A stretch of DNA of 61,930 nucleotides, from assembly GCA_040397685.1 (NCBI GenBank), contig JBBAVM010000003.1, positions 1 to 61,930 on the forward strand, written 5' to 3'. Both the position numbers and the translations under genes were made by a program. Under the pieces are notes generated by a model. It did no database searches. It saw only the letters and a program-made list of their open reading frames with translations, and had not been told where the DNA came from. Origin of the DNA: Pirellulales bacterium (GTDB lineage Bacteria; Planctomycetota; Planctomycetia; Pirellulales; UBA1268). Positions 1 through 61,930 of the stretch are shown piece after piece; position 1 is the stretch's first letter; each line of letters starts with the position of its first letter.

Positions 1-1040
1 GCCAGGAGCGGATCCCAGTCCTCGCCCCAGATCACCTTGATGACGTTCCAGCCGGCGCCGCGGAACACACCCTCGAGCTCCTGGATGATCTTGCCGTTGC
101 CGCGGACCGGGCCGTCGAGCCGCTGCAGGTTGCAGTTGATCACGAACACGAGGTTGTCGAGCTTCTCGCGGGCCGCGAGGGAGATCGCCCCGAGCGTCTC
201 GGGCTCGTCGGTCTCGCCGTCGCCGATGAAGCACCACACGTGCTGGCGGCTCGTGTCCTTGATGCCCCGGTCCTGCAGATACTTGTTGAACCGGGCCTGG
301 TAGATGGCCATGATCGGGCCGAGCCCCATCGAGACGGTGGGGAACTCCCAGAACTCCGGCATCAGCCAGGGATGCGGGTAGCTCGACAGGCCGCCGCCTG
401 GCGCGAGCTCGCGGCGGAAGTTCTCCAGGTTCTTCTCCGACAACCGTCCCTCGAGAAACGCCCGCGAGTAGATGCCCGGCGAGGCGTGGCCCTGGAAGTA
501 GACCTGGTCGCCCGAGTAGTCGTCGCCGCGGCCGCGGATGAAATGGTTCATCGCGACCTCGACGAGCGTGGCCGACGAGGCGAAGGTCGAGATGTGGCCG
601 CCGATGCTCTTGTCTTCCCGGTTGGCCCGGACGACCATCGCCATCGCGTTCCAGCGGATGATGCTCTTGATCCGTCGCTCGATCTCGCGGTTGCCCGGAT
701 ACGGGGGCTGCCGATCGGCCGGGATGGTGTTGATGTAGGGCGTCGTCGCGGAGAACGGGATCGCGACGCCCAGCCGATAGGCCTCCTGCTCGATGGCGTG
801 GAGGAGATAGGCGGCGCGGTCTCCGCCCCGGCTCGTGATCACGTAGCGGAGCGAGTCGAGCCACTCCCGGGTTTCCGTCGGGTCGGAATCGACCGCGGAG
901 ACGCCGTCGGCGATCTCCGGCTGGCCGCTGGCCGTCTCGCCGACCTGCCCGATCGACATCGGGGCATGGGCGCCCCGCGGCAGCCCGGGAACCTCGTCGG
1001 CGACATCGCTTCCAGACTGCTCGGTTTCGGGGCTGGCCAT
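1..1040 (-). CDS. aceE: Pyruvate dehydrogenase E1 component (homodimeric AceE type), N-terminal ~346 codons; gene continues past the window start
   Basis: Own minus-strand translation from ATG at 1040-1038 ([12 protein letters not shown]...). It reads ...[73 protein letters not shown], the ThDP-binding GDG...NCN signature of AceE. Absent from the ORF track because there is no stop inside the window. Confidence 0.85.
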
Positions 1041-1112
1041 GGTGGACTCCGGGAGTGCTATCGCGGCAGAACCTGCATTATCCGGCCATTTCCTCGCCCC
1101 GTAAAGGCCGAA

Positions 1113-2540
1113 TCACCGAGCCGCGGCATCGGTGCGCGGCCTGTAGATTTCGGTAGCGAGGCCGAAGTAATTCTCCGCCGAGAAGGCCACCGTCTCGCCG
1201 AGCGTCGGGTGCGGATGGATCGTTTCGGACAGGTCGCGGGCCGAGCAGCCCATCTCGATCGCGAGCGTTCCCTCGGCGACGAGTTCGCCCGCTCCCGGGC
1301 CCACCATGCCCACGCCGAGCACCGTGTCGGTCTCGGGATCGACGATGATCTTCGTCAGGCCCTCGGTCCGGCCGAGGGCCTGGGCCCGGCCGCTCGCCGC
1401 CCAGGGATAGCGGCTGATCTCGACCGTGCGGCCCTGCGCGGCCGCCTCGTTCTCGGTGAGCCCGGCCCACGCGATCTCGGGATCGGTGAACACCACGGCG
1501 GGGATCGCCCGTGGTGCGAAGAGCGCCGGCTCGCCGTGCAGCGACTCGACCGCCACCTTTCCCTGATGGCTGGCCCGGTGGGCGAGCATCGGCTCACCGC
1601 ACACGTCGCCGATCGCGAGGATCCGCGGGTCGGCCGTCCGCTGCCGCGCATCGACCTCGACGAAGCCCTTGGCGTTCACCATGGCCTTCGTATTCTCGAG
1701 CCCGAGCCCGTCGGAGTTGGGCCGGCGGCCCACCGCGACGAGCACGCGGGAAAAGTCGTGCACGCTCGGGCCGCCGGGCCCCTCGAAGTGCACGCGGATC
1801 GACTCGCCCTGATCCTCGAGCTTCACGACCTTCGTCTTGAGGTGGATCTTCTCGAACAGTTTTTCCAGCCGCGTCTGGAGCGGCTTCACGAGGTCGCGAT
1901 CGGCCCCCGGCAGGAGCGTGTCGGTGAGTTCGACGACCGACACCCGCGAGCCGAGCTCGGCGTAGACGGTGCCCATCTCGAGGCCGATGTAGCCGCCGCC
2001 GATGACCAGCAGCGACGCGGGAACGTCGGCCATGTCGAGGGCCTTCGTCGAGTCCATCACCCGCGGCGTCGGCAGGTCGAACGCGGGGATCTTCGCCGGC
2101 CGGGAACCACTCGCGAGGATGCAGTGGTCGAACGAGAGCGTCTGGCTCGGGCCGCCCGGCGTGGCGATCTCGAGCGTCGAGGAATTGGTGAACCTCGCGG
2201 TGCCGTGCACGACCGAGACGTTCCGCCGCTTCGCGAGCTGGGCGAGACCGCCAGTGAGCGTCGAGATCACCTTTTCCTTACGGCCCCGCAGGATGTCGAT
2301 GTCGATCGCGGGGCGGTCGAAGTGGATGCCCCACGCCTCCATTTCCCGGGCCTCCGCGAGCACGCGGCCGACGTGCAGAAGCGCCTTCGACGGAATGCAG
2401 CCGCGGAGCAGACAGGTGCCACCGAGCCGCTCGTCACGCTCCACCAGCGTGACCTGCATGCCGAGGTCGGCCGCCATGAACGCCGCCGCATACCCTCCCG
2501 GACCGCCTCCGAGAACCACCAGCGGAGCATGCGTTGCCAT
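1113..2540 (-). CDS. lpdA: Dihydrolipoyl dehydrogenase (E3 component)
   Basis: 475-aa ORF. FAD fold GGGPGGY, redox disulfide GGTCLLRGCIPSK, C-terminal HPHPTLGE motif. Lies directly upstream of aceE on the same strand. Confidence 0.92.
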   Translation of the reverse strand: MATHAPLVVLGGGPGGYAAAFMAADLGMQVTLVERDERLGGTCLLRGCIPSKALLHVGRVLAEAREMEAWGIHFDRPAIDIDILRGRKEKVISTLTGGLAQLAKRRNVSVVHGTARFTNSSTLEIATPGGPSQTLSFDHCILASGSRPAKIPAFDLPTPRVMDSTKALDMADVPASLLVIGGGYIGLEMGTVYAELGSRVSVVELTDTLLPGADRDLVKPLQTRLEKLFEKIHLKTKVVKLEDQGESIRVHFEGPGGPSVHDFSRVLVAVGRRPNSDGLGLENTKAMVNAKGFVEVDARQRTADPRILAIGDVCGEPMLAHRASHQGKVAVESLHGEPALFAPRAIPAVVFTDPEIAWAGLTENEAAAQGRTVEISRYPWAASGRAQALGRTEGLTKIIVDPETDTVLGVGMVGPGAGELVAEGTLAIEMGCSARDLSETIHPHPTLGETVAFSAENYFGLATEIYRPRTDAAAR

Positions 2541-2696
2541 GAGTCGTGAACCTGTCTCGGGGAGGTGGGGCGGGCGGGGAGGGGATCACGGCGATCGGGG
2601 GTCGCCGGAAACGTCGGGGTTGTTGTAGTTTCGCCGGCGGTTTCGGACAAGAAAACCGCCTGACTGGCGGGACTGCCGCACGATCCCCGGTGGTGC

Positions 2697-4199
2697 ATGG
2701 CACGTTTGGCACGGTCGGTGGCGACGTGGGCCGGTCGGACGTTCGGGCTCGATTTCCGCAGCCTGGCCTGCCTGCGGGCCGCGCTGGGCCTCGTCATCGT
2801 CGCCGACGCGGTGCTGCGCACGCGCGACCTCGCGCTCATGTTCGCCCCGGACGGGATGTTTCCGCTGGCCACGCTGCGGGAGTTCTTCGGCGACGGCTGG
2901 TCGTGGTCTCTCGGCTTCGTCGTCGATGCCACGTGGTGGGGCACCGCGCTCGTCGCGCTCGAGGGGCTCGCCGGGGCCGCGCTCGCCGTGGGCCTCGGCA
3001 CGCGCGTCGCCTCGTGCCTGGCCTGGGTCGCGGTGGTGAGCGTGCTGCGGCGCACCGCCCCGGCCACCAACGCGGGCGACGAATGGCTCGCCTGCCTGCT
3101 CTTCTGGGGCATGTTTCTGCCATGGGGAAAAACCTGGTCGATCGATGCGCGGAGGCGCCGCCGGTGTCCATGGGTCGGATCCGGCCCGGCCTGCTGTTCC
3201 CCCGCCACCATGGCCCTCGTCCTCCAGATCGCCGCGGTGTATCTCGGGGCCGCCCTCTCGAAATGGAACCCGACCTGGCTGTCCGGCGACGCCGTGGGGT
3301 GCGCGCTCTCGATCCACGACCATGGCACCGCCTGGGGCGACGCGCTCGCGAGGCATCCCGCGGTCTGCCGGCTGCTCACATGGGCGGTGTTGGGAATCGA
3401 AGTGGCGGCGCCCTGCCTCCTCGTGGCGACAGGCCGCCCCGCCGTGCGGATCGCGCTGGTCGCGATCTTCCTCGCGTTCCACGCGGCCACGGCCATGCTC
3501 ATGTCGCTCGGACTTTTCGCCTTCGTCGGCATGGCTGCCTGGCTGACCCTCGTTCCGACCGCGTGGTGGGACTCGTGGCTGGCTCCCGCGCGATTGCCGG
3601 CCCAAACCGCCGCGCCGCTCCCCGCCGCGGGACCGCGGTCGGGAGCGTGGCTGGAATCCGCGACCGTGGTGGCGGCGATCGGGGTTGCCAGCGCCGCGTT
3701 CCTCCACGCCAACACGCCGCTGCGCGCGGTGCCATTGCCAATGCCGCTCACGGCTGCCGTGCGCGCGACCTGCCTCGGGCAGGACTGGGGCATGTTCGGC
3801 GAAGTGCGCTGCCAGCGGCAGTGGGTCTTTGGCCGCGGGGTGCTGGCCGATGGCCGTGCCGTGGACGTGCTGCGGACCGGCCGCCCGCTCGAGGCAACGC
3901 TTCCCGCCGGTGGCTTCACCTCGCTGCCGCACCACCGCTGGCACAAACTCTTCTGGGAGTTGCCGGAGCCGGACCGCCGGGCGTTCGCCCCCGGTGTCGC
4001 GGCGGCGCTCGCCCGTGCGTGGAACCACAGCCATCCCCCGGAGGAGCAGCTCGTCGCGCTCGAACTGCGGGCGGTGCGCCTGCTCGACGAGCGTGCCGGC
4101 GGCACGCGGCACGAACTGCTTCTCGCCTCGTGGCCGCCGCGGGACGGCGCCGGGCAGGGCAGCCTCGACCGCTGGCTCGAGGAGCGAACGCCGCGGTGA
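2697..4199 (+). CDS. HTTM-domain (vitamin-K carboxylase / SdpB-like) polytopic membrane protein
   Basis: 500-aa ORF. N-terminal FGLDFRSLACLRAALGLVIV followed by multiple hydrophobic helices, typical of HTTM domains. C-terminal ~200-aa soluble part. Family assignment is by motif recall only. Confidence 0.6.
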   Translation: MARLARSVATWAGRTFGLDFRSLACLRAALGLVIVADAVLRTRDLALMFAPDGMFPLATLREFFGDGWSWSLGFVVDATWWGTALVALEGLAGAALAVGLGTRVASCLAWVAVVSVLRRTAPATNAGDEWLACLLFWGMFLPWGKTWSIDARRRRRCPWVGSGPACCSPATMALVLQIAAVYLGAALSKWNPTWLSGDAVGCALSIHDHGTAWGDALARHPAVCRLLTWAVLGIEVAAPCLLVATGRPAVRIALVAIFLAFHAATAMLMSLGLFAFVGMAAWLTLVPTAWWDSWLAPARLPAQTAAPLPAAGPRSGAWLESATVVAAIGVASAAFLHANTPLRAVPLPMPLTAAVRATCLGQDWGMFGEVRCQRQWVFGRGVLADGRAVDVLRTGRPLEATLPAGGFTSLPHHRWHKLFWELPEPDRRAFAPGVAAALARAWNHSHPPEEQLVALELRAVRLLDERAGGTRHELLLASWPPRDGAGQGSLDRWLEERTPR

Positions 4200-4247
4200 A
4201 TTGCCGCCGCCCCGAACCGGTGGCACACTGGCCGGATCAGGTCGCGG

Positions 4248-4329
4248 GCGAGAGTGGCGAAACTGGCAGACGCGCTGGATTTAGGTTCCAGTGCCGCAAG
4301 GCGTGCGGGTTCGACTCCCGCCTCTCGCA
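4248..4329 (+). tRNA. tRNA-Leu (anticodon UAG)
   Basis: Hand-folded cloverleaf. Acceptor gcgagag/ctctcgc; D arm gcg..cgc; anticodon stem ctgga/tccag with loop ttTAGgt; long variable arm tgccgcaaggcgtg; T arm cgggttcgactcccg; discriminator A. No encoded CCA. Confidence 0.9.
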
Positions 4330-4373
4330 GTCATGACGCGGTTCGGCACGGCCCGACGTTGCGTCGCGTGGAG

Positions 4374-5366
4374 TTACCGCAGCGGGTTGCGGACGCGGGG
4401 CTTTGCCTGCATGGGCTGCTTCGCGGGAGAATGGACCGCCTCGGACGGCCGGGCTCCCGTCGATTCCGATACCGATTCCGCATAGGCGGTTCGACTCACG
4501 GTCTCGGCAGGCTCATCGGCCGCCGACTCGACCTGGGCTGCGGCCGATATGGCTGAACCGGCCGCACGTGCGGGGCGATGTGCGTGCTGGCGGATCGCTT
4601 CCTGGCGCATCCGCTCGTGGTTCCTGGCAGCCTGCTGCAGGATCGCGAAGCGTTCCCGGGCACGCCGCTGCACCGCGGCCTCGTCGAACAGGTTGTCCTC
4701 CGCGGACTTCTCCTTCGACTCCTTCGGCTGGTCAGGCGCCTGCTTCTCCGGACGTTCGGCGGGTTTCGCCTCCGGAGTGGCCGCATCTGGTTCGGGCAGC
4801 GTGGCGGGGGGCGATTCGGGCTCCGGCGCTCGCGTCGGCGGCATCACGTCGGCCTCAGGCTCCGGTGCCGGCGGCTCGAAATCCGGGATCGGCGACTCCT
4901 CGTCGGCGGACGGCACCTCGGACCTCGGCGGCATGACGGGCGCCGCGGGCTCCTCGTGCGCCGCGTGCATCACGCCGTGGCCGGGCCAGGTCCGCCATTG
5001 CGTTCCATAGAAGCCGAAACTCGCCGGACGAACCGGGCAACAGGCGGGGCAGCCCGGAATCTCGCAGCCCCCGTTGCGGCAGGCACCGTGGCCACACCGC
5101 CCATGGGCACACCGGCCCGTGGCGCACGCATGTCCGCCCCGCGCGGGCTGCGGGTGGACGCGGCTCGCCGCCGGCTGGCGGGCATGCGACGCGGCTGCCG
5201 CGTGCACGACCGGCGCCGTCCCGCCCACGCTCCCGGGAATCGCCGACATCAGTTCGCTTGCGGAGACTCCGCCCCCGCCGATCACCACGACACTGCATGC
5301 CAAGGCCAGGCACACACGACGGCGATATCGAACCGCAGCGGCCGGGAGGGAGATGGGGGATGCCAT
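4374..5366 (-). CDS. Secreted hypothetical protein with a Cys/His-rich cluster and a Pro/Glu-rich tail
   Basis: 330-aa ORF. N-terminal RRRVCLALACSVVVIGGGG signal-like segment. Cluster HACATGRCAHGRCGHGACRNGGCEIPGCPACCP, then a low-complexity PE-rich region and a basic helical C-terminus. No recognisable family. Confidence 0.55.
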   Translation of the reverse strand: MASPISLPAAAVRYRRRVCLALACSVVVIGGGGVSASELMSAIPGSVGGTAPVVHAAAASHARQPAASRVHPQPARGGHACATGRCAHGRCGHGACRNGGCEIPGCPACCPVRPASFGFYGTQWRTWPGHGVMHAAHEEPAAPVMPPRSEVPSADEESPIPDFEPPAPEPEADVMPPTRAPEPESPPATLPEPDAATPEAKPAERPEKQAPDQPKESKEKSAEDNLFDEAAVQRRARERFAILQQAARNHERMRQEAIRQHAHRPARAAGSAISAAAQVESAADEPAETVSRTAYAESVSESTGARPSEAVHSPAKQPMQAKPRVRNPLR

Positions 5367-5659
5367 GGAAATGCCTGATGCGTCAGGGCGTCAAAGTCCG
5401 CACGATCGGAATCTTCGTTGCCTGGATGTATCGACAGGGCAGGCCGGCGATCTTCGGTGGAATTTTCCGGTCCGAGGCTCCGCCCCACCCCCTGGCCCAC
5501 CCCACACTGCCCCGGGTTGCCGTAGATCGCCCAATCTCTCCGCGAGCGGGCCGAAAGCCGGGCCACGCCGGGAGTGGCGGGAGCACCGCGGGTTTCGGGT
5601 AGGATGCTCGCGGGGCGGTTTTGCCCCTCCTTCGGCCGCGCACTCGCCATCACAACGCC

Positions 5660-8600
5660 ATGAAAAAGATCAATCTCCGGCTGTTGCTCATCCTGGTCGC
5701 GGTCGTCGTGGGCGGCTGCGTCGGCGTCGTCCTCCTCCACCGCTTCCAAGTCACGCGGAACGCCGGCGCCCTGGCCAAACTCGCGCGGGCCAAACTCGCC
5801 GAAGGCAAGAACGGCGAGGCCCTCACCCTGTTCACCCGCTACGTCGCGTATCGCCCCGACGACGGGGACGCCTACGCGGAGTTCGCCGGTCTCGTCCTCG
5901 ATCGAGCGGAGGCACCGGGCGCGACCCGCAACGACGTCGCCCGAGCCTACGGGGTGCTGGAGACGGCCGTCCGGCGCAATCCGGATGACGACGCCCTGCG
6001 GCAGCGGCTGGCCGGATTTCAGATGCGGATCGGCCGGTTCGGAGACGCCCGCGAGCACCTGCGGATCCTGCGAGCCAAGCACGCGGCCGCGGACGGCGCC
6101 CCTGCGAGCGGCGATGCCGAGGCCCCCGGAACCGCCGCCGCGACCGATCGGTCCGAGAAGGATCGCACCGAGATCGATCTGCTGCTCGCGCGGTCCTGGG
6201 CGGGCACCGGCGACTTCGAGGAGGCGGCGAACCTCGCGAGCCAGTTGATCGGCTTCGACCTCGAGAAGAAATCGTTCGCCCCCGACCGCAAGGCCAAGGA
6301 CGGCAGCACCGAGGCGTTCATCCTCCTCGCCGCGATCCTGCAGGAGAAGTTCGAGGACGCCGCCACGGCCGACAAGGTGCTCGCCGAGCTCGTGAAGTCG
6401 AATGCCGACGACCCGCAGGCCTGGCTGGCGCTCGCCCGCTGGCATCGGCAGCGGGGCAACCTCGCCGCGGCCAAGCAGGATGTGGCGCAGGCGACCCGCC
6501 TCGCCCCGGAGGACGTCGAGACGCTGCTCGCCGCCTTCGAGATCGCACTCGCCGAGAAGGATTACGCCGCGGCACAGAAGGTCGTCGATCGGGGCATGAA
6601 GCGGCCCGAGACCGACGAGCGGCTGGTGCGCGCCGCGGCGATCCTCGCGCTCCAGCAGCAGCAGCCGGAGGTCGCCGTGAAGGTGCTCGACGAGGGCATC
6701 GACGCGCTGCCCGGCCGGCCAGCGCTCCTCCTGATGCTCGCCGACTCGCTCCTGCAGACCAACGACATCCGCCGGGTCGAGCAGACGATCGGACGGCTCA
6801 AGGAGTCGCTCGGGGCGGGCAGCCCTGCGGTCGGCCTGCTCGAGGCCCGGGTGCTCATCGCCGAGCAACGCTGGCTCCAGGCGCGGCAAAAACTCGAGCG
6901 TGTCCGCCCGCTCGTGGCGGGCTCGACAGATCTCACGCGGCAGGTCGATCTCTACCTCGGGCAGTGCCACGAGCAACTGGGAGAATTCGACGAGCAATTG
7001 GAGGCGAATCGTCGCGTCCTGACCGACGACCCGTCGTCGCTCGCCGCCCGCGTGGGCGCCGCGTCGGCGCTCGTCGCGGCGGGGAAGCCGGATGAGGCCT
7101 TGCAGGAGTTCGAGCTGGTGGCCAATGCGATCCCGCGCGACCGTCTCGCCTCCATCCCGCAGGTCTGGAACCCGTTGCTGCAGCTCCGGGTCGCCGCGCA
7201 GATGAAGCGGCCGGCGGCGGAACGCGACTGGTCGGCGATCGACGACCTGCTCGACACGCTGCAACAGTCGGCCAGCATCGGCGACACGCAGATCGCCCTC
7301 CTGCGGGCCGACGTGCTCGTGCGCAAAGGAGAAGCCGCCACCGCCGTCGATCTCCTCACGACTGCTTCCGAGGCCAACCCGAAAGATCCGCAGCTCATCG
7401 CGGCCCTCACGACGCTCGCCCTCCGCGACAACGACGTCGAGCGGGCCCGAGCCGCGCTCGGCCGGGCCGACAAGGCGTCGGCCGACAGCCCCGCGCTCTT
7501 GCTGATCGAGGCCCAGCTCGCAGCCCGCGCCCCGGCCGAGGAGGCGGCGCAGGCGCTCGACGGCCTCGAACGTCGGAGCGAGTCGCTGCCAGCGGCCGAG
7601 GCGTCGCGGGTGTTGTCGGCACTGGCGTCGGTCCGGCTGGGCATGGGAGACGCTGCGGCGGCCGAGCGGCTCTGGACCAAGGCCCTGACCCGGACCCCGG
7701 AAGACCTGCGGCTGCAGTGGACGCTGTTCGAAATCGCCCGCGAACGCGGCGACCTCGAAGCCATGCAGGGCCGCGTCGCCGAGATCGCCAAGGCGGCCGG
7801 CGAGACGAGCCCGCAGGCCCGCGTCGCCAAGGCGAGTCTCCTCATCCAACGGGTCCGCGACACGCAGCAGAAAAAGCTCACCCGCGACCAGACCGTCCTC
7901 GAACTCTCCGCGGCCGAGCGGCTCGCCGTGGACGAGGCCCGCAACCTGCTCGTCGAGGCCGAGAACGACCGCCCGGGCTGGGCTCAGATCCAGCAACTGT
8001 TCGCCGACATCGCGGGCCTCCGCGGCGACCTGCCGGCGGCGATCGACCACCTGCAGCGGGCCAGCCGCATGGGCCCGCCGAACCCCGGGCTGATCCGCCA
8101 GCTCGTCGGCCTGCTGTATGCGTCGAACCGGTTCGACGAGGCGCAGCAGGCCATCGCACGGCTGGGACCGGAGGGGCTCGGCGGCTTCGAACGGATCACC
8201 GCCGAGATGGAACTGCGCTCCGGCAACATCGACGAGGCCGTGGCCCTCGCGGAGAAGAGCGTCTCGACCGACTCGACGAATGCGGGCGAGCTGCTCTGGC
8301 TCGGCCAACTGCTCAGCCGCTCCGGCAAGGCCGAGCGGGCCGAGTCGGTGCTCGAGCGGGCGGTCGAGCAGAGCCCCGCCCTCGCCGAGGCGTGGATGGC
8401 ACTCTTCACCCACCAGTTCGCGACCGGCAAGCGGCGGATCGCGGAGCGCACGCTCGAACGGGCGGCGCAGGCCCTGGAGGAGCCGAATCGCCAGCTCGTC
8501 GAAGCCCAGGGCTACGAGATGCTCGGCCGGCTCGACGACGCCGAACGATGCTACCGCGAAGCCGTCGCCGCCACCCCGGCCGACTCCACCGCCGCGCGGG

Positions 8601-10048
8601 GCCTGGCATCGTTCCTCATCCGGCGCGGCCGGCTGAACCCCGCCCGCGACACGCTCCGCGCCATCATCGATGCGGCGGACGACTCGCCGGGAGGCAGATC
8701 GACGAAGATCTGGGCCCGCCGCTCGCTCGCGCAATTGACCGCCGACATGGGGGGCTACAAGTCGCTCGAACAGGCGCTCACGATCCTCGACGGCAACCGG
8801 GGCGCCGACGGCAAACTCGGACCGGACGATGTCGCCTTGCAGGTGACCCTGTTGGCCGATCGCCCGGAGCCCGCCAGCTGGCGGCGGGCGATCACGCTCC
8901 TGGAGACGCTCGGCCGCTCGCAGCCGCTGTCGTCGAGCCAGCGGCTCCAACTCGCCCAGTTGCGCGAACGGGCCGGCCGCTGGTCGGAGTGCCGCGATGA
9001 GATGATCTCGCTCGTGGCGGCGCCGAACGCGCCGCCCTCGATGCTCGGTCTCCTGATCGAGCGGCTGATCGAGCACGGCGAGCTTTCTTCGGCGAAGACC
9101 TGGCTCACGAAGCTCAAGGCGACCGCGCCCGAGTCGCCCGTCTCGCTCGCGCTCGAGGCGCGTCTGGCGATCGCGGAGAAGGACCGGCCCACGGCCGTGG
9201 CCGCGGCGAGAAAACTGATGCCCTCCGGCGACGTGCCGCTCGAGCAGATGGGGCAGCTGGTGGCCGTCGCGAAACTCATGGAGGAACTCGGGTTTCCGAA
9301 GGCGGCCGACAAGGTGCTCGCCGAGTACGCCGGCCGCGTGCCGAATGGAACGCTCGAGCGGGCCGAGTTTCTCGGCCGCCAGCACCGCGTCGCCGAGGCA
9401 CTCGATCTGCTCGAGACCGCCTGGAGCAGGCTGCCGCTCGCCCGCGTGCTCCAGTCGGCGCTCGCGGTGCTGCGCAGCCAGGCGGGCAAGGCGGATGCCG
9501 AGGCGCTGGCACGGGTGTCGCAGTGGTTCGCCCGGGCCCGCCGCGAGGATCCCGACGCCGTCGTGCTCGAACTCCTCAACGCCGAACTCCTCGACCTCGA
9601 GGGGCGGCCCCAGGACGTCGAGCGGGCCTACCGCGAGATTCTCGGCCGCAAGGATCTGGGGGGCCAGCAGGCGGCGATCGTGGCCAACAACCTCGCCTTC
9701 CACCTCGCCCGGCCCGAGACGGTGGACGAGGCGAAAAAACTGATCGACGAGGCGATGCTGGAACTCGGGCCTCATCCCGACCTGCTCGACACCCGTGGGG
9801 TGGTGCGGCTCGCCGCGGGCGACGTCCGCCCCGCGCTCGCCGATCTCGAGGAGGCGGCGCTCGATCCGTCGCCGCTCAAACTCCTCCACCTCGCCACCGC
9901 GCAGGTGGCAAACAAGCAGGTCGCGGCCGCCCGCCAGTCGATCGCTCGGGCGAAGCAACTCGGCCTCGTCCCCGAGCAACTCCCGGCTTCCGACCGGGCC
10001 CGCTACGACCAGGTCGAAGCTGCGCTGCAGTCGGCGCCCGGGGCTTGA
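5660..10048 (+). CDS. Very large membrane-anchored tetratricopeptide-repeat protein (1462 aa)
   Basis: Frame of ORF 5621..10048. Start placed at MKKINLRLLLILVAVVVGGCVGVVLL (signal anchor). The rest is continuous TPR-like A/L/E/R-rich helical repeats. Confidence 0.8.
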   Translation: MKKINLRLLLILVAVVVGGCVGVVLLHRFQVTRNAGALAKLARAKLAEGKNGEALTLFTRYVAYRPDDGDAYAEFAGLVLDRAEAPGATRNDVARAYGVLETAVRRNPDDDALRQRLAGFQMRIGRFGDAREHLRILRAKHAAADGAPASGDAEAPGTAAATDRSEKDRTEIDLLLARSWAGTGDFEEAANLASQLIGFDLEKKSFAPDRKAKDGSTEAFILLAAILQEKFEDAATADKVLAELVKSNADDPQAWLALARWHRQRGNLAAAKQDVAQATRLAPEDVETLLAAFEIALAEKDYAAAQKVVDRGMKRPETDERLVRAAAILALQQQQPEVAVKVLDEGIDALPGRPALLLMLADSLLQTNDIRRVEQTIGRLKESLGAGSPAVGLLEARVLIAEQRWLQARQKLERVRPLVAGSTDLTRQVDLYLGQCHEQLGEFDEQLEANRRVLTDDPSSLAARVGAASALVAAGKPDEALQEFELVANAIPRDRLASIPQVWNPLLQLRVAAQMKRPAAERDWSAIDDLLDTLQQSASIGDTQIALLRADVLVRKGEAATAVDLLTTASEANPKDPQLIAALTTLALRDNDVERARAALGRADKASADSPALLLIEAQLAARAPAEEAAQALDGLERRSESLPAAEASRVLSALASVRLGMGDAAAAERLWTKALTRTPEDLRLQWTLFEIARERGDLEAMQGRVAEIAKAAGETSPQARVAKASLLIQRVRDTQQKKLTRDQTVLELSAAERLAVDEARNLLVEAENDRPGWAQIQQLFADIAGLRGDLPAAIDHLQRASRMGPPNPGLIRQLVGLLYASNRFDEAQQAIARLGPEGLGGFERITAEMELRSGNIDEAVALAEKSVSTDSTNAGELLWLGQLLSRSGKAERAESVLERAVEQSPALAEAWMALFTHQFATGKRRIAERTLERAAQALEEPNRQLVEAQGYEMLGRLDDAERCYREAVAATPADSTAARGLASFLIRRGRLNPARDTLRAIIDAADDSPGGRSTKIWARRSLAQLTADMGGYKSLEQALTILDGNRGADGKLGPDDVALQVTLLADRPEPASWRRAITLLETLGRSQPLSSSQRLQLAQLRERAGRWSECRDEMISLVAAPNAPPSMLGLLIERLIEHGELSSAKTWLTKLKATAPESPVSLALEARLAIAEKDRPTAVAAARKLMPSGDVPLEQMGQLVAVAKLMEELGFPKAADKVLAEYAGRVPNGTLERAEFLGRQHRVAEALDLLETAWSRLPLARVLQSALAVLRSQAGKADAEALARVSQWFARARREDPDAVVLELLNAELLDLEGRPQDVERAYREILGRKDLGGQQAAIVANNLAFHLARPETVDEAKKLIDEAMLELGPHPDLLDTRGVVRLAAGDVRPALADLEEAALDPSPLKLLHLATAQVANKQVAAARQSIARAKQLGLVPEQLPASDRARYDQVEAALQSAPGA

Positions 10049-10057
10049 TGCTTGATA

Positions 10058-10113
10058 CACGGGAATGCTCGGCGTCGTGCCGACATTCCCGTGGCACGAT
10101 CCAAATTTTCCCC
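10058..10113 (+). terminator. Possible intrinsic terminator after the TPR gene
   Basis: Hairpin cacgggaatg-(c tcggc gtcgt gccga)-cattcccgtg starting 10 nt after the stop. A short T-run (aaattttcc) lies ~10 nt downstream; this spacing is not ideal. Confidence 0.35.
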
Positions 10114-10138
10114 TGAAGTGGCACACCTCCGCAACGCA

Positions 10139-10278
10139 AGCCCAAAGCGCAAGCGAGGGAGTCCGGGGCGCACATCACACGTTCCCTCGCTTGCGCTTCG
10201 GGCTTCCGTGAACATGAACGCTGCGGGCTTCCGTGAAACCGCTGCGGGCTTCCGCAAACGTGGGCGCTGCGGGCTTCC
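10139..10278. repeat. Hairpin-plus-array intergenic repeat, locus 1
   Basis: Arms agcccaaagcgcaagcgaggga (10139-10160) and tccctcgcttgcgcttcgggct (10183-10204), with one mismatch. Followed by three spaced copies of gctgcgggcttcc (10220, 10241, 10266). Confidence 0.8.
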
Positions 10279-10340
10279 TTGAATTGATTGCTCAACCGGC
10301 AAGAAGGCTTTCTGCCCCGGCAGACTTGTTCCAGAGTCTG

Positions 10341-10652
10341 CTAGCCTTGCAGCATCCGCGAGCGGGCGAGGGCGTCTTCGGCCTCGGCGATTCGGCCGCC
10401 ACGCATGCAGGCGACGCTCAACGCCGTGTAACTGAAGGGATCCTTCGGCTCGAGTTCACAAACGCGGCGGGCGTGCTTGACGGCTTCGTCATGCCGCTCG
10501 AGCCGCGTGCACCACGCGGCGAGCGCCGAGTGGGCGAGGGCGAAGTCGGGGTCGGCGGCGACCACGCCTTCGAGCAGCGCGATCGCCTCGGCCAGTTTGC
10601 CTTCGTTCTTGAGCACCTCCGCCGCCTCGTACCGTTCTTCGCGACTGGCCAT
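10341..10652 (-). CDS. Small TPR-repeat protein (103 aa)
   Basis: ORF with two or three TPR-like units (EGKLAEAIALLEGVVAADPDFALAHSALA..., HDEAVKHARRVCELEPKDPFSY...). Confidence 0.6.
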   Translation of the reverse strand: MASREERYEAAEVLKNEGKLAEAIALLEGVVAADPDFALAHSALAAWCTRLERHDEAVKHARRVCELEPKDPFSYTALSVACMRGGRIAEAEDALARSRMLQG

Positions 10653-10935
10653 CGACTGCTGGGCTCCCTCGGGGGTGCGGACGCGGCATGACCGGCGAAC
10701 GGCTCATGCGACACGACCGCAGTCTACCGCGGCGGACCCGCCCGAGGAGCCCTTCGCGCCGCCGGGGCGGGGACCGCGCGGCGGATGACGGGGAGGACCG
10801 GGCGACCGGGGAAACCTGTGCACCCGGCTGGAAAATTGCCATTGAATCGAGGCGGTTTCGAGCCGATAAACCCCCGCGTCGCGAGGGTCGGCTCGTCCAG
10901 CCGCCCTGCAGTCGTCCCGCCACCATGGGCGTGTC

Positions 10936-11793
10936 TTGAGCATCCATCCGCTGGCCGCCGTGAGTCCGGAAGCCCGCCTCGGCGCGGGGGTCACGGTCGG
11001 CGCCTTCGCCACGATCGAAGCGGGCGTCGAGCTCGGTGACTTCTGCGTCGTCGCCCCCGGGGCGATCCTGAAAAGCGGCGTCCGCGCCGGCTGCCACAAC
11101 GAATTCGGCGAGCACAGCGTCGTCGGCGGCGCGCCGCAGCACGCCGCGCGGCCGCAGCAGGTCGGCACGCTCGTGATCGGCGACCACAACGTGTTCCGTG
11201 AATACGTGACCGTGCACCGGGCGCTCAAAACCGACACGGCGACGATGATCGGCGATCACAACTACGTCATGGCAACCGCCCACGTGGGGCACGACTGCGT
11301 CGTCGGCAACAACTGCATCTTCGCCAACGGGGCGCTGCTCGGCGGCCACGTGACGGTCGAGGATCGCGCCTTCGTGTCGGGCGCCGTCGCGGTGCACCAG
11401 TTCTGCCGCATCGGCCGGCTGGCGATGGTGGGCGGCCACGCCCGCGTCGTACAGGACATTCCCCCGTACATGCTCGTGGACGGACAGAGCGGCTGCATCG
11501 TCGGCCTCAATATCGTCGGCCTGAAGCGCAGCGGACACGGGGCCGAAGAGATCGCCGAGCTCAAGGCCGCCTACCGCACCATCTACCGCCGCGGCCTGCC
11601 CTGGAAGCAGGTCCTCGAGACGCTCGAGCGGGAGTTCCACAGCGGCCCCGCCCTCAGTCTGCGGAACTTTCTCAACGCCGGCACCCGCGGATTCGCCCAG
11701 GAGCGACGCGCCCCGCCCGCCCCGACGCTGCGGCTGCGAGTGGCCGAAGAGGACGCGACGGGTGATCTCTCCGTGCGATCGCGGGCCGGCTGA
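10936..11793 (+). CDS. lpxA: Acyl-ACP--UDP-N-acetylglucosamine O-acyltransferase
   Basis: 285-aa ORF. Left-handed beta-helix hexapeptide repeats through ~190 aa, then the LpxA C-terminal helical domain (GLNIVGLKRSG...ELKAAYRTIYR). Confidence 0.88.
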   Translation: MSIHPLAAVSPEARLGAGVTVGAFATIEAGVELGDFCVVAPGAILKSGVRAGCHNEFGEHSVVGGAPQHAARPQQVGTLVIGDHNVFREYVTVHRALKTDTATMIGDHNYVMATAHVGHDCVVGNNCIFANGALLGGHVTVEDRAFVSGAVAVHQFCRIGRLAMVGGHARVVQDIPPYMLVDGQSGCIVGLNIVGLKRSGHGAEEIAELKAAYRTIYRRGLPWKQVLETLEREFHSGPALSLRNFLNAGTRGFAQERRAPPAPTLRLRVAEEDATGDLSVRSRAG

Positions 11794-11826
11794 CGCACCG
11801 CACGGCCGCGTCCCACGAGCATCGAC

Positions 11827-13050
11827 TCACGGGGCGCCGTCGCCAGGGTCTTCGTCCGCAGCCCGCCCCGGCCCGGCCTGACCGGTCGAGCCCGGTCCGT
11901 CGAGCCCGAACCGCTGGAGCTTGCGGCGGAGCACCGACCGGTCGATCCCGAGCAGTTTTGCCGCGAGCGACTTGTTTTGCATCGTGGCCGCGAGCGTGCG
12001 TTCCAGATGCAGCCGCTCGACATCGGCGAGCGTCGGCCACTCGTTGCCCACGGCGGCATCGCCCGGCCGTACCGCCGCCCCCGCCGGAGGGTGAGTCGGC
12101 GCGGCGGGCGGTGGAGGCGGCTTCACCGCCGGCTCGACACGAAACACGCCGGGCACCACCGTCGTGGAGAGGATGCCCTGGGCGGCGGCCTGTGCGAGCT
12201 GCGAGAGGTCGTGCGGCGCCGACTGGGGCGGCCCCGCCGCCGCCGCGACGTCGCCACCGTTCACCATGAATCCGCTCAAGGCCTCCGGGTCGATCTCGTC
12301 GCCGGACGAGAACATCACCGCGCGCTCGAGAACGTTTTCCAGTTCGCGGACGTTGCCCGGCCAGGCGTAGGCCTGCAACACGTCGAGGGCGGCCGGGGAC
12401 AGGGTGCATAGCGGCATGCCATGGCGGGCGGCGAGCTCCGCGAGATACCGGGCCGCCAACACGGGCACGTCCTCGGGACGATCCCTGAGCGGGAGGGTGC
12501 GGATCGTGACGACGTTCAGCCGGTAGTAGAGATCCTCGCGAAAGCGGCCCTGGCCGACCTCGCGGCCGAGGTCGCGATTCGTGGCGGCGACCACGCGGAC
12601 ATCGACGGGAATCTCGTCGTGGCTGCCCACGGGCACGACCGTCCGTTGCTGGAGCACCCGCAGGAGCTTGGCCTGCAGCTCCAGTTCCATCTCGCCGATC
12701 TCGTCGAGGAAGATCGTGCCGCCGTCGGCCGCGCGAAAACATCCGAGCGTGGAAGACGTGGCACCGGTGAACGAGCCCTTGACGTGCCCGAACATGTGGC
12801 TCGCGAACAGCGTGCCGGTCGTCACCGCGCAATCGACCGGAATGAACGGCTTCGCGGCCCGTTTGCCCGTGGCGTGGACGGCCCGGGCGATAAGTTCCTT
12901 GCCGGTGCCGCTCGGGCCGAGGATCAGCACGCTCGACTGGTGGGCGGCGACCAGCTCGATCGCCCGTCGCACCTGCTGGGCCCACGGCGACACCCCCGCG
13001 ATCCGATCGAGGGAGAATGCGGCGGCGCGGTGCTGGGAGACGCTTGGCAT
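11827..13050 (-). CDS. Sigma54-dependent transcriptional activator (bEBP) made only of an AAA+ domain and a Fis-type HTH
   Basis: Internal ATG (13050) of ORF 11827..14418: [29 protein letters not shown]... Walker [15 protein letters not shown]-loop variant [17 protein letters not shown]-terminal [28 protein letters not shown]. The AAA+ domain starts by about residue 15. Confidence 0.88.
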
Positions 13051-13299
13051 GGGACCGTCGTGATCGCCTTGGGCGCCAGTGAATTTAATGGGGAACTTCC
13101 TCGCACCATCCCCAATCCCTCGAAAATGTACCTTCTGCTGCGGCGACCCGCCATCGGGCGGTCCGGTTGCACCGGTCGAGCCGGTGGGATCGATTCCGGA
13201 AAAAAAGGCGGCCGAGCGTTCGCCTGCGGCGGAAAGATGGGCAAAGATTGAGGTGGTGGACGGTCGCCCACCCGTTGGAGTCCCTGGAGCCGCGCAGGC

Positions 13300-14631
13300 A
13301 TGGATCGGATGTCCGTCGTCACCGCCCCTGGCGTCCAGCTGCGCCGGCGTTCCGGCTGGCCGTGGCTGATCGGCCTCGCCGCCCTCGGCGGCCTCGGCTG
13401 GCTCGCGGCCGATCGCCTGCTCGTCGATCGGAGCCCGATCCTCGTCGGGCTGCTCCACTCGCAGACCGGGCCGATGGCGGTCAGCGAGACATCGATGATC
13501 GACGCCGAGGTGCTCGCGCTCGAAGAGATCAATGCGGCCGGCGGCCTCCTCGGGCGGCCGGTCCGTTGGGTGATCGCCGACGGGGCGTCCGATCCCCAGA
13601 CCTTCGCCCGGCAGGCCGAGAAATTGATTCACGAGGATCGCGTCTCGGTCGTGTTCGGCTGCTGGACGAGCGCCAGCCGGAAGGCCGTGCTGCCCGTGGT
13701 CGAGGCGGCCGATCATCTGCTCGTCTATCCGATGGCCTACGAAGGGCTCGAGCAGTCCCCCAACGTGATCTACACGGGCGCCGCTCCCAACCAACAGATC
13801 ACGCCGGCGGTCCAGTGGTGTTTCGACACGCTCGGCGCCCGGCGGTTCTTCCTCGTCGGGTCGGACTACATCTGGCCGCACTGCGTCAACGCGATCATCT
13901 CCGACCAGCTCGCCGGCCTGGGCGCCGAACGCGTCGGCGAGGCCTACATCCCCTTCGGCAGCACCGACGTCGAAGCCACGGTCAAGGAGATCATCGCGGC
14001 CAAGCCCGACGTGATCCTGAGTTCGGTCGTGGGCGACTCCGCCCTCGCCTTCGCGCGCCAGCTGCGGGCTGCGGGCCTCAAGTCGGAGGACGTGCCCGTC
14101 ATGATGTTCGCGATCGCGGAGGACGAACTGCGGACGGGCGACCGCGACGATTTCGCGGGCCATTACGCCGCCTGGAACTACTTCCAGAGCATCGGCCGGC
14201 CGGAGAACGAGGCCTTCGTCCGCAGTTTCAAGGCCCGGTACGGCAGCGACCGCACGACATCCGACGTGATCGAGTCGGCCTCCGCGAGCGTCCGGCTCTG
14301 GGCCCAGGCGGTCAACGAGGCCGCCACCACCGAGGTGCGGCAGGTGCGCAACGCCATGCGGTCGCAGAGCCTCGATGCCCCCGAGGGGATCATCTCGATC
14401 GATCCGGCCACACAGCACACCTGGCGGCCGGTGTCGATCGGACGGATCCGGCCCGACGGACAGTTCGACATCGTGTGGACGAGTCGCACCGCGGTGCGAC
14501 CGGTGCCGTTCCCGATCTCGCGGTCGCGCGAAGCCTGGGAGCAGTTCGTCTCCGACCTCTATCGGAAGTGGGGAGGCTCGTGGATCAACACGACGGCCCG
14601 GCCGGCCCGCGAACGGGAGGCCGCCCGATGA
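13300..14631 (+). CDS. Membrane-anchored UrtA/AmiC/FmdD-type (urea / short-chain amide) periplasmic solute-binding protein
   Basis: 443-aa ORF. N-terminal anchor [18 protein letters not shown]. Then [36 protein letters not shown]...[17 protein letters not shown]...[20 protein letters not shown]...[11 protein letters not shown]...AAWNYFQS...DAPEG...GQFDIVW, which closely follows the UrtA/AmiC consensus as I recall it. Confidence 0.82.
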
Positions 14632-16694
14632 CGACGTCCCTCACCACGCCCCCGGATGCCGCAGGACCCGCTGTCGCGCAGGCCATGCAACGCTCGATCG
14701 CCGGCCGCCTCTTGTTCTGGTTCCTCGTGATCGCCCTCATTCCGTGTGCGATCCTCACGGCGATCACGGCGCGCATCGCCACGCGGGCGCTCGAGAACTC
14801 GGTCCGCAACAACCTCGTGCACATCGCCGCGTCGAAGGCCCAGGAACTGGAGGCCTACGCGATCGAGCGGGTCCGGGAAGGCATGGCCACGTCGCGTGGG
14901 CCGACGATCGTCCGCGCGGTGCGCGAACTCACGGCCGAAGCCGGGCCCGCGACCGACGCGCTCGACGAGGTCCGGCGGGGCAAACTCGAGGCCGCCGGCC
15001 GGCTGTACGAGGAGTTTCTCGGATACGTCGCCGGCTCGTACGGCTATGCGGAAATCCTCCTGCTCGACGCCACCGGGCGCGTCGTGTTCTCGCTCGACAA
15101 ACAGATCCCGCTCGGCGGCTCCGTGCTCGCCGGCAGCCTGGCCGCCTCGGAACTGGCCGCCGCCTACGACCGGTCGCGGACGCTCCTGCAATCCGAACTC
15201 TCGGGCTTCCAGACCTACGGCGGCGGGCAGCGACCGCTGGCGTTCGTCACCAGCCCGGTCCTCTCCGAAGGGCGGGTCATCGGAGTGCTCGCCATGGGGC
15301 TCGGGCCGGAGCGGGTGTGGCAGGTTCTCTCCGATCTCAGCGGCCTCGGACGCACCGGCGAGATCGTGACCGGCGAACGCCGCGGCCAGACCATGCTGGT
15401 CACCTGCCCGCTCCGCCATGTGCCGGACGCGGCGTTCAAGCTCCAGATTCCACTGGGCGACAACGTCGCCACCGCCACGCAGAAGGCGGCCAGCGGGGGC
15501 CGCGGCTTCGGCCCGGCACGCGACTACCGCAACGCCGACGTGGTGGCCGCCTGGTGCTACCTGCCGAGTTTCCGCTGGGGCATGAACGTGAAGCAGGACG
15601 CCGCGGAGGCGTACGCGCTGGTGAACTTCCAACGCGCCGCGATTATCGGCCTCTCGCTGGCCACGATCCTCGGCGTGACGATCGCGGCGCTCGCCGTCGC
15701 CCGGACGCTCTCGGCGCCGATCCGCACGGCCGTGGACGTCGCGCGGCAGGTGGCCGGCGGCGACCTCCGGGCCCAGGTGGGCGTCACCAGCGACGACGAG
15801 ACGGGCGCCCTCCTGACCGCGATCCAGACGATGACCAACGACCTGCGCGGGCTGATCGGCCGGATCCAGAAATCGTCCGTCGCCCTGATCTCGACCGCGA
15901 CCGCGATCCAGGCCACGAGCAGCGAGCAGCAGCAGGTGATCGCCGACTACGGCGCCTCCACGAGCGAGGCGGTGGCCGCCGTCAAGCAGATCTCGGTCAC
16001 GAGCCAGGAACTCGTGCGCACCATGACCGAGGTCAACGACATGGCCGCGCGGACCGGCCGGATGGCCGCCGAGGGCCGGGGCAACCTCACCGGCATGGAC
16101 GCCACCATGCGGCAACTCGCCGAGAGCACGTCGTCGTTCGGCTCGAAGCTCGCCGTGATCAGCGAGCGTGCCGCCAACATCAACCTCGCCGTGACAACGA
16201 TCACCAAGGTCGCGGACCAGACGAACCTCCTCTCGATCAACGCCGCCATCGAGGCGGAGAAGGCCGGCGAGTACGGCCTCGGGTTCCTCGTCGTCGCCCG
16301 CGAGATCCGGCGGCTCGCCGACCAGACGGCCGTGGCGTCGCTCGACATCGAGCGGATGGTGAAGGAGATGCAATACGCCGTGTCGGCCGGCGTGATGGAG
16401 ATGGACAAGTTCGCCGAGCAGGTGCGGGGCGGCGTGCGCGAGATCGGCGACATCGCCGGCAAGCTCGGGGAGATCATCGGGGCGGTGCAGGGCATCTCCG
16501 GCCGCTTCGGCCAGGTGACCGAGGGGATGCGGGCCCAGTCGCAGGGCGCCGAGCAGATTCGCGAGGCGATGGTGCGGCTCGCGGAGGGGGCCTCGCGCAC
16601 GGCGGCATCGCTCGACGACTTCAACACGGCCACGATCCACCTGCGCGAGGCCGTCGGCGACCTCAAGGAGGAGGTCTCGCGCTTCACGATCTGA
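14628..16694 (+). CDS. Methyl-accepting chemotaxis protein (WspA position) with a large Cache-like periplasmic domain and HAMP
   Basis: ATG overlaps the binding-protein stop (ATGA). Two TM segments flank a ~290-aa domain ([19 protein letters not shown]). HAMP, then signalling hairpin [34 protein letters not shown]. Confidence 0.9.
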
Positions 16695-16709
16695 CGCGGG
16701 CCGCGGCCC

Positions 16710-17225
16710 ATGCACATCCTCACCTTCACCGTCGCCGGCCAGCCCTACGCGATTCCTTCACGCAAGGTGCTCGAGGTTCTTCCGCTGGTGCCCGCGCGGC
16801 CCGTTCCGCTCCTGCCCGACTACGTGTCCGGGGTGTTCACATACCGGGGCCAACTCGTGCCGCTGGTGGACCTCGGCCGCCGGTTCGGGGCGCCCGCGGC
16901 GGAGCATGCCGATCGGCGGCGGCTGAGCACCCGGGTGATCATCGTCGAGTTCGCAGGGCCCGCCCCTTCCGCCGACGCTCCGTCGGCCGTCGCCCCCCCG
17001 CGGATGCTGCGGCTCGGGCTGGTCGCCGACGACGTCGTCTCGATCCAGGAGACCATCGGAGACGAGGCGGCGCCGGCGGAGTCGTCGATGACCCACGCGC
17101 CGTTTCTGGGACGCCTCGTGCGTCTTCCCAGCGGCACGGTCCAGATGGTCGTGGTCGAATTCCTGCTGCCGGCGGACCTCGTGCAGGGCCTCGTCGCCGC
17201 CGTTGCCGGAGCCTCCGCATCATGA
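16710..17225 (+). CDS. cheW: CheW-like coupling protein (WspB position)
   Basis: 171-aa ORF: ILTFTVAGQPYAIPSRKVLEVLPL...GVFTYRGQLVPLVDL. Confidence 0.85.
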   Translation: MHILTFTVAGQPYAIPSRKVLEVLPLVPARPVPLLPDYVSGVFTYRGQLVPLVDLGRRFGAPAAEHADRRRLSTRVIIVEFAGPAPSADAPSAVAPPRMLRLGLVADDVVSIQETIGDEAAPAESSMTHAPFLGRLVRLPSGTVQMVVVEFLLPADLVQGLVAAVAGASAS

Positions 17226-18505
17226 CGAACACGGCCGTCCGTGATCCCGGCAGTTGCCCCTCGGCGGAAGACCTCCTCGCGCGCTGGATCGGCCTCGACG
17301 CCGACACGATCGGCTCGGCCTCGATCGCGCGGGCCGTGCGAACCCGCATGGACGCGCTCCGGCTCGTCGAGCCGGCTGCGGCCGTGGCCCGCGCCGAGGC
17401 CGACCCCGCCGAACGCGACCGGCTCGTCGAGGAGGTCGTCGTCGGCGAGAGCTGGTTCTTCCGCGACCCGCAGGTGTTCGCGTTCGTCAGCCGATTCGCC
17501 GCCGCGCGGGCTTCCCTGCCAGACCGCGGCCCGATCCGGATCCTCAGCGCCCCGTGCGCCGGGGGCGAGGAGCCCTACTCGATGGCGATGGCGCTCCTCG
17601 ACGCCGGCGTGGCGCCCGACCGGTTCGCCATCGACGCCATCGACGTCAGCCACCAGGCCCTCGATCGGGCCCGGGAGGGCCGCTATTCGGCGAACGCGTT
17701 CCGCAACGCCGACCTCTCGTTCCGCGACCGCTGGTTTCATCGCGACGGCGCCCAGTCCGTGCTCGACGAGGCGGTCCGCCGGCAGGTCCGGTTCCAGTGG
17801 GCGAACCTGCTCGACGATTCGTTCGTCACGACGGCGCTCGCCGCTGCGCATGCGCCCTACGACGTCGTGTTCTGCCGCAACCTCCTGATCTACCTGACGC
17901 CGCAGGCCCGCGGCACGGTGGAGCAGGTGCTCGACCGGCTCGTGACGGCCGACGGCCTGATCGTCCTCGGGGCCGCGGAGCCGCCGATCCTCAAAGGAGA
18001 GTGGATTCCTGCTGGCGATAGTTCGACGTTCGCCCTGCGCCGCGGCGTTCGCACCTTCGCCGTGCCGGCCCCGGTGCCGCCGCCGCGCCAGCGGCCGACG
18101 GCGCCCCAGCTCCCAGCTCGGCGCAGCGGCGCCACGGTGGCGACGACCACACCACCGACACCCGCGAGCGATGTCCCAGCGCGGCCGCTCGACGACGTGC
18201 TGCGCGAGGCGGGGGCGTTGGCCAACGCCCGGCGATTCACCGAGGCCCTCGCGGTGTGCGAGTCACACGCCCGGGCCGCCGGGCCGGCGCCGGAACTCTT
18301 CTTTCTCATGGGCATGGTGCATCAGTCGGCCGGCGATGCCGACCGTGCCGAGGGGTGCTTCCACAAGACGCTCTACCTCGATGCGTCCCACGACGAGGCC
18401 CTGCTCGCCCTCGCGCTCCTCGCCGGGCAACGTGGTGACGCCGTCATGGCGGAGCACTACCGGCGGTCGGCCGCCCAGATGCACGATCGGAAGGGCACGG
18501 CATGA
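17222..18505 (+). CDS. cheR: CheR-type MCP methyltransferase with C-terminal TPR domain (WspC position)
   Basis: ATG overlaps the cheW stop (ATGA). ESWFFRDPQVF, SAM motif ILSAPCAGGEEPYSMAM, VVFCRNLLIYL. Pro-rich linker, then TPR (FFLMGMVHQSAGDADRAEGCFHKTLYLDASHDEAL). Confidence 0.9.
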   Translation: MTNTAVRDPGSCPSAEDLLARWIGLDADTIGSASIARAVRTRMDALRLVEPAAAVARAEADPAERDRLVEEVVVGESWFFRDPQVFAFVSRFAAARASLPDRGPIRILSAPCAGGEEPYSMAMALLDAGVAPDRFAIDAIDVSHQALDRAREGRYSANAFRNADLSFRDRWFHRDGAQSVLDEAVRRQVRFQWANLLDDSFVTTALAAAHAPYDVVFCRNLLIYLTPQARGTVEQVLDRLVTADGLIVLGAAEPPILKGEWIPAGDSSTFALRRGVRTFAVPAPVPPPRQRPTAPQLPARRSGATVATTTPPTPASDVPARPLDDVLREAGALANARRFTEALAVCESHARAAGPAPELFFLMGMVHQSAGDADRAEGCFHKTLYLDASHDEALLALALLAGQRGDAVMAEHYRRSAAQMHDRKGTA

Positions 18506-19206
18506 GCAGCCTCGGCAAGACCGTGACCGCTCCGATGGAAGAGTGCTGGCGCCGGATCGGCGTGGCGGGCGATCGCAGTTGCCCGGAGCTGCAGACCTTC
18601 ATCCATTGCCGCAACTGCCCCGTGCTCGCGGACGCCGCCCGTACCTTCTTCGACCGCGAGGCGCCGGAGGGCTACCTCGAGGCCTGGAGCCGGATTCTCG
18701 AGGAGCCGGACGTCGCGGTGGCGACCGATGCCACGAGCGTCCTCGTGTTTCGCGTCGGCCGCGAATGGCTCGCCCTGCCCACCCACACCCTCGTCGAAAT
18801 CACGACCCTGCGACCGCTCCACCGCGTGCCCCATCGCACCGCTGGAGGGCTCTCAGGGCTCGTGAACATCCGCGGCCAACTGCAACTCTGCGTCTCGCTG
18901 CACGGTCTGATCGGCCTCGAAGACGCCCCCCCAGCGTTCCACGCCACCGACGAGGGTCCCACGGCCGCGCGGCTGCTCGTCATCGAACAGGCTACGGAAG
19001 CCGGCGGGGGTCGCTGGGTCTTCGCGGCCGACGAAGTCGCGGGCGTCCAGCGGATCGAGCGGTCCTCGCTGCGGGCGGTGCCCTCGACCGTCAGCCAGTC
19101 CACGGCCCATCTCTGCCAGGCGCTCTTCGACTGGCAGGACCGGTCGGTCGGCCTGCTCGACGAGACGCAGCTGTTCGACGGACTCCACGAACTGATCGCG
19201 CGGTAG
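18502..19206 (+). CDS. CheW-like protein with N-terminal four-Cys motif (WspD position)
   Basis: ATG overlaps the cheR stop (ATGA). CWRRIGVAGDRSCPELQTFIHCRNCPV, followed by a CheW fold (VLVFRVGREWLALPTHTLVEI...GLVNIRGQL). Confidence 0.85.
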   Translation: MSSLGKTVTAPMEECWRRIGVAGDRSCPELQTFIHCRNCPVLADAARTFFDREAPEGYLEAWSRILEEPDVAVATDATSVLVFRVGREWLALPTHTLVEITTLRPLHRVPHRTAGGLSGLVNIRGQLQLCVSLHGLIGLEDAPPAFHATDEGPTAARLLVIEQATEAGGGRWVFAADEVAGVQRIERSSLRAVPSTVSQSTAHLCQALFDWQDRSVGLLDETQLFDGLHELIAR

Positions 19207-19219
19207 CGGAGGAGACCAC

Positions 19220-21583
19220 GTGGCCGAGGACTTGAGCGGATTCTCGATGCTGGAGCTGTTCCGCCTCGAAGCGGAAGGGCAGACGGCGATCCTCTCCGCC
19301 GGCGTGCTGGCCGTCGAGGAGCTGGAACGCTCCCCCGAGACGATCGAGGCGATGATGCGGGCCGCGCACTCGCTCAAGGGGGCCGCGCGGATCGTGGGAC
19401 TCGATCCGGCGGTGCGGGTGGCGCACGCGATGGAAGACTGCTTCGTCGCCGCGGGCAAAGGCCAGTTCCGCGTGCGTCCTGAACATGTCGATCTCCTGCT
19501 GGCGGCCGTCGATTTTCTCGCGACCATCGCCCGGGCCGACGACGCGCTCGCGCCGGAGAGCCGCTGGGCCGCCACGGCCGACGCGCTCGTCACCGAGCTC
19601 GGAGCGCTCCTGGAGCCTGTGAGCCCATCGACCACCGGTGTGCCGGTTCCCCCCGTCGCCGCGGCTCCGGTCACCGCCGCTGCTCCCTCCACCGTGCCCC
19701 CGGCGCCGCCTGCGGAGACCACGCCGCCGACCGCGAAGCCGGCCCAGCAGGCTGCCGAGGAGCGGCCGGCCGCCGAACCGCCGCCGCCGGCCGCAGCCCC
19801 GGCCGGCTCGGCACGGGCCATCGAGCAAGCCGACCGCGTCGTGCGCGTCTCGGCCGACAGCCTGACGAGACTCGTCGGCCTTGCGGGCGAGTCGCTCGTG
19901 GAGACCAAGCAACTGCGTCCGTTCGTGGATTCGCTCCTCAACCTCCGCGCCGCCCAGGTCGAACTCTGCGACACGATCGCCGCGGTCGAGGAGCGATTCA
20001 AGACCGACGACGCGGCGATCCCCGCGCCCCTGGTGGGCCTGGTCGCGCGGGTCCGCGAGCGGGCCGACGCCTGCCTGACAACGCTCATGAAGCAGGTGGA
20101 CGATCTCGAGAGTTTCGCCCGGCGCAACGAGGACCTCTCGAACCGCCTCCACCACGAGGTGATCGCGAGCCGGATGCGGCCGCTCGCCGACGGCATCCGC
20201 GGCTTCCCCCGGCTCGTCCGCGACGTCGCCCGCACGCTTGGAAAACAGGTGCGGTTCGAGGTCCGGGGCGAGCAGACCGGCGTCGACCGCGACATTCTCG
20301 ACAAACTCGAGGCTCCGCTCTCGCACCTCATCCGCAACGCCCTCGACCACGGCCTCGAGACGCCGCAGGAGCGCGAGGCGAGCGGCAAGCCGCCCATCGG
20401 CACGATCCGCCTCGAGGCCCGCCACCGCGCCGGCATGCTCCACATCACACTCACCGACGATGGCCGCGGCATCGACGTCGAGAAACTCCGCGCCCGCGCG
20501 GTCACGCGGGGGCTCGTGGCCCGGCAGGTGGCCGAGCAATTGACGGAACTCGAACTGCTCGAATTCCTCTTCCTGCCGGGCTTCTCCACGAAGGACCAGG
20601 TCACGGAGATCTCGGGCCGGGGCGTCGGCCTCGACGTCGTCCAGAGCATGGTGAAGGGCGTGGGCGGCACCGTGCGGGTGACGACGCAGCCGGGCCGGCA
20701 GACCGTGTTCACGCTGCAATTGCCGATCACGATGTCGGTGATCCGGGCACTGCTGGTCGAGATCGGCGGAGAGCCCTACGCCTTTCCGCTCACCCGTATC
20801 GACAACATCCTCGAATGCCGCCACACGGACGTGCGGACGGTGGAGGGGCGCCAGTACTTCGACCGCGACGGCGTCTCGATCGGCCTCGTGTTCGCGGCGC
20901 AGATCCTCGACATGCCCGGCCGCGAGCAGCCGGCCGACCCGATGCCCGTGGTCGTGATCAGCGACCGGGGCCAGCAGTTCGGCATGATCGTCGATGCCTT
21001 CCTCGGCGAGCGCGACCTGGAGGTGCGTCCGCTCGACCGCCGGCTCGGCAAGGTGCCGGACATCAACAGCGCGTCGCTCCTCGAAAACGGCAACCCGGTG
21101 CTGATCGTGGACGTCGAGGATCTCGTCCGCTCGATCGACAACGTGCTCGCCGGCCGCCGGCTGTCGCGGGTGGAGTTCGAGCAGTTGGCGGAGCAGTCGC
21201 GGCGCCGCAAGAGGATTCTCGTGGTGGACGACTCGATCACGGTCCGGGAACTGGAGCGGCAGCTGCTCCAGGCCCGCGGTTTCGCCGTGGACGTGGCGGT
21301 GGACGGCATGGACGGCTGGAACACCTTCCGGGGCGCCCACTACGATCTCGTGGTCACCGACGTGGACATGCCGCGCATGGACGGCATCGGGCTGGTGACG
21401 CTGATCAAGAACGACGCGACGCGCAGGGATGTTCCGGTGGTCATCGTCTCCTACAAGGATCGCGAGGAGGACCGGCTCCGCGGGCTGGACGCCGGGGCGA
21501 ACCGCTATCTCACGAAGAGCAGTTTCCACGACGAGACGTTCGTGCGTACGATCATCGACCTCGTGGGAGAGCCCCTGACGTGA
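19220..21583 (+). CDS. cheA: Hybrid CheA histidine kinase with C-terminal receiver domain (WspE position)
   Basis: GTG start after GGAGGA. Hpt AHSLKGAARIVG, long Pro/Ala linker, RVVRVSADSLTRLVGLAGE dimerisation region, HATPase (NALDHG...DDGRGID...GRGVGLD), CheW-like domain, REC (ILVVDDS...VVTDVDMPRMDG...YLTKS). Confidence 0.93.
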   Translation: MAEDLSGFSMLELFRLEAEGQTAILSAGVLAVEELERSPETIEAMMRAAHSLKGAARIVGLDPAVRVAHAMEDCFVAAGKGQFRVRPEHVDLLLAAVDFLATIARADDALAPESRWAATADALVTELGALLEPVSPSTTGVPVPPVAAAPVTAAAPSTVPPAPPAETTPPTAKPAQQAAEERPAAEPPPPAAAPAGSARAIEQADRVVRVSADSLTRLVGLAGESLVETKQLRPFVDSLLNLRAAQVELCDTIAAVEERFKTDDAAIPAPLVGLVARVRERADACLTTLMKQVDDLESFARRNEDLSNRLHHEVIASRMRPLADGIRGFPRLVRDVARTLGKQVRFEVRGEQTGVDRDILDKLEAPLSHLIRNALDHGLETPQEREASGKPPIGTIRLEARHRAGMLHITLTDDGRGIDVEKLRARAVTRGLVARQVAEQLTELELLEFLFLPGFSTKDQVTEISGRGVGLDVVQSMVKGVGGTVRVTTQPGRQTVFTLQLPITMSVIRALLVEIGGEPYAFPLTRIDNILECRHTDVRTVEGRQYFDRDGVSIGLVFAAQILDMPGREQPADPMPVVVISDRGQQFGMIVDAFLGERDLEVRPLDRRLGKVPDINSASLLENGNPVLIVDVEDLVRSIDNVLAGRRLSRVEFEQLAEQSRRRKRILVVDDSITVRELERQLLQARGFAVDVAVDGMDGWNTFRGAHYDLVVTDVDMPRMDGIGLVTLIKNDATRRDVPVVIVSYKDREEDRLRGLDAGANRYLTKSSFHDETFVRTIIDLVGEPLT

Positions 21584-21593
21584 GACTGCCGGC

Positions 21594-22595
21594 ATGAGGA
21601 TCGGGATCGTCAACGACGTGCGCGCCGCCTGCGAGGCACTGCGCCGAGTCGTGGACAGCCTGCCCGACCACGAGGTCGCCTGGACGGCGGCCGACGGGGT
21701 CGAGGCGATCGCGATGGCGAAACGCGACCGCCCCGACCTGATCCTCATGGACCTGATCATGCCGCACCTCGACGGCGTGCAGGCGACACGGCAGATCATG
21801 GCGTCGGCGCCGTGCGCGATCCTGGTCGTCACGGCCACCGTGAGCGGCAACATCTCGCTGGTCTACGACGCGATGGGCTTCGGCGCCCTCGACGCGGTCG
21901 ATACGCCCATGCTCGGCCCCGCGGGCGAGGTGAGCGGCGCGGGAGCGCTCGTGGAAAAGATCGGCATGATCGCCAAGCTCGTCGGCGCCACGGAGTCGCG
22001 TCGGCCGGCCCGGCCGACGCCCGCATCCGGGCCGCCGAAGCTCGTGGTCGTGGGCGCCTCGACGGGCGGCCCGAAGGCGGTCTCCGACCTGCTCCTGCCG
22101 CTGCCGCGCGACTGGAACGTGGCGGTGGTGGTGGTGCAGCACGTCGATATCGCGTTTGCCCAGGGGCTCGCCAAGTGGCTGGGCGACCGGACGGGCCGGC
22201 CGGTGCGCGTGGCGGAGCACGGCCAGCAACCCGTCGGTGGCGACGTGCTTCTCGCCGGCACGAACGACCATCTCGTCCTCTCGAAGTCCCGCACCCTGGA
22301 GTACCGCGAGGAACCCCGCGACGTGTTCTTCCGCCCGAGCGTGGACGTGTTCTTCGAGAGCGTCGCGGAGCACTGGCCGCAGACCGGCACCGCCCTCCTG
22401 CTCACGGGCATGGGAAAGGATGGCGCCCGCGGGCTCTTGAAGTTGCGGTCGCGCGGCTGGCACACGATCGCGCAGGACGAGGCCTCGAGCGTCGTGTGGA
22501 GCATGCCGAAGGCGGGAATCGATCTCGGCGCCGCGACCGAGGTCCTGGCGGTCGATCAGATGGCCAGATCGCTCGTCGCGCGGCTCACCGTCTGA
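21594..22595 (+). CDS. cheB: CheB-type methylesterase/deamidase response regulator (WspF position)
   Basis: REC domain (IGIVNDV...LILMDLIMPHLDG) plus methylesterase domain (VVVGASTGGPKA...VVVQH...GMGKDG). Confidence 0.92.
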   Translation: MRIGIVNDVRAACEALRRVVDSLPDHEVAWTAADGVEAIAMAKRDRPDLILMDLIMPHLDGVQATRQIMASAPCAILVVTATVSGNISLVYDAMGFGALDAVDTPMLGPAGEVSGAGALVEKIGMIAKLVGATESRRPARPTPASGPPKLVVVGASTGGPKAVSDLLLPLPRDWNVAVVVVQHVDIAFAQGLAKWLGDRTGRPVRVAEHGQQPVGGDVLLAGTNDHLVLSKSRTLEYREEPRDVFFRPSVDVFFESVAEHWPQTGTALLLTGMGKDGARGLLKLRSRGWHTIAQDEASSVVWSMPKAGIDLGAATEVLAVDQMARSLVARLTV

Positions 22596-24039
22596 CGGCG
22601 CCGGCTTCGATCGCCGCCATCGCCTCGAGCGCGGTCGCCTCGCCCCCGGTGAGCGCGATCACCTGCACGCCGACGGGCAGGCCCCGGCTGCCCCGATCCG
22701 TGAGCGCGGCCGCGCGGGCGATCGGATCGCGGTCCGCGGCCCGGCCGCCCTCCTCGTCGGAGCCCACGGTCGTCACGGGCACGGCTCCGGCGGCGAGGTC
22801 GAGCAGGTTGGCGAGCAGGCACGGGAACGCGGCCGGCAGCAATCGGGCGGCCGTGCCGTGCCGCAGGGCCGGCAGGGCCGACACCGGACAGACGATCGCA
22901 TCGCACCGGGCCGCGAGGTCGCGCACTCGGATGGCGAGGTCTGCCCGGGCCGCGAGCACGCGCTCGAGCGCCGCCCGGGCCCGCGGCCCCGTGGCGCGGA
23001 GTGCCTCGGCCTCGATGCGGCGGCCCGTAAGGTCCGCGAGCCCGGCGAGCCAGCGACGCCGAGGTTCCGGCAGCCGGGCCAGGCGCAACAGCCGTGCGAC
23101 GCCCGGGATCGGCCGCGTGCCGCCGAACAGCCGGCGGATGTCGGCGCCTCCGTCGGCGGAAAGGATGGCGAGCAGGATCCAGGCGGCCTCGAGCCCCAGC
23201 CCGCCGTCGAGGGGCACCATGCGGTAGCCGCCGGCTTCGAGCGTTGCCACGGCCTCGTGCACGCCCCGGCTGATCGCCGGCGAGGGCGGAAGCACGCCCG
23301 CATCGGTCCACCACCCGATGCGGCGCAGTGGCGGGGCGGTCGTGAGCCCGTCACCTCCAGGCACGAGCGCCGCATACGCCAGTGCGAGGTCGGACACGCT
23401 CCGCGCGAGAAAGCCGGCCCGCGGACGCACGACCGCGAGGTGCGGGACCGTGTCGAACGCGCCCCCCTCGCCGAGGACGCTCGTGCGCGGCAGCAGCCCC
23501 GCGATGCCGCAGGCGTGCGCCGGCTGCCGGATCGAGCCGGCGAGGTCGGTGCCGACCGCGAGGGGCACGACGCCGGCCGCCACGAGCGCGGCGTCCCCAC
23601 CGCTCGAACCTCCCGGACCACGGTCGGCCGCGAGGGGATGGATCGTGCGGCCCCAGACCGGATTGTCGGTCTCGTGGAGATACATCGCCTGCGGCACGTT
23701 CGCCTTGCCCACGAGGACCGCCCCGGCAGCCCGCAACCGCACGACGATGTCGGCGTCGTGGTCGTCCGGACCGCTGCGGCCCGGGATGCCGAGCGTGGTC
23801 TCGAGGCCCTGAACGGCGAAACACTCCTTGACGCTGACCGGCACCCCGCCCAGCGGCAGACCGGCGACGGCCCCGATCTCGGCGGCGGCCGCGGCATGCC
23901 GCGGCTGGACGAGCGCGTTCACGCGCGGGTGGGTCGCGCGGTGCCGGGCGACGTGGTCGGCCAGCACCTCGGCCGGGGTCAGGTTACCGGCGGCCACGGC
24001 CGCGACGATCTCCGTGGCCGCGGCGGCTCCGCCGCTCAA
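22585..24039 (-). CDS. Amidase-signature (AS) family amidase
   Basis: Frame of ORF 22585..24306, but start placed at TTG 24039, which overlaps the upstream gene's stop (TTGA). SGGAAAATEIVAAVAAGNLTPAEV..., catalytic VSVKECF, GGSSGG, DLAGSIRQPA. The 3' end overlaps the cheB 3' end by 11 nt (convergent). Confidence 0.85.
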   Translation of the reverse strand: MSGGAAAATEIVAAVAAGNLTPAEVLADHVARHRATHPRVNALVQPRHAAAAAEIGAVAGLPLGGVPVSVKECFAVQGLETTLGIPGRSGPDDHDADIVVRLRAAGAVLVGKANVPQAMYLHETDNPVWGRTIHPLAADRGPGGSSGGDAALVAAGVVPLAVGTDLAGSIRQPAHACGIAGLLPRTSVLGEGGAFDTVPHLAVVRPRAGFLARSVSDLALAYAALVPGGDGLTTAPPLRRIGWWTDAGVLPPSPAISRGVHEAVATLEAGGYRMVPLDGGLGLEAAWILLAILSADGGADIRRLFGGTRPIPGVARLLRLARLPEPRRRWLAGLADLTGRRIEAEALRATGPRARAALERVLAARADLAIRVRDLAARCDAIVCPVSALPALRHGTAARLLPAAFPCLLANLLDLAAGAVPVTTVGSDEEGGRAADRDPIARAAALTDRGSRGLPVGVQVIALTGGEATALEAMAAIEAGAVRR

Positions 24040-25730
24040 AAAAGATCCTCGACGGGGGCGACTTTCTTGGCGATCGTCCGGCAATCGCTCGCCCACACGA
24101 CGTCGCCGTCGAAGAGCACGCCCGTGACCATCACGGTCTCGCCGGTCTCGGCCACCGGCTCCGATCGGGAGATCACCGAGACGCTCCGCGGCTCCGTGCC
24201 CTGCACGGTGATGCGAGACGACCAGTACGGTCCGACCTTGCGTGCGCCCTCGAACGTCGCGAGGAGCACCGCGCCGTCGGCGGGACGGCGGCGGGATGCG
24301 AGCCACATCCCGCTCAGCTTCTCGAGCTCCGCCTGCATGGTGGCATCGGCCCCCACGGCGGCGCCGAGCGCCACGACGCCATCGAGCGTCCCGTCGAGAC
24401 TGCGGCCGGAATCGGCGGCGACTTTCTCGAGCAGGACCAGTTGCTCCGCGACGGCGGCGAGCCGCTTGTACCAGCCGACGAGCAGCTTGCGGCGGTCGGG
24501 TGATTCCGGATCGGAAGCCGAGAGCTCCTCGAACGCAGCGGTGGCGTCTCCGACGGCGGCGTCGAGATCCGAGACATCGAGCGGCTCCGGTTCGGGCGGC
24601 GTCACCGGCACCGGCACCGGCGGCGTCTTCATGGCGACGTCGCCGAGCGGTGGGGCCGGCTGGGACTCGGGCGCCGGTTCCGTGGGGGCAGGTGCGGGTT
24701 CCGTCGCCGCGGTGACCGCCGCAGGCTTCGCAGATTCGGCGGGAGCCGGATCGGGTTCGCGGGGGTCCGGGAGAGGCGGCTCCGGTTCGGGAACGACCGG
24801 CGTCTCGCCCGCCTCGGGCTCGGCGGCGGTGGACAGGTTGTCGAGCGGAGAGGCCGCGTCGAGCTTCGGGCCCGACATCTTCTTCGAGCCGCCGGGCTGA
24901 AACTTTTGCGGCAGCAGAAACGCCACCTCCTGCGGCAGCATGCCCGTGAGCTTGAACGGATCGCGCTGGAAGCCCCAGAGCAGGATCGCGTACGTGATCG
25001 GAATCGCCATCAGGCCGCCGAGCACGATGCCGATGAGTTGGCCGAGTCCGCCCCCCTGCGCACGGGCCGCCCGCGTCGCGGCCGGCGCGACCGCCGGTGC
25101 GACTGCGGCTCCGGCAACCGCCATGTCGTCTGCATGAGCGTCATCGGACGCCGGCGCACCGAAAGGAATCGCATCGCCAGACTCGCTCGCCCCGTCGAAA
25201 CCCGAGGCATCGAACGACGGCTGCTCGTCGGTGGAAAAATCGTCGTTCGACGTCTCCGCCGCGAGGGCGTCGGCCCAGTCGTCGGCCGCCGTGATGTCGC
25301 TCGTCGGATCGACCTCGCTCGCGGAGACGACCCCCGACATGCCGGTGCCGAGTTCGACGTGCGACGAGCCCACCGCACCCGGGATTTGGTCAGCGGAGGC
25401 GTGCAGATCGTCCGGGGCGGAAAAATCACCGAAAGCGGAGGCGTCATCGTAAGCCTCGGGAAACGCCGGCGCCGGCTCGGTGGCGTCGGCTTCGGCCGAC
25501 GGAAACACCGCCAGCGGAGGCTCGCCCATCGGGACGACGTCCGGTTCCTCGAGCCAGGCGGAAACATCGCCCAGGTCATCTGCAGCGGCATCGGGCTTGA
25601 GCGACTCCACCGCATCGGCATCGCCCGTGGTGTCGAACGAAAACGTGAAGCCCTCGTCGGCCTGCCCTTCGCCCTCGTTTCCGATACCCGCCCAGGGATC
25701 GGGCGCCGAGTCGTCTTTGTCGTCCACCAT
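24036..25730 (-). CDS. Hypothetical single-pass membrane protein: highly acidic N-terminal region, Pro-rich linker, C-terminal globular domain
   Basis: Start at MVDDKDDSAPDPW (25730) within ORF 24036..25955; upstream codons overlap the carboxypeptidase 3' end. ~260 aa are D/E/A/S-rich. TM segment LGQLIGIVLGGLMAIPITYAILLWGF. No family recognised. Confidence 0.6.
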   Translation of the reverse strand: MVDDKDDSAPDPWAGIGNEGEGQADEGFTFSFDTTGDADAVESLKPDAAADDLGDVSAWLEEPDVVPMGEPPLAVFPSAEADATEPAPAFPEAYDDASAFGDFSAPDDLHASADQIPGAVGSSHVELGTGMSGVVSASEVDPTSDITAADDWADALAAETSNDDFSTDEQPSFDASGFDGASESGDAIPFGAPASDDAHADDMAVAGAAVAPAVAPAATRAARAQGGGLGQLIGIVLGGLMAIPITYAILLWGFQRDPFKLTGMLPQEVAFLLPQKFQPGGSKKMSGPKLDAASPLDNLSTAAEPEAGETPVVPEPEPPLPDPREPDPAPAESAKPAAVTAATEPAPAPTEPAPESQPAPPLGDVAMKTPPVPVPVTPPEPEPLDVSDLDAAVGDATAAFEELSASDPESPDRRKLLVGWYKRLAAVAEQLVLLEKVAADSGRSLDGTLDGVVALGAAVGADATMQAELEKLSGMWLASRRRPADGAVLLATFEGARKVGPYWSSRITVQGTEPRSVSVISRSEPVAETGETVMVTGVLFDGDVVWASDCRTIAKKVAPVEDLF

Positions 25731-25827
25731 GATGTCCTCGCCGGCCGCGAAATGCTTCTCGAAATCAACCCCGCAAAAGTCTACCACCGGCCAAAGACGG
25801 AGGGAAAACGACCGGCGGGCGACGGGC

Positions 25828-27369
25828 TCAGGCCGGCAGCCCGTGGGCCTCGCCGTAACGGCGCCGCAGGCTCGCGACGAGCCATTCCTCCGACACGCCG
25901 CCGCCGGAGGCCCGTTCGACGAGTTCCTCCGAGCCGAGCAGACGGCCGTGGTCATGGACCTCGCGTCGCAGCCAGGCGAGAAGGCCGCCGAACCGGCCGC
26001 CGGCGATGTCTTGCTCGAGCCCGGGAACCGCCGCCCCGGCCGCGTGCATGAGCTGCGCGGCGAACAGGTTGCCGAGCGTGTAGGTGGGAAAGTAGCCGAT
26101 CAACCCTGCGGCCCAATGAACATCCTGAAGAACGCCATCGGCGTCGGTGGGCGGCCGGAGGCCGAAATCCTTCTCGAAGCGGTCGTTCCACGCGTCGCGC
26201 AGATCTGCGACGGCGAGCGTTTCCTGCACGAGCGCCCGTTCGAGATCGAATCGCAGCATCACGTGCAGGTTGTAGGTGACCTCGTCGGCCTCCACGCGGA
26301 TGAAGGATGGCTTGACCACCATCAGCGCCCGCTGGACGCGGTCGGCGGTCGCGTCGGCGAACGCCTCGGGGAAGGCGGCCCGGGCCGAGGGGAAGCACCA
26401 CTCCCAGAACGCGGGCGAGCGGCCGACGAGGTTCTCCCACAACCGCGACTGCGATTCGTGGACGCCGAGCGAGGCCGCCTCACCGGGGGGCAGGCCGAAC
26501 CACTCGCGGGGCAACCCCTGCTCGTAGAGTCCGTGCCCCGCCTCGTGGAGCACGCCGTAGAGCGCGGTGGGGAGGAAGTGCTCGTCCCAGCGCGTGGTGA
26601 TCCGGCAATCGTCCGGCCCGAGGGTCGTGCAGAAGGGATGGGTCGTGGTGTCGAGCCGCCCCCGGTCGAAGTCGAAACCGATCCGGCTCGCGACGTCGTG
26701 CACGAATCGCCGTTGGGACCCCACGGGAAACCGGCGCTCGAGCACGGCGCCGTCGGGTTTTCCCGATGCATCGATGCAATCCCGCATCAGGCCGACCAGC
26801 GCGGCCCGCAGCCGGTCGAACCGTGCCGCGATCGCCCGCCACGAGGCATCCGGCTCGTAATCATCCATCAAGGCGTCGTACGGATCGCGATCCGGCAGCT
26901 GGCAGGCTCCCTGTTCGCGCTTGAGCGCGACCATCCGCTCCAACCACGGGGCGAACATCTCCCAGGACGACTCGGCGCGGGCGGCCCGCCAGGCCTGCTG
27001 GGCCTCGACGCCCGTCTTCGCGAGTTCCACGACGAGCCGGGACGGCAGCCGGGCGTGCTTGTCGAAGTCGCGCCGCAGCAGGCGGATGGTGCCGGCGACC
27101 GCGGGCGGACCCGAACGGCCCAGCGGACCGTCGGCCAGCGTCGCAAGCCGCTCGCCGTGGGCCGGATCGGTCCGCGTGCGGTGCACGATTTCGGCGAGGG
27201 CGGCGGCCTGCTCGGCCCGATACCCGCCGCCGCGCGGCGGGAGATAGGTCTGCTCGTCCCACCCCAGGAGCGCCTCGACGGACGCGAGCCGCGCGGCATT
27301 GCGGGCCTGCCCGCAGACCTCCGCGAACAGTTCCTCGGGCGCTTGGCCGGTGCGTGTCGAGGTCGTCAT
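25828..27369 (-). CDS. M32 (Taq-type) metallocarboxypeptidase
   Basis: Start at MTTSTRTG. LLGWDEQTYLPPRG, zinc motif HEAGHGLYEQG, IRVEADEVTYNLH. Confidence 0.88.
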   Translation of the reverse strand: MTTSTRTGQAPEELFAEVCGQARNAARLASVEALLGWDEQTYLPPRGGGYRAEQAAALAEIVHRTRTDPAHGERLATLADGPLGRSGPPAVAGTIRLLRRDFDKHARLPSRLVVELAKTGVEAQQAWRAARAESSWEMFAPWLERMVALKREQGACQLPDRDPYDALMDDYEPDASWRAIAARFDRLRAALVGLMRDCIDASGKPDGAVLERRFPVGSQRRFVHDVASRIGFDFDRGRLDTTTHPFCTTLGPDDCRITTRWDEHFLPTALYGVLHEAGHGLYEQGLPREWFGLPPGEAASLGVHESQSRLWENLVGRSPAFWEWCFPSARAAFPEAFADATADRVQRALMVVKPSFIRVEADEVTYNLHVMLRFDLERALVQETLAVADLRDAWNDRFEKDFGLRPPTDADGVLQDVHWAAGLIGYFPTYTLGNLFAAQLMHAAGAAVPGLEQDIAGGRFGGLLAWLRREVHDHGRLLGSEELVERASGGGVSEEWLVASLRRRYGEAHGLPA

Positions 27370-27412
27370 GCGGCAGAGTATGCTGGCGACTCCACGGAGA
27401 CGCAAACGAGCC

Positions 27413-28096
27413 ATGCTCGACGCCCTGGTGATCGCCCCTCATCCCGACGACGCGGAACTCGGCATGGGTGGAACGATCGCGCTCATGCTCGCGCAGGGTC
27501 TCGCCGTCGGCGTGCTCGACCTCACCGACGGCGAGCCGACGCCCCGCGGTTCGCCGGAGATTCGCGCCCGCGAGACGGCCGCCGCCACGGCCGTGCTCGG
27601 CATCCCGTGGCGGGAGAATCTCGGCCTGCCGAACCGGCGGCTGCGGGCCACGCTCTCAGCCCGTGGAAAACTGGCCGCGGTGATCCGGCGCACGCGGCCG
27701 CGGTGGCTCTTCGCGCCCCATTGGGTCGATGCCCATCCCGATCACACGGCGGCCACGCGACTCGTCGAGGCGGCCCGCTTCTGGGCGAAGCTGACGAAAT
27801 GCGATCTCCCCGGCGAGCCATGGCACCCGGAGCGGATCTACCACTACGCGTGCGTGCACCTGAAAGTCGTGGCGAAGCCCGCCTTCGTCGTGGACATCTC
27901 CACGACCTGGGACCTCAAGGCCCGCAGCCTGGCCTGCTACGCGAGCCAGTTTCCCCAGACCGCGCCGCGGCCCACGGTTCTCGATCGCGTGGCAGCCTCG
28001 GCAAGCTGGTGGGGTGCGATGATCGGAACGACCCACGGCGAGCCGTTCACGGCCCGTGAACCCATCGGCCTGCGGGGGTTCGCCGACCTCTTCTGA
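27413..28096 (+). CDS. PIG-L / LmbE family deacetylase
   Basis: Start at MLDALVIAPHPDDAELGMGGT; second metal motif HPDH (VDAHPDHTAA). Confidence 0.82.
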   Translation: MLDALVIAPHPDDAELGMGGTIALMLAQGLAVGVLDLTDGEPTPRGSPEIRARETAAATAVLGIPWRENLGLPNRRLRATLSARGKLAAVIRRTRPRWLFAPHWVDAHPDHTAATRLVEAARFWAKLTKCDLPGEPWHPERIYHYACVHLKVVAKPAFVVDISTTWDLKARSLACYASQFPQTAPRPTVLDRVAASASWWGAMIGTTHGEPFTAREPIGLRGFADLF

Positions 28097-28276
28097 ACCG
28101 CCCGACCCGCCCGAATATCGGGGTCGCGCGACGCCCGCCCGGGGATGGCTGGCCCGATCGCGGAGACTCGGGGGGCACGCGGCGGAAGGCTGCTGCGGCT
28201 GGTGGCAGCCTGCCGATACACGAGAAGCCTACGGCCAAGCACCTTGCCCAAAGGCGGCCCACTCGTCCCCGAGAGC

Positions 28277-28516
28277 ATGCCGATGCCCGCCCGCGACATC
28301 AACGTGATCGCCCTCGTCAAGGGCGGCGAGCGCTACGTGTTCCTCTACGACGACGAGAGCCGGGCGGAAACGCTCAAGACCCTGGGGCGGTACGCCGCCA
28401 ACCCCGACCTGAGTTTCTCGTGGTACGACGCCGCGGTGCTGGGCCAGAAGGTGCGGCTCAATGCACCGCAGGCCAACCGCCTGCGGAGCGTGCCGCCGGC
28501 CGACCGCGCCGCCTGA
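28277..28516 (+). CDS. Small hypothetical protein (79 aa)
   Basis: Internal ATG of ORF 28145..28516: MPMPARDINVIALVKGGERYVFLYDDESRAETLKTLGRYAANPDLSFSWYD. Coding-like composition; no family recognised. Confidence 0.45.
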   Translation: MPMPARDINVIALVKGGERYVFLYDDESRAETLKTLGRYAANPDLSFSWYDAAVLGQKVRLNAPQANRLRSVPPADRAA

Positions 28517-28535
28517 TTCGGAATCCTCCCGCGAC

Positions 28536-29459
28536 ATGGCTGCGCATCCTCCGGCCGCAGGACCCTTTGCCGCGGCGACCGATCGCTTCCTCCGATTTCT
28601 GGCGGCGGAACGCGGCGCATCTCCACTGACGCTCAAGAGTTATCGCGAGGATCTGCTCCAGCTCGAGGAGTTTCTCGTCTCGGCCGGGTGCCGCGCCCCG
28701 GCGGACGCCTCGAGCGCGCTCTTGCGACGCTTCCAGGCCGGGCTCGGTGCGGCCGGCTACGCGCCTTCGACCGTCGCCCGCAAACTGGCGAGCATGCGGA
28801 GCTTCTATGCGTTCGGCCTCCGCGAGGGGTGGGTCCGCGCCAACCCCGCCAAACCGCTCCGCAGCCCCCGGCGGCCGCGCAAACTGCCCGGCTTCCTCAC
28901 CGGCGATGAAATCTCCCGCCTGCTCGCCACCCCGAAACCGGCGCAGGCAGGCGGCGTCCGCGACCGTGCCATCCTCGAACTGATGTACTCCTCCGGCGTC
29001 CGCGTCCGCGAACTCGTCGGCCTCGACGACGGGGATCTCGATCTCGCCAACGGCACGATCCGGGTCCGGGGCAAGGGCCGCCGCGAGCGGCTCGGGATCG
29101 TGGGCACGCACGCCCGCACCGCCCTCCGCGCCTGGCTCGCCGCCCGTCCCCAGTCAGCCCGGCCGGCGGCGGGACGGAGCCGGCCGCTGTTCACCAACCG
29201 CTTCGGCGGCCGCCTGTCGGTCCGCGGCATCGCCCGCCTGCTGGAAAAGCACCTTGCGACCGCCGGCCTCGCCGGCCGGGCGAGCCCGCACACGCTGCGC
29301 CACAGTTTCGCGACCCATCTCCTCGATGCCGGCGCCGACATCCGCAGCGTCCAGGAACTGCTCGGCCACAAGAGCCTCGTGACCACGCAGATCTACACGC
29401 ACGTCACGACGACGCGGCTCCGCGAAGCCTTCGACAAGGCCCACCCGCGCGCGAAGTGA
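28536..29459 (+). CDS. xerC: Tyrosine site-specific recombinase, XerC/XerD type
   Basis: Start at MAAHPPAAGPF. N-terminal SAM-like domain (FLRFLAAERGASPLTLKSYREDL). Catalytic region ...RDRAILELMYSSGVRVRELVGL..., HTLRHSFATHLLDAGADIRSVQELLGHKSLVTTQIYTHV. Cannot distinguish XerC from XerD. Confidence 0.85.
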   Translation: MAAHPPAAGPFAAATDRFLRFLAAERGASPLTLKSYREDLLQLEEFLVSAGCRAPADASSALLRRFQAGLGAAGYAPSTVARKLASMRSFYAFGLREGWVRANPAKPLRSPRRPRKLPGFLTGDEISRLLATPKPAQAGGVRDRAILELMYSSGVRVRELVGLDDGDLDLANGTIRVRGKGRRERLGIVGTHARTALRAWLAARPQSARPAAGRSRPLFTNRFGGRLSVRGIARLLEKHLATAGLAGRASPHTLRHSFATHLLDAGADIRSVQELLGHKSLVTTQIYTHVTTTRLREAFDKAHPRAK

Positions 29460-29922
29460 CGCTCTCTGATCGTGGGAGCGACGGAGATGGCGTCGCTTGC
29501 CGCGATCAACTCGCCCAATCCGGCGAGGGGTTGCCCCGTACCATCTCGCCGGACGTTCACTGCGCCCTCCGGGCTTCGTTCACTCCTACCGACTGGCGCT
29601 GCGCCATCCATGGCTCCGCCGACCAATTCGCCTGCGGCGAATCGGTGCCCGGGTAAAGCCGGCTCAATGGTAGGGGCAACCCCTCGCCTCCCCGTTCCAG
29701 ACGAGCCAGTTGAGGAGGCTCGGGGCTGCCCATGCCCTCGAGCCGGGCTATGGAAGCGAGCGTAGCCAGGATGGCGAAGCGAAGCGGACATGCAGAGAGC
29801 CGAAGCCTGGAGGGCTGAGGCGAACGTCCGGAGAGAGGGGCTGGGCAGTCACGAGCCGGCGCGCACCATCACGTGAACACCGAAGGCTACGGTGCGGGAG
29901 ACGCTCCCACGATCAGAGAGCG
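29460..29922. mobile_element. MITE-like non-coding element bounded by perfect 21-bp terminal inverted repeats
   Basis: cgctctctgatcgtgggagcg at 29460-29480 and its exact reverse complement cgctcccacgatcagagagcg at 29902-29922. It fills the whole xerC-to-regulator intergenic space and carries repeat family copy 1 inside. No target-site duplication recognised. Confidence 0.45.
29507..29859 (+). repeat. Multi-hairpin intergenic repeat (~350 bp), copy 1
   Basis: Contains a long imperfect palindrome ggcgaggggttgccccgtaccat...atggtaggggcaacccctcgcc plus a second module (gaggaggctcggggctgcccatgccctcgagccgggc...). Matches 34981-35286 in reverse complement. Confidence 0.85.
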
Positions 29923-29932
29923 ACGCTGCCTC

Positions 29933-30574
29933 TTACACGAGGCCGCGGCGGACGGCCCAGACGGCGGCCTGCGTGCGGTCCGAAACGGCGATCTTTCGCA
30001 GGATGTTCTGCACGTGCTCCTTCACGGTCTCGACGCTGATCGTCAGCGATTGCGCGATCTCCTTGTTGGAGAGGCCGAGGGCCATGTGGCGGAGCACCTG
30101 CGTCTCCCGCTGCGTGAGCGGGATGTCGGGATCGGGCGTGGCCACGCGATTGGCCATGGTCGTGGCGACCCGCCGCAGTTCGCCGGCCCGCATCGGCAAC
30201 TGCCCCGTGGCCGCGCCGGTGATCGAGTTGATCAGTTCGCTGCGGGTCGAGCCCTTGAGCATGTAGTCGTGGGCGCCGGCGGCGACGGCCCGGGCCACGT
30301 ACGTCGGGTTGTCGAACGTGGAGAGCATGACGCAGCGGACGTTCGGCATGTCGGCCCGAATTTTTTCCAGGGCCGCCAGGCCGTCCTTGCCGGACATGCG
30401 AATGTCGAGCAGGACGACGTCGGGCTTGAGTTTCTTCGTGAGTTTGACCGCCTCGTCGCCGGTGGCCGCCTCGCCCACGATCTTGACCTCCGACCCGGCC
30501 AGCAGGCTGACCAAACCCCGGCGGACGACCTCATGGTCGTCGGCGATTACAACTTTGACTGCCATGGCTTTCAT
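29933..30574 (-). CDS. NarL/LuxR-family response regulator
   Basis: REC domain (VVIADDHEVVRRG...VVLLDIRMSGKDG) plus LuxR HTH (LTQRETQVLRHMALGLSNKEIAQSLTISVETVKEHV). Confidence 0.9.
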   Translation of the reverse strand: MKAMAVKVVIADDHEVVRRGLVSLLAGSEVKIVGEAATGDEAVKLTKKLKPDVVLLDIRMSGKDGLAALEKIRADMPNVRCVMLSTFDNPTYVARAVAAGAHDYMLKGSTRSELINSITGAATGQLPMRAGELRRVATTMANRVATPDPDIPLTQRETQVLRHMALGLSNKEIAQSLTISVETVKEHVQNILRKIAVSDRTQAAVWAVRRGLV

Positions 30575-30968
30575 TGCTTTCTGCGGCCTCCGGCCGCGAA
30601 AAATTCACGCACTTCACACACATCGACCCGCTCTCCGGCCATCACGAGACGGCCCTCATCAAACCTTAACGATCTCGCCGCCTCCGCGTTGCCCGTCTGG
30701 ACGAAACCGGTCGGTTTGTAAGCATATCGAATCCAAACATTCGCCTGTGCGTCGCCGCTGTGCGGACCTGGGAAATCGGCTTGGCTAAGGTTGTACGGTA
30801 TCCCCCTCGGGAGCCAAACCACCCGGGCGGGCGGTTTTCCACGCAGGTCGGGGCCCTGCCAAGACACTCTCGCCAAGGGGCAAGCCAAACGGGGGCCCAG
30901 CGACGCGGACCGCGCGGAGGCCGACGCCCCCGCCAGGGTGACACTCTGGTGATTCGACGGGGCCGGGA

Positions 30969-31913
30969 TCACCCGCCGGCAGCCCGGGCCGCGGCGAGCA
31001 TCCGATCCGCGCCCGCCTCTTTCAGCCGGCGGGCGACCTCGATGCCGAGCGACTCCGGGCTCTCTTCGGGCCCGGCGACCGCCGATGCCAGGATCCTGTC
31101 CACGCCGGAGCCGCGCTCCTCGAGCACGCAGCCGCCGAGTACGAGGCGGCGATCCTCACCGCCGCGGGCCCAGGCCCCGATCGGGGCCAGGCAGCCGCCG
31201 GCGAGGGACGCGAGAAAGCTCCGTTCCGCGCGGACAGCCGCGTGGGTTTCGGCGTGGCCGAGCGGGGCGATCGCGTTCCGTGTGCGGGCGTCGTCGGAGC
31301 GGGTCTGGACGACGAGGGCGCCCTGCGCGACGGCGGGCCAGAAGGCGTCGGGCTCGAGGATTTCGGTGATCCGGTGTTCGAGGCCGAGTCGCTCGAGCCC
31401 CGCTCCCGCGAGGACGAGGCCGTCGTACTCGCCCGCATCGAGCCGGCGCAGCCGGGAATCGACGTTGCCCCGGACGGGACGGACGACCAGATCGGCCCTG
31501 AGGGCCCGCAGCTGCAGGGCCCTGCGGATGCTCGCCGTCCCGATCACGGCCCCGGGCGGAAGGCTCGCGAGGCTGGCATGACGGCTGCTCACGAGCACAT
31601 CGAAGGGGAGCGCCCGGCGCGGCACGCACGCGAGGGCGAGGCCGGGTGTTTCGGCGGTCGGAAGGTCCTTCAGGCTGTGCACGGCCGCATCGATGCGGCC
31701 CGCGAGCAGCGCCGCCTCGAGTTCCCGCACGAACACTCCGTCGGCCCCGATTCTCGGCACGGGCAGGTCGGCCCGCTCGTCCCCGCTGGTGCTGATCGTC
31801 TCGAGCGTCACGGCGTGCCCGAGGGCGCGGACGTGATCGGCGACCCAGCCGGTCTGGGTTCGCGCGAGCAGGCTACCCCGGGTGCCGATGCGGATACCGT
31901 GCCGCTCCGTCAT
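30969..31913 (-). CDS. hemC: Hydroxymethylbilane synthase (porphobilinogen deaminase)
   Basis: Internal ATG of ORF 30969..32258: MTERHGIRIGTRGSLLARTQ..., SLKDLPT, GNVDSRLRRLD, cofactor Cys in LAGGCLAPIG. Confidence 0.9.
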   Translation of the reverse strand: MTERHGIRIGTRGSLLARTQTGWVADHVRALGHAVTLETISTSGDERADLPVPRIGADGVFVRELEAALLAGRIDAAVHSLKDLPTAETPGLALACVPRRALPFDVLVSSRHASLASLPPGAVIGTASIRRALQLRALRADLVVRPVRGNVDSRLRRLDAGEYDGLVLAGAGLERLGLEHRITEILEPDAFWPAVAQGALVVQTRSDDARTRNAIAPLGHAETHAAVRAERSFLASLAGGCLAPIGAWARGGEDRRLVLGGCVLEERGSGVDRILASAVAGPEESPESLGIEVARRLKEAGADRMLAAARAAGG

Positions 31914-32689
31914 GAGCCCCTCCTCCGAGCACCCGCGGAAAGCCCTTCGGCCCTGGCGACGGCGGCGCCGTAGACCGCCGCGGCGCCCGCGGCCCGCAGG
32001 GCCGCCGCGCAGGCGGAGAGCGTCGCGCCGGTCGTCACCACGTCGTCGATCACGAGCAGCCGTCGGCCGCCCCACGCCCCGCGCACCCGAAACGCATCGG
32101 CCACGTTGGCGGCGCGTTCTTCCGCGGGCAATTCGTTCTGCATCCGCGTGTTGCGGCAGCGACGCAGCGCCGTCGCCACGGGAAGCCGGAGCGCCCGGCC
32201 GACGGCCCGCGCGATCTCCTCCGCGGCGCTCGTGCCGCGCAGCGAGCGGCGCCACCAATGCATCGGCACGGGAACCACCACATCACATCGCGCCGCCTCC
32301 AACTCCGACCGATGCTTCTCCACGAGCAGCGCCGCGAGCCCACGCGCAAGATCCTCCGCTCCGGGCCGTTTGATCTTCAAGACAGCCTCGCGCAGCGCCG
32401 CGTCGTAGCCCCCCAGGAACACGACGCCGTCCCACCCGACCGCCCGGCATCGTCCCGCAGGGCATGCGGCTCCGGTGGCCGACTCCGCTCCGCAGCGCGG
32501 GCAGCGGCCGGCCTTCTCGACGAGTTCACGAACGCAGTGCTGGCAGAGCCCGTGCTCGTGGAGTTCCGGTGCCTCCGGCAGGTCGCCCTCGCGGCGACAC
32601 CACTGACAGCTGCGGGGAAAAAGGAGATCGGCCCCGTCGCCGACCCAGCGGACGACCTGCCGACCCCAGTCTCGTGCCCAGGAAATCAT
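31910..32689 (-). CDS. comF: ComF-family phosphoribosyltransferase-like protein
   Basis: Start at MISWARDW. N-terminal Cys-pair zinc-finger-like motifs (CQWC...CQHC...CPRCG). PRT motif LLVIDDVVTTGATL. Stop overlaps the hemC start (ATGA). Confidence 0.8.
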   Translation of the reverse strand: MISWARDWGRQVVRWVGDGADLLFPRSCQWCRREGDLPEAPELHEHGLCQHCVRELVEKAGRCPRCGAESATGAACPAGRCRAVGWDGVVFLGGYDAALREAVLKIKRPGAEDLARGLAALLVEKHRSELEAARCDVVVPVPMHWWRRSLRGTSAAEEIARAVGRALRLPVATALRRCRNTRMQNELPAEERAANVADAFRVRGAWGGRRLLVIDDVVTTGATLSACAAALRAAGAAAVYGAAVARAEGLSAGARRRGS

Positions 32690-32795
32690 CCGGTCGCCAC
32701 CCGTCGCGCTCAGATTGACGGTGCCCCGGAGGCTTCCTATTCTCTGCCGCCCGCCGGCACGGACCCCGTGCGACCGTCCCTGGTGCATTCGACCG

Positions 32796-33926
32796 ATGCT
32801 CATCGACCGCTACATCACCCGGGCCCAGCTGCACGCCTTCATGATCGTGTTCGTCAGTCTCGCAGGGCTGACGTTCGTTGTCGATGCCTTCACGAACATC
32901 GAGGAGTTCATCGCCCACGGGGCCCGGTCTGGAGGCCTGTGGCGGGTGCTCGGCACCTACTACGGCTGCCGGCTGATCTCCTTCTTCGACGCCACGAGCC
33001 CGGTGATCGCCCTCGCCAGCGCGATGTTCGCGCTGTCGTGGCTCGAACGCCACAACGAGCTCACGGCCCTGCTCGCGGCCGGCATCACCCGGTGGCGGAT
33101 CGCCCGCCCTGCCCTCGTGTTCGCGGCCGTGGTCAGCCTGCTCGCGATGGCGAACCGCGAGATCGTGCTGCCCCGGATTCGCCATGCGTTCGCCCGCAAT
33201 GCCCAGGACCTGCAGGGCGATGCCTCCCATCCGTTCGAGGCCCGCTACGACCACCGGACCGAAATCCTGTTTCGGGGCCGCACGGCCCGGATGGCCGACT
33301 GCCGGATCGAGGCGCCGAGCCTCCTCTTGCCCCCGGCACTCGCGGAATACGGACCGCAGATCGATGCGGCGGAGGCCTTCTGGAGGCCCGCCGAGGAGGA
33401 CCGGCCGGCCGGCTACCTGCTCGTCGGCGTGACCGAACCCGCCGACATCGACCGGCTGGCACCGCTCTCGGCAGGCGACAAGACGGTGGTCCTGACCCGC
33501 TCGACGGCCCCGTGGCTCGCTCCCGGGCAATGCCTGGTCGTGAGCGACGTCACGTTCGAGCAACTGATCGGGTCCACGAACTGGAGCCACTATTCGTCCA
33601 CGATCGACCTGGTTCGTGCGACGCACAACGCCAGCCTCGGTGTCGCCGCCGACGTGCCGTTGCGGGTGCATGCGCGGCTCGTGGCACCGTTTCTCGACAT
33701 GTCGCTCGCCCTGCTCGGCATTCCGCTGGTCGTCGGCCCCAATCGACGCGGAATCTTCGTGGCAGTCGGCCTGTGCGTGGCGATGACGGTGATTTTTTTC
33801 CTGGTGACGCTCGGCTGCCACGCCATGGCGACCGGCTACCTGTTGAGCCCGTCGCTGGGGGCCTGGCTCCCGCTGCTCGTCCTCGCGCCGCTGGCAGCAT
33901 GGCGGGCCCAGCCGATGTGGCAGTGA
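32796..33926 (+). CDS. LptF/LptG (YjgP/YjgQ) family permease
   Basis: Start at MLIDRYITRAQLHAFMIVFVSLAGL (typical family N-terminus). Six-TM layout with a large periplasmic loop. Confidence 0.75.
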   Translation: MLIDRYITRAQLHAFMIVFVSLAGLTFVVDAFTNIEEFIAHGARSGGLWRVLGTYYGCRLISFFDATSPVIALASAMFALSWLERHNELTALLAAGITRWRIARPALVFAAVVSLLAMANREIVLPRIRHAFARNAQDLQGDASHPFEARYDHRTEILFRGRTARMADCRIEAPSLLLPPALAEYGPQIDAAEAFWRPAEEDRPAGYLLVGVTEPADIDRLAPLSAGDKTVVLTRSTAPWLAPGQCLVVSDVTFEQLIGSTNWSHYSSTIDLVRATHNASLGVAADVPLRVHARLVAPFLDMSLALLGIPLVVGPNRRGIFVAVGLCVAMTVIFFLVTLGCHAMATGYLLSPSLGAWLPLLVLAPLAAWRAQPMWQ

Positions 33927-34146
33927 TGCCGATCGTGCGGATTTGAGCGGCGGCCCCCCGCGGCGGCAGACTCGCCGTGACTCGCCGCAACACCGCAAGC
34001 GGCAAGGCCTTCCGCATCCCTCCTGTTTCGCCAGTCCTTTTTTCTCTACCCGGACCCCCACCGCGGCCGATGCTACAGGTACGAACGGGAGTTCGGTTGG
34101 AAAGCCTGATGGACGGGCTTTCACCCGGCAAAGGAGTGCCACGGCC

Positions 34147-34587
34147 ATGCGGATCAATACCACCAGATTCGGGCGGATCGACGTCGATGCCGCCGACGTC
34201 CTGACGTTCCCGAGCGGCCTGCCCGGACTCGAGGATTGCCGCGAGTGGGCGCTGCTCGCCGACGCGTCGAACGACGCCCTCGGTTGGCTGCAGAGCACGA
34301 CCCGGGGCGACATCGCGCTCGCCGTCGTCAGCCCCCGGCGATTCGTGCCCGACTACCAGGTGCGGATTCCGCGCAGCGAACTCACACCCTTGTCGATCAC
34401 CGACATCCGGCAGGCCCAGGTCGTGCTCGTCGTCGGGCAGAACGGCAGAACCCTCACGCTCAATTTGAAGGCGCCAATCGTCATCAACCTCGAAGCCCGC
34501 ACGGGCCGTCAGGTCGTTGCGAGCGGCGAGCTTCCGCTGCAGTTCGAACTCGCCACCCACCAACCCACGCTCAAAAAGAGCGCATAA
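34147..34587 (+). CDS. fliW: Flagellar assembly factor FliW (CsrA antagonist)
   Basis: MRINTTRFGRIDVDAADVLTFPSGLPGLEDCREWALL...LNLKAPIVIN. Lies directly upstream of csrA. Confidence 0.88.
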   Translation: MRINTTRFGRIDVDAADVLTFPSGLPGLEDCREWALLADASNDALGWLQSTTRGDIALAVVSPRRFVPDYQVRIPRSELTPLSITDIRQAQVVLVVGQNGRTLTLNLKAPIVINLEARTGRQVVASGELPLQFELATHQPTLKKSA

Positions 34588-34650
34588 TGACAGTGACCGC
34601 CGGCGGAGGACTCCGCCCGCGCCACGAAAGGATTCAGGAAGGACCCTCCG

Positions 34651-34935
34651 ATGCTCGTACTTTCCAGGCAACGCGACGAAAGCATCATGATCGGCGACAA
34701 CATCGTCGTCACGATCGTGGACATCCGAGGGGACAAGGTCCGGCTGGGCATCAACGCACCGTCCGAGATCCCGGTGCACCGCCAGGAGGTCTACGAGGCC
34801 ATCCAGCGGGAAAACCTCCGGGCCTCGCGGCTGGAGCCGGGTGACACGCAGGGCATCGGTCGGCTCGCCGGCCGCGGTCCGGCCGCAGGCCAGCCCACCC
34901 CGCAAAACCGCCCCACCGACGGCCCGCGCCGGTAG
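34651..34935 (+). CDS. csrA: Carbon storage regulator CsrA (copy 1, FliW-associated) with extended C-terminal tail
   Basis: [51 protein letters not shown]. Confidence 0.93.
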
Positions 34936-34942
34936 CAACCCG

Positions 34943-35286
34943 GTGGGACAGGCTCCAGCCTGCCGCCTTCACGCGCCCAACCCGGCTCGTGACTGCCCAG
35001 CCCCTCTCTCCGGACGTTCGCCTCGGCCCTCCCGGCCTCGGCTCTCTGCATGTCCGCTTCGCTTCGCCATCCTGGCTGCGCTCGCTCCCATAGCCCGGCT
35101 CGAGGGCATGGGCAGCCCCGAGCCTCCTCAACTGGAACGAGGGAGGCGAGGGGTTGCCTCTACCATTGAGCCGGCTTTACCGACCAGCGGAGCCAGGATG
35201 GCGCAGCGCCAGTCGGTAGGAGTGAACGAAGCCCGGAGGGCGCAGTGAACGTCCGGCGAGATGGTACGGGGCAACCCCGAAGCCGG
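34943..35286 (-). repeat. Multi-hairpin intergenic repeat, copy 2 (inverted relative to copy 1), plus a short gacaggc-N4-gcctg(c/t)c hairpin module
   Basis: 34981-35286 is the reverse complement of 29507-29859 with a few substitutions and one ~30-bp indel. 34943-34964 (gtgggacaggctccagcctgcc) recurs at 45824-45849. Confidence 0.85.
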
Positions 35287-35317
35287 CGCGTTGCGTCAAG
35301 ACCGCCGCCCCGGATCC

Positions 35318-35899
35318 TCACGTCGAAAAATACGGCGGCTCGTTGCCCGGCTTCCACTTGATGTTGCAGCCCAGGCTCGGCCGCTGGTCGGCGGGAACGG
35401 GCCGGCCGGCCAGCACCGCGTCGAGGGCGGCACGGAGATCGGCGCCGGTCACCGGGATGTCGTTGCCGGGCCGGCTCGCGTCGAGTTGGCCGCGGTACAC
35501 GAGTTTTCGTGCGCCGTCGAAGAGAAAGAAGTCCGGCGTGCAGGCTGCGTGGTAGGCATGGGCCACCTCCTGCGTCTCGTCGTAGAGATACGGAAACACG
35601 TAGCCCCGGTCCTCCGCCTCGTGCACCATCTGCTCGGGCGAGTCGGCGGGATGGGTGGAGACATCGTTCGAGCTGATCGCCACGACGCCGATGCCGCGCG
35701 GCAGGTAGTCGCGGCCCAACTTCGCCAGCTCGTCGGCCACGTGCTTCACGAACGGGCAGTGGTTGCAGATGAACATCACGATCGTGCCGCGCGGGCCCGC
35801 GGCGTCAGCGAGGCCGACCATGCGACCATCCACGTTGGGCAGGGAAAAGTCGGGGGCGAGCGTGCCGAGCGGCAGCATCGTGCTGGGCGTGCGAACCAT
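35318..35899 (-). CDS. Thioredoxin-fold protein (AhpC/TSA-like, CxxC)
   Basis: 193-aa ORF: LGTLAPDFSLPNVDGRMV...IVMFICNHCPFVKH. Confidence 0.82.
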   Translation of the reverse strand: MVRTPSTMLPLGTLAPDFSLPNVDGRMVGLADAAGPRGTIVMFICNHCPFVKHVADELAKLGRDYLPRGIGVVAISSNDVSTHPADSPEQMVHEAEDRGYVFPYLYDETQEVAHAYHAACTPDFFLFDGARKLVYRGQLDASRPGNDIPVTGADLRAALDAVLAGRPVPADQRPSLGCNIKWKPGNEPPYFST

Positions 35900-35921
35900 G
35901 CGGGAACTCCTTGAAAAGAGG

Positions 35922-36695
35922 CTAGCGTTTGAAGAACAGCCGCCGCGCGTTGGCGGTCGTCGCGGCCGCGAGTTTCTCGATCGGCTCGCCGCGGGCGATG
36001 GCCAGGCAGCGGGCCGTGTGGACGAGGTGGCCGGGCTCGTTGCGGCGGCCGCGGCACGGCTCGGGCGAGAGGAACGGGCTGTCGGTCTCGATGAGCAGCC
36101 GGTCGAGCGGCACGCCCGCCGCGACCGTGCGCAGGTCGCCGGCGGAGCGAAACGTCACCATGCCCGCGAAACCGAGGTGACAGCCGAGTTCGACCGCCTC
36201 TGCGGCCTCCGCCGCCGTGCCGGTGAACGAGTGGAGCACGACCGGAAACCCGCCGCGGCCAAGGGCCGCGCCGAGCGTGTCGAGGACGTCGCGGATGCTG
36301 TCCCGCGTGTGCACGACGAGCGGGAGTCCGAGCTTCTGCGCGAGGCGGATGTGCCGCTCGAAATATTCCCGCTGCAGTTCGCGCGGGGCGAGATCGCGAT
36401 ACCAATCCAGGCCCGTCTCGCCGACGGCATGGACGCGACCGGAGGCCACGAGCCGCATCACCCGGTCCCACTCGTCGGGCTCGACCTCGTGGACGTCGTT
36501 GGGGTGGATGCCGGCCGCGCTCGCCAGCCCCGGCTCCCGGCCGGCGAGTTCGGCCGCCGCCTCGCTGTCGGCGGCGCGGGTGCCGACGACGGTCAGACCG
36601 GTGACGCCCGCAGCCCGGGCCCGTGCGAGGACGCCGGGCAGGTCGTCGCCATAGCGCATCGGATCGAGATGGCAATGGCTGTCGAAAAACTCCAT
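35922..36695 (-). CDS. tatD: TatD-family metal-dependent hydrolase
   Basis: MEFFDSHCHLD..., HTRDS, ETDSPFL motifs. Confidence 0.88.
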   Translation of the reverse strand: MEFFDSHCHLDPMRYGDDLPGVLARARAAGVTGLTVVGTRAADSEAAAELAGREPGLASAAGIHPNDVHEVEPDEWDRVMRLVASGRVHAVGETGLDWYRDLAPRELQREYFERHIRLAQKLGLPLVVHTRDSIRDVLDTLGAALGRGGFPVVLHSFTGTAAEAAEAVELGCHLGFAGMVTFRSAGDLRTVAAGVPLDRLLIETDSPFLSPEPCRGRRNEPGHLVHTARCLAIARGEPIEKLAAATTANARRLFFKR

Positions 36696-36697
36696 CG

Positions 36698-37132
36698 TCA
36701 GCCGGCGGCGGCCCGCGGCCGGGCCAGCACCTGCTCCAGGGCGTCGATGTGGGTGCGGGTCGAGGTGGCTGCCTCACGCAGCAGATCCTCGGCCTGCGGA
36801 TCCGTCGCGGCGCCGGCAGCCACGCCGTCGAGGTCGCCGAGGATCGCCTTCAGCCCGGCGATGATCCGCGGCAGGAGCGTCCGCAGGTCGAGGTCGTGGG
36901 TGGCGGTGAACTGGATCGGATAGACGGGCCGCGGGACCTCGACGCCCCGATCCTCGAGCGCGGCGCCCGCCCGCTCGACCAGACTGCGGTGGTCATCGGC
37001 GAGGTCGGCGAGCGCGAGTTTGATCTCCTCGGCGCCCGGGTAGGTCCAGATGCCGGCGTCCGACACGTACATCGCGAGCGACGACCCGAGCGTGGAGACG
37101 AGCCGCGACAATGGAGAGGTGGTGTGATGCAT
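36698..37132 (-). CDS. Hypothetical protein (144 aa) wedged between nuoN and tatD
   Basis: ORF with 9-nt and 2-nt gaps to its neighbours. Helical, acidic; no family recognised. Confidence 0.5.
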   Translation of the reverse strand: MHHTTSPLSRLVSTLGSSLAMYVSDAGIWTYPGAEEIKLALADLADDHRSLVERAGAALEDRGVEVPRPVYPIQFTATHDLDLRTLLPRIIAGLKAILGDLDGVAAGAATDPQAEDLLREAATSTRTHIDALEQVLARPRAAAG

Positions 37133-37141
37133 GGGTTCGGA

Positions 37142-38830
37142 TCAGGAGGCGAAGGCGCCCGCCAGCTGGGCCGCCGCATACAGCCCCGACCAGAACAGGC
37201 CGAAGGCGACGACCGGCAGCACGAGGGCTGTGACCACGGCACCCGGGACCGACACGAGTGGGAAGGGCTCGGTGGCCCGCTCGTCCGACGGCGGATCGAA
37301 CGTCATCACCTTCAGCACCCGGAGGTAGTAGAACAGGCTGATGACGGTGTTGAGCCCGCCGACCATGAGGAGCACGAGCATCAGGGGCCGCTCGGCCCCC
37401 GCCGCGATCGCCTCGACGAGCGAGGAAAACACCAGGAACTTCGAGACGAAGCCGGCCAGCGGCGGCAGCCCGATCAGGCTCACGAGCACCACCGCGGTGG
37501 CCACGACGATGCCCGGGCTCGTCCGCACGAGGCCCGCGTAGGCGGAAATCTCCTCGCTCCGCAGCGTGTTGCGCAGCAGCGCCACGATCGCGAACGCGCC
37601 GAGGTTCATGAAGACGTAGGTGCCGAGATAGAAGGCCACCGCCGTCACCGCGTCGCGGGCTCCCGACGCCGACGTGCCGGCGAGGGCGATCGCCGCCGCC
37701 ACGCCCATCATCAGGTAGCCCGCATGGGCGATGGTGGAGTAGGCGAGCAATCGCTTCATGTTCGTCTGGCCGTAGGCGGCGAGGTTGCCGAGCGTGCAGG
37801 TCACCGCCGCCATGAGGGCCACGACGTAGACCATGAAGTGCCGGGTGTCGGCGAGCGCCGCGAGGGTCGGAGCGGCCGCTTCACCGACGGCCGGGACACC
37901 GAGGCTGCCGGCCGGGACGCCGAGGCTGCCGGCCGGGACGCCGAGCGAGTACGTCACACGCAGCAGGAGCGCTACGGCCGCCGCCTTGCTCGCCACGGAG
38001 AGGAACGCCCCCACTTCCGCCGCCGCACCCTCGAACACGTCCGGGCACCAGAAGTGAAACGGCACCGCCGAGAGCTTGAACGCCAGGCCGACGGCGAGCA
38101 TCAGTCCGGCGAGCGACAGCACCATCACGCTGCCGCCGGCGACGCCCGCATGCCCGGCCTTCGCCAACTCGGCGGCCATCGTCGGCAGGTGGCAGGTGCC
38201 GAGCGTTCCCGCCAGCAGGCTCAGACCGTAGAGCATGATCCCGGCGGCACCGGCGCCGTACACGGCGTATTTGAGCGCCGCCTCGGAACTCGCCTTCCGC
38301 CCCTTGAGCAGGCCCGCGAGGGCATACGACGGCACGCTCGCCATCTCCACGGCCATGAAGAGCATCAGCAGGTGGTTGGCCGACGCCATCAAGCACATGC
38401 CGAGCGTCGCGCCGAGCACGAGCGTGTAGAAGTCGGCGCCGTCCTCGCGGTCGGGGATCCCCGAAACCCGCGTGAACACGATGTAGAGAGCGAGGAAGCC
38501 GAGCAACAACAGCCGGATGTACGCCGTGAGCGAGTCGTAGACGATCAGGCCGGTGAACAGTTCCTGCCGGCCCGCGAGGAGATCGCCACCCGCCGGCAGC
38601 GACGTGAAATCGCTCCAGGCGTACCACAGCCCGAATGCCACGCCACCGAGCGCGACCAGGGCCGAATCGGCCTGCCGGAGGACGGGCAGCATCCGGCAGA
38701 CGAGCAGCAGGACGATCGTCGCCGCCAGGCACAGTTCCGGCCGAAACAGGGGCGCCGACACCTCGAGCGTGTTCGCGAGCGTGTCGGTGATGAGACTTCC
38801 CAGATTCACGGCCAGATTCACGGCGGACAC
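37142..38830 (-). CDS. nuoN: NADH-quinone oxidoreductase subunit N
   Basis: 562-aa polytopic antiporter-like subunit (LLAYSTIAHAGYLMMG). Last gene of the nuoH-N run. Confidence 0.9.
   Translation of the reverse strand: MSAVNLAVNLGSLITDTLANTLEVSAPLFRPELCLAATIVLLLVCRMLPVLRQADSALVALGGVAFGLWYAWSDFTSLPAGGDLLAGRQELFTGLIVYDSLTAYIRLLLLGFLALYIVFTRVSGIPDREDGADFYTLVLGATLGMCLMASANHLLMLFMAVEMASVPSYALAGLLKGRKASSEAALKYAVYGAGAAGIMLYGLSLLAGTLGTCHLPTMAAELAKAGHAGVAGGSVMVLSLAGLMLAVGLAFKLSAVPFHFWCPDVFEGAAAEVGAFLSVASKAAAVALLLRVTYSLGVPAGSLGVPAGSLGVPAVGEAAAPTLAALADTRHFMVYVVALMAAVTCTLGNLAAYGQTNMKRLLAYSTIAHAGYLMMGVAAAIALAGTSASGARDAVTAVAFYLGTYVFMNLGAFAIVALLRNTLRSEEISAYAGLVRTSPGIVVATAVVLVSLIGLPPLAGFVSKFLVFSSLVEAIAAGAERPLMLVLLMVGGLNTVISLFYYLRVLKVMTFDPPSDERATEPFPLVSVPGAVVTALVLPVVAFGLFWSGLYAAAQLAGAFAS
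37887..37947. repeat. In-frame 21-bp tandem repeat (about 3 copies) inside nuoN
   Basis: ccgaggctgccggccgggacg repeated; encodes SLGVPAG SLGVPAG SLGVPA in NuoN. Confidence 0.85.
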
Positions 38831-38840
38831 TCCTGCGACG

Positions 38841-40631
38841 TCAGCGGGCGGTGGATTCCGGGGCGGCGATCGTCGCCACAGCCGGGGCGGCGGGCGCGTC
38901 GTGCACGCGGCGCGTCCAATCCGCGAGCGTTTCGACCTGCCGGTTGACCGACGGCGTGACGTAGTTGAACAGGATCTGCGGCGCCACGCCGAACAGGATC
39001 GCGAAGAACACGAGCGGGGTCGCGATCGCGAGTTCCCGGGGCGTGATCGGCGTCAGGTGGTCGCCATGCGGCCCCTTGTACTCCGCCCCGAGGTAGACCC
39101 GCTGGATCGCCCAGAGGATGTAGGCTGCGGTGAGGATCACGGTGAACGCCGAGACCACGGCGAGCACGCGACTGTAGTTCCAACTCGAGAGCGTGACGAG
39201 CACTTCGCCGATGAAGCCGCACAGCCCCGGCAGGCCGAGGCCGGCGAAGAACACCGCCACCGCGAGGCCGCTGTAGACCGGCATCCGGTTGAAGATCCCG
39301 CCGAACTCCTCGAGGTTGCGGTGGTGCACGCGGTCGTAGAGCACGCCCACCATGAAGAACATGCCCGCCGAGGAGATGCCGTGGGCGAGCATCTGGAACA
39401 TCGCGCCGTTGACGCCCTGGGCCCAGGCGTCCCAGCGGTACTCATGCCCCGCGACGGCGCTCCACACGCCCAGCCCAAGCATCACATAGCCCATGTGGCT
39501 CACGGAACTGTAGGCCACCATCCGCTTGAAGTCCTTCTGGGCGAGCGCGGCGAAGGCGCCGTAGACCATCGACACGACTCCCAGCCCGCAGACGAGCCAG
39601 GCGAAGTCGAGCCCGGCTCCGGGGCAGATCGGATAGCAGATCCGCAGGATGCCGTATCCACCCAGCTTGAGCAGGATGCCGGCGAGGATCATGGAGATGG
39701 GCGTCGGCGCCTCGACGTGGGCGTCGGGCAGCCAGGTGTGCACGGGCACGACCGGCACCTTGATCACGAACCCGATGAGCAGGAGCAGGAAGGCCCACTT
39801 CTCGAGGCTCATGCCCCACAGCTGCGTGGCGGCAAACGGGGAATTCGGCAACTGCCCGATCTGGGCGAGCGCCAGGAGGTTGAACGTGTGCACCGGCGCC
39901 TTCGCGTCCTTCACGGCCCGCACGGCGTCGGCCTGGGCGGCCGCATCGAGCCCCGGGCTCACCACATGGCTGGCGATCAACTGCTCGGGCGACAGCTGCC
40001 TGAGGTCGCTCGTGAAATAGAGCATGAGGATCGCCAGGAGCATCAGCACGCTGCCCAGCAGCGTGTAGAGGAAGAACTTGATCGCCGCATACTCCCGGCG
40101 GGGCCCGCCCCAGATGCCGATGAGGAAGTACATCGGCAGGAGCATCACCTCCCAGAACACGTAGAACAGGAAGAAGTCGAGCGACACGAACACGCCGAGC
40201 ATGCCCGTCACGAGGAGCAGGAACAGCACGTGGTACGCCTTCACGTGCTTCGTGATCGGCCAGCTCGCGGCGGCCGCCAGCATCGAGAGGAACGTCGTGA
40301 GCACGACGAGCGGCAGGCTGATGCCGTCCACGCCCAGCAGGTACTCGATCCCGAACGCCTTGATCCACGGCACCTTGACCATGGCCTGCATGCCCGGCTC
40401 GCCGAGGCGGAACTGCGCCGGACCTGCGGCCCCGAACAACTGCGGCCATGCCATCCACAGCGACAGCACGAACACCACGGCGGTCGTGAGGAGCGTCGTC
40501 CAGCGAATGAACTCCTCGCGGGCCTTGGGCACGATCGGCAGCGAGAGGAACGCGGCCACGAGCGCCGGCAGGAAGACGATCGCCGTCAGGGGCCAGAGGG
40601 CGGGCTGCACGAGGGAGGCTGCTGGATCCAT
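38841..40631 (-). CDS. nuoM: NADH-quinone oxidoreductase subunit M
   Basis: Internal ATG (MDPAASLVQPALW) of ORF 38841..42659. VHTWLPDAHVEAPTPISMILAGILLKLGGYG. Confidence 0.9.
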   Translation of the reverse strand: MDPAASLVQPALWPLTAIVFLPALVAAFLSLPIVPKAREEFIRWTTLLTTAVVFVLSLWMAWPQLFGAAGPAQFRLGEPGMQAMVKVPWIKAFGIEYLLGVDGISLPLVVLTTFLSMLAAAASWPITKHVKAYHVLFLLLVTGMLGVFVSLDFFLFYVFWEVMLLPMYFLIGIWGGPRREYAAIKFFLYTLLGSVLMLLAILMLYFTSDLRQLSPEQLIASHVVSPGLDAAAQADAVRAVKDAKAPVHTFNLLALAQIGQLPNSPFAATQLWGMSLEKWAFLLLLIGFVIKVPVVPVHTWLPDAHVEAPTPISMILAGILLKLGGYGILRICYPICPGAGLDFAWLVCGLGVVSMVYGAFAALAQKDFKRMVAYSSVSHMGYVMLGLGVWSAVAGHEYRWDAWAQGVNGAMFQMLAHGISSAGMFFMVGVLYDRVHHRNLEEFGGIFNRMPVYSGLAVAVFFAGLGLPGLCGFIGEVLVTLSSWNYSRVLAVVSAFTVILTAAYILWAIQRVYLGAEYKGPHGDHLTPITPRELAIATPLVFFAILFGVAPQILFNYVTPSVNRQVETLADWTRRVHDAPAAPAVATIAAPESTAR

Positions 40632-40681
40632 GGGAAAGTCCGCGGGAAGGGGAGGTTGCTCGGGGGTCGGGGGTGTGCCGG

Positions 40682-43120
40682 TCAGCCGGCCATCGTCGTC
40701 CGGAACAGGAGGCTCGCCAGGACGAAAAGGGCCACGGTGCCGACCACGATGAACATCACGTACTGCCGGAGGTGGCCGGTCTGGAGTTTCTTCAGCTCGA
40801 GGCCCGCGTGCCACGTGGCCCGGGCCGTCGCGTTCACGAGCCCGTCCACGATCGTGCGGTCGATCCAGGCGTCGAGGCCGGCAATCTGGCGGGTGCCCCA
40901 GGCCAGGCCGTCGATGATGCGGTCGATCACGCCGCGATCGGTGCCGCTCGCGAGTTTCGCGATCCCGAGGGCGGGCACGACGAACAGGGCGTGGTACAGC
41001 TCGTCGAAATACCAGCGGCCCGCGAGAAACGCGTACACGGGCTTGAAGACCGTGGCCACCACGGCGGGCGAGATGATCTTCAGGAGATACATGAGCGCCG
41101 CGAGGACGACGCCGGCCAGGGCCGTGGAAAACGCGGTCAGGGTCGCCGTGACATGGATGGCCCCCTCGTGGCTCTCGTGCTCGGCGGGAAACACGAGGTT
41201 GCCGAACGCGAACCCGCCGGTCATCCCCTCCGCCGTGCCCGTTGGCCGGGCCTGCTCCAGGAGATTCGTCAGGCCAAAGCCGCCGGGCAGCGTCCAGCCC
41301 GCGACGACGGCCAGCACCGAGAGCACGACGAGCGGAGCCACCATCACCATCGGCGACTCGTGGGCGTGCTCGGCGACATGGTGGTCGCGCGGCTCGCCCG
41401 CGAACGTCATGAACCACAGCCGGAACATGTAGAACGCCGTGAGGAACGCCCCGCCGGCGACGGCCAGGAACAGGATCGAGTGGGCGGGATTTGCGCGGGA
41501 GAACGCCAGCGCCTGGGCGAGGATCGCATCCTTCGAGTAGTAGCCCGACAGGCCGATGACGAACGGGATTCCGGCACCGATGATCGCCAGGCAACCGACG
41601 AGCATCGTGCCGGCTGTCCAGGGCATGACGCGGGCCAGGCCGCCCATCTTCCGCATGTCGTTGGTGTGGCAGGCGTGGATCACCGAGCCCGAACAGAGAA
41701 ACAGCAGGCTCTTGAAGAAGGCGTGGGTCACGAGATGGAAGAGCCCGGCCGACCAGCCGCCGACGCCGAGGGCGAGCATCATGTAGCCGAGCTGGCTGAC
41801 GGTCGAATAGGCGAGCACCCGCTTGATGTCGTTGGCGACGAGCGCGATCGTCGCCGCGATGAACAGCGTGATCGCCCCGACGTAGGCGATCACGAGCAGC
41901 ACGTCGGGCGTGAGCACCGGGTAGAAGCGGCCCACGAGATACACGCCGGCCGCGACCATCGTGGCCGAGTGCACGAGCGCGGAGACGGGCGTCGGCCCCT
42001 CCATCGCGTCCGGGAGCCAGACGAAGAGCGGGAACTGGGCACTCTTGCCGACGCACCCGCAGAAGATGCCGAGCCCCGCGATGAACAGCAGCCAGCGCCC
42101 GAGGCCCATGCTCCGCCACGTGTCGATCTTGCCGGGCACCTCGGCGGGGGGCGTCTTCACGAGTTCGTTCGCGGCGGCGAACTTCACCATCCCGTCCGGC
42201 ACCTGGATCCCATGCCCGTTCGCGGCGGGCCGCACGAGGCTGAAGAGCCCCGGCCGGGTCACGGCGGAACCATCGGCTGCCGGCGTGGTCGAGTCGGCGA
42301 ACTGGAGCGTGCCGAGCGCCCCCCACAGGGCCATCAGGCCGATCAGCATCCCGAAGTCGCCGACGCGGTTGACGATGAACGCCTTGTTGGCGGCGGTCGA
42401 GGCACTCTTCCGCTCGTAGTAGAAGCCGATCAGGAACCACGAGCAGATGCCCACGAGTTCCCAGAAGATGAACACCATCGCGAGGTTGCCGGCAATCACG
42501 ATGCCGAGCATCGAGAAGCAGAACAGCGACAGGGCTTGGAAAAACCGCGGAAACCGCCCGGGCCGGTGCAGGTGGCCGCCGCCCGAGAGATGCACCTCGT
42601 GGTCGGTCACGTCGTGCAGTTCGTCGTGCATGTAGCCCGAGGCGTACACGTGGATGCACGTCGCGATGAACGTGACGACGACGAACATCAAGATCGTCAG
42701 GGCGTCGATGTACCAGCCGATCGAGAGCCGGAGGTTTCCGCCGTGGTAGAGCGTGTACCAGTCGCCCGCGTAAGCGGCCGGCTGGACCGCGCCTGCATGA
42801 CCGCCATGATCACCATGCCCCCCATCAGCGCCATGACCCGCTGGCTCGGCGGCATGCGCCTCGCCATGCTGACCGCCGCCGTGGTGGGCCGCCTGAACGG
42901 GGTGGGCCGCCAGCCAGCTCCCGGCCGCGAGGAGCGAGAGCACGAGCGACGTGACGATCGCCGCGGTCGCCACCCACGCGGCGTTGCGGCCGTGCGGCCC
43001 CATCTTCGGACCGAAGAACAGGATCGCCACGAACGATGCCAGCGGCGCGAGCCAGGCCAGGCCGAGCAGCAGCGGAAGTTGGGCGGCGAGGTCCATGGTG
43101 AACTCGGAAGGTCCGGGCAT
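40682..43120 (-). CDS. nuoL: NADH-quinone oxidoreductase subunit L
   Basis: 812-aa ORF: WELVGICSWFLIGFYY, VWLPDAMEGPTPVSALVHSATMV. Start may instead be MDLAAQ at 43096. Confidence 0.9.
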   Translation of the reverse strand: MPGPSEFTMDLAAQLPLLLGLAWLAPLASFVAILFFGPKMGPHGRNAAWVATAAIVTSLVLSLLAAGSWLAAHPVQAAHHGGGQHGEAHAAEPAGHGADGGHGDHGGHAGAVQPAAYAGDWYTLYHGGNLRLSIGWYIDALTILMFVVVTFIATCIHVYASGYMHDELHDVTDHEVHLSGGGHLHRPGRFPRFFQALSLFCFSMLGIVIAGNLAMVFIFWELVGICSWFLIGFYYERKSASTAANKAFIVNRVGDFGMLIGLMALWGALGTLQFADSTTPAADGSAVTRPGLFSLVRPAANGHGIQVPDGMVKFAAANELVKTPPAEVPGKIDTWRSMGLGRWLLFIAGLGIFCGCVGKSAQFPLFVWLPDAMEGPTPVSALVHSATMVAAGVYLVGRFYPVLTPDVLLVIAYVGAITLFIAATIALVANDIKRVLAYSTVSQLGYMMLALGVGGWSAGLFHLVTHAFFKSLLFLCSGSVIHACHTNDMRKMGGLARVMPWTAGTMLVGCLAIIGAGIPFVIGLSGYYSKDAILAQALAFSRANPAHSILFLAVAGGAFLTAFYMFRLWFMTFAGEPRDHHVAEHAHESPMVMVAPLVVLSVLAVVAGWTLPGGFGLTNLLEQARPTGTAEGMTGGFAFGNLVFPAEHESHEGAIHVTATLTAFSTALAGVVLAALMYLLKIISPAVVATVFKPVYAFLAGRWYFDELYHALFVVPALGIAKLASGTDRGVIDRIIDGLAWGTRQIAGLDAWIDRTIVDGLVNATARATWHAGLELKKLQTGHLRQYVMFIVVGTVALFVLASLLFRTTMAG

Positions 43121-43503
43121 CAGCCCTTGAGGTCGTCCGCCCGATCGACGTCAACGGTGGCGTGGTTGTTGTAGAAGGCAAGCGTGATCGCGAGCGCGAC
43201 GGCCGCCTCGGCTGCGGCGAGCAGGATCACGAACAGGGCGATCACCTGCCCGTCGATCCCCAGCGACGTCGCCCCCTGGCCGCGCAGGTAGGGCGACGCG
43301 AAGGCGACGAAATTCACGTTGGCCCCGTTGAGCACCAGCTCGATGCCCATCAGCACGCCGAGCGCGTTGCGTTTCACCGTCATGCAGACGATGCCGGCCG
43401 TGAACAGGATCGCTCCCACAACCAAGTAATGGCTCACGCTCACGCCGTCGCCGACGACGGACGCCACGAGCGGCATCAGGCCGGGCATGGTCAGGCCGCT
43501 CAT
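43120..43503 (-). CDS. nuoK: NADH-quinone oxidoreductase subunit K
   Basis: Internal ATG of ORF 43120..43812: HYLVVGAILFTAGIVCMTVKRNALGVLMGIELVLNGANVNFVAF...AAAEAAVALAI. The start could be a downstream Met. Confidence 0.85.
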   Translation of the reverse strand: MSGLTMPGLMPLVASVVGDGVSVSHYLVVGAILFTAGIVCMTVKRNALGVLMGIELVLNGANVNFVAFASPYLRGQGATSLGIDGQVIALFVILLAAAEAAVALAITLAFYNNHATVDVDRADDLKG

Positions 43504-44183
43504 CGGGCACCTCCAGCGCTCAGGGCCGAGGCCGAGCCGCCCGCCCGCCGTCGCACGTCCACCGGCGACGCCACCGACGCCGCAACCTCGATCGCCCGCG
43601 GCGTGCGCCGCCGCTTCGCCCGCGCAAGATAGGCGGCTCCGACGAGCACGACGAGCAGATGGACCGACACGATCTCGAACGGCAGGAGGTACCCGCTGCG
43701 CACTCCCTGCGGCGCGCCGGGCGGCGGGGCATCGACCCGCACGCCCACGAGGGCGGTGCCGATCGGAGTCGCCGCGGGCGGCGCCACTTCGCCGAGGGCC
43801 GGCCGCCGCCACGCCTCGACCGAGAAGGCGGCCTGCAGGAGGAGCGCGAGCAGCGAGGCGGCCACGATACCCGCAAGCACACGGTCACCCGTGGACGTCT
43901 TGATCGACACGAACGGCGCCTGCGCGGTGAGCATCACGCCGAACACGAGCAGCACGAGCGTGCCGCCGACGTAGATCATCAACTGCATCGCCCCGATGAA
44001 CTCGGCACCGGCCAGAAAAAACAGCCCCGCCGTGGCCCCGAGCGAAAGCACGAGATAGAGCGCCATCCGCACCACGTTGTCGGCGAGCACGACACCGACG
44101 GCGAAGCCGCAGGCGAGCAGCGCGAATACGTAGAAAAGCAACGTGTGGAAGTTGATCGCCGCGAGCATCAGGCACCCGGTCAT
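43500..44183 (-). CDS. nuoJ: NADH-quinone oxidoreductase subunit J
   Basis: Internal ATG (MTGCLMLAAINFHTLLFYVFALLAC...) overlapping the nuoH stop (ATGA). AEFIGAMQLMIYVGGTLVLLVFGVML. Confidence 0.85.
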   Translation of the reverse strand: MTGCLMLAAINFHTLLFYVFALLACGFAVGVVLADNVVRMALYLVLSLGATAGLFFLAGAEFIGAMQLMIYVGGTLVLLVFGVMLTAQAPFVSIKTSTGDRVLAGIVAASLLALLLQAAFSVEAWRRPALGEVAPPAATPIGTALVGVRVDAPPPGAPQGVRSGYLLPFEIVSVHLLVVLVGAAYLARAKRRRTPRAIEVAASVASPVDVRRRAGGSASALSAGGAR

Positions 44184-45385
44184 GGCCGCACCTCCGCCAC
44201 GGCCCGGGCCGACGCCGGCTCCGGACGCGCCGCCGCGCCGCCCGGCCCCTCGATCCAACCCTCGCGTATCTCGCCGGCCGGACGCGCGAGCCCGGGCACG
44301 AGGCCGCCGGGCAGGAACAACTGCCAGAGCATCGCCCCGGCGAACATGAAGGCCGCGATCGGGGTGCAGTATTTCAGGCAGGTGGTCATAACCTGGTCGA
44401 TCCGCAGCCGCGGCAGCGTCCAGCGGATCCACATCATGACGAGCACGCCGAGCGTCGCCTTGAGCAGCAGGTTGCCGCAGCCGATGAGCCGCACCAGGTA
44501 ATGAGCCGTGTCGCCCGTGCCGGCACTCAGGCCGAGGAGTTTCGCCACGGGAATCGGCCCGTTCCAGCCCCCGAGAAACAGCACGGCCGCCAGGGCGCTC
44601 ACGAGGAACATCGAGCCGTACTCCGCCATGAAGAAGAAACTCCAGCGAAGCCCGGAATACTCGGTGTGGAAACCGGCCACGAGTTCGCTCTCCGCCTCGG
44701 CGAGATCGAACGGGGCCCGGTTCACACTCGCGACCGCGCAGGTGACGTAGACCCAGAACACGACGAACGTGAACGGATCGTGGAACAGGTACCAGTTCGT
44801 GAACCATCCCGCCTGCTTCTCGGCGATCGTCACGAGGTCCATCGTTCCCGCGAGCATCACGGGCACGACGACGCACATGCCCAGCGGCACCTCGTAGCTC
44901 ACCACCTGCGCCGCCTCGCGCATCGCGCCGAACAACGACCACTTCGACGCCGAGGCATAGCCGGCGAGGATCACGCCGAATACCTCGAGCCCGAGCACGG
45001 CGACGACGAAAAACACGCCGACATTGAGCCGTTGGCCGACGAAGTCGAAGGCGAACGGCAGCGCGATGAACGCACAGAACGAGGCGCAGAAACTTACGTA
45101 GGGAGCGATGCGAAACAGGAGCCCGTCGGCCCCCTCGGGCATGAGATCCTCCTTGGCGAGCAGCTTGATGCCGTCGGCGAGCGACTGCAGCCAACCGAAC
45201 CGCCCGCCGGTGCGCGTGGGGCCAAGGCGATCCTGGATCCGGGCCGCGATCTTCCGCTCGGCCCAGATGAACACGAGCGCCCCGCCGGCGATCACGTTGA
45301 GGATCAAAAACGCCGCGACACCGGCCACGACGGTCCACGCGAGCCACGGAGGCAGGCCGACCGAATTAATGAGGAAATCAGCCAT
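44180..45385 (-). CDS. nuoH: NADH-quinone oxidoreductase subunit H
   Basis: 401-aa ORF: WAERKIAARIQDRLGPTRTG...LADGIKLL...EAESELVAGFHTEYSG. Confidence 0.92.
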   Translation of the reverse strand: MADFLINSVGLPPWLAWTVVAGVAAFLILNVIAGGALVFIWAERKIAARIQDRLGPTRTGGRFGWLQSLADGIKLLAKEDLMPEGADGLLFRIAPYVSFCASFCAFIALPFAFDFVGQRLNVGVFFVVAVLGLEVFGVILAGYASASKWSLFGAMREAAQVVSYEVPLGMCVVVPVMLAGTMDLVTIAEKQAGWFTNWYLFHDPFTFVVFWVYVTCAVASVNRAPFDLAEAESELVAGFHTEYSGLRWSFFFMAEYGSMFLVSALAAVLFLGGWNGPIPVAKLLGLSAGTGDTAHYLVRLIGCGNLLLKATLGVLVMMWIRWTLPRLRIDQVMTTCLKYCTPIAAFMFAGAMLWQLFLPGGLVPGLARPAGEIREGWIEGPGGAAARPEPASARAVAEVRP

Positions 45386-45546
45386 GCAGGACGCTATTTC
45401 CGCACGAAACAGGACTTCGTGAAATTTCGCACGAAGTCTGCCCTACGCCGGGCCAAATCACAAGTCCCGGCGGGAAACCGGCCCGCGGAACGAACTCGCC
45501 CAACCGGGCGTCGGGGGCATGGGCAGTCCGAAGCTTGCTCGACTCA

Positions 45547-45662
45547 CGGAAGCCCGAAGCGCAAGCGAGGAACGAGGTTGTTCCCTCGCTTGCGCTTCGG
45601 GCTTCCGTTCGGGCTTCCGTTCGGGCTTCCGTTCGGGCTTCCGTTCGGGCTTCCGTTCGGGG
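45547..45662. repeat. Hairpin-plus-array intergenic repeat, locus 2
   Basis: Arms cggaagcccgaagcgcaagcgagg (45547-45570) and ccctcgcttgcgcttcgggcttccg (45583-45607) around a 12-nt loop. Then 5.5 perfect tandem copies of ttcgggcttccg (45596-45662). Confidence 0.9.
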
Positions 45663-45849
45663 AGGCGAGGGGTTGCCCCTGCCGTTGAGACGGCGTATGT
45701 GACCAGCGCAGGCATGGATGCCGGAGCGCAGGCACATCCGAGTGAGTGAAGCCCAGGATGGGCGCAGCGAACGTCCGGCGAGACGGTACGGGGTAACCCC
45801 GAGCCGGATTGGGCGAGTTCCGGCATGACAGGCTGAAGCCTGTCCCACG
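45661..45849 (-). repeat. Multi-hairpin intergenic repeat, partial copy 3, plus gacaggc hairpin module
   Basis: ggaggcgaggggttgcccct...ggcgcagcgaacgtccggcgagacggtacggggtaaccccgagccggattgggcgagttc matches the first module of copies 1 and 2. catgacaggctgaagcctgtcccacg lies at 45824-45849. Confidence 0.8.
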
Positions 45850-45858
45850 ACAGGGCGA

Positions 45859-47067
45859 TCAGCGGTCGATCTCGCCCATCACGATGTCGAGGCTGCCCAC
45901 GATCGCGGGCACATCGGCGATCAGGCAGCCGCGGCAGAGCTCGTGCACGACGGAGAGGTTCGAGAACGAGCTCGAGCGGGCCCGGGCCCGCCACGGGATC
46001 GGCGTGCCGTCGCCCACGACGTAGAAGCCCATCTGCCCCTTGGGGCATTCCGTCTCCAGGTAGGCGTCGCCGGCCGGGATCTTCTCGGTCAACTTGAGCG
46101 GCTCGCCGAGCGGGCCCTTGCAGGCCGAATAACGGTCGATCGCCTGGCGAACCAGGTCCATCGACTGCACCACCTCGAGCATCCGCACGAAGAACCGGTG
46201 CCAGCAGTCGCCGAGCACGGCGTCGGCGGGCACGGCCGGGTAGGTGTGGTCGCGGGGATAGCGGCCGTCCTTCTGCACGGCGACTTCGAAGGCGTAGCCG
46301 TCGTACATCGCGGTGTAGATGCTCTCGCCGTCGCGCCGCATGTCCTGATCGACGCCGCTGCCGCGGAGCACGGGGCCGGAGCAGCCGTAATCGATCGCCA
46401 TTTCCCGCGACAGGACGCCGATGCCGGCGGTCCGCTTCACGAAGATGGCGTTGGTCGTGAGGAGGGCGTGATACTCCTGGATCACGGGCTCGAACTGCTC
46501 GAGGAACGCCTCGCACTTGTCGAGCCAGCCCGGCGGCAGGTCCGCCGTGAGGCCGCCGACCGTGATGTAGCTGTAGGTCAGCCGGGCGCCGCATGCCTCC
46601 TCGAACAGGTCGAGGATCTTCTCCCGCTCGCGGAAGGCGTAAAGAAACGGGCTGAACGTCCCGAGGTCGAGGCCGTACGCCCCCATGCCCACCAGGTGGC
46701 TGGCGATCCGGCTGAGCTCGGCAATCAGCACACGGAGGTGCCGGGCCTTCTCGCTGACCTCGTGCTTCATGAGTTTCTCGACGGCGAGGGCCCAGCCGAG
46801 GTTCATGTTCATCGCCGCGAGGTAATCCATCCGGTCGGTGTACGGAATCCACTGCCGGGCCGAGAGGTTTTCGCCGATTTTCTCGGCGCAGCGGTGCAGA
46901 TAGCCGATGTGCGGCTCGACCTGCGACACGATCTCGCCGTCGGTGCGGAGCACGAGGCGGAGCACGCCATGGGTGCTCGGGTGCTGCGGCCCCATGTTGA
47001 CGAGCATCTCGTCCGTGCGGACGTCGAACTCGATGATCCGCGGATCGTCGTCGATGAGTTGTGCCAT
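45859..47067 (-). CDS. nuoD: NADH-quinone oxidoreductase subunit D
   Basis: 402-aa ORF: MLVNMGPQHPSTHGVLRLVL..., DRMDYL, C-terminal SLDIVMGEIDR. Confidence 0.93.
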   Translation of the reverse strand: MAQLIDDDPRIIEFDVRTDEMLVNMGPQHPSTHGVLRLVLRTDGEIVSQVEPHIGYLHRCAEKIGENLSARQWIPYTDRMDYLAAMNMNLGWALAVEKLMKHEVSEKARHLRVLIAELSRIASHLVGMGAYGLDLGTFSPFLYAFREREKILDLFEEACGARLTYSYITVGGLTADLPPGWLDKCEAFLEQFEPVIQEYHALLTTNAIFVKRTAGIGVLSREMAIDYGCSGPVLRGSGVDQDMRRDGESIYTAMYDGYAFEVAVQKDGRYPRDHTYPAVPADAVLGDCWHRFFVRMLEVVQSMDLVRQAIDRYSACKGPLGEPLKLTEKIPAGDAYLETECPKGQMGFYVVGDGTPIPWRARARSSSFSNLSVVHELCRGCLIADVPAIVGSLDIVMGEIDR

Positions 47068-47091
47068 GGTGTGAGCGTCTCGTGGGGGAGG

Positions 47092-47622
47092 CTAGCGGCC
47101 CCGGATACCGTGATAGTCCAGCGGCATCTCGTAGTCCTTGCGGAGCGGATACCCTTCCCAGTCTTCCGGGCAGAGGATGCGGCGGAGATCGGGGTGGCCG
47201 ACGAAGGTGATGCCCGACATGTCGTAGACCTCGCGTTCGTGCCAGTCGGCCGTGCGCCACACGCCCGCCACGCTCGGGATCTCGGGGAGTTCACCCGGCG
47301 TGTCGTTCTTCCAGCGCGGCAGATTCGCCTTGAGCACGAGGCTCACGCGGGCCGCGGTGCTCCAGAGGTGGTAGACGAGTTCGATTCGGGGCTGCCACGT
47401 GACCTTCGCCGCCTTCTTCGGGTCGGGCTCGCACCAATCAACGGCCGTCACGCACTCGAGGGCGTCGAACCGCGGATCGGACGACTGCTTGAGCCACCGG
47501 CCCACGTCGGCGATGCGATCCGGCGCGACCTCGATCCAGGGGTCGAGGGCCTCGAGGTTACGTCCGGTGACCGCCCCGGGGAGGGCGACCTCGAGCTTCT
47601 CCAGAAATGCCGGGCCTCTCAT
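47092..47622 (-). CDS. nuoC: NADH-quinone oxidoreductase subunit C
   Basis: Internal ATG ([11 protein letters not shown]) of ORF 47092..48234. [24 protein letters not shown]...EGYPLRKDY. Confidence 0.88.
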
Positions 47623-47678
47623 CGTGAACGTCCTCGCGATATGCCGCGTTGTTCGGGTGGGGAGTGAAGCGTCTGTCG

Positions 47679-48305
47679 TCAGCCCGACGCGGCCCGCTCG
47701 GCGGAAACCGCCCGCACCCAGTCGAGATCTCCCCGACTCCAGACGTAGGCGAATCCGACGAGGAGGATGGCGAAGAAGGCGGCCATGTCGAACACCGCCG
47801 TGCGGGCGAGCAGCGTTCCCGTCCTGGCCACGGCCCACTCCGCCTCGGCCTGCGGCAGGCTCTTCTCGCCGCGGGTGGCCTCGAGGCGGCTCTTCACCGC
47901 GTCCGGAACCGGAAGGCGCGGGACGGCAGGCGCCGCGACCCCAAGTTCCCGCAGCAGCCCCGACGCGGCGGGCGTGAGGTCCGCACCGTCGGCCTGCACC
48001 GTGGCGAGTGCCGGGTCGGCGAGCTGGACCGACTTTCCGAACACCGTCGCCCACGGAAAGAAGAGCGCCACTTCCACGTCGAAGATGATGAACAGCAGGG
48101 CCACGACGTAGAACCGCAGGTCGAACTGAACGAAGCTCGAGCCGATCGCAGGCTCGCCGCACTCGTAGACCTCGAGCTTTTCCGTGTTGGGCATCCGCGG
48201 CCGCACCAGCCAGCCCACGAGCAGGTTGACGCACAGGAACGCGCCGCCGAGCGCCACGAACAGGGCGACGTAGCCGGCGATCAGGGCGGGATGGGTGGGG
48301 CTCAT
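47679..48305 (-). CDS. nuoA: NADH-quinone oxidoreductase subunit A with a ~85-aa insertion between TM2 and TM3
   Basis: 208 aa: [10 protein letters not shown]...[26 protein letters not shown] ... [20 protein letters not shown]. The conserved ends are separated by a Cys-free A/P/L-rich insert. Confidence 0.88.
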
Positions 48306-48312
48306 GCGCGAC

Positions 48313-48840
48313 CTACTGGTTCGGACCGCCGTGCACGGGTTCGACGATCACCTTCGACGCTGCGACGGCGGTGGGATTGATGGTCGCCCGCCCCCACGCG
48401 ACGTCCACCGGCAGCCGCGCGAAATCCACGATCGTTCCGTCGCGGCTGTAGCAGCTCAGGTCGAGCGTGGACCCCATGAAGATGCAGTCCACCGGACAGG
48501 GCTCGACACACAACGCGCAGAACATGCACTTGGAGTAGTCGATCGCAAACCCGGTCACCTGGAAGCCCTTACCGCCGCTGACCCGCTCCTTGCCGATGTA
48601 AATACAGTCCACCGGGCAGGCCTTCGAGCACTGGTCGCAGGCGATGCAGGTCGTGAGGTCGTAGCGATGGAAGCCGCGGTAGCGGGCGGCGACCGGCGCG
48701 GGCAGTTCCGGATATTCGAAGTGCTCGGTGAACGTGCGTCGCTTCTGGTCGTACGTGCTGCCGAACACCCGGAGCGTGACCGCCATCCCCTCGAGGACGG
48801 TACCGACGGCCGAGAACAGGTTCCGGAACCAGGACTTCAT
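48313..48840 (-). CDS. nuoI: NADH-quinone oxidoreductase subunit I (2x[4Fe-4S] ferredoxin-type)
   Basis: Start at MKSWFRNLF (48840). YPE...RYRGFH, CIACDQCSKACPVDCI and CMFCALCVEPCPVDCI cluster motifs. Confidence 0.85.
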   Translation of the reverse strand: MKSWFRNLFSAVGTVLEGMAVTLRVFGSTYDQKRRTFTEHFEYPELPAPVAARYRGFHRYDLTTCIACDQCSKACPVDCIYIGKERVSGGKGFQVTGFAIDYSKCMFCALCVEPCPVDCIFMGSTLDLSCYSRDGTIVDFARLPVDVAWGRATINPTAVAASKVIVEPVHGGPNQ

Positions 48841-48859
48841 GGCTACCAGGACTTCATGG
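48828..48859. repeat. 17-bp-period tandem duplication covering the nuoI start codon
   Basis: accaggacttcatgg at 48828-48842 and again at 48845-48859. On the coding strand this gives ccATGAAGTCCTGGT AG ccATGAAGTCCTGGTtcc, so the upstream copy reads M-K-S-W-stop. Confidence 0.85.
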
Positions 48860-49072
48860 GTGCCAAACCGCGCCAATGACCGACACGGCGAGAGTATAGG
48901 GAGCGGCGCACCACCAACAAGGCACCGCACCGAAACACCTCTCTAGCAACGTGTTGCGACGAAGTGTCCTGGCGACCGCCCGCGGGACGCGCCCCGGCCC
49001 CGCGACCGCTTTCCCGGCAATTTCGCCCCAGAAAGCGAGGGTTTTCCAGCCTCCCCCGGCCCCGCAGAATGC

Positions 49073-49100
49073 TTGACTGTGGAACGGAAACCTTTACAGT
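49073..49100 (+). promoter_or_regulatory. Candidate sigma70-type promoter for csrA copy 2
   Basis: TTGACT (49073-49078), 16-nt spacer, TACAGT (49095-49100). About 80 nt upstream of the ATG, whose Shine-Dalgarno sequence is AAGGA. By-eye match only. Confidence 0.3.
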
Positions 49101-49180
49101 TATGTGGTTTGAGTCGAGTGCGATCGGCGTCGCCCCGACTCCTAGAACAACTCAGGAACTCTGCCGCCAAGGATTGGTCC

Positions 49181-49441
49181 ATGCTCGTCCTGTCTCGCAA
49201 AAAAGACGAGAGCATCGTCATCAACAACGACATCACGATCGTCGTCGTTGAAATCCGTGGCGACAAGGTGCGGCTCGGCGTCGAGGCTCCCAAGGAGGTG
49301 CCGGTGCATCGCCGCGAGGTCTTCGAGGCGATCAGCCGCGGTGAACCGCTCGACGCGGCCGCGCTGCCCCCCTCCGACCAGCTCGACGATGCCGCCGGGC
49401 AGGCCGACATTCGCCCTCCCGCCACCGACGCCATTCCCTGA
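49181..49441 (+). CDS. csrA: Carbon storage regulator CsrA (copy 2, no adjacent fliW)
   Basis: Internal ATG of ORF 49073..49441: [51 protein letters not shown]. Confidence 0.9.
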   Translation: MLVLSRKKDESIVINNDITIVVVEIRGDKVRLGVEAPKEVPVHRREVFEAISRGEPLDAAALPPSDQLDDAAGQADIRPPATDAIP

Positions 49442-49479
49442 CCGGCCCGGCTGCGGTACAAATGATCGGCCGTTTGTTC

Positions 49480-49551
49480 GGCCCCATCGTCTAGCGGTTA
49501 GGACACGGCCCTTTCAAGGCTGGAACCGGGGTTCGAGTCCCCGTGGGGTCA
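49480..49551 (+). tRNA. tRNA-Glu (anticodon UUC)
   Basis: ggccccatcgtctagcggttaggacacggccctTTCaaggctggaaccggggttcgagtccccgtggggtca. Acceptor ggcccca/tggggtc (one G-U pair), anticodon loop cttTTCaa, T arm ccggggttcgagtccccg. Confidence 0.9.
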
Positions 49552-49561
49552 TTCGCTTCCG

Positions 49562-50599
49562 TTGAATGACGCATTCATGAGCGACGGAGTGTACGACGCG
49601 GTGCTGGTGGTGTCGTTCGGCGGCCCGGACGGGCCGGACGATGTCCTGCCGTTTCTGGAAAACGTGCTCCGCGGTCGCAACGTGCCGCGGGAACGCATGC
49701 TCGAGGTGGCCGAGCACTACCACCACTTCGGCGGCAAAAGCCCGATCAACGAACAGAACCTCGCGCTCCTCGCGGCCCTGCGGCAGGAACTCGAGCATCG
49801 CGGCCCGCACCTGCCCGTCTACTGGGGCAACCGCAACTGGCATCCGCTGCTCACCGACACGCTGCGGGAGATGGCGGATGCGGGCGTGAAGCGGGCGCTG
49901 GCGTTCGTGACGAGCGCCTACAGCAGCTACTCGGGCTGCCGACAGTATCGGGAAAACATCGCCGCGGCCTGCGCCCCGCTGGGTGACCGGGCCCCGCAGG
50001 TGGACAAGATCCGGGTGTTCTTCAACCATCCGGGCTTCGTCGGTCCGATGGCCACCCGCGTGCGCGCGGCCCTCGACCAGATCGCGGCGGGGGATCGGCC
50101 CGACATCCCCGTGCTGTTCACGGCGCACAGCATCCCGACGTCGATGGCGGACGGCTGCCGGTATGTCAAACAACTCACGGAGGCCTCCCGCCTCGTCGCC
50201 GAGCAGGCCGGCGTGAACCGTTGGGAACTCGTCTATCAGAGCCGGAGCGGTCCGCCCTCCCAGCCCTGGCTCGAGCCGGACGTCTGCGATCGGATCCGAT
50301 CGCTGCACGCCGCCGGCGTGCGGCGGCTCGTGATCGCCCCGATCGGGTTCATCTCCGACCACATGGAGGTGCTCTACGACCTCGACACCGAGGCGGCCGA
50401 CCTCTGCCGCGAGCTCGGCATCGAGATGGTGCGGGCCGCCACGGTCGGCACCGATCCGGCGTTCGTGGCGATGGTCCGCGACCTGATCGCGGAGCGGCAC
50501 TTCGCCGAGCCCACGCGGCTGTCGATCGGCGAACTGCCGGCAAGCCACGACGTGTGCCCCCTCGACTGCTGCCCTGCGCCCGTGATGCGGCGGCCATGA
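49562..50599 (+). CDS. hemH: Ferrochelatase
   Basis: 345-aa ORF: [50 protein letters not shown]..., [19 protein letters not shown]. Confidence 0.88.
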
Positions 50600-51240
50600 G
50601 CGCTGCCGAGCGGCCCGCGACCGTCGCCCTCGTGCACGGCTACCTCGCCAACCGCTTCATGCTGGGCGTCCTCGGCGCCCGGCTCCGCGGCAGGGGCTTC
50701 GAGCCGCGGCCGTGGGGCTACTGGAACATGCGTTGCTCGCTGCTCGTGCATGCCGACCGCTTCGCCCGTCGCCTGATGGACCTCGACGCCGACGCCGAGG
50801 TCCACACGCTGCACCTCGTGACGCACAGCATGGGAGGGATCATCGCCCGGGCCGCGCTCGACCGCTACCGCCCCGCGAAGCTCGGCCGGTTCGTCATGCT
50901 CGCCCCGCCGAACAAGGGCTCGTTCGTGGCGACGCGGGCGGCCGGTACGTTCGGCCGCGTGTTCGAGCCCGTCCGGGAACTCTCGACCGCTGGCGACAGC
51001 CTCGTCAACTCGCTGCCCGTGCCCCGCGATGTCGAGATCGGGGTGATCGCGGCGGAGTGGGATGCGCTCGTGTCGGACGACAGCACGCGGCCGGACGTGC
51101 CGCACGCGCACGCCACGCTGCCGACGTTCCACTCGGGCCTCCTGTTCCGGCGCGACGCGGCCGACTACATCGCCGCCTTCCTCGCCACTGGACGATTCCC
51201 GACGCCCCCGGCCTCCGCAGCCACGCCCGCCCAGCCATGA
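50596..51240 (+). CDS. Alpha/beta-fold hydrolase (lipase/esterase-like)
   Basis: ATG overlaps the hemH stop (ATGA). [10 protein letters not shown]..., nucleophile elbow THSMGG. Confidence 0.7.
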
Positions 51241-52226
51241 ATACCGCCCCCCGCCCCCTCGGAACATCGCCCGTCGCCGTCGGGCCGCTCGGCCTCGGCT
51301 GCTGGCCGCTCGCGGGCATGACCCGCGCCGGCGTCACGGCGGAGATGGCGGAGGCCACGGTGCGGGCGGCCCTCGACGCCGGCATCACGCACCTCGACAC
51401 GGCCTACTGCTACGGCGAGCGCGGCGAAAGCGAGCGGGCGATCGCCGCGGCGATCCGCGGCCGGCGCGACCAAGTCGTGATCGCCGGCAAATGCGGCATC
51501 CACTGGGAGCCCGACGCCACGGCGAGTCCGCCGCGCCGGCAGGTCGTCGATGGCCGGCCCGAGCGGATTCGGACGGAGGTCGATGAGAGCCTTCGCCGGC
51601 TGGGCACCGACCATCTCGATCTCCTCTACCTCCACGCCCCCGATCCGAGCGTGCCGATCACCGAATCCGCGGGTGAGCTTTCCCGGCTACTCGACGTCGG
51701 CAAGGCCAAGGCGATCGGCGTGTCGAACGTCTCGCTCGCCCAGCTCGAGGCGTTTTCGGCCGCCTGCCCGCTCGCCGCGTGCCAGATGCACTTCAACATG
51801 CTGCAGCGCGAGATCGAGCGGGAGATCCTGCCGTGGTGCAGAGGCCACGGCGTGGCGATGGTCGTCTACTGGCCGCTCATGAAGGGCCTGCTCACGGGCA
51901 CGATGCGGCGCGGGCAGGTGTTTCCCACGACCGACAGCCGCCACAAGTATCCGATGTTCAACGGCATGGAATTCGATCGCAACCTCGACTTCGTCGAGGC
52001 GCTCGAGCCGATCGCCGCCCGGCTCGGCTGCAGCCTGCCCGATCTCGTGCTCGCCTGGACGGCCGAGCAGCCGGGCATCACGAGCGTGCTCTTCGGCGCG
52101 ACGTCGCCCGAGCAGGTGGCGATCAATGCCGGGGCGCTTGCCGTCGATCTCGACGACGAGGCCCGCCGCGGCATCGCCGCGGCGACCGTCGCCCGCGGCC
52201 CCGTCGCCAACCGCCGCCCCGTGTAG
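51237..52226 (+). CDS. Aldo/keto reductase
   Basis: ATG overlaps the previous stop (ATGA). LGLGCWPLAG..., LDTAYCYGERGESE, LDLLYLHAPD, GVSNVS. Confidence 0.85.
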   Translation: MNTAPRPLGTSPVAVGPLGLGCWPLAGMTRAGVTAEMAEATVRAALDAGITHLDTAYCYGERGESERAIAAAIRGRRDQVVIAGKCGIHWEPDATASPPRRQVVDGRPERIRTEVDESLRRLGTDHLDLLYLHAPDPSVPITESAGELSRLLDVGKAKAIGVSNVSLAQLEAFSAACPLAACQMHFNMLQREIEREILPWCRGHGVAMVVYWPLMKGLLTGTMRRGQVFPTTDSRHKYPMFNGMEFDRNLDFVEALEPIAARLGCSLPDLVLAWTAEQPGITSVLFGATSPEQVAINAGALAVDLDDEARRGIAAATVARGPVANRRPV

Positions 52227-52241
52227 AAACCCATCCGAAGT

Positions 52242-52311
52242 CCCTCGCTCGCGCGTCGGGCTCCCGTCATCCCACGAAAGCCCCCACGAAAGCCCGCAGC
52301 GCAAGCAAGGG
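52242..52311. repeat. Hairpin-plus-array intergenic repeat, locus 3 (opposite orientation, 2 array units)
   Basis: ccctcgctcgcgcgtcgggctcccgtc, then cccacgaaagcc x2 (52271-52294), then cgcagcgcaagcaaggg. Confidence 0.75.
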
Positions 52312-52332
52312 CCTCCTCACCGCATCACGACA

Positions 52333-54732
52333 ATGACCTGCTGGGCCCCGCTCGGAGACACCGCGTTCGTCCTCCATCTGGATGCGGCATCATCCACCGC
52401 CGGGGCACACCGCGCTGGAGTCTTGGCCGACGCGATCCGGCGCGACCCGCCGCAGGGCACGATCGACGTCGTTCCGGCCCGGGAGAGCGTGACGGTGTTC
52501 TACGACGTCGCCGTCGTCAGTGATCCCGCCGACTTCGCGGCGGCACTCGCGCGGATCGTGAGCAGCCTTCCGCCAGGCGCTCGGCTCGGCGCGGGCAGCA
52601 TGCACGAGATCCCCGTCGTCTACGGTGGCGACGAGGGGCCCGATCTCGACGAGGTCTGTGCGCGTCACGGCATCGATCGGGCCCGGTTCATCGCGCTCCA
52701 CACGGCACCCGAGTATGTCGTCGAGGCGATAGGCTTCGCGCCGGGGTTTCCGTATCTCTCCGGACTCCCCGCGGAACTCGCCACGCCCCGTCGCGAAACC
52801 CCGCGGACGCTCGTGCCTCCCGGCTCCGTCGGCATCGGTGGGACGCAGACGGGCATCTATCCGTTCGCAACGCCTGGTGGATGGCACATCGTCGGCCGCA
52901 CCGACCTGCGGTTGTTCGACGCCAGCCGTGAGCCGGCGGCTCTGCTTCGCACGGGCGACCGCGTGCGCTTCGTAGACGTCACCGAAACGGCTCGGAGGAT
53001 CGAAGCAGCAGCGGAAGACGTCCACCCGAACAACGCGTCCGCTATGACCGGACAGGCCGTGCGCATCGGGCGGCCGGGCCTCATGACGACGATCCAGGAT
53101 CTCGGTCGCCCGGGACGCCGTGCGGCGGGCGTGCCCCTCTCCGGCGCCGCCGATCCCCTGTCGCTGCGGCTCGCAAACCTGATCGTCGGCAACGAGGAAC
53201 ATGCCGCCGCGATCGAATGCACGCTCGTGGGCCCGGAACTGACGTTCGAATGCGATGCCGTCGTGGCCCTCGGCGGCGCCGATTTCTCCGGGCTCCCGCG
53301 CTGGCGGCCGGTGGCTGTCGCAGCCGGCGAGACGCTCGCGGTCGGCCATGCCCGCCAGGGCTGCCGGGGCTACCTCGCGATCGCGGGAGGCGTGCTCGTG
53401 CCTCCACAGCTCGGGAGCCGCAGCACCTACGAGCGGGCGGGGCTCGGAGGCCTCGCGGGCACGGCGCTCCGTGCGGGCGACCGGGTGCCGATCGCCGCCG
53501 CGGTGCCGGCGGTGCATGGCCGTTGGACGGTTTCGACCGCCGTCGCTCCACTGCCACCCACGTCCAACGCGTGCGTGCTGCGGTTCATACCCGCTGACGC
53601 CGGGGGGCAGCTCGCCGGCACGGCCTGGCGCACGAGCAATCGTTCGGACCGGATGGGTGTGCGGCTCGAGGGCAGCCCGCTCGAGGGTGGCCGAGGCGAC
53701 CTCGTCTCGGCAGCGGTGACTCCCGGAACGATCCAACTGCCTCCCGATGGCCAGCCCATCATCCTCTTGGCCGATGCCCAGACGATCGGCGGGTATGCCG
53801 TCGCCGGGCACATGATCGCCGCCGACCTGCGGCTCGCCGCGCAACTGCGGCCCGGCGACGCCGTGACGTTCACGCCCGTGGCGCTCGAGGTGGCGCACGC
53901 GGCATTTCGGGAGCAGGAGCAGGCCATGGCCGAGCTTCGGCGGGCGCTCGCCGGCCGGGTCGCGTACCGCGGCCGCGAGCAGGCCGCCGTGAAAGCGATC
54001 GACCTCAATTGCGATCTCGGCGAGGGAATGGAGCACGATGCCGCCCTCATGCCGCTCATCTCCTCCGCCAACATCGCCTGCGGCGGCCACGCCGGCGACG
54101 ACCGCACGATGGCGGACGCTGTCGCTCTCGCTCGCCGATATCGGGTCGCGATCGGCGCCCATCCGGGCCATGCGGATCGGAGCCACTTCGGCCGCCGCGA
54201 GCATGCGCTCTCGCCCGAGGCGGCGGCAACGCTCGTGCTCGGCCAGATCGCCGCGCTCGCCGCCCACGCCGGCGACGATCTCCATCATGTGAAACTCCAC
54301 GGCGCGCTCTACCACCAGGCAAATCGTGACGACGCTCTGGCGGCGGCGATCGCCGCCGCCCTGCGGTCACGGCATCCGTGCCTCGTGGTCTACGCTGAGT
54401 TCGGCAGCCTGTTCGCCAGGTGGGCCCGGGCCGAGGGGCTCGCCGTGGCCGAGGAAGCGTTTATCGATCGGGCCTACCGCGGCGACGGCAGCCTCGCTCC
54501 GCGGTCGATGCCGGGCGCCGTGATCGCCGACCGTGACACCGCAGCGGACCGGGCCCGCCGGCTCGTGTGCGACGGGCAGATCGAAACGCTCGATGGCACG
54601 TCGCTCGCCATCCGTCCCGACACACTCTGCGTCCACGGCGACGGTGAGCACGCGGTCGCCATCGCGGCTGCGGTGCGCGAGACGCTCACGCGCACGGGCG
54701 TGGCGATCCGGGCCACCTCGGGCCGGGGCTAG
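52333..54732 (+). CDS. pxpBCA: Single-polypeptide fusion of 5-oxoprolinase subunits PxpB (KipI), PxpC (KipA) and PxpA (LamB/YcsF)
   Basis: One uninterrupted frame of 799 codons from MTCWAPLGDTAFVL. The B part has GFAPGFPYLSGL...IYPFATPGGWHIVGRT. The C part has GLMTTIQDLGRPG...SNRSDRMGVRLEG...LLADAQTIGGY. The A part has IDLNCDLGEG...SSANIACGGHAGD...VKLHGALY. Confidence 0.85.
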   Translation: MTCWAPLGDTAFVLHLDAASSTAGAHRAGVLADAIRRDPPQGTIDVVPARESVTVFYDVAVVSDPADFAAALARIVSSLPPGARLGAGSMHEIPVVYGGDEGPDLDEVCARHGIDRARFIALHTAPEYVVEAIGFAPGFPYLSGLPAELATPRRETPRTLVPPGSVGIGGTQTGIYPFATPGGWHIVGRTDLRLFDASREPAALLRTGDRVRFVDVTETARRIEAAAEDVHPNNASAMTGQAVRIGRPGLMTTIQDLGRPGRRAAGVPLSGAADPLSLRLANLIVGNEEHAAAIECTLVGPELTFECDAVVALGGADFSGLPRWRPVAVAAGETLAVGHARQGCRGYLAIAGGVLVPPQLGSRSTYERAGLGGLAGTALRAGDRVPIAAAVPAVHGRWTVSTAVAPLPPTSNACVLRFIPADAGGQLAGTAWRTSNRSDRMGVRLEGSPLEGGRGDLVSAAVTPGTIQLPPDGQPIILLADAQTIGGYAVAGHMIAADLRLAAQLRPGDAVTFTPVALEVAHAAFREQEQAMAELRRALAGRVAYRGREQAAVKAIDLNCDLGEGMEHDAALMPLISSANIACGGHAGDDRTMADAVALARRYRVAIGAHPGHADRSHFGRREHALSPEAAATLVLGQIAALAAHAGDDLHHVKLHGALYHQANRDDALAAAIAAALRSRHPCLVVYAEFGSLFARWARAEGLAVAEEAFIDRAYRGDGSLAPRSMPGAVIADRDTAADRARRLVCDGQIETLDGTSLAIRPDTLCVHGDGEHAVAIAAAVRETLTRTGVAIRATSGRG

Positions 54733-55760
54733 GGGTTTTCTCCAAGGGCGAGCGCCGCGAACGACGCGAGCCAGTGCTCGCCCACGTAGTCACCGCCCAC
54801 CGTGTGCGGCCGTCCTGCGGCAAAGTTGTTCACGGCGCCGGAGAAAAGTTCGTCCTTGAGCGGCTCGCCCTCGGGGAGGCCCGACGCGATCCTGCGAAGC
54901 ATCCAGGCCCGCGAGAGCGCGAGGCCGTCGAGGTGGGCGATCTGGGCGTCGTGGCGATCGGCTACGACGGGCGGCTCGGCGAGGCGACCGATACCCCGCG
55001 GCAGAAACCGGCGGAGCCACGCGAGAAAATCGCGCGCGTCGAGCACCGCGTGCATCAGCGTCGCCACGGCGAGGCTGGGCGACAGGAAGTCGGTGAGCGA
55101 CGGCTCCCACGCCAGCGGCGCGTCGGCATCGGCGGCATGCCACCGGCGGGCGGCGGCGGCGTAGGCCGCCGCGTGCGCGGGAGCGGAGCATGTGTGGGCG
55201 TGGTCGAGGGCGAGCGTGAGGGCGAACGCCGTGCAGGAGTGGACGCCCGATCGAATGGGATACGGTGCGGTGCTCGCGAAGGCGGCCAGCCGCGTGGCGA
55301 GGTCGGCCGCCAGCGGATCGACAGCATCCGCCCAGGCCCGACCGCGGCGCTCGACGGCGGCCAGCCGCTCGAGTTCCGCCCGGAGTTCGAGCAGCCACGC
55401 CCAGCCATACGGCCGCTCGAACGTCGCCCCGGCGGGCCCGGCGCAGTAGGCCCGCTCCCTCGCAATGCGGTCGGGCGTGAGGTGGGCCGAAAGCCGCTCG
55501 ACGATCCGCGGCGCGGCCGGCAGCCCCGGGTGGAGGCGGAGCACCCGCACGAGCAGCCAGTGCATGTGCACGCTCGAGTGCCAGTCGAAGCTGCCGAAAA
55601 ACGCCGGATGGAGGGCGACGTGGTCGGCAACACGAGCGTCCGGACCCTCGACCATCAGGTGGTCGAGTTTGTGCGGGAAAGCCCGCTCCACGTTCGCGAG
55701 GGCGACCTCGGCGAACGCCGCCGCCTGGACCTCATCGAGCGTCGGAAACGGAGGCTGCAA
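54729..55760 (-). CDS. DUF2891-like protein
   Basis: 343-aa ORF with a TTG start immediately after the upstream stop. FGSFDWHSSVHMHW and YGWAWLL motifs, which I associate with DUF2891 from memory, not a search. Confidence 0.6.
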   Translation of the reverse strand: MQPPFPTLDEVQAAAFAEVALANVERAFPHKLDHLMVEGPDARVADHVALHPAFFGSFDWHSSVHMHWLLVRVLRLHPGLPAAPRIVERLSAHLTPDRIARERAYCAGPAGATFERPYGWAWLLELRAELERLAAVERRGRAWADAVDPLAADLATRLAAFASTAPYPIRSGVHSCTAFALTLALDHAHTCSAPAHAAAYAAAARRWHAADADAPLAWEPSLTDFLSPSLAVATLMHAVLDARDFLAWLRRFLPRGIGRLAEPPVVADRHDAQIAHLDGLALSRAWMLRRIASGLPEGEPLKDELFSGAVNNFAAGRPHTVGGDYVGEHWLASFAALALGENP

Positions 55761-56918
55761 TTACGTTCGCACCGCGGCCCGACGACGCCGGGCAAGCGAC
55801 CAGCCCGCGATCATCGCGCCCATGCCGGCCAAGGCCAGCGCCCCGGGCTCGGGCACGGCCTCGATGGTCCCAACCCGCAGGCCATACCAGGCGTAGGAGG
55901 TTGCTCCCGCACCCGAGTAGATGTTGCGATACCCGGCACCCGCGAAATTTTCCCCATACCTCCAGGCCCCGCCGCGGTAGACGGGCAGCATTTGGCCCGC
56001 AAAGTTCGGGTTTTCCTTCACCGCCTCCGTCCAGTTGTAGACGAGCCCATCGACGTCGTAGAGCCCGTAGTAGCTCGTGCTCGTCGAGTAGGCGCCGACG
56101 TTCGTCAGGTAATCAACGCTGGCACTGAACGCGGCCCCGGTCTTCGCGAGCGTGTCGGCGACGCCGACAGGGTTGCCAAAGCCGATATTCGCGGCATTGC
56201 CGCTGCCGGGAGGCGCGATGCTCGACGGCGCGGTGTCGCTCCGCGTGCCGTATTGCCAGTATCCACCGGCACCGCCATTTTTCGTCGGATCGTAGTAGGC
56301 GGCCTTGTAGTATTCGTTCTCGCTCGGAATGAAAAACGTCGCATTCGCTGCTCGGGGCGGGGGCGTCGCAAAGGCGTTGGTAAACGGTATGGCCGACATG
56401 TCGTACACGCCGCTCTCGGTCCCGCCTGAACCTTGGCCGCTGGCCAGCCAATTCACGAATCGGGCGCTGGCGGCCCACGTCATCCACGTGGCAGGATAGT
56501 TTTCCTGCCCGGTCTTGACGCTGTACTTCGCGCCATTCGCGGCGGCGAGGTTGCGGTCGATGCCGCCCGTGTACGCGGCACCTGATGGGCTCGCAGCCGT
56601 GGTTCCCATCTTCGTGTTGTACAGCCGCAGGGCATTGCTGCCCGTCGGATCGACCATGTTCAGAAACGCGGTGTACTGCGCATTGGTGACGCTGTGCTTC
56701 GAGATTCGGAACGTGTAGCCCACCGAACCATAGCCGCTCGTCCCGTCGCCGTTGTATTTGTTCATGACGAGCGTATCGGCCGCGTTGCCCGCGTTGCCGA
56801 CGGTCGCCCAGTCGAACGTCACCTCGGCGAGCGATGGTCGCCCCAGTGCGGCCACGACGAGCGACGCTGCTGCCGCCAACAGAAGCCGATGAACGCTGTG
56901 CTTCGTCATGTCCGCCAT
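55761..56918 (-). CDS. Secreted FGE-sulfatase-fold (SUMF1/PvdO-like) protein with PEP-CTERM sorting signal; no cysteines
   Basis: Start at MADMTKHSV (or MTKHSV at 56909). Signal peptide. VGNAGNAADT...YTFRISKHSVTNAQYTAFLN...FFIPSENEYYKAAYYDP...VYRGGAW. C-terminal VPEPGALALAGMGAMIAGWSLARRRR. Confidence 0.8.
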   Translation of the reverse strand: MADMTKHSVHRLLLAAAASLVVAALGRPSLAEVTFDWATVGNAGNAADTLVMNKYNGDGTSGYGSVGYTFRISKHSVTNAQYTAFLNMVDPTGSNALRLYNTKMGTTAASPSGAAYTGGIDRNLAAANGAKYSVKTGQENYPATWMTWAASARFVNWLASGQGSGGTESGVYDMSAIPFTNAFATPPPRAANATFFIPSENEYYKAAYYDPTKNGGAGGYWQYGTRSDTAPSSIAPPGSGNAANIGFGNPVGVADTLAKTGAAFSASVDYLTNVGAYSTSTSYYGLYDVDGLVYNWTEAVKENPNFAGQMLPVYRGGAWRYGENFAGAGYRNIYSGAGATSYAWYGLRVGTIEAVPEPGALALAGMGAMIAGWSLARRRRAAVRT

Positions 56919-56965
56919 CTCCGTGTGAGGATCTGCACAGCCCAGAACCGGGCCATGGTCGATCG

Positions 56966-58369
56966 TCATTCGTTTTCCCCGGCGCCATCCCCGGCCTTGA
57001 TGCCCAATTTCGCGAGCGCCTCGATCAATTTGTCTTCCTGCGCCCCCACGAAGGCCGCAGCCACGCGGCCGTCGCCGTCGATGAGGTAGAGCGTGGGCAA
57101 GCCCGGAACGTTGTACTTCTGCCCCGCCACGCTCTCGGTCGAGCCCTTGGCCGCCGGATCGAACGCGAACGTGAAGTTGTATTTCGTGCCCCGGTTCGTC
57201 GCGACCCACTCCTTGAAGGAGTCGCGGTCGTCGTAGACGTTGAGGCTCAACACCTCGACGTTTTGACCCTTCACCCGCTGATAGAGCTTTTCGAGGGCAG
57301 GCATCGAGGCCAGGCAGGGCCCACACCACGTCGCCCAGAAATCGAGGATCACCACCTTCCCCTTGAAGTCGGCGAGCCCGAGGGGTTTTCCTTCCGGCGT
57401 CTCGACCGTGAACGGCGGGGCGACGACTCCCGGCTCGAGCATCGGCCGCACCTCGACCGGCTTTTGGAGCGAGGCCACGTCGCTGCCCGGAGGGGCCACC
57501 GGCGAGATCGTGAGTTCGGCGCCGCTGATCGAGGGCCGGGCGACATACCACCGGTCGTCGATCCGAAAGGGGTCGGCGAGGTTGAACCGCTCCGGCGAGC
57601 GAAACTCCTTGTCGCCCTCCTGCGAAAGCAACCCCTTGAACGTGCCGTCACCGTCGAGATCGACACAGAGTTCGACCGGCCGCCGCGTCAGGTCCCCCTT
57701 GGCCGGCACCGTGAACAGAGCGTCGTTCGTGTTTTCGGCGAGCACGATCGAATATTCCTTGCCCTCCGCATCATCGGTCTTCCCGAACCTCGCCTTGCCT
57801 TCGCGAGCCGAGATCTTGGCGTAGGAGAAGCCGGGCATGTCGGGTCGCCGGAAGATGAAGAGGCGATAGTCTCCGCCCTCCTTCTCCTCTGCGAGCGTGC
57901 CCCACGATGCATGGACCGGCCGCGTGGCAAACTCCACCTTCGTGCCGTTGATGTCCTTCGTCACGTCCCACTCGCCCGTGCCGTCGTCGGCGAGATCGCC
58001 ATTTTGGTTCGAGTCGATGTAGAGCCGGCTACCGTCCTTCGTCACATCCACGGCGACGAGCGTGTCGCTCTTCGGTCCGTTGCCCACTCGCAGCACGCCG
58101 TACCGGGGCGTGCCCGTGTAGGCAGGCTCCTTCGCCACAACCGCCGGCTTGGCGGTGCCGAGCGTCACAGGCGTGGGCATGTAGCCCATGCGACTCGCCT
58201 TGAGCCGGTCCATGTCGAGCGCCGTGGGATTGAGCGTAAGGCGAACCTTGACAGGCTCTCCCAGGTCCGCCGGAGCCTCAGGCGATTCGGTGGCCAAGGC
58301 CGCCACACCCCAGGCGATGCCGAGCGCGAGGATCCCGTTGCGGACGGCAGTGGAGCGCACGTTGATCAT
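56966..58369 (-). CDS. TlpA-like periplasmic thiol:disulfide oxidoreductase with a ~310-aa N-terminal domain
   Basis: Start at MINVRSTAVRNGILALGIAWGVAALA. C-terminal thioredoxin fold FKGKVVILDFWATWCGPCLASMPAL...VPGLPTLYLID. Confidence 0.82.
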   Translation of the reverse strand: MINVRSTAVRNGILALGIAWGVAALATESPEAPADLGEPVKVRLTLNPTALDMDRLKASRMGYMPTPVTLGTAKPAVVAKEPAYTGTPRYGVLRVGNGPKSDTLVAVDVTKDGSRLYIDSNQNGDLADDGTGEWDVTKDINGTKVEFATRPVHASWGTLAEEKEGGDYRLFIFRRPDMPGFSYAKISAREGKARFGKTDDAEGKEYSIVLAENTNDALFTVPAKGDLTRRPVELCVDLDGDGTFKGLLSQEGDKEFRSPERFNLADPFRIDDRWYVARPSISGAELTISPVAPPGSDVASLQKPVEVRPMLEPGVVAPPFTVETPEGKPLGLADFKGKVVILDFWATWCGPCLASMPALEKLYQRVKGQNVEVLSLNVYDDRDSFKEWVATNRGTKYNFTFAFDPAAKGSTESVAGQKYNVPGLPTLYLIDGDGRVAAAFVGAQEDKLIEALAKLGIKAGDGAGENE

Positions 58370-58392
58370 CGGCGACCCCGTGGAGTCGTAGG

Positions 58393-59391
58393 TCAGGCCG
58401 CAATGCGACGCATGCGACGACGCCACGCCGCCGAGCCACCGATCACCGCCGCAGCACCGAGCATGGCCAGCGTGGCGGGCTCGGGTACGGCGGTAACCGT
58501 CACGAGATCAAGCCGCATGCTGCCGCCGCTGCCCAAAGAGCGGTTATAGCCGTTGGTCAAGTCCGTGGAATTGGTGCCAGCGTACGAGGAAAGGAGCCCC
58601 GTCGTGCCGCTCGTGTATGTGCCGCTTGGTTCCCATGCACCCACGATCGCGAACGCGAAGTTGGCGTTGTTCTCGTAACCCTGGCCCGTCGGAAGCGTGT
58701 ATGTGATGTTGTCCACGAAGCCTGCAGCGTAGTTGGCAGGCGTTCCACTCGTAGTGATGGATTGCGACAGCCAGTTGCCACTGATCGTCCGGAAGTCGAT
58801 CAAGCCGCTCGAATTCACGCCCACGGTCGCATTGCCCGAGATCGCAGCCGTGCCCGAGTTGAGCCCGTTCACGAACTGGGTGATCGACGAACCCGTGCCG
58901 CCCGACGGCACGGAAAACGTGCCGCCGGTGCCGCTCGTGCTCACCAGAATCTGCCAGTAGCGACTTGAACGGAAGCCCACGGTTTGGCTCCATGACAGTT
59001 GCACGGCCTGCCCCGCGCTCATCCCGGCCGTGGACAGGGCGAAGGTCATGCCCACAGATTTATTGGCGGCAGTGAGGAGCGGTGGATTGACCGTGAACGA
59101 GCGATTGAAGGTGGTGCCTGTGACAACCGATCCACCGTCTGCCGAAGCGCCGTTGACCAGAATGCTCGACAACGGCACCGTGGGAGTGCTTTGGCCGTAC
59201 CCGGCGATCGTGCCCGTCGCCATGTTGGTGCCAGCCGTCGCCGCACCATACGCCGGAAGTCCGGTAACCCCGCCGTTCGCATTCCACTGGCCGAGCACCG
59301 TCTCGGCCGACGCCGGCGACACGGCCGACAACGCCATGACGGCCACGACGCCGAATACAATTGCCTGCGATGCCAACGTGCGAGTATGCAT
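58393..59391 (-). CDS. PEP-CTERM-sorted secreted protein, Gly/Ser/Thr-rich, function unknown
   Basis: Start at MHTRTLASQAIVFGVVAVMALSAVSPASA. C-terminal VPEPATLAMLGAAAVIGGSAAWRRRMRR. Confidence 0.78.
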   Translation of the reverse strand: MHTRTLASQAIVFGVVAVMALSAVSPASAETVLGQWNANGGVTGLPAYGAATAGTNMATGTIAGYGQSTPTVPLSSILVNGASADGGSVVTGTTFNRSFTVNPPLLTAANKSVGMTFALSTAGMSAGQAVQLSWSQTVGFRSSRYWQILVSTSGTGGTFSVPSGGTGSSITQFVNGLNSGTAAISGNATVGVNSSGLIDFRTISGNWLSQSITTSGTPANYAAGFVDNITYTLPTGQGYENNANFAFAIVGAWEPSGTYTSGTTGLLSSYAGTNSTDLTNGYNRSLGSGGSMRLDLVTVTAVPEPATLAMLGAAAVIGGSAAWRRRMRRIAA

Positions 59392-59511
59392 GGGTAACTC
59401 CAAGACAGGCCAAGATCCCGAACGCCCTAAAATCCCCAGATAGTCAGTACCAGAAACCTGACGCACATTCAAGAAAAAAATTGGACTCTATAAAAAACAC
59501 ACAACTTTCAT

Positions 59512-59540
59512 GGAAAAATCACGAATGGGGGGGCATTCGC
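59512..59540 (-). terminator. Possible intrinsic terminator after the cysteine-synthase-like gene
   Basis: Minus-strand RNA: cgaaug-CCCCCC-cauucg hairpin (59522-59539), immediately followed by gAUUUUUcc (59512-59520). The stem is short. Confidence 0.4.
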
Positions 59541-59580
59541 GATAGGTTCGCCCCCTTGCGCACGAACGCCCACACCCCCA

Positions 59581-60639
59581 TCAGGCAGATGCCACCCCCC
59601 CGGCCACAAGCGGGCTCGGGGCGAGCGTCGTCTCGAAATCGAGTAGTTCGACGTCCGGGCTCAGAAAACCTGGCCGCACCGGCTCGGCCTTCGCCAGGTC
59701 GGTGGTGAGATACTTCTTGTTGTCGTCGCAGAAGATCGTCGCGACGGTCGAGCCCCACCCCTCCCGCTCGAGCACGTGCAGAGCCCCGAGCAGGTTGGCC
59801 CCCGACGAAATCCCGACACCAAGGCCGAGTTCGCGGGCGAGCTTCTGCGCCATGAGGATGGCATCGCCGTCGCTCACCTGGATCACCGGAGCGAGGCGGT
59901 CGAGCCGGAGGATGCCCGGTATGAACTCATCCGACACGCCCTGGATCCGATGCCGCCCGACCTTGTGCCCCGTGGAGAGCGTGGGCGACTCGGCCGGCTC
60001 GAGCGGATGCACCCGCGCGTCGATGCCGTGCCGCGTAAACGCCTCCGCGACCCCCATCACCGTGCCCCCCGTGCCGACGCCGGCCACGAAGGCGCCGGGC
60101 GCGAGACCCAGGACGGCGAGTTGTGCGACGAGCTCAGGCCCAGTCGTCGTGGCATGGGCCTGGACGTTGGCCTGGTTGTCGAACTGCCGCGGCAGGAAGA
60201 CGCGGCCGAGTTCCCGCCCCAGCGTCTCGGCGTTGGCGATGCTGCCGAGAAAGCCCCCGGCCTCGCGGGACACGAGGCGGATGTCGGCCCCAAACGACCG
60301 GATCACGGCCTTCCGCTCCTCGCTCATCCAGTCGGGCATGAAGATCACGACGGGGTGCCCGAGCGCCGCCCCGAGCGCCGAGAAGGCGATGCCCGTGTTG
60401 CCGCTCGTCGCCTCGACGATCGTGTCGCCCGGCTGCAAGACGCCCTGCTCGATGGCCGTCCGGCAGATGTGCAGCGCCATCCGGTCCTTGATGCTGCCCG
60501 TGAGGTTGAGATACTCCGCCTTCGCGTGCACCCGGCACTCGCGGCCGCGATACCGCAGCCGCACGCTCACGAGCGGCGTGTCGCCGACGAGCGGGCGAAG
60601 CCCTCGGAGCCGGCGCATGCGGACGTCGTCGAACATCAT
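59581..60639 (-). CDS. PLP-dependent cysteine synthase family protein (CysK/CysM/CBS-like)
   Basis: Start at [13 protein letters not shown] lysine GSIKDR, TSGNTG, GVGTGGT. ~40-aa C-terminal extension. Confidence 0.82.
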
Positions 60640-60696
60640 TCGCAGGCACCTCGCGGGACACGGCAGGCCGCCCGCTCGGCCACGCACGCGGCCCGC

Positions 60697-61635
60697 TTAC
60701 GGAAGGTCGACCTGTTCCGTGCCGGATGGCGTCACGGCCGACCAGAACACGACGGGATCGATCGTCGCCGCGACGGGCCGCACGCTACCGTCGAGCATCG
60801 CGACATTGGCCGAGTTCGGGTGGACGCACTGCAGCCGCGTGGGATCGGCCTGGTCAGGCGAGGCGGGCGTTTCGCACGGCGGCGCGACCGCGTCGGCAAG
60901 CGCATTGGTCGCCTGACAGTTGTATGAACCGTTCCATTCGCCAGGCGAACCGGCCGCGACCGACGAGGCCGGACGATTCGAGCGGCCCGCGCCGCCGGGA
61001 TGGGCGAAGGTCGGAGCCTTCGTTCCGGACCGCGATCGGTATTCCGACGTTATCGTCGGCGTCGCTCTCGCATACATCTCGCCCAGGGCGATCGTCTTCG
61101 AGGTACCGTCGAGCACCTTCTTGAGCGCCGGCTTATCGGTGAATAGCACGCCGTTCGTCGCATAGCTCGTGGGCCCGACGCTTCCCGTCACGAGGGCCAC
61201 GGTCTGATCGCTGGGACAGAGGAAGAGGTTGATTTTCGGGACGTTGAGCGGGATCGCCCCGCCCTTGAACGTATCGCGAATCACTGCATCTTCCGAGTAC
61301 GGCATGATCGCCACGTGTAGGCCGACGCTGCCGGTGATCGTGGCGCCGCTGCTGTTCACGCCCACGTTGTAGTTCGACAGGGCATCGGGCAGCGTGTCTC
61401 GCTTGGACGATGCGAAATTGAGCACGGTCAGCTGCATCTGCCGCAGGTTGTTCGTGCACGAACTGCGCCGCGCCGATTCACGTGCCGCCTGGACAGCCGG
61501 CAGCAGGAGGCCGATGAGCACGCCGATGATCGCGATGACCACGAGCAGTTCGACCAACGTGAACCCGGGTCGGGAAAGCAGTCGTCCAGGGCGCCCTGTC
61601 CCTGCCCCCCCGTGCCACCGACCGGAGCTGTTCAT
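60697..61635 (-). CDS. DUF1559 / H-X9-DG protein with prepilin-type N-terminal cleavage/methylation domain
   Basis: Start at [51 protein letters not shown]-terminal [14 protein letters not shown] (H-X9-DG). Confidence 0.88.
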
Positions 61636-61762
61636 GACGCCCACCCTCCGGAGCCTGCTGGGGATCAACGCGTTTTAGGAAATTTATTTGACTCCATAAG
61701 TTAATGGAATCGCTCCGACGACGCAAACTGCCGCGGAAGCCGTCCGCAAGAAAAGCCCGCTT

Positions 61763-61930
61763 CCCACGAAAGCCCGCAGCGCAAGCAAGGGCCCGAACGC
61801 ATCGCGGACCATCGCACTCAACGCCTCGCACACCCCCTCGCTCGCGCGTCGGGCTTCCGTCGTCCCACAAAAGCCCCCACAAAAGCCCCCACAAAAGCCC
61901 CCACAAAAGCCCCCACAAAAGCCCCCACAA
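61763..61930. repeat. Hairpin-plus-array intergenic repeat, locus 4 (array runs off the window end)
   Basis: cccacgaaagcccgcagcgcaagcaaggg (61763-61791) ... ccctcgctcgcgcgtcgggcttccgtc, then at least 5.5 perfect copies of cccacaaaagcc (61864-61930). Confidence 0.85.

Follow-up and report, generated by a model that had tools for sequence, protein, structure and literature searches.

What does a chemosensory operon sense, and where does its signal go, when its first gene encodes a binding protein related to UrtA and AmiC and neither a transporter nor an output regulator accompanies it? The question is raised by an operon in a 61,930-nt stretch of DNA from a Pirellulales bacterium, here called the window. 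An earlier note on this DNA had proposed sensing of small nitrogen compounds or of the envelope by a pathway of the alternative-cellular-function (ACF) type with a non-canonical output. The Wsp core, the lack of a transporter, the lack of an output in cis and the conservation of the block all stand, but the input is better read as an amide than as urea, and the unusual output as a loss or relocation from an operon that ended in a REC-PP2C regulator. No description of this operon architecture was found in the searchable literature.

Organisation of the operon

Gene calls in the window were made from GC content by codon position, translations and Pfam/NCBIfam scans, and give the operon of seven co-directional genes that the earlier note described, on the plus strand at 13300–22595. 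The genes in the span given there, 11827–22595, are real, but the operon starts at 13300; position 11827 is the stop of a divergent activator gene, and the first 1.5 kb of the span belongs to the opposite strand. The first gene (13300–14631) encodes a UrtA/AmiC-like solute-binding protein of 443 aa (Peripla_BP_5, 500 bits), and is followed by the gene of a transmembrane chemoreceptor (MCP) of 688 aa (14628–16694) with HAMP and MCPsignal domains in Pfam and a match to dCache_1 (E = 1.4e-8). Then come a WspB-like CheW coupling protein of 171 aa (16710–17225; CheW domain, 81.5 bits), a WspC-like CheR methyltransferase of 427 aa with a C-terminal TPR tail (17222–18505; CheR domain, TPR-model matches at residues 336–423) and a WspD-like CheW of 234 aa whose N-terminal part carries the motif CWRRIGVAGDRSCPELQTFIHCRNCPV (18502–19206; CheW domain at residues 80–226). 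The last two genes encode a WspE-like hybrid kinase of 787 aa with a GTG start (19220–21583; Hpt, HATPase_c, CheW and REC in Pfam) and a WspF-like CheB methylesterase of 333 aa with a receiver domain (21594–22595; CheB_methylest and Response_reg, and 426 bits to NF009206, for which the cutoff is 342). Three ATGA junctions are found at 14628–14631, 17222–17225 and 18502–18505, and the other gaps measure 15, 13 and 10 nt, within the 10–15 nt given earlier. None of the seven genes is disrupted, their GC3 of 0.86–0.93 is a strong coding signal, and the histidine of the Hpt motif HSLKG and the receiver signature DD..D..S..K of the kinase, as well as the GASTGG motif of CheB, can be read in the translations.

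A Wsp-type core

The gene order MCP-CheW-CheR(TPR)-CheW-CheA/REC-CheB is the Wsp order. The wspABCDEF-wspR operon of Azoarcus pAZKH, which ends in a diguanylate cyclase, was used as comparator, and the six che genes are 36–54% identical to its proteins, five of them over the full length. The CheW at 16710–17225 has 36% identity to WspB, the CheR-TPR protein 40% to WspC (residues 18–415), the Cys-motif CheW 42% to WspD over its full length, the CheA-REC protein 49% to WspE over 788 aligned positions, and CheB 54% to WspF. In the receptor only residues 292–688 align with WspA; the cytoplasmic part is 42–50% identical, and 287 aa of the signalling domain align without a gap at 50%. Two hydrophobic segments (residues 22–52 and 334–365) give the receptor the order TM1, dCache-type periplasmic sensor, TM2, HAMP and WspA-type signalling domain. 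A WspA-type periplasmic sensor was not found in it on alignment to WspA, its sensor matching dCache_1 instead. The motif CWRRIGVAGDRSCPELQTFIHCRNCPV, a CW..C..C..C extension, is also common to the WspD proteins of Azoarcus and Burkholderia cenocepacia. Since it is homologous to a canonical operon with wspR, the core is a Wsp-type (ACF) chemosensory system, and the earlier assignment holds, including the TPR tail on CheR and the CheA-receiver hybrid. CheR with TPR is itself a mark of ACF-type clusters (PMC3447774).

The binding protein and its sensor partner

Homologues of the binding protein were surveyed in 80 species-level genomes or loci from many phyla (individual loci carry L numbers below). 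A homologous dCache(+HAMP) sensor follows the binding-protein gene in 59 of the 80, and urtBCDE lies directly downstream in only four. The transmitter of the sensor varies and can be an MCP, HisKA-HATPase(+REC/Hpt), a GAF-HK or SpoIIE (PP2C phosphatase). The dCache_1 match of the window receptor, 35 bits, is under the Pfam gathering score of 45 bits, which homologous sensors of other loci exceed (54.7 bits in L032, for example). In simple neighbour-joining trees, made without support values, binding proteins and sensors branch in parallel (r = 0.85 for 1711 pairs, a value inflated by the shared species phylogeny), and the HK-linked sensor of L022 nests among the MCP sensors. Five alphaproteobacterial loci have a binding-protein and HK pair directly upstream of a second UrtA, about 40% identical, with urtBCDE. 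In 14 loci the binding protein and MCP pair has no che genes within the fetched flank, so the receptor could also feed another pathway. Tautonia (L029) combines a urea-type pocket with a sensor of another clade, and pocket type and sensor type are therefore not strictly coupled.

In the window the stop of the binding-protein gene overlaps the start of the MCP gene (ATGA), and the two are adjacent and co-oriented without a transporter. A homology search found no UrtB, UrtC or UrtD homologue in the window, nor urtBCDE in the fetched flanks of the 27 loci with the pocket type described below, bearing out the claim that no permease or ATPase of this kind lies alongside. The gene-neighbourhood survey likewise agrees with the prediction that the block is kept as a unit; the operon is conserved in at least nine relatives with 47–94% protein identity, and with 90–94% in the receptor signalling domain. 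The binding protein is one half of a conserved, phylum-spanning module with a dCache sensor in which the transmitter is interchangeable, and not an oddity bolted onto a Wsp system. A ligand-dependent physical contact with the sensor domain may be supposed; its only support is indirect and comes from the congruent trees (r = 0.85).

Pocket and presumptive ligand

The binding protein has a hydrophobic segment near the N-terminus after an Arg-rich stretch, which is a signal peptide or an anchor. It scores 468.3 bits with the UrtA model TIGR03407, under the cutoff of 492.75. The nearest solved structures are 8TG1 and UrtA (7S6E, 7S6F and 8HIC), with 312–390 bits, and then AmiC (1PEA) with 190 bits. 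In the UrtA crystal structure with urea, the side chains of Gln144 and Asn246 hold urea N1, and mutation of any of Ser122, Gln144, Tyr190 and Asn246 cuts or abolishes binding (PMC10392092). Five of the UrtA contacts W120, S122, Y141, Q144, E146, Y190, N246 and S274 are kept in the window protein; Gln144 is replaced by Ala146, Asn246 by Val244 and Ser274 by Ala271, and Phe192 by Trp. The resulting pocket, here called M-type, consists of W122, S124, Y143, M145, A146, E148, Y190, W192, V244 and A271. AmiC has Pro107 and Val in the alignment columns of A146 and V244. Because the residues for one urea nitrogen are lost and the pocket is AmiC-like there, the four or five aligned positions point to a short-chain amide rather than urea as the ligand. 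The UrtA/AmiC-like character of the input, as given in the earlier note, is retained, but of the two ligands named there urea is the less likely, the equivalents of Gln144 and Asn246 being lost.

The M-type pocket marks out, without exception, one monophyletic clade, which has 30 sequences. Among the 80 species-level loci 27 are M-type, and the next gene encodes an MCP in 22 of these, an HK-type sensor in two, and a sensor cut by the contig end in three. Sensor-linked binding proteins fall in clades apart from those linked to urtBCDE and from the crystallised UrtA. No ANTAR domain (AmiR-like) was matched among the approximately 40 larger ORFs of the window that were scanned.

Neighbouring genes and upstream element

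Divergent from the operon is the gene of a sigma54 activator of 407 aa (11827–13050, minus strand; Sigma54_activat at residues 18–183, HTH_8 at 340–381), in which no receiver domain was found with Pfam/NCBIfam. On the other side a convergent gene on the minus strand (22585–24096) encodes an amidase-signature enzyme of about 503 aa (PF01425, 254 bits), with a likely start at 24096 rather than 24306. It ends at 22585 and overlaps cheB by 11 nt, as had been claimed, and it adjoins cheB only in the close clade. The activator gene is adjacent only where the whole region, with a TPR giant, a small TPR protein and LpxA, is syntenic. Both genes are tied to the operon only by this whole-region synteny; the amidase is a candidate for a possible metabolic link to the amide ligand. 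The activator is not the only regulator nearby, as had been thought, since an orphan NarL-type response regulator is encoded 7.3 kb downstream (29933–30574, minus strand). Further on there are genes of the flagellar system, FliW at 34147–34587 and CsrA at 34651–34935.

A 20-nt element, GGAAAGATGGGCAAAGATTG, is located at 13231–13250 on the plus strand, 50 nt upstream of the ATG of the binding-protein gene. It occurs once in the window, where chance would give 0 matches, and an alignment of the intergenic region from seven relatives shows no other conserved block. Degenerate copies precede unlinked binding-protein and MCP pairs in L010, L017, L018 and L020, and it has no Rfam match. The element probably serves the operon as promoter or operator. 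As a sigma54 promoter it was rejected, as the spacing does not fit. No sigma54-type promoter was found in 13051–13299 ahead of the operon, and sigma54-like sites across the window number 39 against 52.6 expected.

Output of the pathway

No output regulator is encoded in cis, in accordance with the earlier claim. No PP2C, STAS or GGDEF-type output was found in the 62-kb window, and neither a terminal REC-GGDEF protein (WspR) nor a 5' REC-HK protein (WspH); the only receiver domains there are those of CheA, CheB and the NarL-type regulator. An output gene in cis is also absent from the close relatives examined. More distant relatives have the same operon with a terminal, orthologous REC-PP2C gene at the position of WspR in Pseudomonas, a gene that the window clade and, independently, Tautonia lack in cis. 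In L089 the order is SBP-MCP-CheW-CheR/TPR-CheW-CheA/REC-(DinB)-CheB-REC/SpoIIE, and the seven shared proteins are 29–64% identical to those of the window. REC-PP2C proteins, mutually 51–54% identical, follow cheB also in L023, L043 and L045; a STAS gene adjoins the REC-PP2C gene in L043, and L045 carries genes for STAS and for an RsbW-like kinase. REC-phosphatase regulators are among the listed outputs of CheR-TPR/ACF clusters (PMC3447774). Because REC-PP2C ends the operon of the distant relatives, the output of the family should be dephosphorylation of proteins and partner switching, not c-di-GMP. The lack of an output in the window seems to reflect its loss or relocation in this lineage, and the clade most likely encodes the output regulator elsewhere; an unlinked REC-PP2C or another partner is our assumption, and where the phosphate goes is inferred.

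Proposed mechanism and alternatives

We favour, with a probability of about 0.6, a transporter-independent chemical input on a Wsp-type ACF core. The binding protein, exported or tethered to the membrane, would capture a small neutral primary amide, with an acetamide-like ligand (R-CO-NH2, apolar R) favoured over urea. Closed and liganded, it would dock on the periplasmic dCache of the receptor translated together with it, on the principle of LuxP/LuxQ and BasB/BasT. The receptor, arrayed by the WspB- and WspD-like couplers, would then alter autophosphorylation of the WspE-like CheA-receiver kinase, and CheR-TPR and CheB would supply methylation-based adaptation. In the ancestral, complete operon the phosphoryl group would pass to the REC-PP2C response regulator, which would dephosphorylate a STAS-type antagonist in a partner-switching cascade; in the clade of the window this regulator would be gone from the operon and most likely encoded elsewhere. 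A wider reading is offered only tentatively. It holds that UrtA-like proteins with dCache sensors are an undescribed, phylum-spanning family of urea/amide sensors with interchangeable MCP, kinase or PP2C transmitters, that one sub-clade changed from a urea to a short-chain amide pocket and became the input of a third Wsp type with a REC-PP2C partner switch, and that the planctomycete clade lost the regulator and signals via the kinase's own receiver or the receiver-less sigma54 activator.

An ordinary urea-transport UrtA with its permease elsewhere might moonlight in chemotaxis as an input, much as maltose-binding protein serves Tar besides transport. The protein is far closer to UrtA (312–390 bits) than to AmiC (190 bits), it falls only 24 bits short of the TIGR03407 cutoff, and its homologues bear the source name 'urea transport system substrate-binding protein'. 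This is nevertheless quite unlikely, since three pocket residues are swapped, two of them among the four at which mutation impairs urea binding, the sensor-linked clades are separate from transporter-linked and crystallised UrtA, urtBCDE is found in 0 of 27 M-type flanks and not in the window, and the gene sits in a receptor operon, not a transporter operon. That the genes form a flagellar amide/urea taxis pathway with CheY encoded elsewhere is unlikely as well. FliW and CsrA are nearby, and in many relatives the binding-protein and MCP pair lies apart from any che operon, but the operon has no CheY, CheZ, CheC or CheD, its kinase is a CheA-receiver hybrid, its CheR carries TPR and its proteins are Wsp homologues throughout, related operons end in REC-PP2C and not in CheY, and CheR-TPR clusters are of ACF type (PMC3447774).

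Very unlikely is an output through the sigma54 activator, controlled in trans in a PspF-like manner by the chemosensory complex and replacing REC-PP2C. The alternative output gene wspH of Burkholderia is likewise 5' of its operon (PMC8552884), the activator is divergent and adjacent in every close-clade genome examined, and without an N-terminal regulatory domain it has to be either controlled in trans or constitutive. Its adjacency carries no specific signal, however, because the whole region is syntenic, and it is not beside the system in L023, L025, L029, L043, L045 and L089; the shared intergenic region has no sigma54-type promoter, and such sites are not enriched. We also know of no mechanism by which CheA or a receiver domain would act on an activator that has no receiver. 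Most improbable is a decaying remnant that lost its function with the response regulator. An output gene in cis is missing from the window and from every close relative, but the seven genes are intact with high GC3, key residues (Hpt His, receiver Asp, GASTGG of CheB) are kept, and the operon is conserved in the relatives noted above.

Comparison with known systems

The operon shares its MCP-CheW-CheR/TPR-CheW-CheA/REC-CheB order with Pseudomonas Wsp (WspA-F and WspR, the 'R-system'), and its kinship to the Azoarcus operon with a diguanylate cyclase extends to the Cys motif of WspD and the gapless signalling domain. It differs in having a dCache in place of the periplasmic domain of WspA and a binding-protein gene at the 5' end, and in lacking REC-GGDEF, at whose position its relatives have REC-PP2C. 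The Burkholderia 'H-system' is similar in that its Wsp core has no regulator in the operon that makes c-di-GMP and acts via another protein (PMC8552884). WspH, however, is a 5'-adjacent REC-histidine-kinase, whereas the operon here has a sigma54 activator without a receiver as its 5' neighbour and lacks a REC-HK. The Wsp systems surveyed in Beta- and Gammaproteobacteria all use WspR or WspH (PMC8552884), and the relatives with REC-PP2C therefore represent a third Wsp type. These relatives resemble partner switching of the RsbU/V/W type in ending with REC-SpoIIE/PP2C and in having STAS and RsbW-like genes adjacent, although the window itself has no such genes. HptB-HsbR-HsbA of Pseudomonas is an example of such partner switching with REC-PP2C. 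No study was found in the literature that characterises REC-PP2C in connection with a Wsp-type core whose input is a binding protein.

With UrtA (8HIC, 7S6E and 7S6F; 312–320 bits) the binding protein shares the fold family and five of nine pocket residues, but it has no urtBCDE, scores below TIGR03407, carries the replacements Gln144 to Ala, Asn246 to Val, Ser274 to Ala and Phe192 to Trp, and belongs to a separate clade. AmiC (1PEA), the acetamide sensor of Pseudomonas aeruginosa, is likewise a sensor-only binding fold with apolar residues at the urea N1 positions and an amidase gene nearby, but the score is only 190 bits and no AmiR-like gene is seen in the window. AmiC works in the cytoplasm, on the antiterminator AmiR, and the amidase of its operon is of the nitrilase superfamily, not an amidase-signature enzyme. 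BasB/BasT and CosB/CosT of Halobacterium salinarum and LuxP/LuxQ of Vibrio also have a binding protein beside a dCache-like transducer or kinase and signal without serving a transporter. Their binding-protein subfamilies and ligand classes are others, BasB being a member of Peripla_BP_6, a related family (PMC8050422, table), and the window protein being a UrtA/AmiC-like Peripla_BP_5. BasT and CosT signal to flagellar taxis and LuxQ acts as a kinase, whereas the receptor of the window is joined to a Wsp-type core.

Organisation of the operon and its surroundings

The G+C content of the window is about 70%, so open reading frames are plentiful, and the real genes were picked by their GC content at the codon positions and their translations scanned against Pfam and NCBIfam. 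The operon consists of seven genes on the plus strand, encoding a Peripla_BP_5 binding protein (13300–14631), a dCache-HAMP-MCPsignal receptor (14628–16694), a CheW (16710–17225), a CheR with a TPR tail (17222–18505), a second CheW with an N-terminal cysteine motif (18502–19206), a CheA with a C-terminal receiver domain (19220–21583) and a CheB (21594–22595). At three of the junctions the genes overlap by ATGA; gaps of 15, 13 and 10 nt separate the others. A sigma54 activator with AAA+ and HTH_8 domains but without a receiver domain is encoded divergently on the minus strand (11827–13050), and an amidase-signature gene is convergent with cheB, with an overlap of 11 nt. The earlier note described the genes, their junctions and the convergent amidase correctly, but let the operon start at 11827, which is the stop codon of the divergent activator gene. 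It also held that the operon lacks a transporter, and indeed no homologue of the Urt permease or ATPase is found within the window.

With a local receiver-domain profile, receiver domains are detected in the window only in CheA, CheB and a NarL/LuxR-type orphan response regulator (REC and GerE domains; 29933–30574, minus strand). The latter is the sole stand-alone receiver, located 7.3 kb downstream of cheB, and no kinase gene is seen beside it. The statement that no output gene follows cheB therefore stands, while the sigma54 activator is not, as had been claimed, the only regulator nearby. Genes for PP2C, STAS or RsbW-like proteins are not present in the window; searches with the proteins of the relatives matched receiver domains only.

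The remaining genes of the window are housekeeping genes, for NADH dehydrogenase, haem synthesis, LptF/G, FliW-CsrA and others. The fliW-csrA pair (34147–34935, plus strand), which controls flagellin synthesis, indicates that the organism has a flagellar system. Directly downstream of the amidase gene, and overlapping it, is a gene for a 639-residue protein without a Pfam match (24036–25955, minus strand), and a gene of similar size (577–617 residues) occupies the same position in four relatives (L002 and L004–L006). A single open reading frame of 868 codons (52126–54732, plus strand), whose first-start call may be too long, contains CT_C_D, CT_A_B and LamB_YcsF domains, the three components of 5-oxoprolinase (PxpB-PxpC-PxpA), here apparently fused. 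Between 56001 and 60000 the G+C content falls to 0.64, compared to about 0.70 elsewhere in the window; this stretch encodes, among others, a thioredoxin-like AhpC/TSA fusion and a PLP-dependent enzyme.

The chemosensory core

When the second CheW was compared by tblastn to plasmid and chromid records, homologues were found in Burkholderia, Ralstonia, Cupriavidus, Azoarcus and others, with matches starting at residue 8–15 and thus including the cysteine-rich extension. The record of Azoarcus sp. KH32C is annotated with the order MCP, CheW, CheR, CheW, hybrid kinase, CheB and diguanylate cyclase, which is the canonical wspABCDEF-wspR operon. The window proteins are 36% identical to its WspB over the full length, 40% to WspC over residues 18–415 with the tail included, 42% to WspD over the full length, 49% to WspE over 788 aligned positions, and 54% to WspF over the full length. 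The motif CW..IG..GDRSC....(H/R)C.NCPV is common to the second CheW and the WspD proteins of Azoarcus and B. cenocepacia. The alignment of the receptor, whose periplasmic domain spans about residues 53–333, with WspA starts only at residue 292, and its last 287 residues are 50% identical to WspA with no gaps, placing the receptor in the same length class. CheB scores above the cutoff of subfamily NF009206 and does not pass the general CheB model. Fusions of CheR with TPR are known to mark clusters with alternative cellular functions (PMC3447774). The core falls within Wsp by every sequence-based test of membership, and the earlier assignment to this type is borne out by the identities to the Azoarcus operon and by the WspD cysteine motif; judged by its sequence, the core is genuinely Wsp-type.

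The binding protein and its sensor partner

Close homologues of the binding protein, 70–86% identical to it, are plentiful in metagenomes, where they carry the name of planctomycete urea-transport binding proteins. For three of these, synteny with the window extends over the whole region, from a giant TPR protein and LpxA through the activator and the seven genes to the amidase. Because synteny on this scale is uninformative about the activator and the amidase in particular, a wider scan was made with the binding-protein alignment as query against one genome per GTDB species. The best 80 loci (48–82% identity) were kept, and are from Planctomycetota, Acidobacteriota, Verrucomicrobiota, Cyanobacteria, Nitrospirota, Alpha-, Gamma- and Zetaproteobacteria, and others.

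In 59 of these 80 loci the gene downstream encodes a protein whose N-terminal ~400 residues are homologous to the sensor and HAMP domains of the window receptor; urtBCDE directly follows the binding-protein gene in four, and in four more, all cyanobacterial, the binding domain is fused straight to a kinase. As transmitter, 25 of the 59 sensors have an MCP signalling domain, 22 have HisKA-HATPase, sometimes joined by receiver and Hpt domains (one GAF-HK and locus L028 counted), and three have a SpoIIE/PP2C phosphatase; the other nine either reach a contig end or show no match to the transmitter-domain probes. Homologous sensors from other loci score above the dCache_1 threshold. The neighbour-joining tree of the binding proteins agrees with that of the sensor domains (r = 0.85 over 1711 pairs), and the kinase-linked sensor of locus L022 nests among MCP-linked ones, indicating that the transmitter is swapped while binding protein and sensor stay together. 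The input of the window system is thus a widespread module.

In five alphaproteobacterial loci (L051, L058, L069, L070 and L086) the binding protein, a dCache hybrid kinase and a response regulator are encoded immediately upstream of a second UrtA, about 40% identical, followed by urtBCDE, an arrangement that suggests a two-component system which senses urea and controls its uptake. An extra receiver match lies between the sensor pair and the second UrtA in L051, L069 and L070, and L058 has an upstream REC and AAA+ (NtrC-like) match. The cyanobacterial fusions (L063, L079, L083 and L084; in L079 at 9956–12883) are about 975 residues long, with a UrtA-like domain, an intact urea pocket and HisKA-HATPase-REC. 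They have no hydrophobic segment at the N-terminus, and may be cytoplasmic urea-sensing kinases.

The ligand pocket

The solved structures closest to the binding protein are 8TG1 and those of three cyanobacterial UrtA proteins, with AmiC at a much greater distance. The first of these (390 bits), deposited as 'Extracellular ligand-binding receptor', has a urea-type pocket and clusters with transporter-linked proteins. In the structure of UrtA with urea nine residues surround the ligand; N1 is hydrogen bonded by the side chains of Asn246 and Gln144, N2 by the main chain of Gln144 and the side chain of Ser122, and the oxygen by the main chain of Ser122 and by Tyr190, and mutation of Ser122, Gln144, Tyr190 or Asn246 reduces or abolishes urea binding (PMC10392092).

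Transferred by alignment, the window pocket keeps the Trp, Ser, Tyr, Glu and Tyr of UrtA, but Gln144 is replaced by Ala146, Asn246 by Val244, Ser274 by Ala271, Phe192 by Trp192 and Ile/Val by Met145. The contacts to the C(=O)NH2 half are hence kept and apolar residues take the place of exactly those to the second amino group, as expected if this -NH2 is replaced by alkyl or hydrogen, and the prediction is that the ligand is more likely to be an amide than urea. The pattern (M-A...W...V/A/P...A/S), here called the M-type pocket, is found in 27 of the best 80 loci, and together with the window and two extra relatives these form a monophyletic clade in the neighbour-joining tree (n = 30) without exceptions. 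Downstream of the 27 there is an MCP in 22, a kinase-type sensor in two, and three are cut off. Among the best 80 loci every transporter-linked protein and every fused kinase has exactly the UrtA pocket, as have nearly all of the sensors linked to a kinase or PP2C. A third variant (W S Y T Q E S Y V S) is present in L060 and L076, which have no recognisable sensor or transporter downstream; in L076 two sigma54-activator genes lie upstream.

The output

The gene after cheB is the convergent amidase gene in the window and all its close relatives. In M-type systems further removed, those of L023 (Planctomycetota), L043 (Gammaproteobacteria) and L045 (Pseudomonadota), cheB is followed directly by a gene for a REC-SpoIIE/PP2C protein of 394–406 residues, and the 51–54% mutual identity of the three proteins over the full length makes them orthologues. 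A STAS gene adjoins the regulator gene in L043. In L045 the gene just before that of the binding protein encodes a STAS protein, and the divergent che operon is headed by a gene for an RsbW-like kinase. The complete order is seen on a clean long-read contig (L089), with binding protein, dCache MCP, CheW, CheR-TPR, CheW, CheA-REC, a DinB insertion, CheB and REC-SpoIIE; all seven shared proteins are 29–64% identical to those of the window, and the binding protein has the M-type pocket. The L043 genes (11043–18053) encode an MCP, a 148-residue product without a Pfam match, CheR-TPR, CheB, REC-PP2C and STAS, and no CheA or WspD-like gene is found in the fetched 21 kb.

Locus L029, from the cultured planctomycete Tautonia sociabilis GM2012, has the same seven-gene operon (9944–19341) with a TetR gene upstream, and cheB is followed by a DUF1501 gene with no REC-PP2C there. 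Its binding protein has a urea-type pocket, yet its sensor domain clusters with the M-type partners. A homologue search with the L023 REC-PP2C protein gave matches that are all at least 79% identical, from Isosphaeraceae-like close relatives of L023, and did not reach the window clade. The most economical reading is that the ancestral system had a REC-PP2C regulator at its end, with a partner-switching cascade downstream of it, and that the window clade and, independently, Tautonia sociabilis lost this regulator from the operon. Regulators that combine REC with a phosphatase have previously been listed as outputs of CheR-TPR clusters (PMC3447774). In a survey of Beta- and Gammaproteobacteria, WspR and WspH are the only Wsp outputs recognised (PMC8552884).

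The upstream region and the neighbouring genes

The sigma54 activator adjoins the operon only where the whole region is syntenic, and is absent from L023, L025, L029, L043, L045 and L089; activator and amidase co-occur with the operon only with this synteny, and their co-occurrence was rejected as evidence that they are conserved partners. The amidase as partner of an amide sensor is attractive, but it, too, adjoins the operon in the close clade alone, and the link is no more than possible.

The 250-nt interval between activator and operon contains no sigma54-type promoter, no sigma70 consensus and no Rfam match. A sigma54 promoter was sought in 13051–13299 and no match with at most two mismatches was found, matches over the whole window being below chance expectation; the leader likewise gave no riboswitch or other RNA in Rfam, and internal sigma70-type promoters or terminators in 12900–24400 were not above chance. 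The sole conserved block in an alignment of seven relatives is a 20-nt element, GGAAAGATGGGCAAAGATTG, at 13231–13250, with the direct repeat AAAGAT-N4-AAAGAT, located 50 nt upstream of the ATG of the binding-protein gene. It occurs once only in the window and is kept in all close relatives. As a sigma54 site the GG-to-GC spacing is one base short and the GC is not conserved, and the element does not fit the sigma70 consensus either. A degenerate form is present upstream of unlinked pairs of binding protein and MCP without an activator beside them (L010, L017, L018 and L020). The element does not implicate the activator, and we take it to be a putative promoter or operator of the binding-protein gene.

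Significance and comparison with known systems

It has been difficult to establish what Wsp systems naturally sense; the current candidates in Pseudomonas are surface contact and envelope stress. The window system has a Wsp-type core with a predicted small-molecule input through a dedicated binding protein, and the REC-PP2C partner-switch type adds to the known outputs WspR and WspH. The earlier note took the operon for a pathway sensing small nitrogen compounds or the envelope, with an output not encoded in the canonical way; the observation stands, and the interpretation is partly supported, and sharpened to a widespread input module, a probable amide ligand and what looks like a lineage-specific loss of the REC-PP2C output.

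The pair is found again and again, in Planctomycetota, Acidobacteriota, Verrucomicrobiota, Cyanobacteria, Nitrospirota and several classes of proteobacteria, and directly upstream of urtABCDE in some alphaproteobacteria; pairing of the binding protein with dCache may therefore be a common bacterial means of sensing urea and related nitrogen compounds. If so, many genes annotated as 'urea ABC transporter substrate-binding protein' would be sensors. The switch at the two residues holding one urea nitrogen would illustrate in compact form the evolution of ligand specificity in this fold, and Tautonia sociabilis could serve as experimental entry point. In the searchable literature, from which most subscription journals are missing, neither the pairing of a UrtA-like binding protein with a dCache sensor nor a Wsp core with binding-protein input or REC-PP2C output was found described, an absence that is weak evidence.

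The input principle is the already known one of binding-protein-dependent receptors; LuxP/LuxQ has the same logic, as have the archaeal pairs BasB/BasT and CosB/CosT (listed in PMC8050422). The window binding protein is unlike transport UrtA on all three counts: it scores below the curated cutoff, urtBCDE are missing from its context, and the pocket differs. At the columns of UrtA Gln144 and Asn246, where the window protein has Ala and Val, the acetamide sensor AmiC has Pro and Val, and the likeness to AmiC is at the pocket only. What sets the window system apart from Wsp is that it has the core but neither the WspA sensor nor an output of the WspR (or WspH) kind, and these are the two features on which the biology of Wsp depends.

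Follow-up and report, generated by a model that had tools for sequence, protein, structure and literature searches.

A probably membrane-tethered UrtA/AmiC-family protein paired with a double-Cache receptor in Pirellulales: a probable ligand-binding subunit for signalling rather than transport

What is the function of a binding protein of the urea/amide type that is encoded directly before a methyl-accepting receptor rather than next to an ABC transporter? The question arises from two overlapping genes in a 61,930-nucleotide stretch of DNA from a Pirellulales bacterium (hereafter, the window):

13300..14631, + strand, receptor-linked binding protein of the UrtA/AmiC family, P0001, 443 aa (Peripla_BP_5, TIGR03407, AlphaFold2)
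14628..16694, + strand, dCache-HAMP methyl-accepting receptor, P0002, 688 aa, in the WspA position (Pfam domains)

We consider it probable that P0001 is a dedicated, membrane-tethered ligand-binding subunit of the adjacent dCache receptor and not a component of a transport system. The role of a ligand-catching subunit is the most likely one because there is no accompanying transporter and the gene always lies directly before that of a double-Cache receptor.

The first-pass annotation had described P0001 as a UrtA/AmiC-like type-I binding protein, and the sequence blocks that it quoted, AAWNYFQS among them, are present in the open reading frame at 13300-14631 (+). P0001 matched Peripla_BP_5 (PF13433) with 500.1 bits (cut-off 27) over residues 48-408, corresponding to profile positions 2-361 of 363, and matched the UrtA model TIGR03407 with 468.3 bits, under the cut-off of 492.75; the LivJ-type model gave only 43.5 bits. 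The AlphaFold2 model (pLDDT 89.7) shows a two-lobed Venus-flytrap fold like that of UrtA and AmiC. The best structural matches found by Foldseek were 8TG1 (TMt 0.91), the UrtA proteins (0.84) and AmiC (0.88-0.90), with scores against P0001 of 390, ∼315 and 190 bits, respectively. The model scores and fold matches bear out the UrtA/AmiC assignment, and placement in the LivJ group, which would have counted against it, is disfavoured by both the HMM scores and the pocket residues (see below), which point to the urea/amide group instead.

The TGA stop codon of the binding-protein gene (14629-14631) overlaps the receptor ATG at 14628, so that the reported ATGA overlap is seen at 14628-14631, and a Shine-Dalgarno sequence, GGGAGG, lies 7 nt 5' of this ATG. 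The receptor could conceivably start instead at an in-frame ATG 57 nt further downstream. Among the relatives, the called binding-protein and receptor genes either overlap by 4 nt or sit 16 nt apart. P0002 scored 103.3 bits against MCPsignal and 37.7 bits against HAMP, and its transmembrane helices, at residues ∼27-49 and ∼336-358, flank a periplasmic sensor region:

14775..15632, + strand, periplasmic double-Cache sensor region, residues ∼50-335 (AlphaFold2, Foldseek)

The score of P0002 against dCache_1 (PF02743) was 35.1 bits, below the cut-off of 45; partner receptors in the relatives scored 31-57 bits. AlphaFold2 predicted a double-Cache fold for the periplasmic region (pLDDT 91), and the Foldseek matches of this region included PctA, DctB, McpH, Tlp3 and Mlp24 (prob 1.0). 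Thus, the Cache-like periplasmic domain that the receptor was said to possess is indeed there, as a double-Cache of ∼286 aa.

Comparison with related loci showed that the pairing is universal: among those with downstream DNA, a gene for a homologous dCache-HAMP receptor directly follows the binding-protein gene in 78 of 78, representing at least eight phyla, although many of the ∼78 pairs are nearly identical. The adjacency, whose absence from relatives would have spoken against a functional link, therefore extends to other phyla and to other receptor types. The receptor homology covers the TM1-dCache-TM2-HAMP part, and the output domain varies, being an MCP signalling domain, a histidine kinase or a PP2C phosphatase. 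HisKA/HATPase outputs, with or without REC, were found in Cyanobacteriota, Nitrospirota, Pseudomonadota, Verrucomicrobiota, Actinomycetota and Planctomycetota, and a SpoIIE/PP2C output in Myxococcota. In one locus (L030) the binding protein and receptor form a stand-alone, apparently mobile cassette amid unrelated genes. All receptor-linked proteins fall into one clade (support 100/100), apart from the permease-linked UrtAs, and all eight sampled genomes of the window's family encode an orthologue. The fixed pairing of one clade with one sensor module, whatever its output, is strong indirect evidence that the two proteins would interact directly.

None of the 78 loci had a permease match beside the binding-protein gene, whereas the true UrtAs of the phylum do have one. 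In the window, too, there are no UrtBCDE genes next to the P0001 gene, in line with the original description. A search for a separate urt locus found neither a urtBC-type permease nor urease (including its alpha subunit) in the assembly, which is 91% complete. The sole HAAT permeases of the genome are of the Liv type (LivH 219 and LivM 203 bits, versus 117 for UrtB and 99 for UrtC) and share an operon with a binding protein of their own. P0001 might nonetheless be a binding protein for ordinary transport, with its ABC partner encoded elsewhere or in the unassembled 9%, its adjacency to the receptor being incidental or reflecting shared use, as with MBP or PstS. The missing part of the incomplete assembly could encode a transporter or urease; P0001 is a mere 24 bits short of the UrtA equivalog cut-off; and the binding proteins that stimulate chemoreceptors in Escherichia coli and Pseudomonas aeruginosa are mostly transporter components (PMC8050422). 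We regard such a role as very improbable in view of the receptor adjacency across phyla, the consistent lack of a neighbouring permease, the genome's lack of a detected Urt-type permease, and the separate clade, which has an anchor and a C-terminal extension of its own:

13354..13422, + strand, N-terminal signal-anchor, residues ∼19-41, followed by the conserved juxtamembrane DRLLVDRSP (AlphaFold2, homologue alignment)
14515..14589, + strand, C-terminal extension, hallmark of the receptor-linked clade (AlphaFold2 helix, motif)

The hydrophobic segment 20-41 of P0001 is a predicted helix (pLDDT ∼92); its end lies 5 residues ahead of strand 1, which begins at residue 47 of the model. In 120 homologues, the position just before the conserved DRLLVDRxP is occupied by A, L, V, F, I or S, and because of this variability there is no conserved signal-peptidase site; the AxA site is absent from the conserved anchor region of these proteins, whereas transporter-linked UrtAs of the same phylum have cleavable AxA signal peptides. 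The description of the anchor as uncleaved-looking thus agrees with a predicted helix close to strand 1 and no conserved cleavage site. P0001 is probably held by a transmembrane-helix anchor, which could nonetheless be cleaved. The C-terminal extension contains a confidently predicted extra helix (residues 410-423) and the motif R[ST]xxxWxxFLxxLYxGWGxxWANPG, which is found in receptor-linked proteins of all phyla and is missing from transporter-linked UrtA and from a paralogue encoded elsewhere in the genome (C69). The extension alone had no match in the PDB.

In UrtA of Prochlorococcus marinus, urea is contacted by W120, S122, Y141, Q144, E146, Y190, N246 and S274, and substitution at Q144 or N246 left little or no binding of urea (PMC10392092). 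We compared the pocket of P0001 by alignment with these UrtA contact residues (PMC10392092) and with AmiC. P0001 keeps five of nine urea-contact residues (W122, S124, Y143, E148 and Y190), which would still serve the carbonyl oxygen and one NH2 group, and replaces the other four (Q144 by A146, N246 by V244, S274 by A271 and F192 by W192), so that the contacts for the other NH2 group of urea would now be hydrophobic, as in AmiC. These replacements have become fixed among the closest homologues, with A at the Q144 position in 119 of 120 and W at the F192 position in all 120. In AmiC, the N246 position is V and the other replaced positions are P, T or Y; in the alignment, V244 is identical to its AmiC counterpart, and A146, A271 and W192 are analogous in being hydrophobic. 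Because four of the nine urea contacts are now hydrophobic and AmiC-like, P0001 probably binds a small aliphatic amide, for example acetamide, rather than urea. No characterised protein sharing precisely this pocket came to light, and the ligand may also be some other small molecule. The pocket comparison that the first-pass annotation had proposed thus yielded an AmiC-like, partly hydrophobic pocket unlike that for urea. Its parallel with AmiC stands for the pocket and the fold and fails for the cellular setting, AmiC being cytoplasmic.

Urea might still be the ligand, in which case the system would be a urea sensor and the four pocket changes would merely tune affinity. P0001 is overall more similar to urea-binding proteins (8TG1 and the UrtAs) than to AmiC, the majority of the contact residues are retained, and the basal members of the receptor-linked clade (L077, L080-L085, L087 and L097) keep the complete urea pocket. 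We find this quite unlikely, since the Q144 and N246 positions, at which mutations affected urea binding (PMC10392092), are hydrophobic and fixed across the subclade, no urease was detected in the genome, and the C69 paralogue already provides an intact urea pocket.

If an amide is caught by P0001, does the receptor also bind a ligand of its own? Invariant residues across the partner receptors lie mostly in the membrane-proximal module, and the distal Cache module has some near-invariant residues (R161, T164, L165 and L166). The double-Cache might sense a ligand directly, with the binding protein as a second input or modulator, much as maltose-binding protein acts on Tar alongside aspartate. 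The complete, confidently predicted dCache fold, which resembles those of the ligand-binding PctA, McpH and Tlp3, would allow this, as would the near-invariant residues of the distal module, and in the fusion protein Dret_0059 (5ERE) the binding-protein domain and the dCache are each listed with their own ligand. Most dCache ligands, however, bind to the distal module, whereas conservation here is centred on the membrane-proximal one; the same sensor module is kept beside both urea-type and derived binding-protein pockets; and LuxQ, the best-studied dCache-like sensor that depends on a binding protein, is listed as binding no ligand itself. The conservation pattern and the constancy of the module suit a docking platform better than an independent chemosensor, and we therefore consider dual sensing unlikely.

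The preferred reading, in which the receptor acts through its binding protein, raises the question of what it controls. Downstream of P0002 lie five genes for Che-type proteins:

16710..17225, + strand, CheW in the WspB position (CheW 81.5 bits)
17222..18505, + strand, CheR methyltransferase with a C-terminal extension, in the WspC position (CheR 114 bits, residues 77-253 of 427)
18502..19206, + strand, second CheW with an N-terminal Cys-rich stretch, in the WspD position (CheW 69 bits, residues 80-226)
19220..21583, + strand, hybrid CheA-REC kinase in the WspE position (Hpt, HATPase_c, CheW, Response_reg)
21594..22595, + strand, CheB methylesterase in the WspF position (REC and CheB_methylest)

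The CheR start (17222) overlaps the CheW stop, and CheB scored 426 bits against NF009206, above the cut-off. The gene order, MCP-CheW-CheR-CheW-(CheA-REC)-CheB, is that of wspA-F and is the same in the relatives; no Wsp-specific NCBIfam model matched the cluster, and no REC-GGDEF (WspR-like) gene was found within it, here or in relatives. In the distant clusters L067, L074 and L083, a REC-SpoIIE (REC-PP2C) gene directly follows CheB, and an orthologue with 56-66% identity is encoded in this genome at C96:11477-12658, unlinked to the cluster. By this orthology, the output of the pathway is probably the REC-PP2C response regulator encoded elsewhere in the genome. A second, separate che cluster, on C99, would be available for motility. 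What the first-pass annotation called a 'chemoreceptor' thus stands at the head of a Wsp-ordered, probably non-motility pathway, and not of one for taxis.

The region upstream of the operon offers another candidate for the output:

11827..13050, - strand, divergent sigma-54 activator without a sensory domain (AAA+, GSFTGA loop, HTH_8)
13231..13250, + strand, conserved non-coding motif GGAAAGATGGGCAAAGATTG in the operon's 5' region (alignment of relatives)

The AAA+ core of the activator begins at residue ∼15. The gene is kept only in close relatives and is absent from the Che clusters L067, L070, L074 and L083; the activator might belong to the circuit in the window's lineage. Myxococcus xanthus Che3, with its divergent NtrC-like CrdA, is a precedent for such an output. 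The pathway could thus act through this sensor-less activator, which is divergent upstream in 29 close relatives, or through a c-di-GMP enzyme as in a true Wsp system, given the identical gene order, rather than through REC-PP2C. We think that either is rather unlikely: the missing REC-GGDEF gene argues against a c-di-GMP enzyme, and the activator has no receiver domain to take a phosphoryl group, is not found in the distant Che clusters, which have REC-PP2C instead, and lacks a canonical -24/-12 promoter to act on. No canonical GG-N10-GC was present in the window or in 28 relatives, and the conserved motif TGGRCA-AAGA-TTGM, considered as a sigma-54 promoter, was rejected as 1 nt short and as having GA (TTGA) in place of GC in the window. 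The motif GGAAAGATGGGCAAAGATTG, with flanking TCGCCYGG, occurs in 23 of 29 relatives and is unique in the genome. Scans of the operon's 5' region detected no Rfam family and no sigma-70 consensus or terminator.

A convergent gene after CheB encodes an amidase-signature amidase. We discarded a link to amide sensing, as conservation of the gene is confined to the syntenic block that close relatives share, none of the distant Che clusters has it, and its product matches generic amidase models only; it is treated here as a neighbour.

The principle of a receptor that depends on a binding protein is already known from BasB/BasT and LuxP/LuxQ, in which binding proteins work with dCache-like receptors (PMC8050422). 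BasB/BasT and CosB/CosT of Halobacterium salinarum have a similar layout, with the binding-protein gene just upstream of the transducer gene and no transporter, a membrane-attached binding protein and a dCache-like outer domain of the transducer; BasB is likewise a type-I (Peripla_BP_6) protein (PMC8050422). In these archaeal systems, lipid-anchored proteins detect amino acids or compatible solutes and the response is taxis, whereas P0001 belongs to the urea/amide (Peripla_BP_5) subfamily, has a probable transmembrane-helix anchor and a clade-specific C-terminal helix, and its pair feeds a Wsp-ordered, probably non-motility pathway and is found again across many bacterial phyla with kinases and phosphatases as outputs. 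In LuxP/LuxQ of Vibrio, TorT/TorS and XylFII/LytS, a periplasmic binding protein is also co-encoded with a dCache-like membrane sensor, for which it serves as the ligand-binding subunit, a logic common to the histidine kinase-linked members of the clade (L077, L080-L084 and L087). LuxP, however, is a soluble Peripla_BP_4 protein that binds AI-2, whereas P0001 is probably tethered and is UrtA-type, and its receptor is an MCP.

UrtA (8HIC, 7S6E, 7S6F) and the Caldicellulosiruptor saccharolyticus protein 8TG1 share the fold of P0001 and are its closest sequences (45-49% identity in structural alignments, TMt 0.84-0.91), but P0001 falls below the equivalog cut-off, has no urtBCDE, belongs to a separate clade, and has a predicted anchor in place of the cleavable signal peptide and an extra C-terminal helix. 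AmiC of P. aeruginosa (1PEA, 1QNL, 1QO0) has the same subfamily fold (TMt 0.88-0.90), serves signalling and not transport, and has a hydrophobic pocket with V at the N246 position and non-polar or aromatic residues at the Q144 and F192 positions. It differs in being cytoplasmic and sequestering the antiterminator AmiR, with ∼33% identity to P0001, which has a predicted N-terminal signal-anchor, would face outward and is partnered with a transmembrane receptor rather than an AmiR-like protein. Among the structural matches of the P0002 sensor region is Dret_0059 of Desulfohalobium retbaense, an extracytoplasmic sensor in which a double-Cache is joined to a binding-protein fold of type I. It is a single polypeptide, as opposed to two separately anchored proteins here, and a sequence search with P0001 at E≤1e-5 did not retrieve its binding-protein domain. 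The Wsp system of P. aeruginosa (WspA-F, WspR) has the same gene order, a hybrid kinase and a coexisting separate che cluster, but its output is WspR (REC-GGDEF), whereas related clusters here have REC-PP2C after CheB. Because the receptor here, unlike that of Wsp, has a large dCache and a dedicated binding protein, it is probably a chemical rather than surface or envelope stress that is detected.

Taken together, these comparisons suggest the following scheme. The binding protein and the receptor, whose genes form an operon, would be co-expressed. The binding protein would insert with its N-terminus in the cytoplasm and stay anchored, with sequence and model placing its globular part just outside the membrane, separated from the anchor by only ∼5 residues. 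The Venus-flytrap pocket would close on a small, planar carbonyl-amine ligand, and the liganded protein would dock on the double-Cache, probably at the strongly conserved membrane-proximal module and perhaps with the assistance of the clade-specific C-terminal helix. Judging by domain content, the receptor would control the hybrid CheA-REC via the two CheW proteins, with adaptation by CheR and CheB, and REC-PP2C would act on gene expression or cell state, not on swimming.

Activation by a binding protein has been established for only a few chemoreceptors and sensor kinases, and these examples are considered to understate its true frequency (PMC8050422). The literature that we searched, including that on 8TG1 and 5ERE, contained no description of a UrtA-type, tethered, multi-phylum sensor family. 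The receptor-linked proteins form a clean family, recognizable from sequence, whose binding proteins would serve signalling only. In public records they are named 'urea ABC transporter substrate-binding protein', a misleading name that implies urea uptake in genomes without transporter or urease; they are distinguishable from true UrtA by the combination of anchor, C-terminal extension and neighbouring dCache-HAMP gene. More tentatively, at least eight phyla may share an undescribed unit, a tethered UrtA-family protein with a C-terminal docking helix and a cognate dCache-HAMP module, plugged into chemoreceptors, histidine kinases or PP2C phosphatases. In its ancestral form the unit would serve purely to sense extracellular urea, a role for which the basal kinase-linked members are candidates, and a planctomycete-centred subclade would have been re-tuned to another small molecule, most likely an aliphatic amide, that switches cell state, e.g. 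between free-living and attached, via the Wsp-like pathway and the PP2C regulator; we put this forward as a possibility that falls somewhat short of probable. The family offers a naturally occurring case of a pocket re-tuned on a single sensor scaffold and provides a first lead on the signal of a Wsp-like pathway in freshwater Planctomycetes, represented here solely by metagenome-assembled genomes.

The window has a G+C content of ∼70% and open reading frames were therefore chosen by third-position G+C together with profile matches. The region around the chemosensory operon contains the following features:

11827–13050, minus strand: sigma-54 activator with the AAA+ core from its start, a GSFTGA loop and HTH_8; divergent, 5' of the operon
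13231–13250, plus strand: non-coding motif, with TCGCCTGC at ∼13219–13226 and an A-run at ∼13199–13206
13300–14631, plus strand: binding protein P0001, 443 aa (open reading frame and profile matches)
14628–16694, plus strand: receptor P0002 with dCache_1 (35 bits, below the cut-off), HAMP and MCPsignal domains
16710–17225, plus strand: first CheW, 3' of the P0002 gene
17222–18505, plus strand: CheR with a C-terminal extension
18502–19206, plus strand: second CheW
19220–21583, plus strand: hybrid CheA-REC
21594–22595, plus strand: CheB
22585–25955, minus strand: amidase-signature amidase, convergent on cheB, and the long open reading frame that precedes it

P0001 scored 500 bits against the Peripla_BP_5 profile and 280 bits against Peripla_BP_6. 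Its score with the UrtA equivalog TIGR03407 was 468.3 bits, slightly below the cut-off of 492.75, as against 43.5 bits with the LivJ-type model, which argues against the alternative of a LivJ-group protein. Its stop codon overlaps the ATG of the receptor gene at 14628, and GGGAGG lies 7 nt 5' of that ATG. Thus, the UrtA/AmiC-like protein coupled to a Cache-type chemoreceptor that the first-pass annotation had described is borne out by domain content and gene overlap alike. The Che genes 3' of P0002 share its strand, neighbouring ends overlapping or nearly abutting, and the gene order from P0002 to CheB is that of wspA–F. At its N-terminus the second CheW-like protein has a stretch containing Cys (…EECWRRIGVAGDRSCPEL…; 18502–18630, plus strand), its CheW domain starting at residue ∼80; the first CheW has no such extension.

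The pairing of the two genes is strictly conserved. The closest 120 database homologues of P0001 are 70–86% identical to it, and those with names are called urea-transporter binding proteins and come from Planctomycetia MAGs; a ten-gene block of the window recurs in all three homologues inspected on long contigs. A scan with one genome per species gave 80 loci, which were compared with the window proteins by tblastn. A homologue of the N-terminal sensor part of P0002 was the next gene in all 78 loci extending past the binding-protein gene (frameshift-split in four), so that the adjacency, whose absence from relatives had been envisaged as a counter-argument, is retained. Che genes follow the pair in 32 of these loci and are absent from 28, each with at least 1.5 kb of downstream sequence; the downstream sequence of the other 18 is too short to judge. 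At locus L030 the two genes stand amid unrelated genes as a stand-alone cassette. Pfam analysis of ten more distant loci showed that the partner is always of the TM-dCache-TM-HAMP type with a variable output: an MCP signalling domain in L071, L072 and L079, HisKA/HATPase, mostly with REC, in L077, L080, L081 (Pleurocapsa), L082 (Parabeggiatoa), L084 (Fuerstiella) and L087 (Chthoniobacterales), and SpoIIE/PP2C in L086. Because the sensor pair is conserved while the outputs interchange, the pair appears to be a functional unit. All eight sampled genomes of the window's family have an orthologue, and the clade profile found a match in 33 of the 121 genomes of the order; when the phylum was sampled evenly, 10 of 151 genomes had any UrtA-like gene.

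In a maximum-likelihood tree of 93 sequences, all binding proteins encoded directly before a receptor formed a single clade, supported at 100/100 and set off by a long stem. Outside it fell the permease-linked UrtAs of the phylum (L094–L096 and L098), the Prochlorococcus UrtA, the Caldicellulosiruptor urea-binding protein and the second paralogue of the window's genome. In the permease-linked proteins the signal peptide is of the AxA type and the chain stops shortly past the last strand. The receptor-linked proteins carry a hydrophobic anchor a few residues ahead of strand 1 (in two of them a lipobox instead); their C-terminal extension contains R[ST]xxxWxxFLxxLYxGWGxxWANPG. AF2 modelled P0001 with a pLDDT of 89.7, showing the anchor as a helix of residues 20–41 whose end is five residues short of strand 1 and the extension as a confident helix at 410–423. 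In many of the 120 close homologues, the conserved DRLLVDRxP is preceded by L, V, F or I, residues that are incompatible with signal peptidase I. As judged from this position, P0001 probably remains tethered to the membrane, in line with the uncleaved-looking anchor noted earlier.

The sensor region of the receptor, modelled by AF2 from 34 aligned sensor regions of partner receptors, adopts a double-Cache fold (pLDDT 91). Its structural neighbours are PctA, DctB, McpH, Tlp3, Mlp24 and also Dret_0059, in which a binding protein and dCache are naturally fused. With a gap of only five residues between its anchor and its fold, the binding protein would be held at the membrane surface, which makes the membrane-proximal Cache module its likely docking site. 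Among the partner receptors, invariant and near-invariant residues are ∼2 times denser in the proximal than in the distal module.

A search for a separate urtABCDE locus in the window's assembly (207 contigs, 91% complete) revealed Liv-type HAAT permeases only, on contig C30, with LivH/LivM scores far above those of UrtB/UrtC; these permeases are encoded in one operon together with a binding protein and ATPases of their own. A urease alpha subunit was not detected in this 91%-complete assembly. There are two UrtA-like genes, that of P0001 and an orphan of the lipoprotein type (L002, C69:4532–∼5800, minus strand; …LFAGC). The orphan has the complete urea-contact set and no C-terminal extension, and adjoins neither a transporter nor a receptor in this genome without detected urease; of the seven further genomes sampled from the family, four have matches of its kind, likewise without the extension.

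Urea contacts in the Prochlorococcus marinus UrtA are W120, S122, Y141, Q144, E146, Y190, (F192), N246 and S274, and a mutation at S122, Q144, Y190, N246 or W120 strongly lowers or eliminates urea binding (PMC10392092). The pocket comparison proposed earlier was made by alignment, which places W122, S124, Y143, A146, E148, Y190, W192, V244 and A271 of P0001 at these nine positions, respectively. P0001 thus retains the residues that contact the carbonyl oxygen and one of the amino groups, and small hydrophobic residues replace the two side-chain partners of the other. The acetamide-binding AmiC likewise has V at the N246 position, with P, T and Y at those of Q144, S274 and F192. The P0001 signature is fixed across the closest 120 homologues and defines a wholly MCP-linked subclade of 71 members (100/100 support); the basal receptor-linked members, mostly kinase-linked, keep the full urea pocket. 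Judging from these residues, we infer that the ancestral sensor unit would have detected urea and that the window's subclade would detect a small aliphatic amide or a molecule like it. The sister to the MCP-linked subclade (L086:7024–10257, from a Myxococcota MAG) is paired with a dCache-HAMP-SpoIIE phosphatase, and its pocket is AmiC-like (Y/P/W/V/A at the variable positions). At another locus (L100; genome G043, C1:757293–758348), an UrtA-like domain without a signal sequence is N-terminal in an open frame of ∼870 aa ending in a receiver-like segment and may represent a cytoplasmic sensor of AmiC style joined to signalling domains.

No REC-GGDEF gene lies within the window's che cluster. The gene directly 3' of cheB in the distant clusters L067, L074 and L083 encodes a REC-SpoIIE protein, and the window's genome has a 56–66% identical orthologue, a REC-SpoIIE (PP2C) response regulator (C96:11477–12658, plus strand), which on this comparison is the most likely pathway output. 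Its gene has as neighbours a csrA-like gene and a pair of small paralogous genes. Two further MCPs (C161:∼1434–3500, minus strand; C156:∼400–1998, plus strand), with signalling domains 48–49% identical to that of P0002 and different sensor regions, are candidate extra inputs to its pathway. On C99, the genome carries another che cluster.

At ∼50 nt 5' of the binding-protein start is the non-coding motif TCGCCYGG-N3-4-GGAAAGATGGRCAAAGATTGM. It occurs nowhere else in the genome and shows strong conservation among relatives (23 of 29). It resembles a sigma-54 −24/−12 element, with the spacing 1 nt short and GA in the window versus GC. In several public gene calls the start has been misplaced into the motif (MGKDC...). 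The sigma-54 activator has no REC, GAF, PAS or V4R domain, a sensor-less architecture resembling PspF or HrpR/S; it is divergent from the operon in 29 close relatives and missing from the distant clusters. The amidase overlaps cheB by 11 nt at its 3' end, the preceding frame (24036–25955) has no Pfam match, and this block is conserved among close relatives only. Activator and amidase, both limited to the block of synteny that close relatives share, were not taken as parts of the system.

Co-encoded binding proteins and dCache-like receptors are known from BasB/BasT and CosB/CosT of Halobacterium salinarum and LuxP/LuxQ of Vibrio (PMC8050422), and the principle of a binding-protein-dependent receptor is already established. 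AmiC illustrates that the subfamily of P0001 can serve regulation. A study of freshwater Planctomycetes reported Wsp-like genes and not the binding protein (PMC6461901), and a targeted search, of incomplete literature coverage, found no description of the receptor-linked family. What is new is the UrtA-type, probably tethered, extension-bearing clade, its spread across many phyla with three output classes, its putatively re-tuned pocket and its position at the head of a Wsp-ordered pathway. The pair is real and conserved, and the original reading of a binding protein that would serve a receptor instead of an ABC transporter is supported and extended. Public records mis-name the receptor-linked proteins as transporter subunits.
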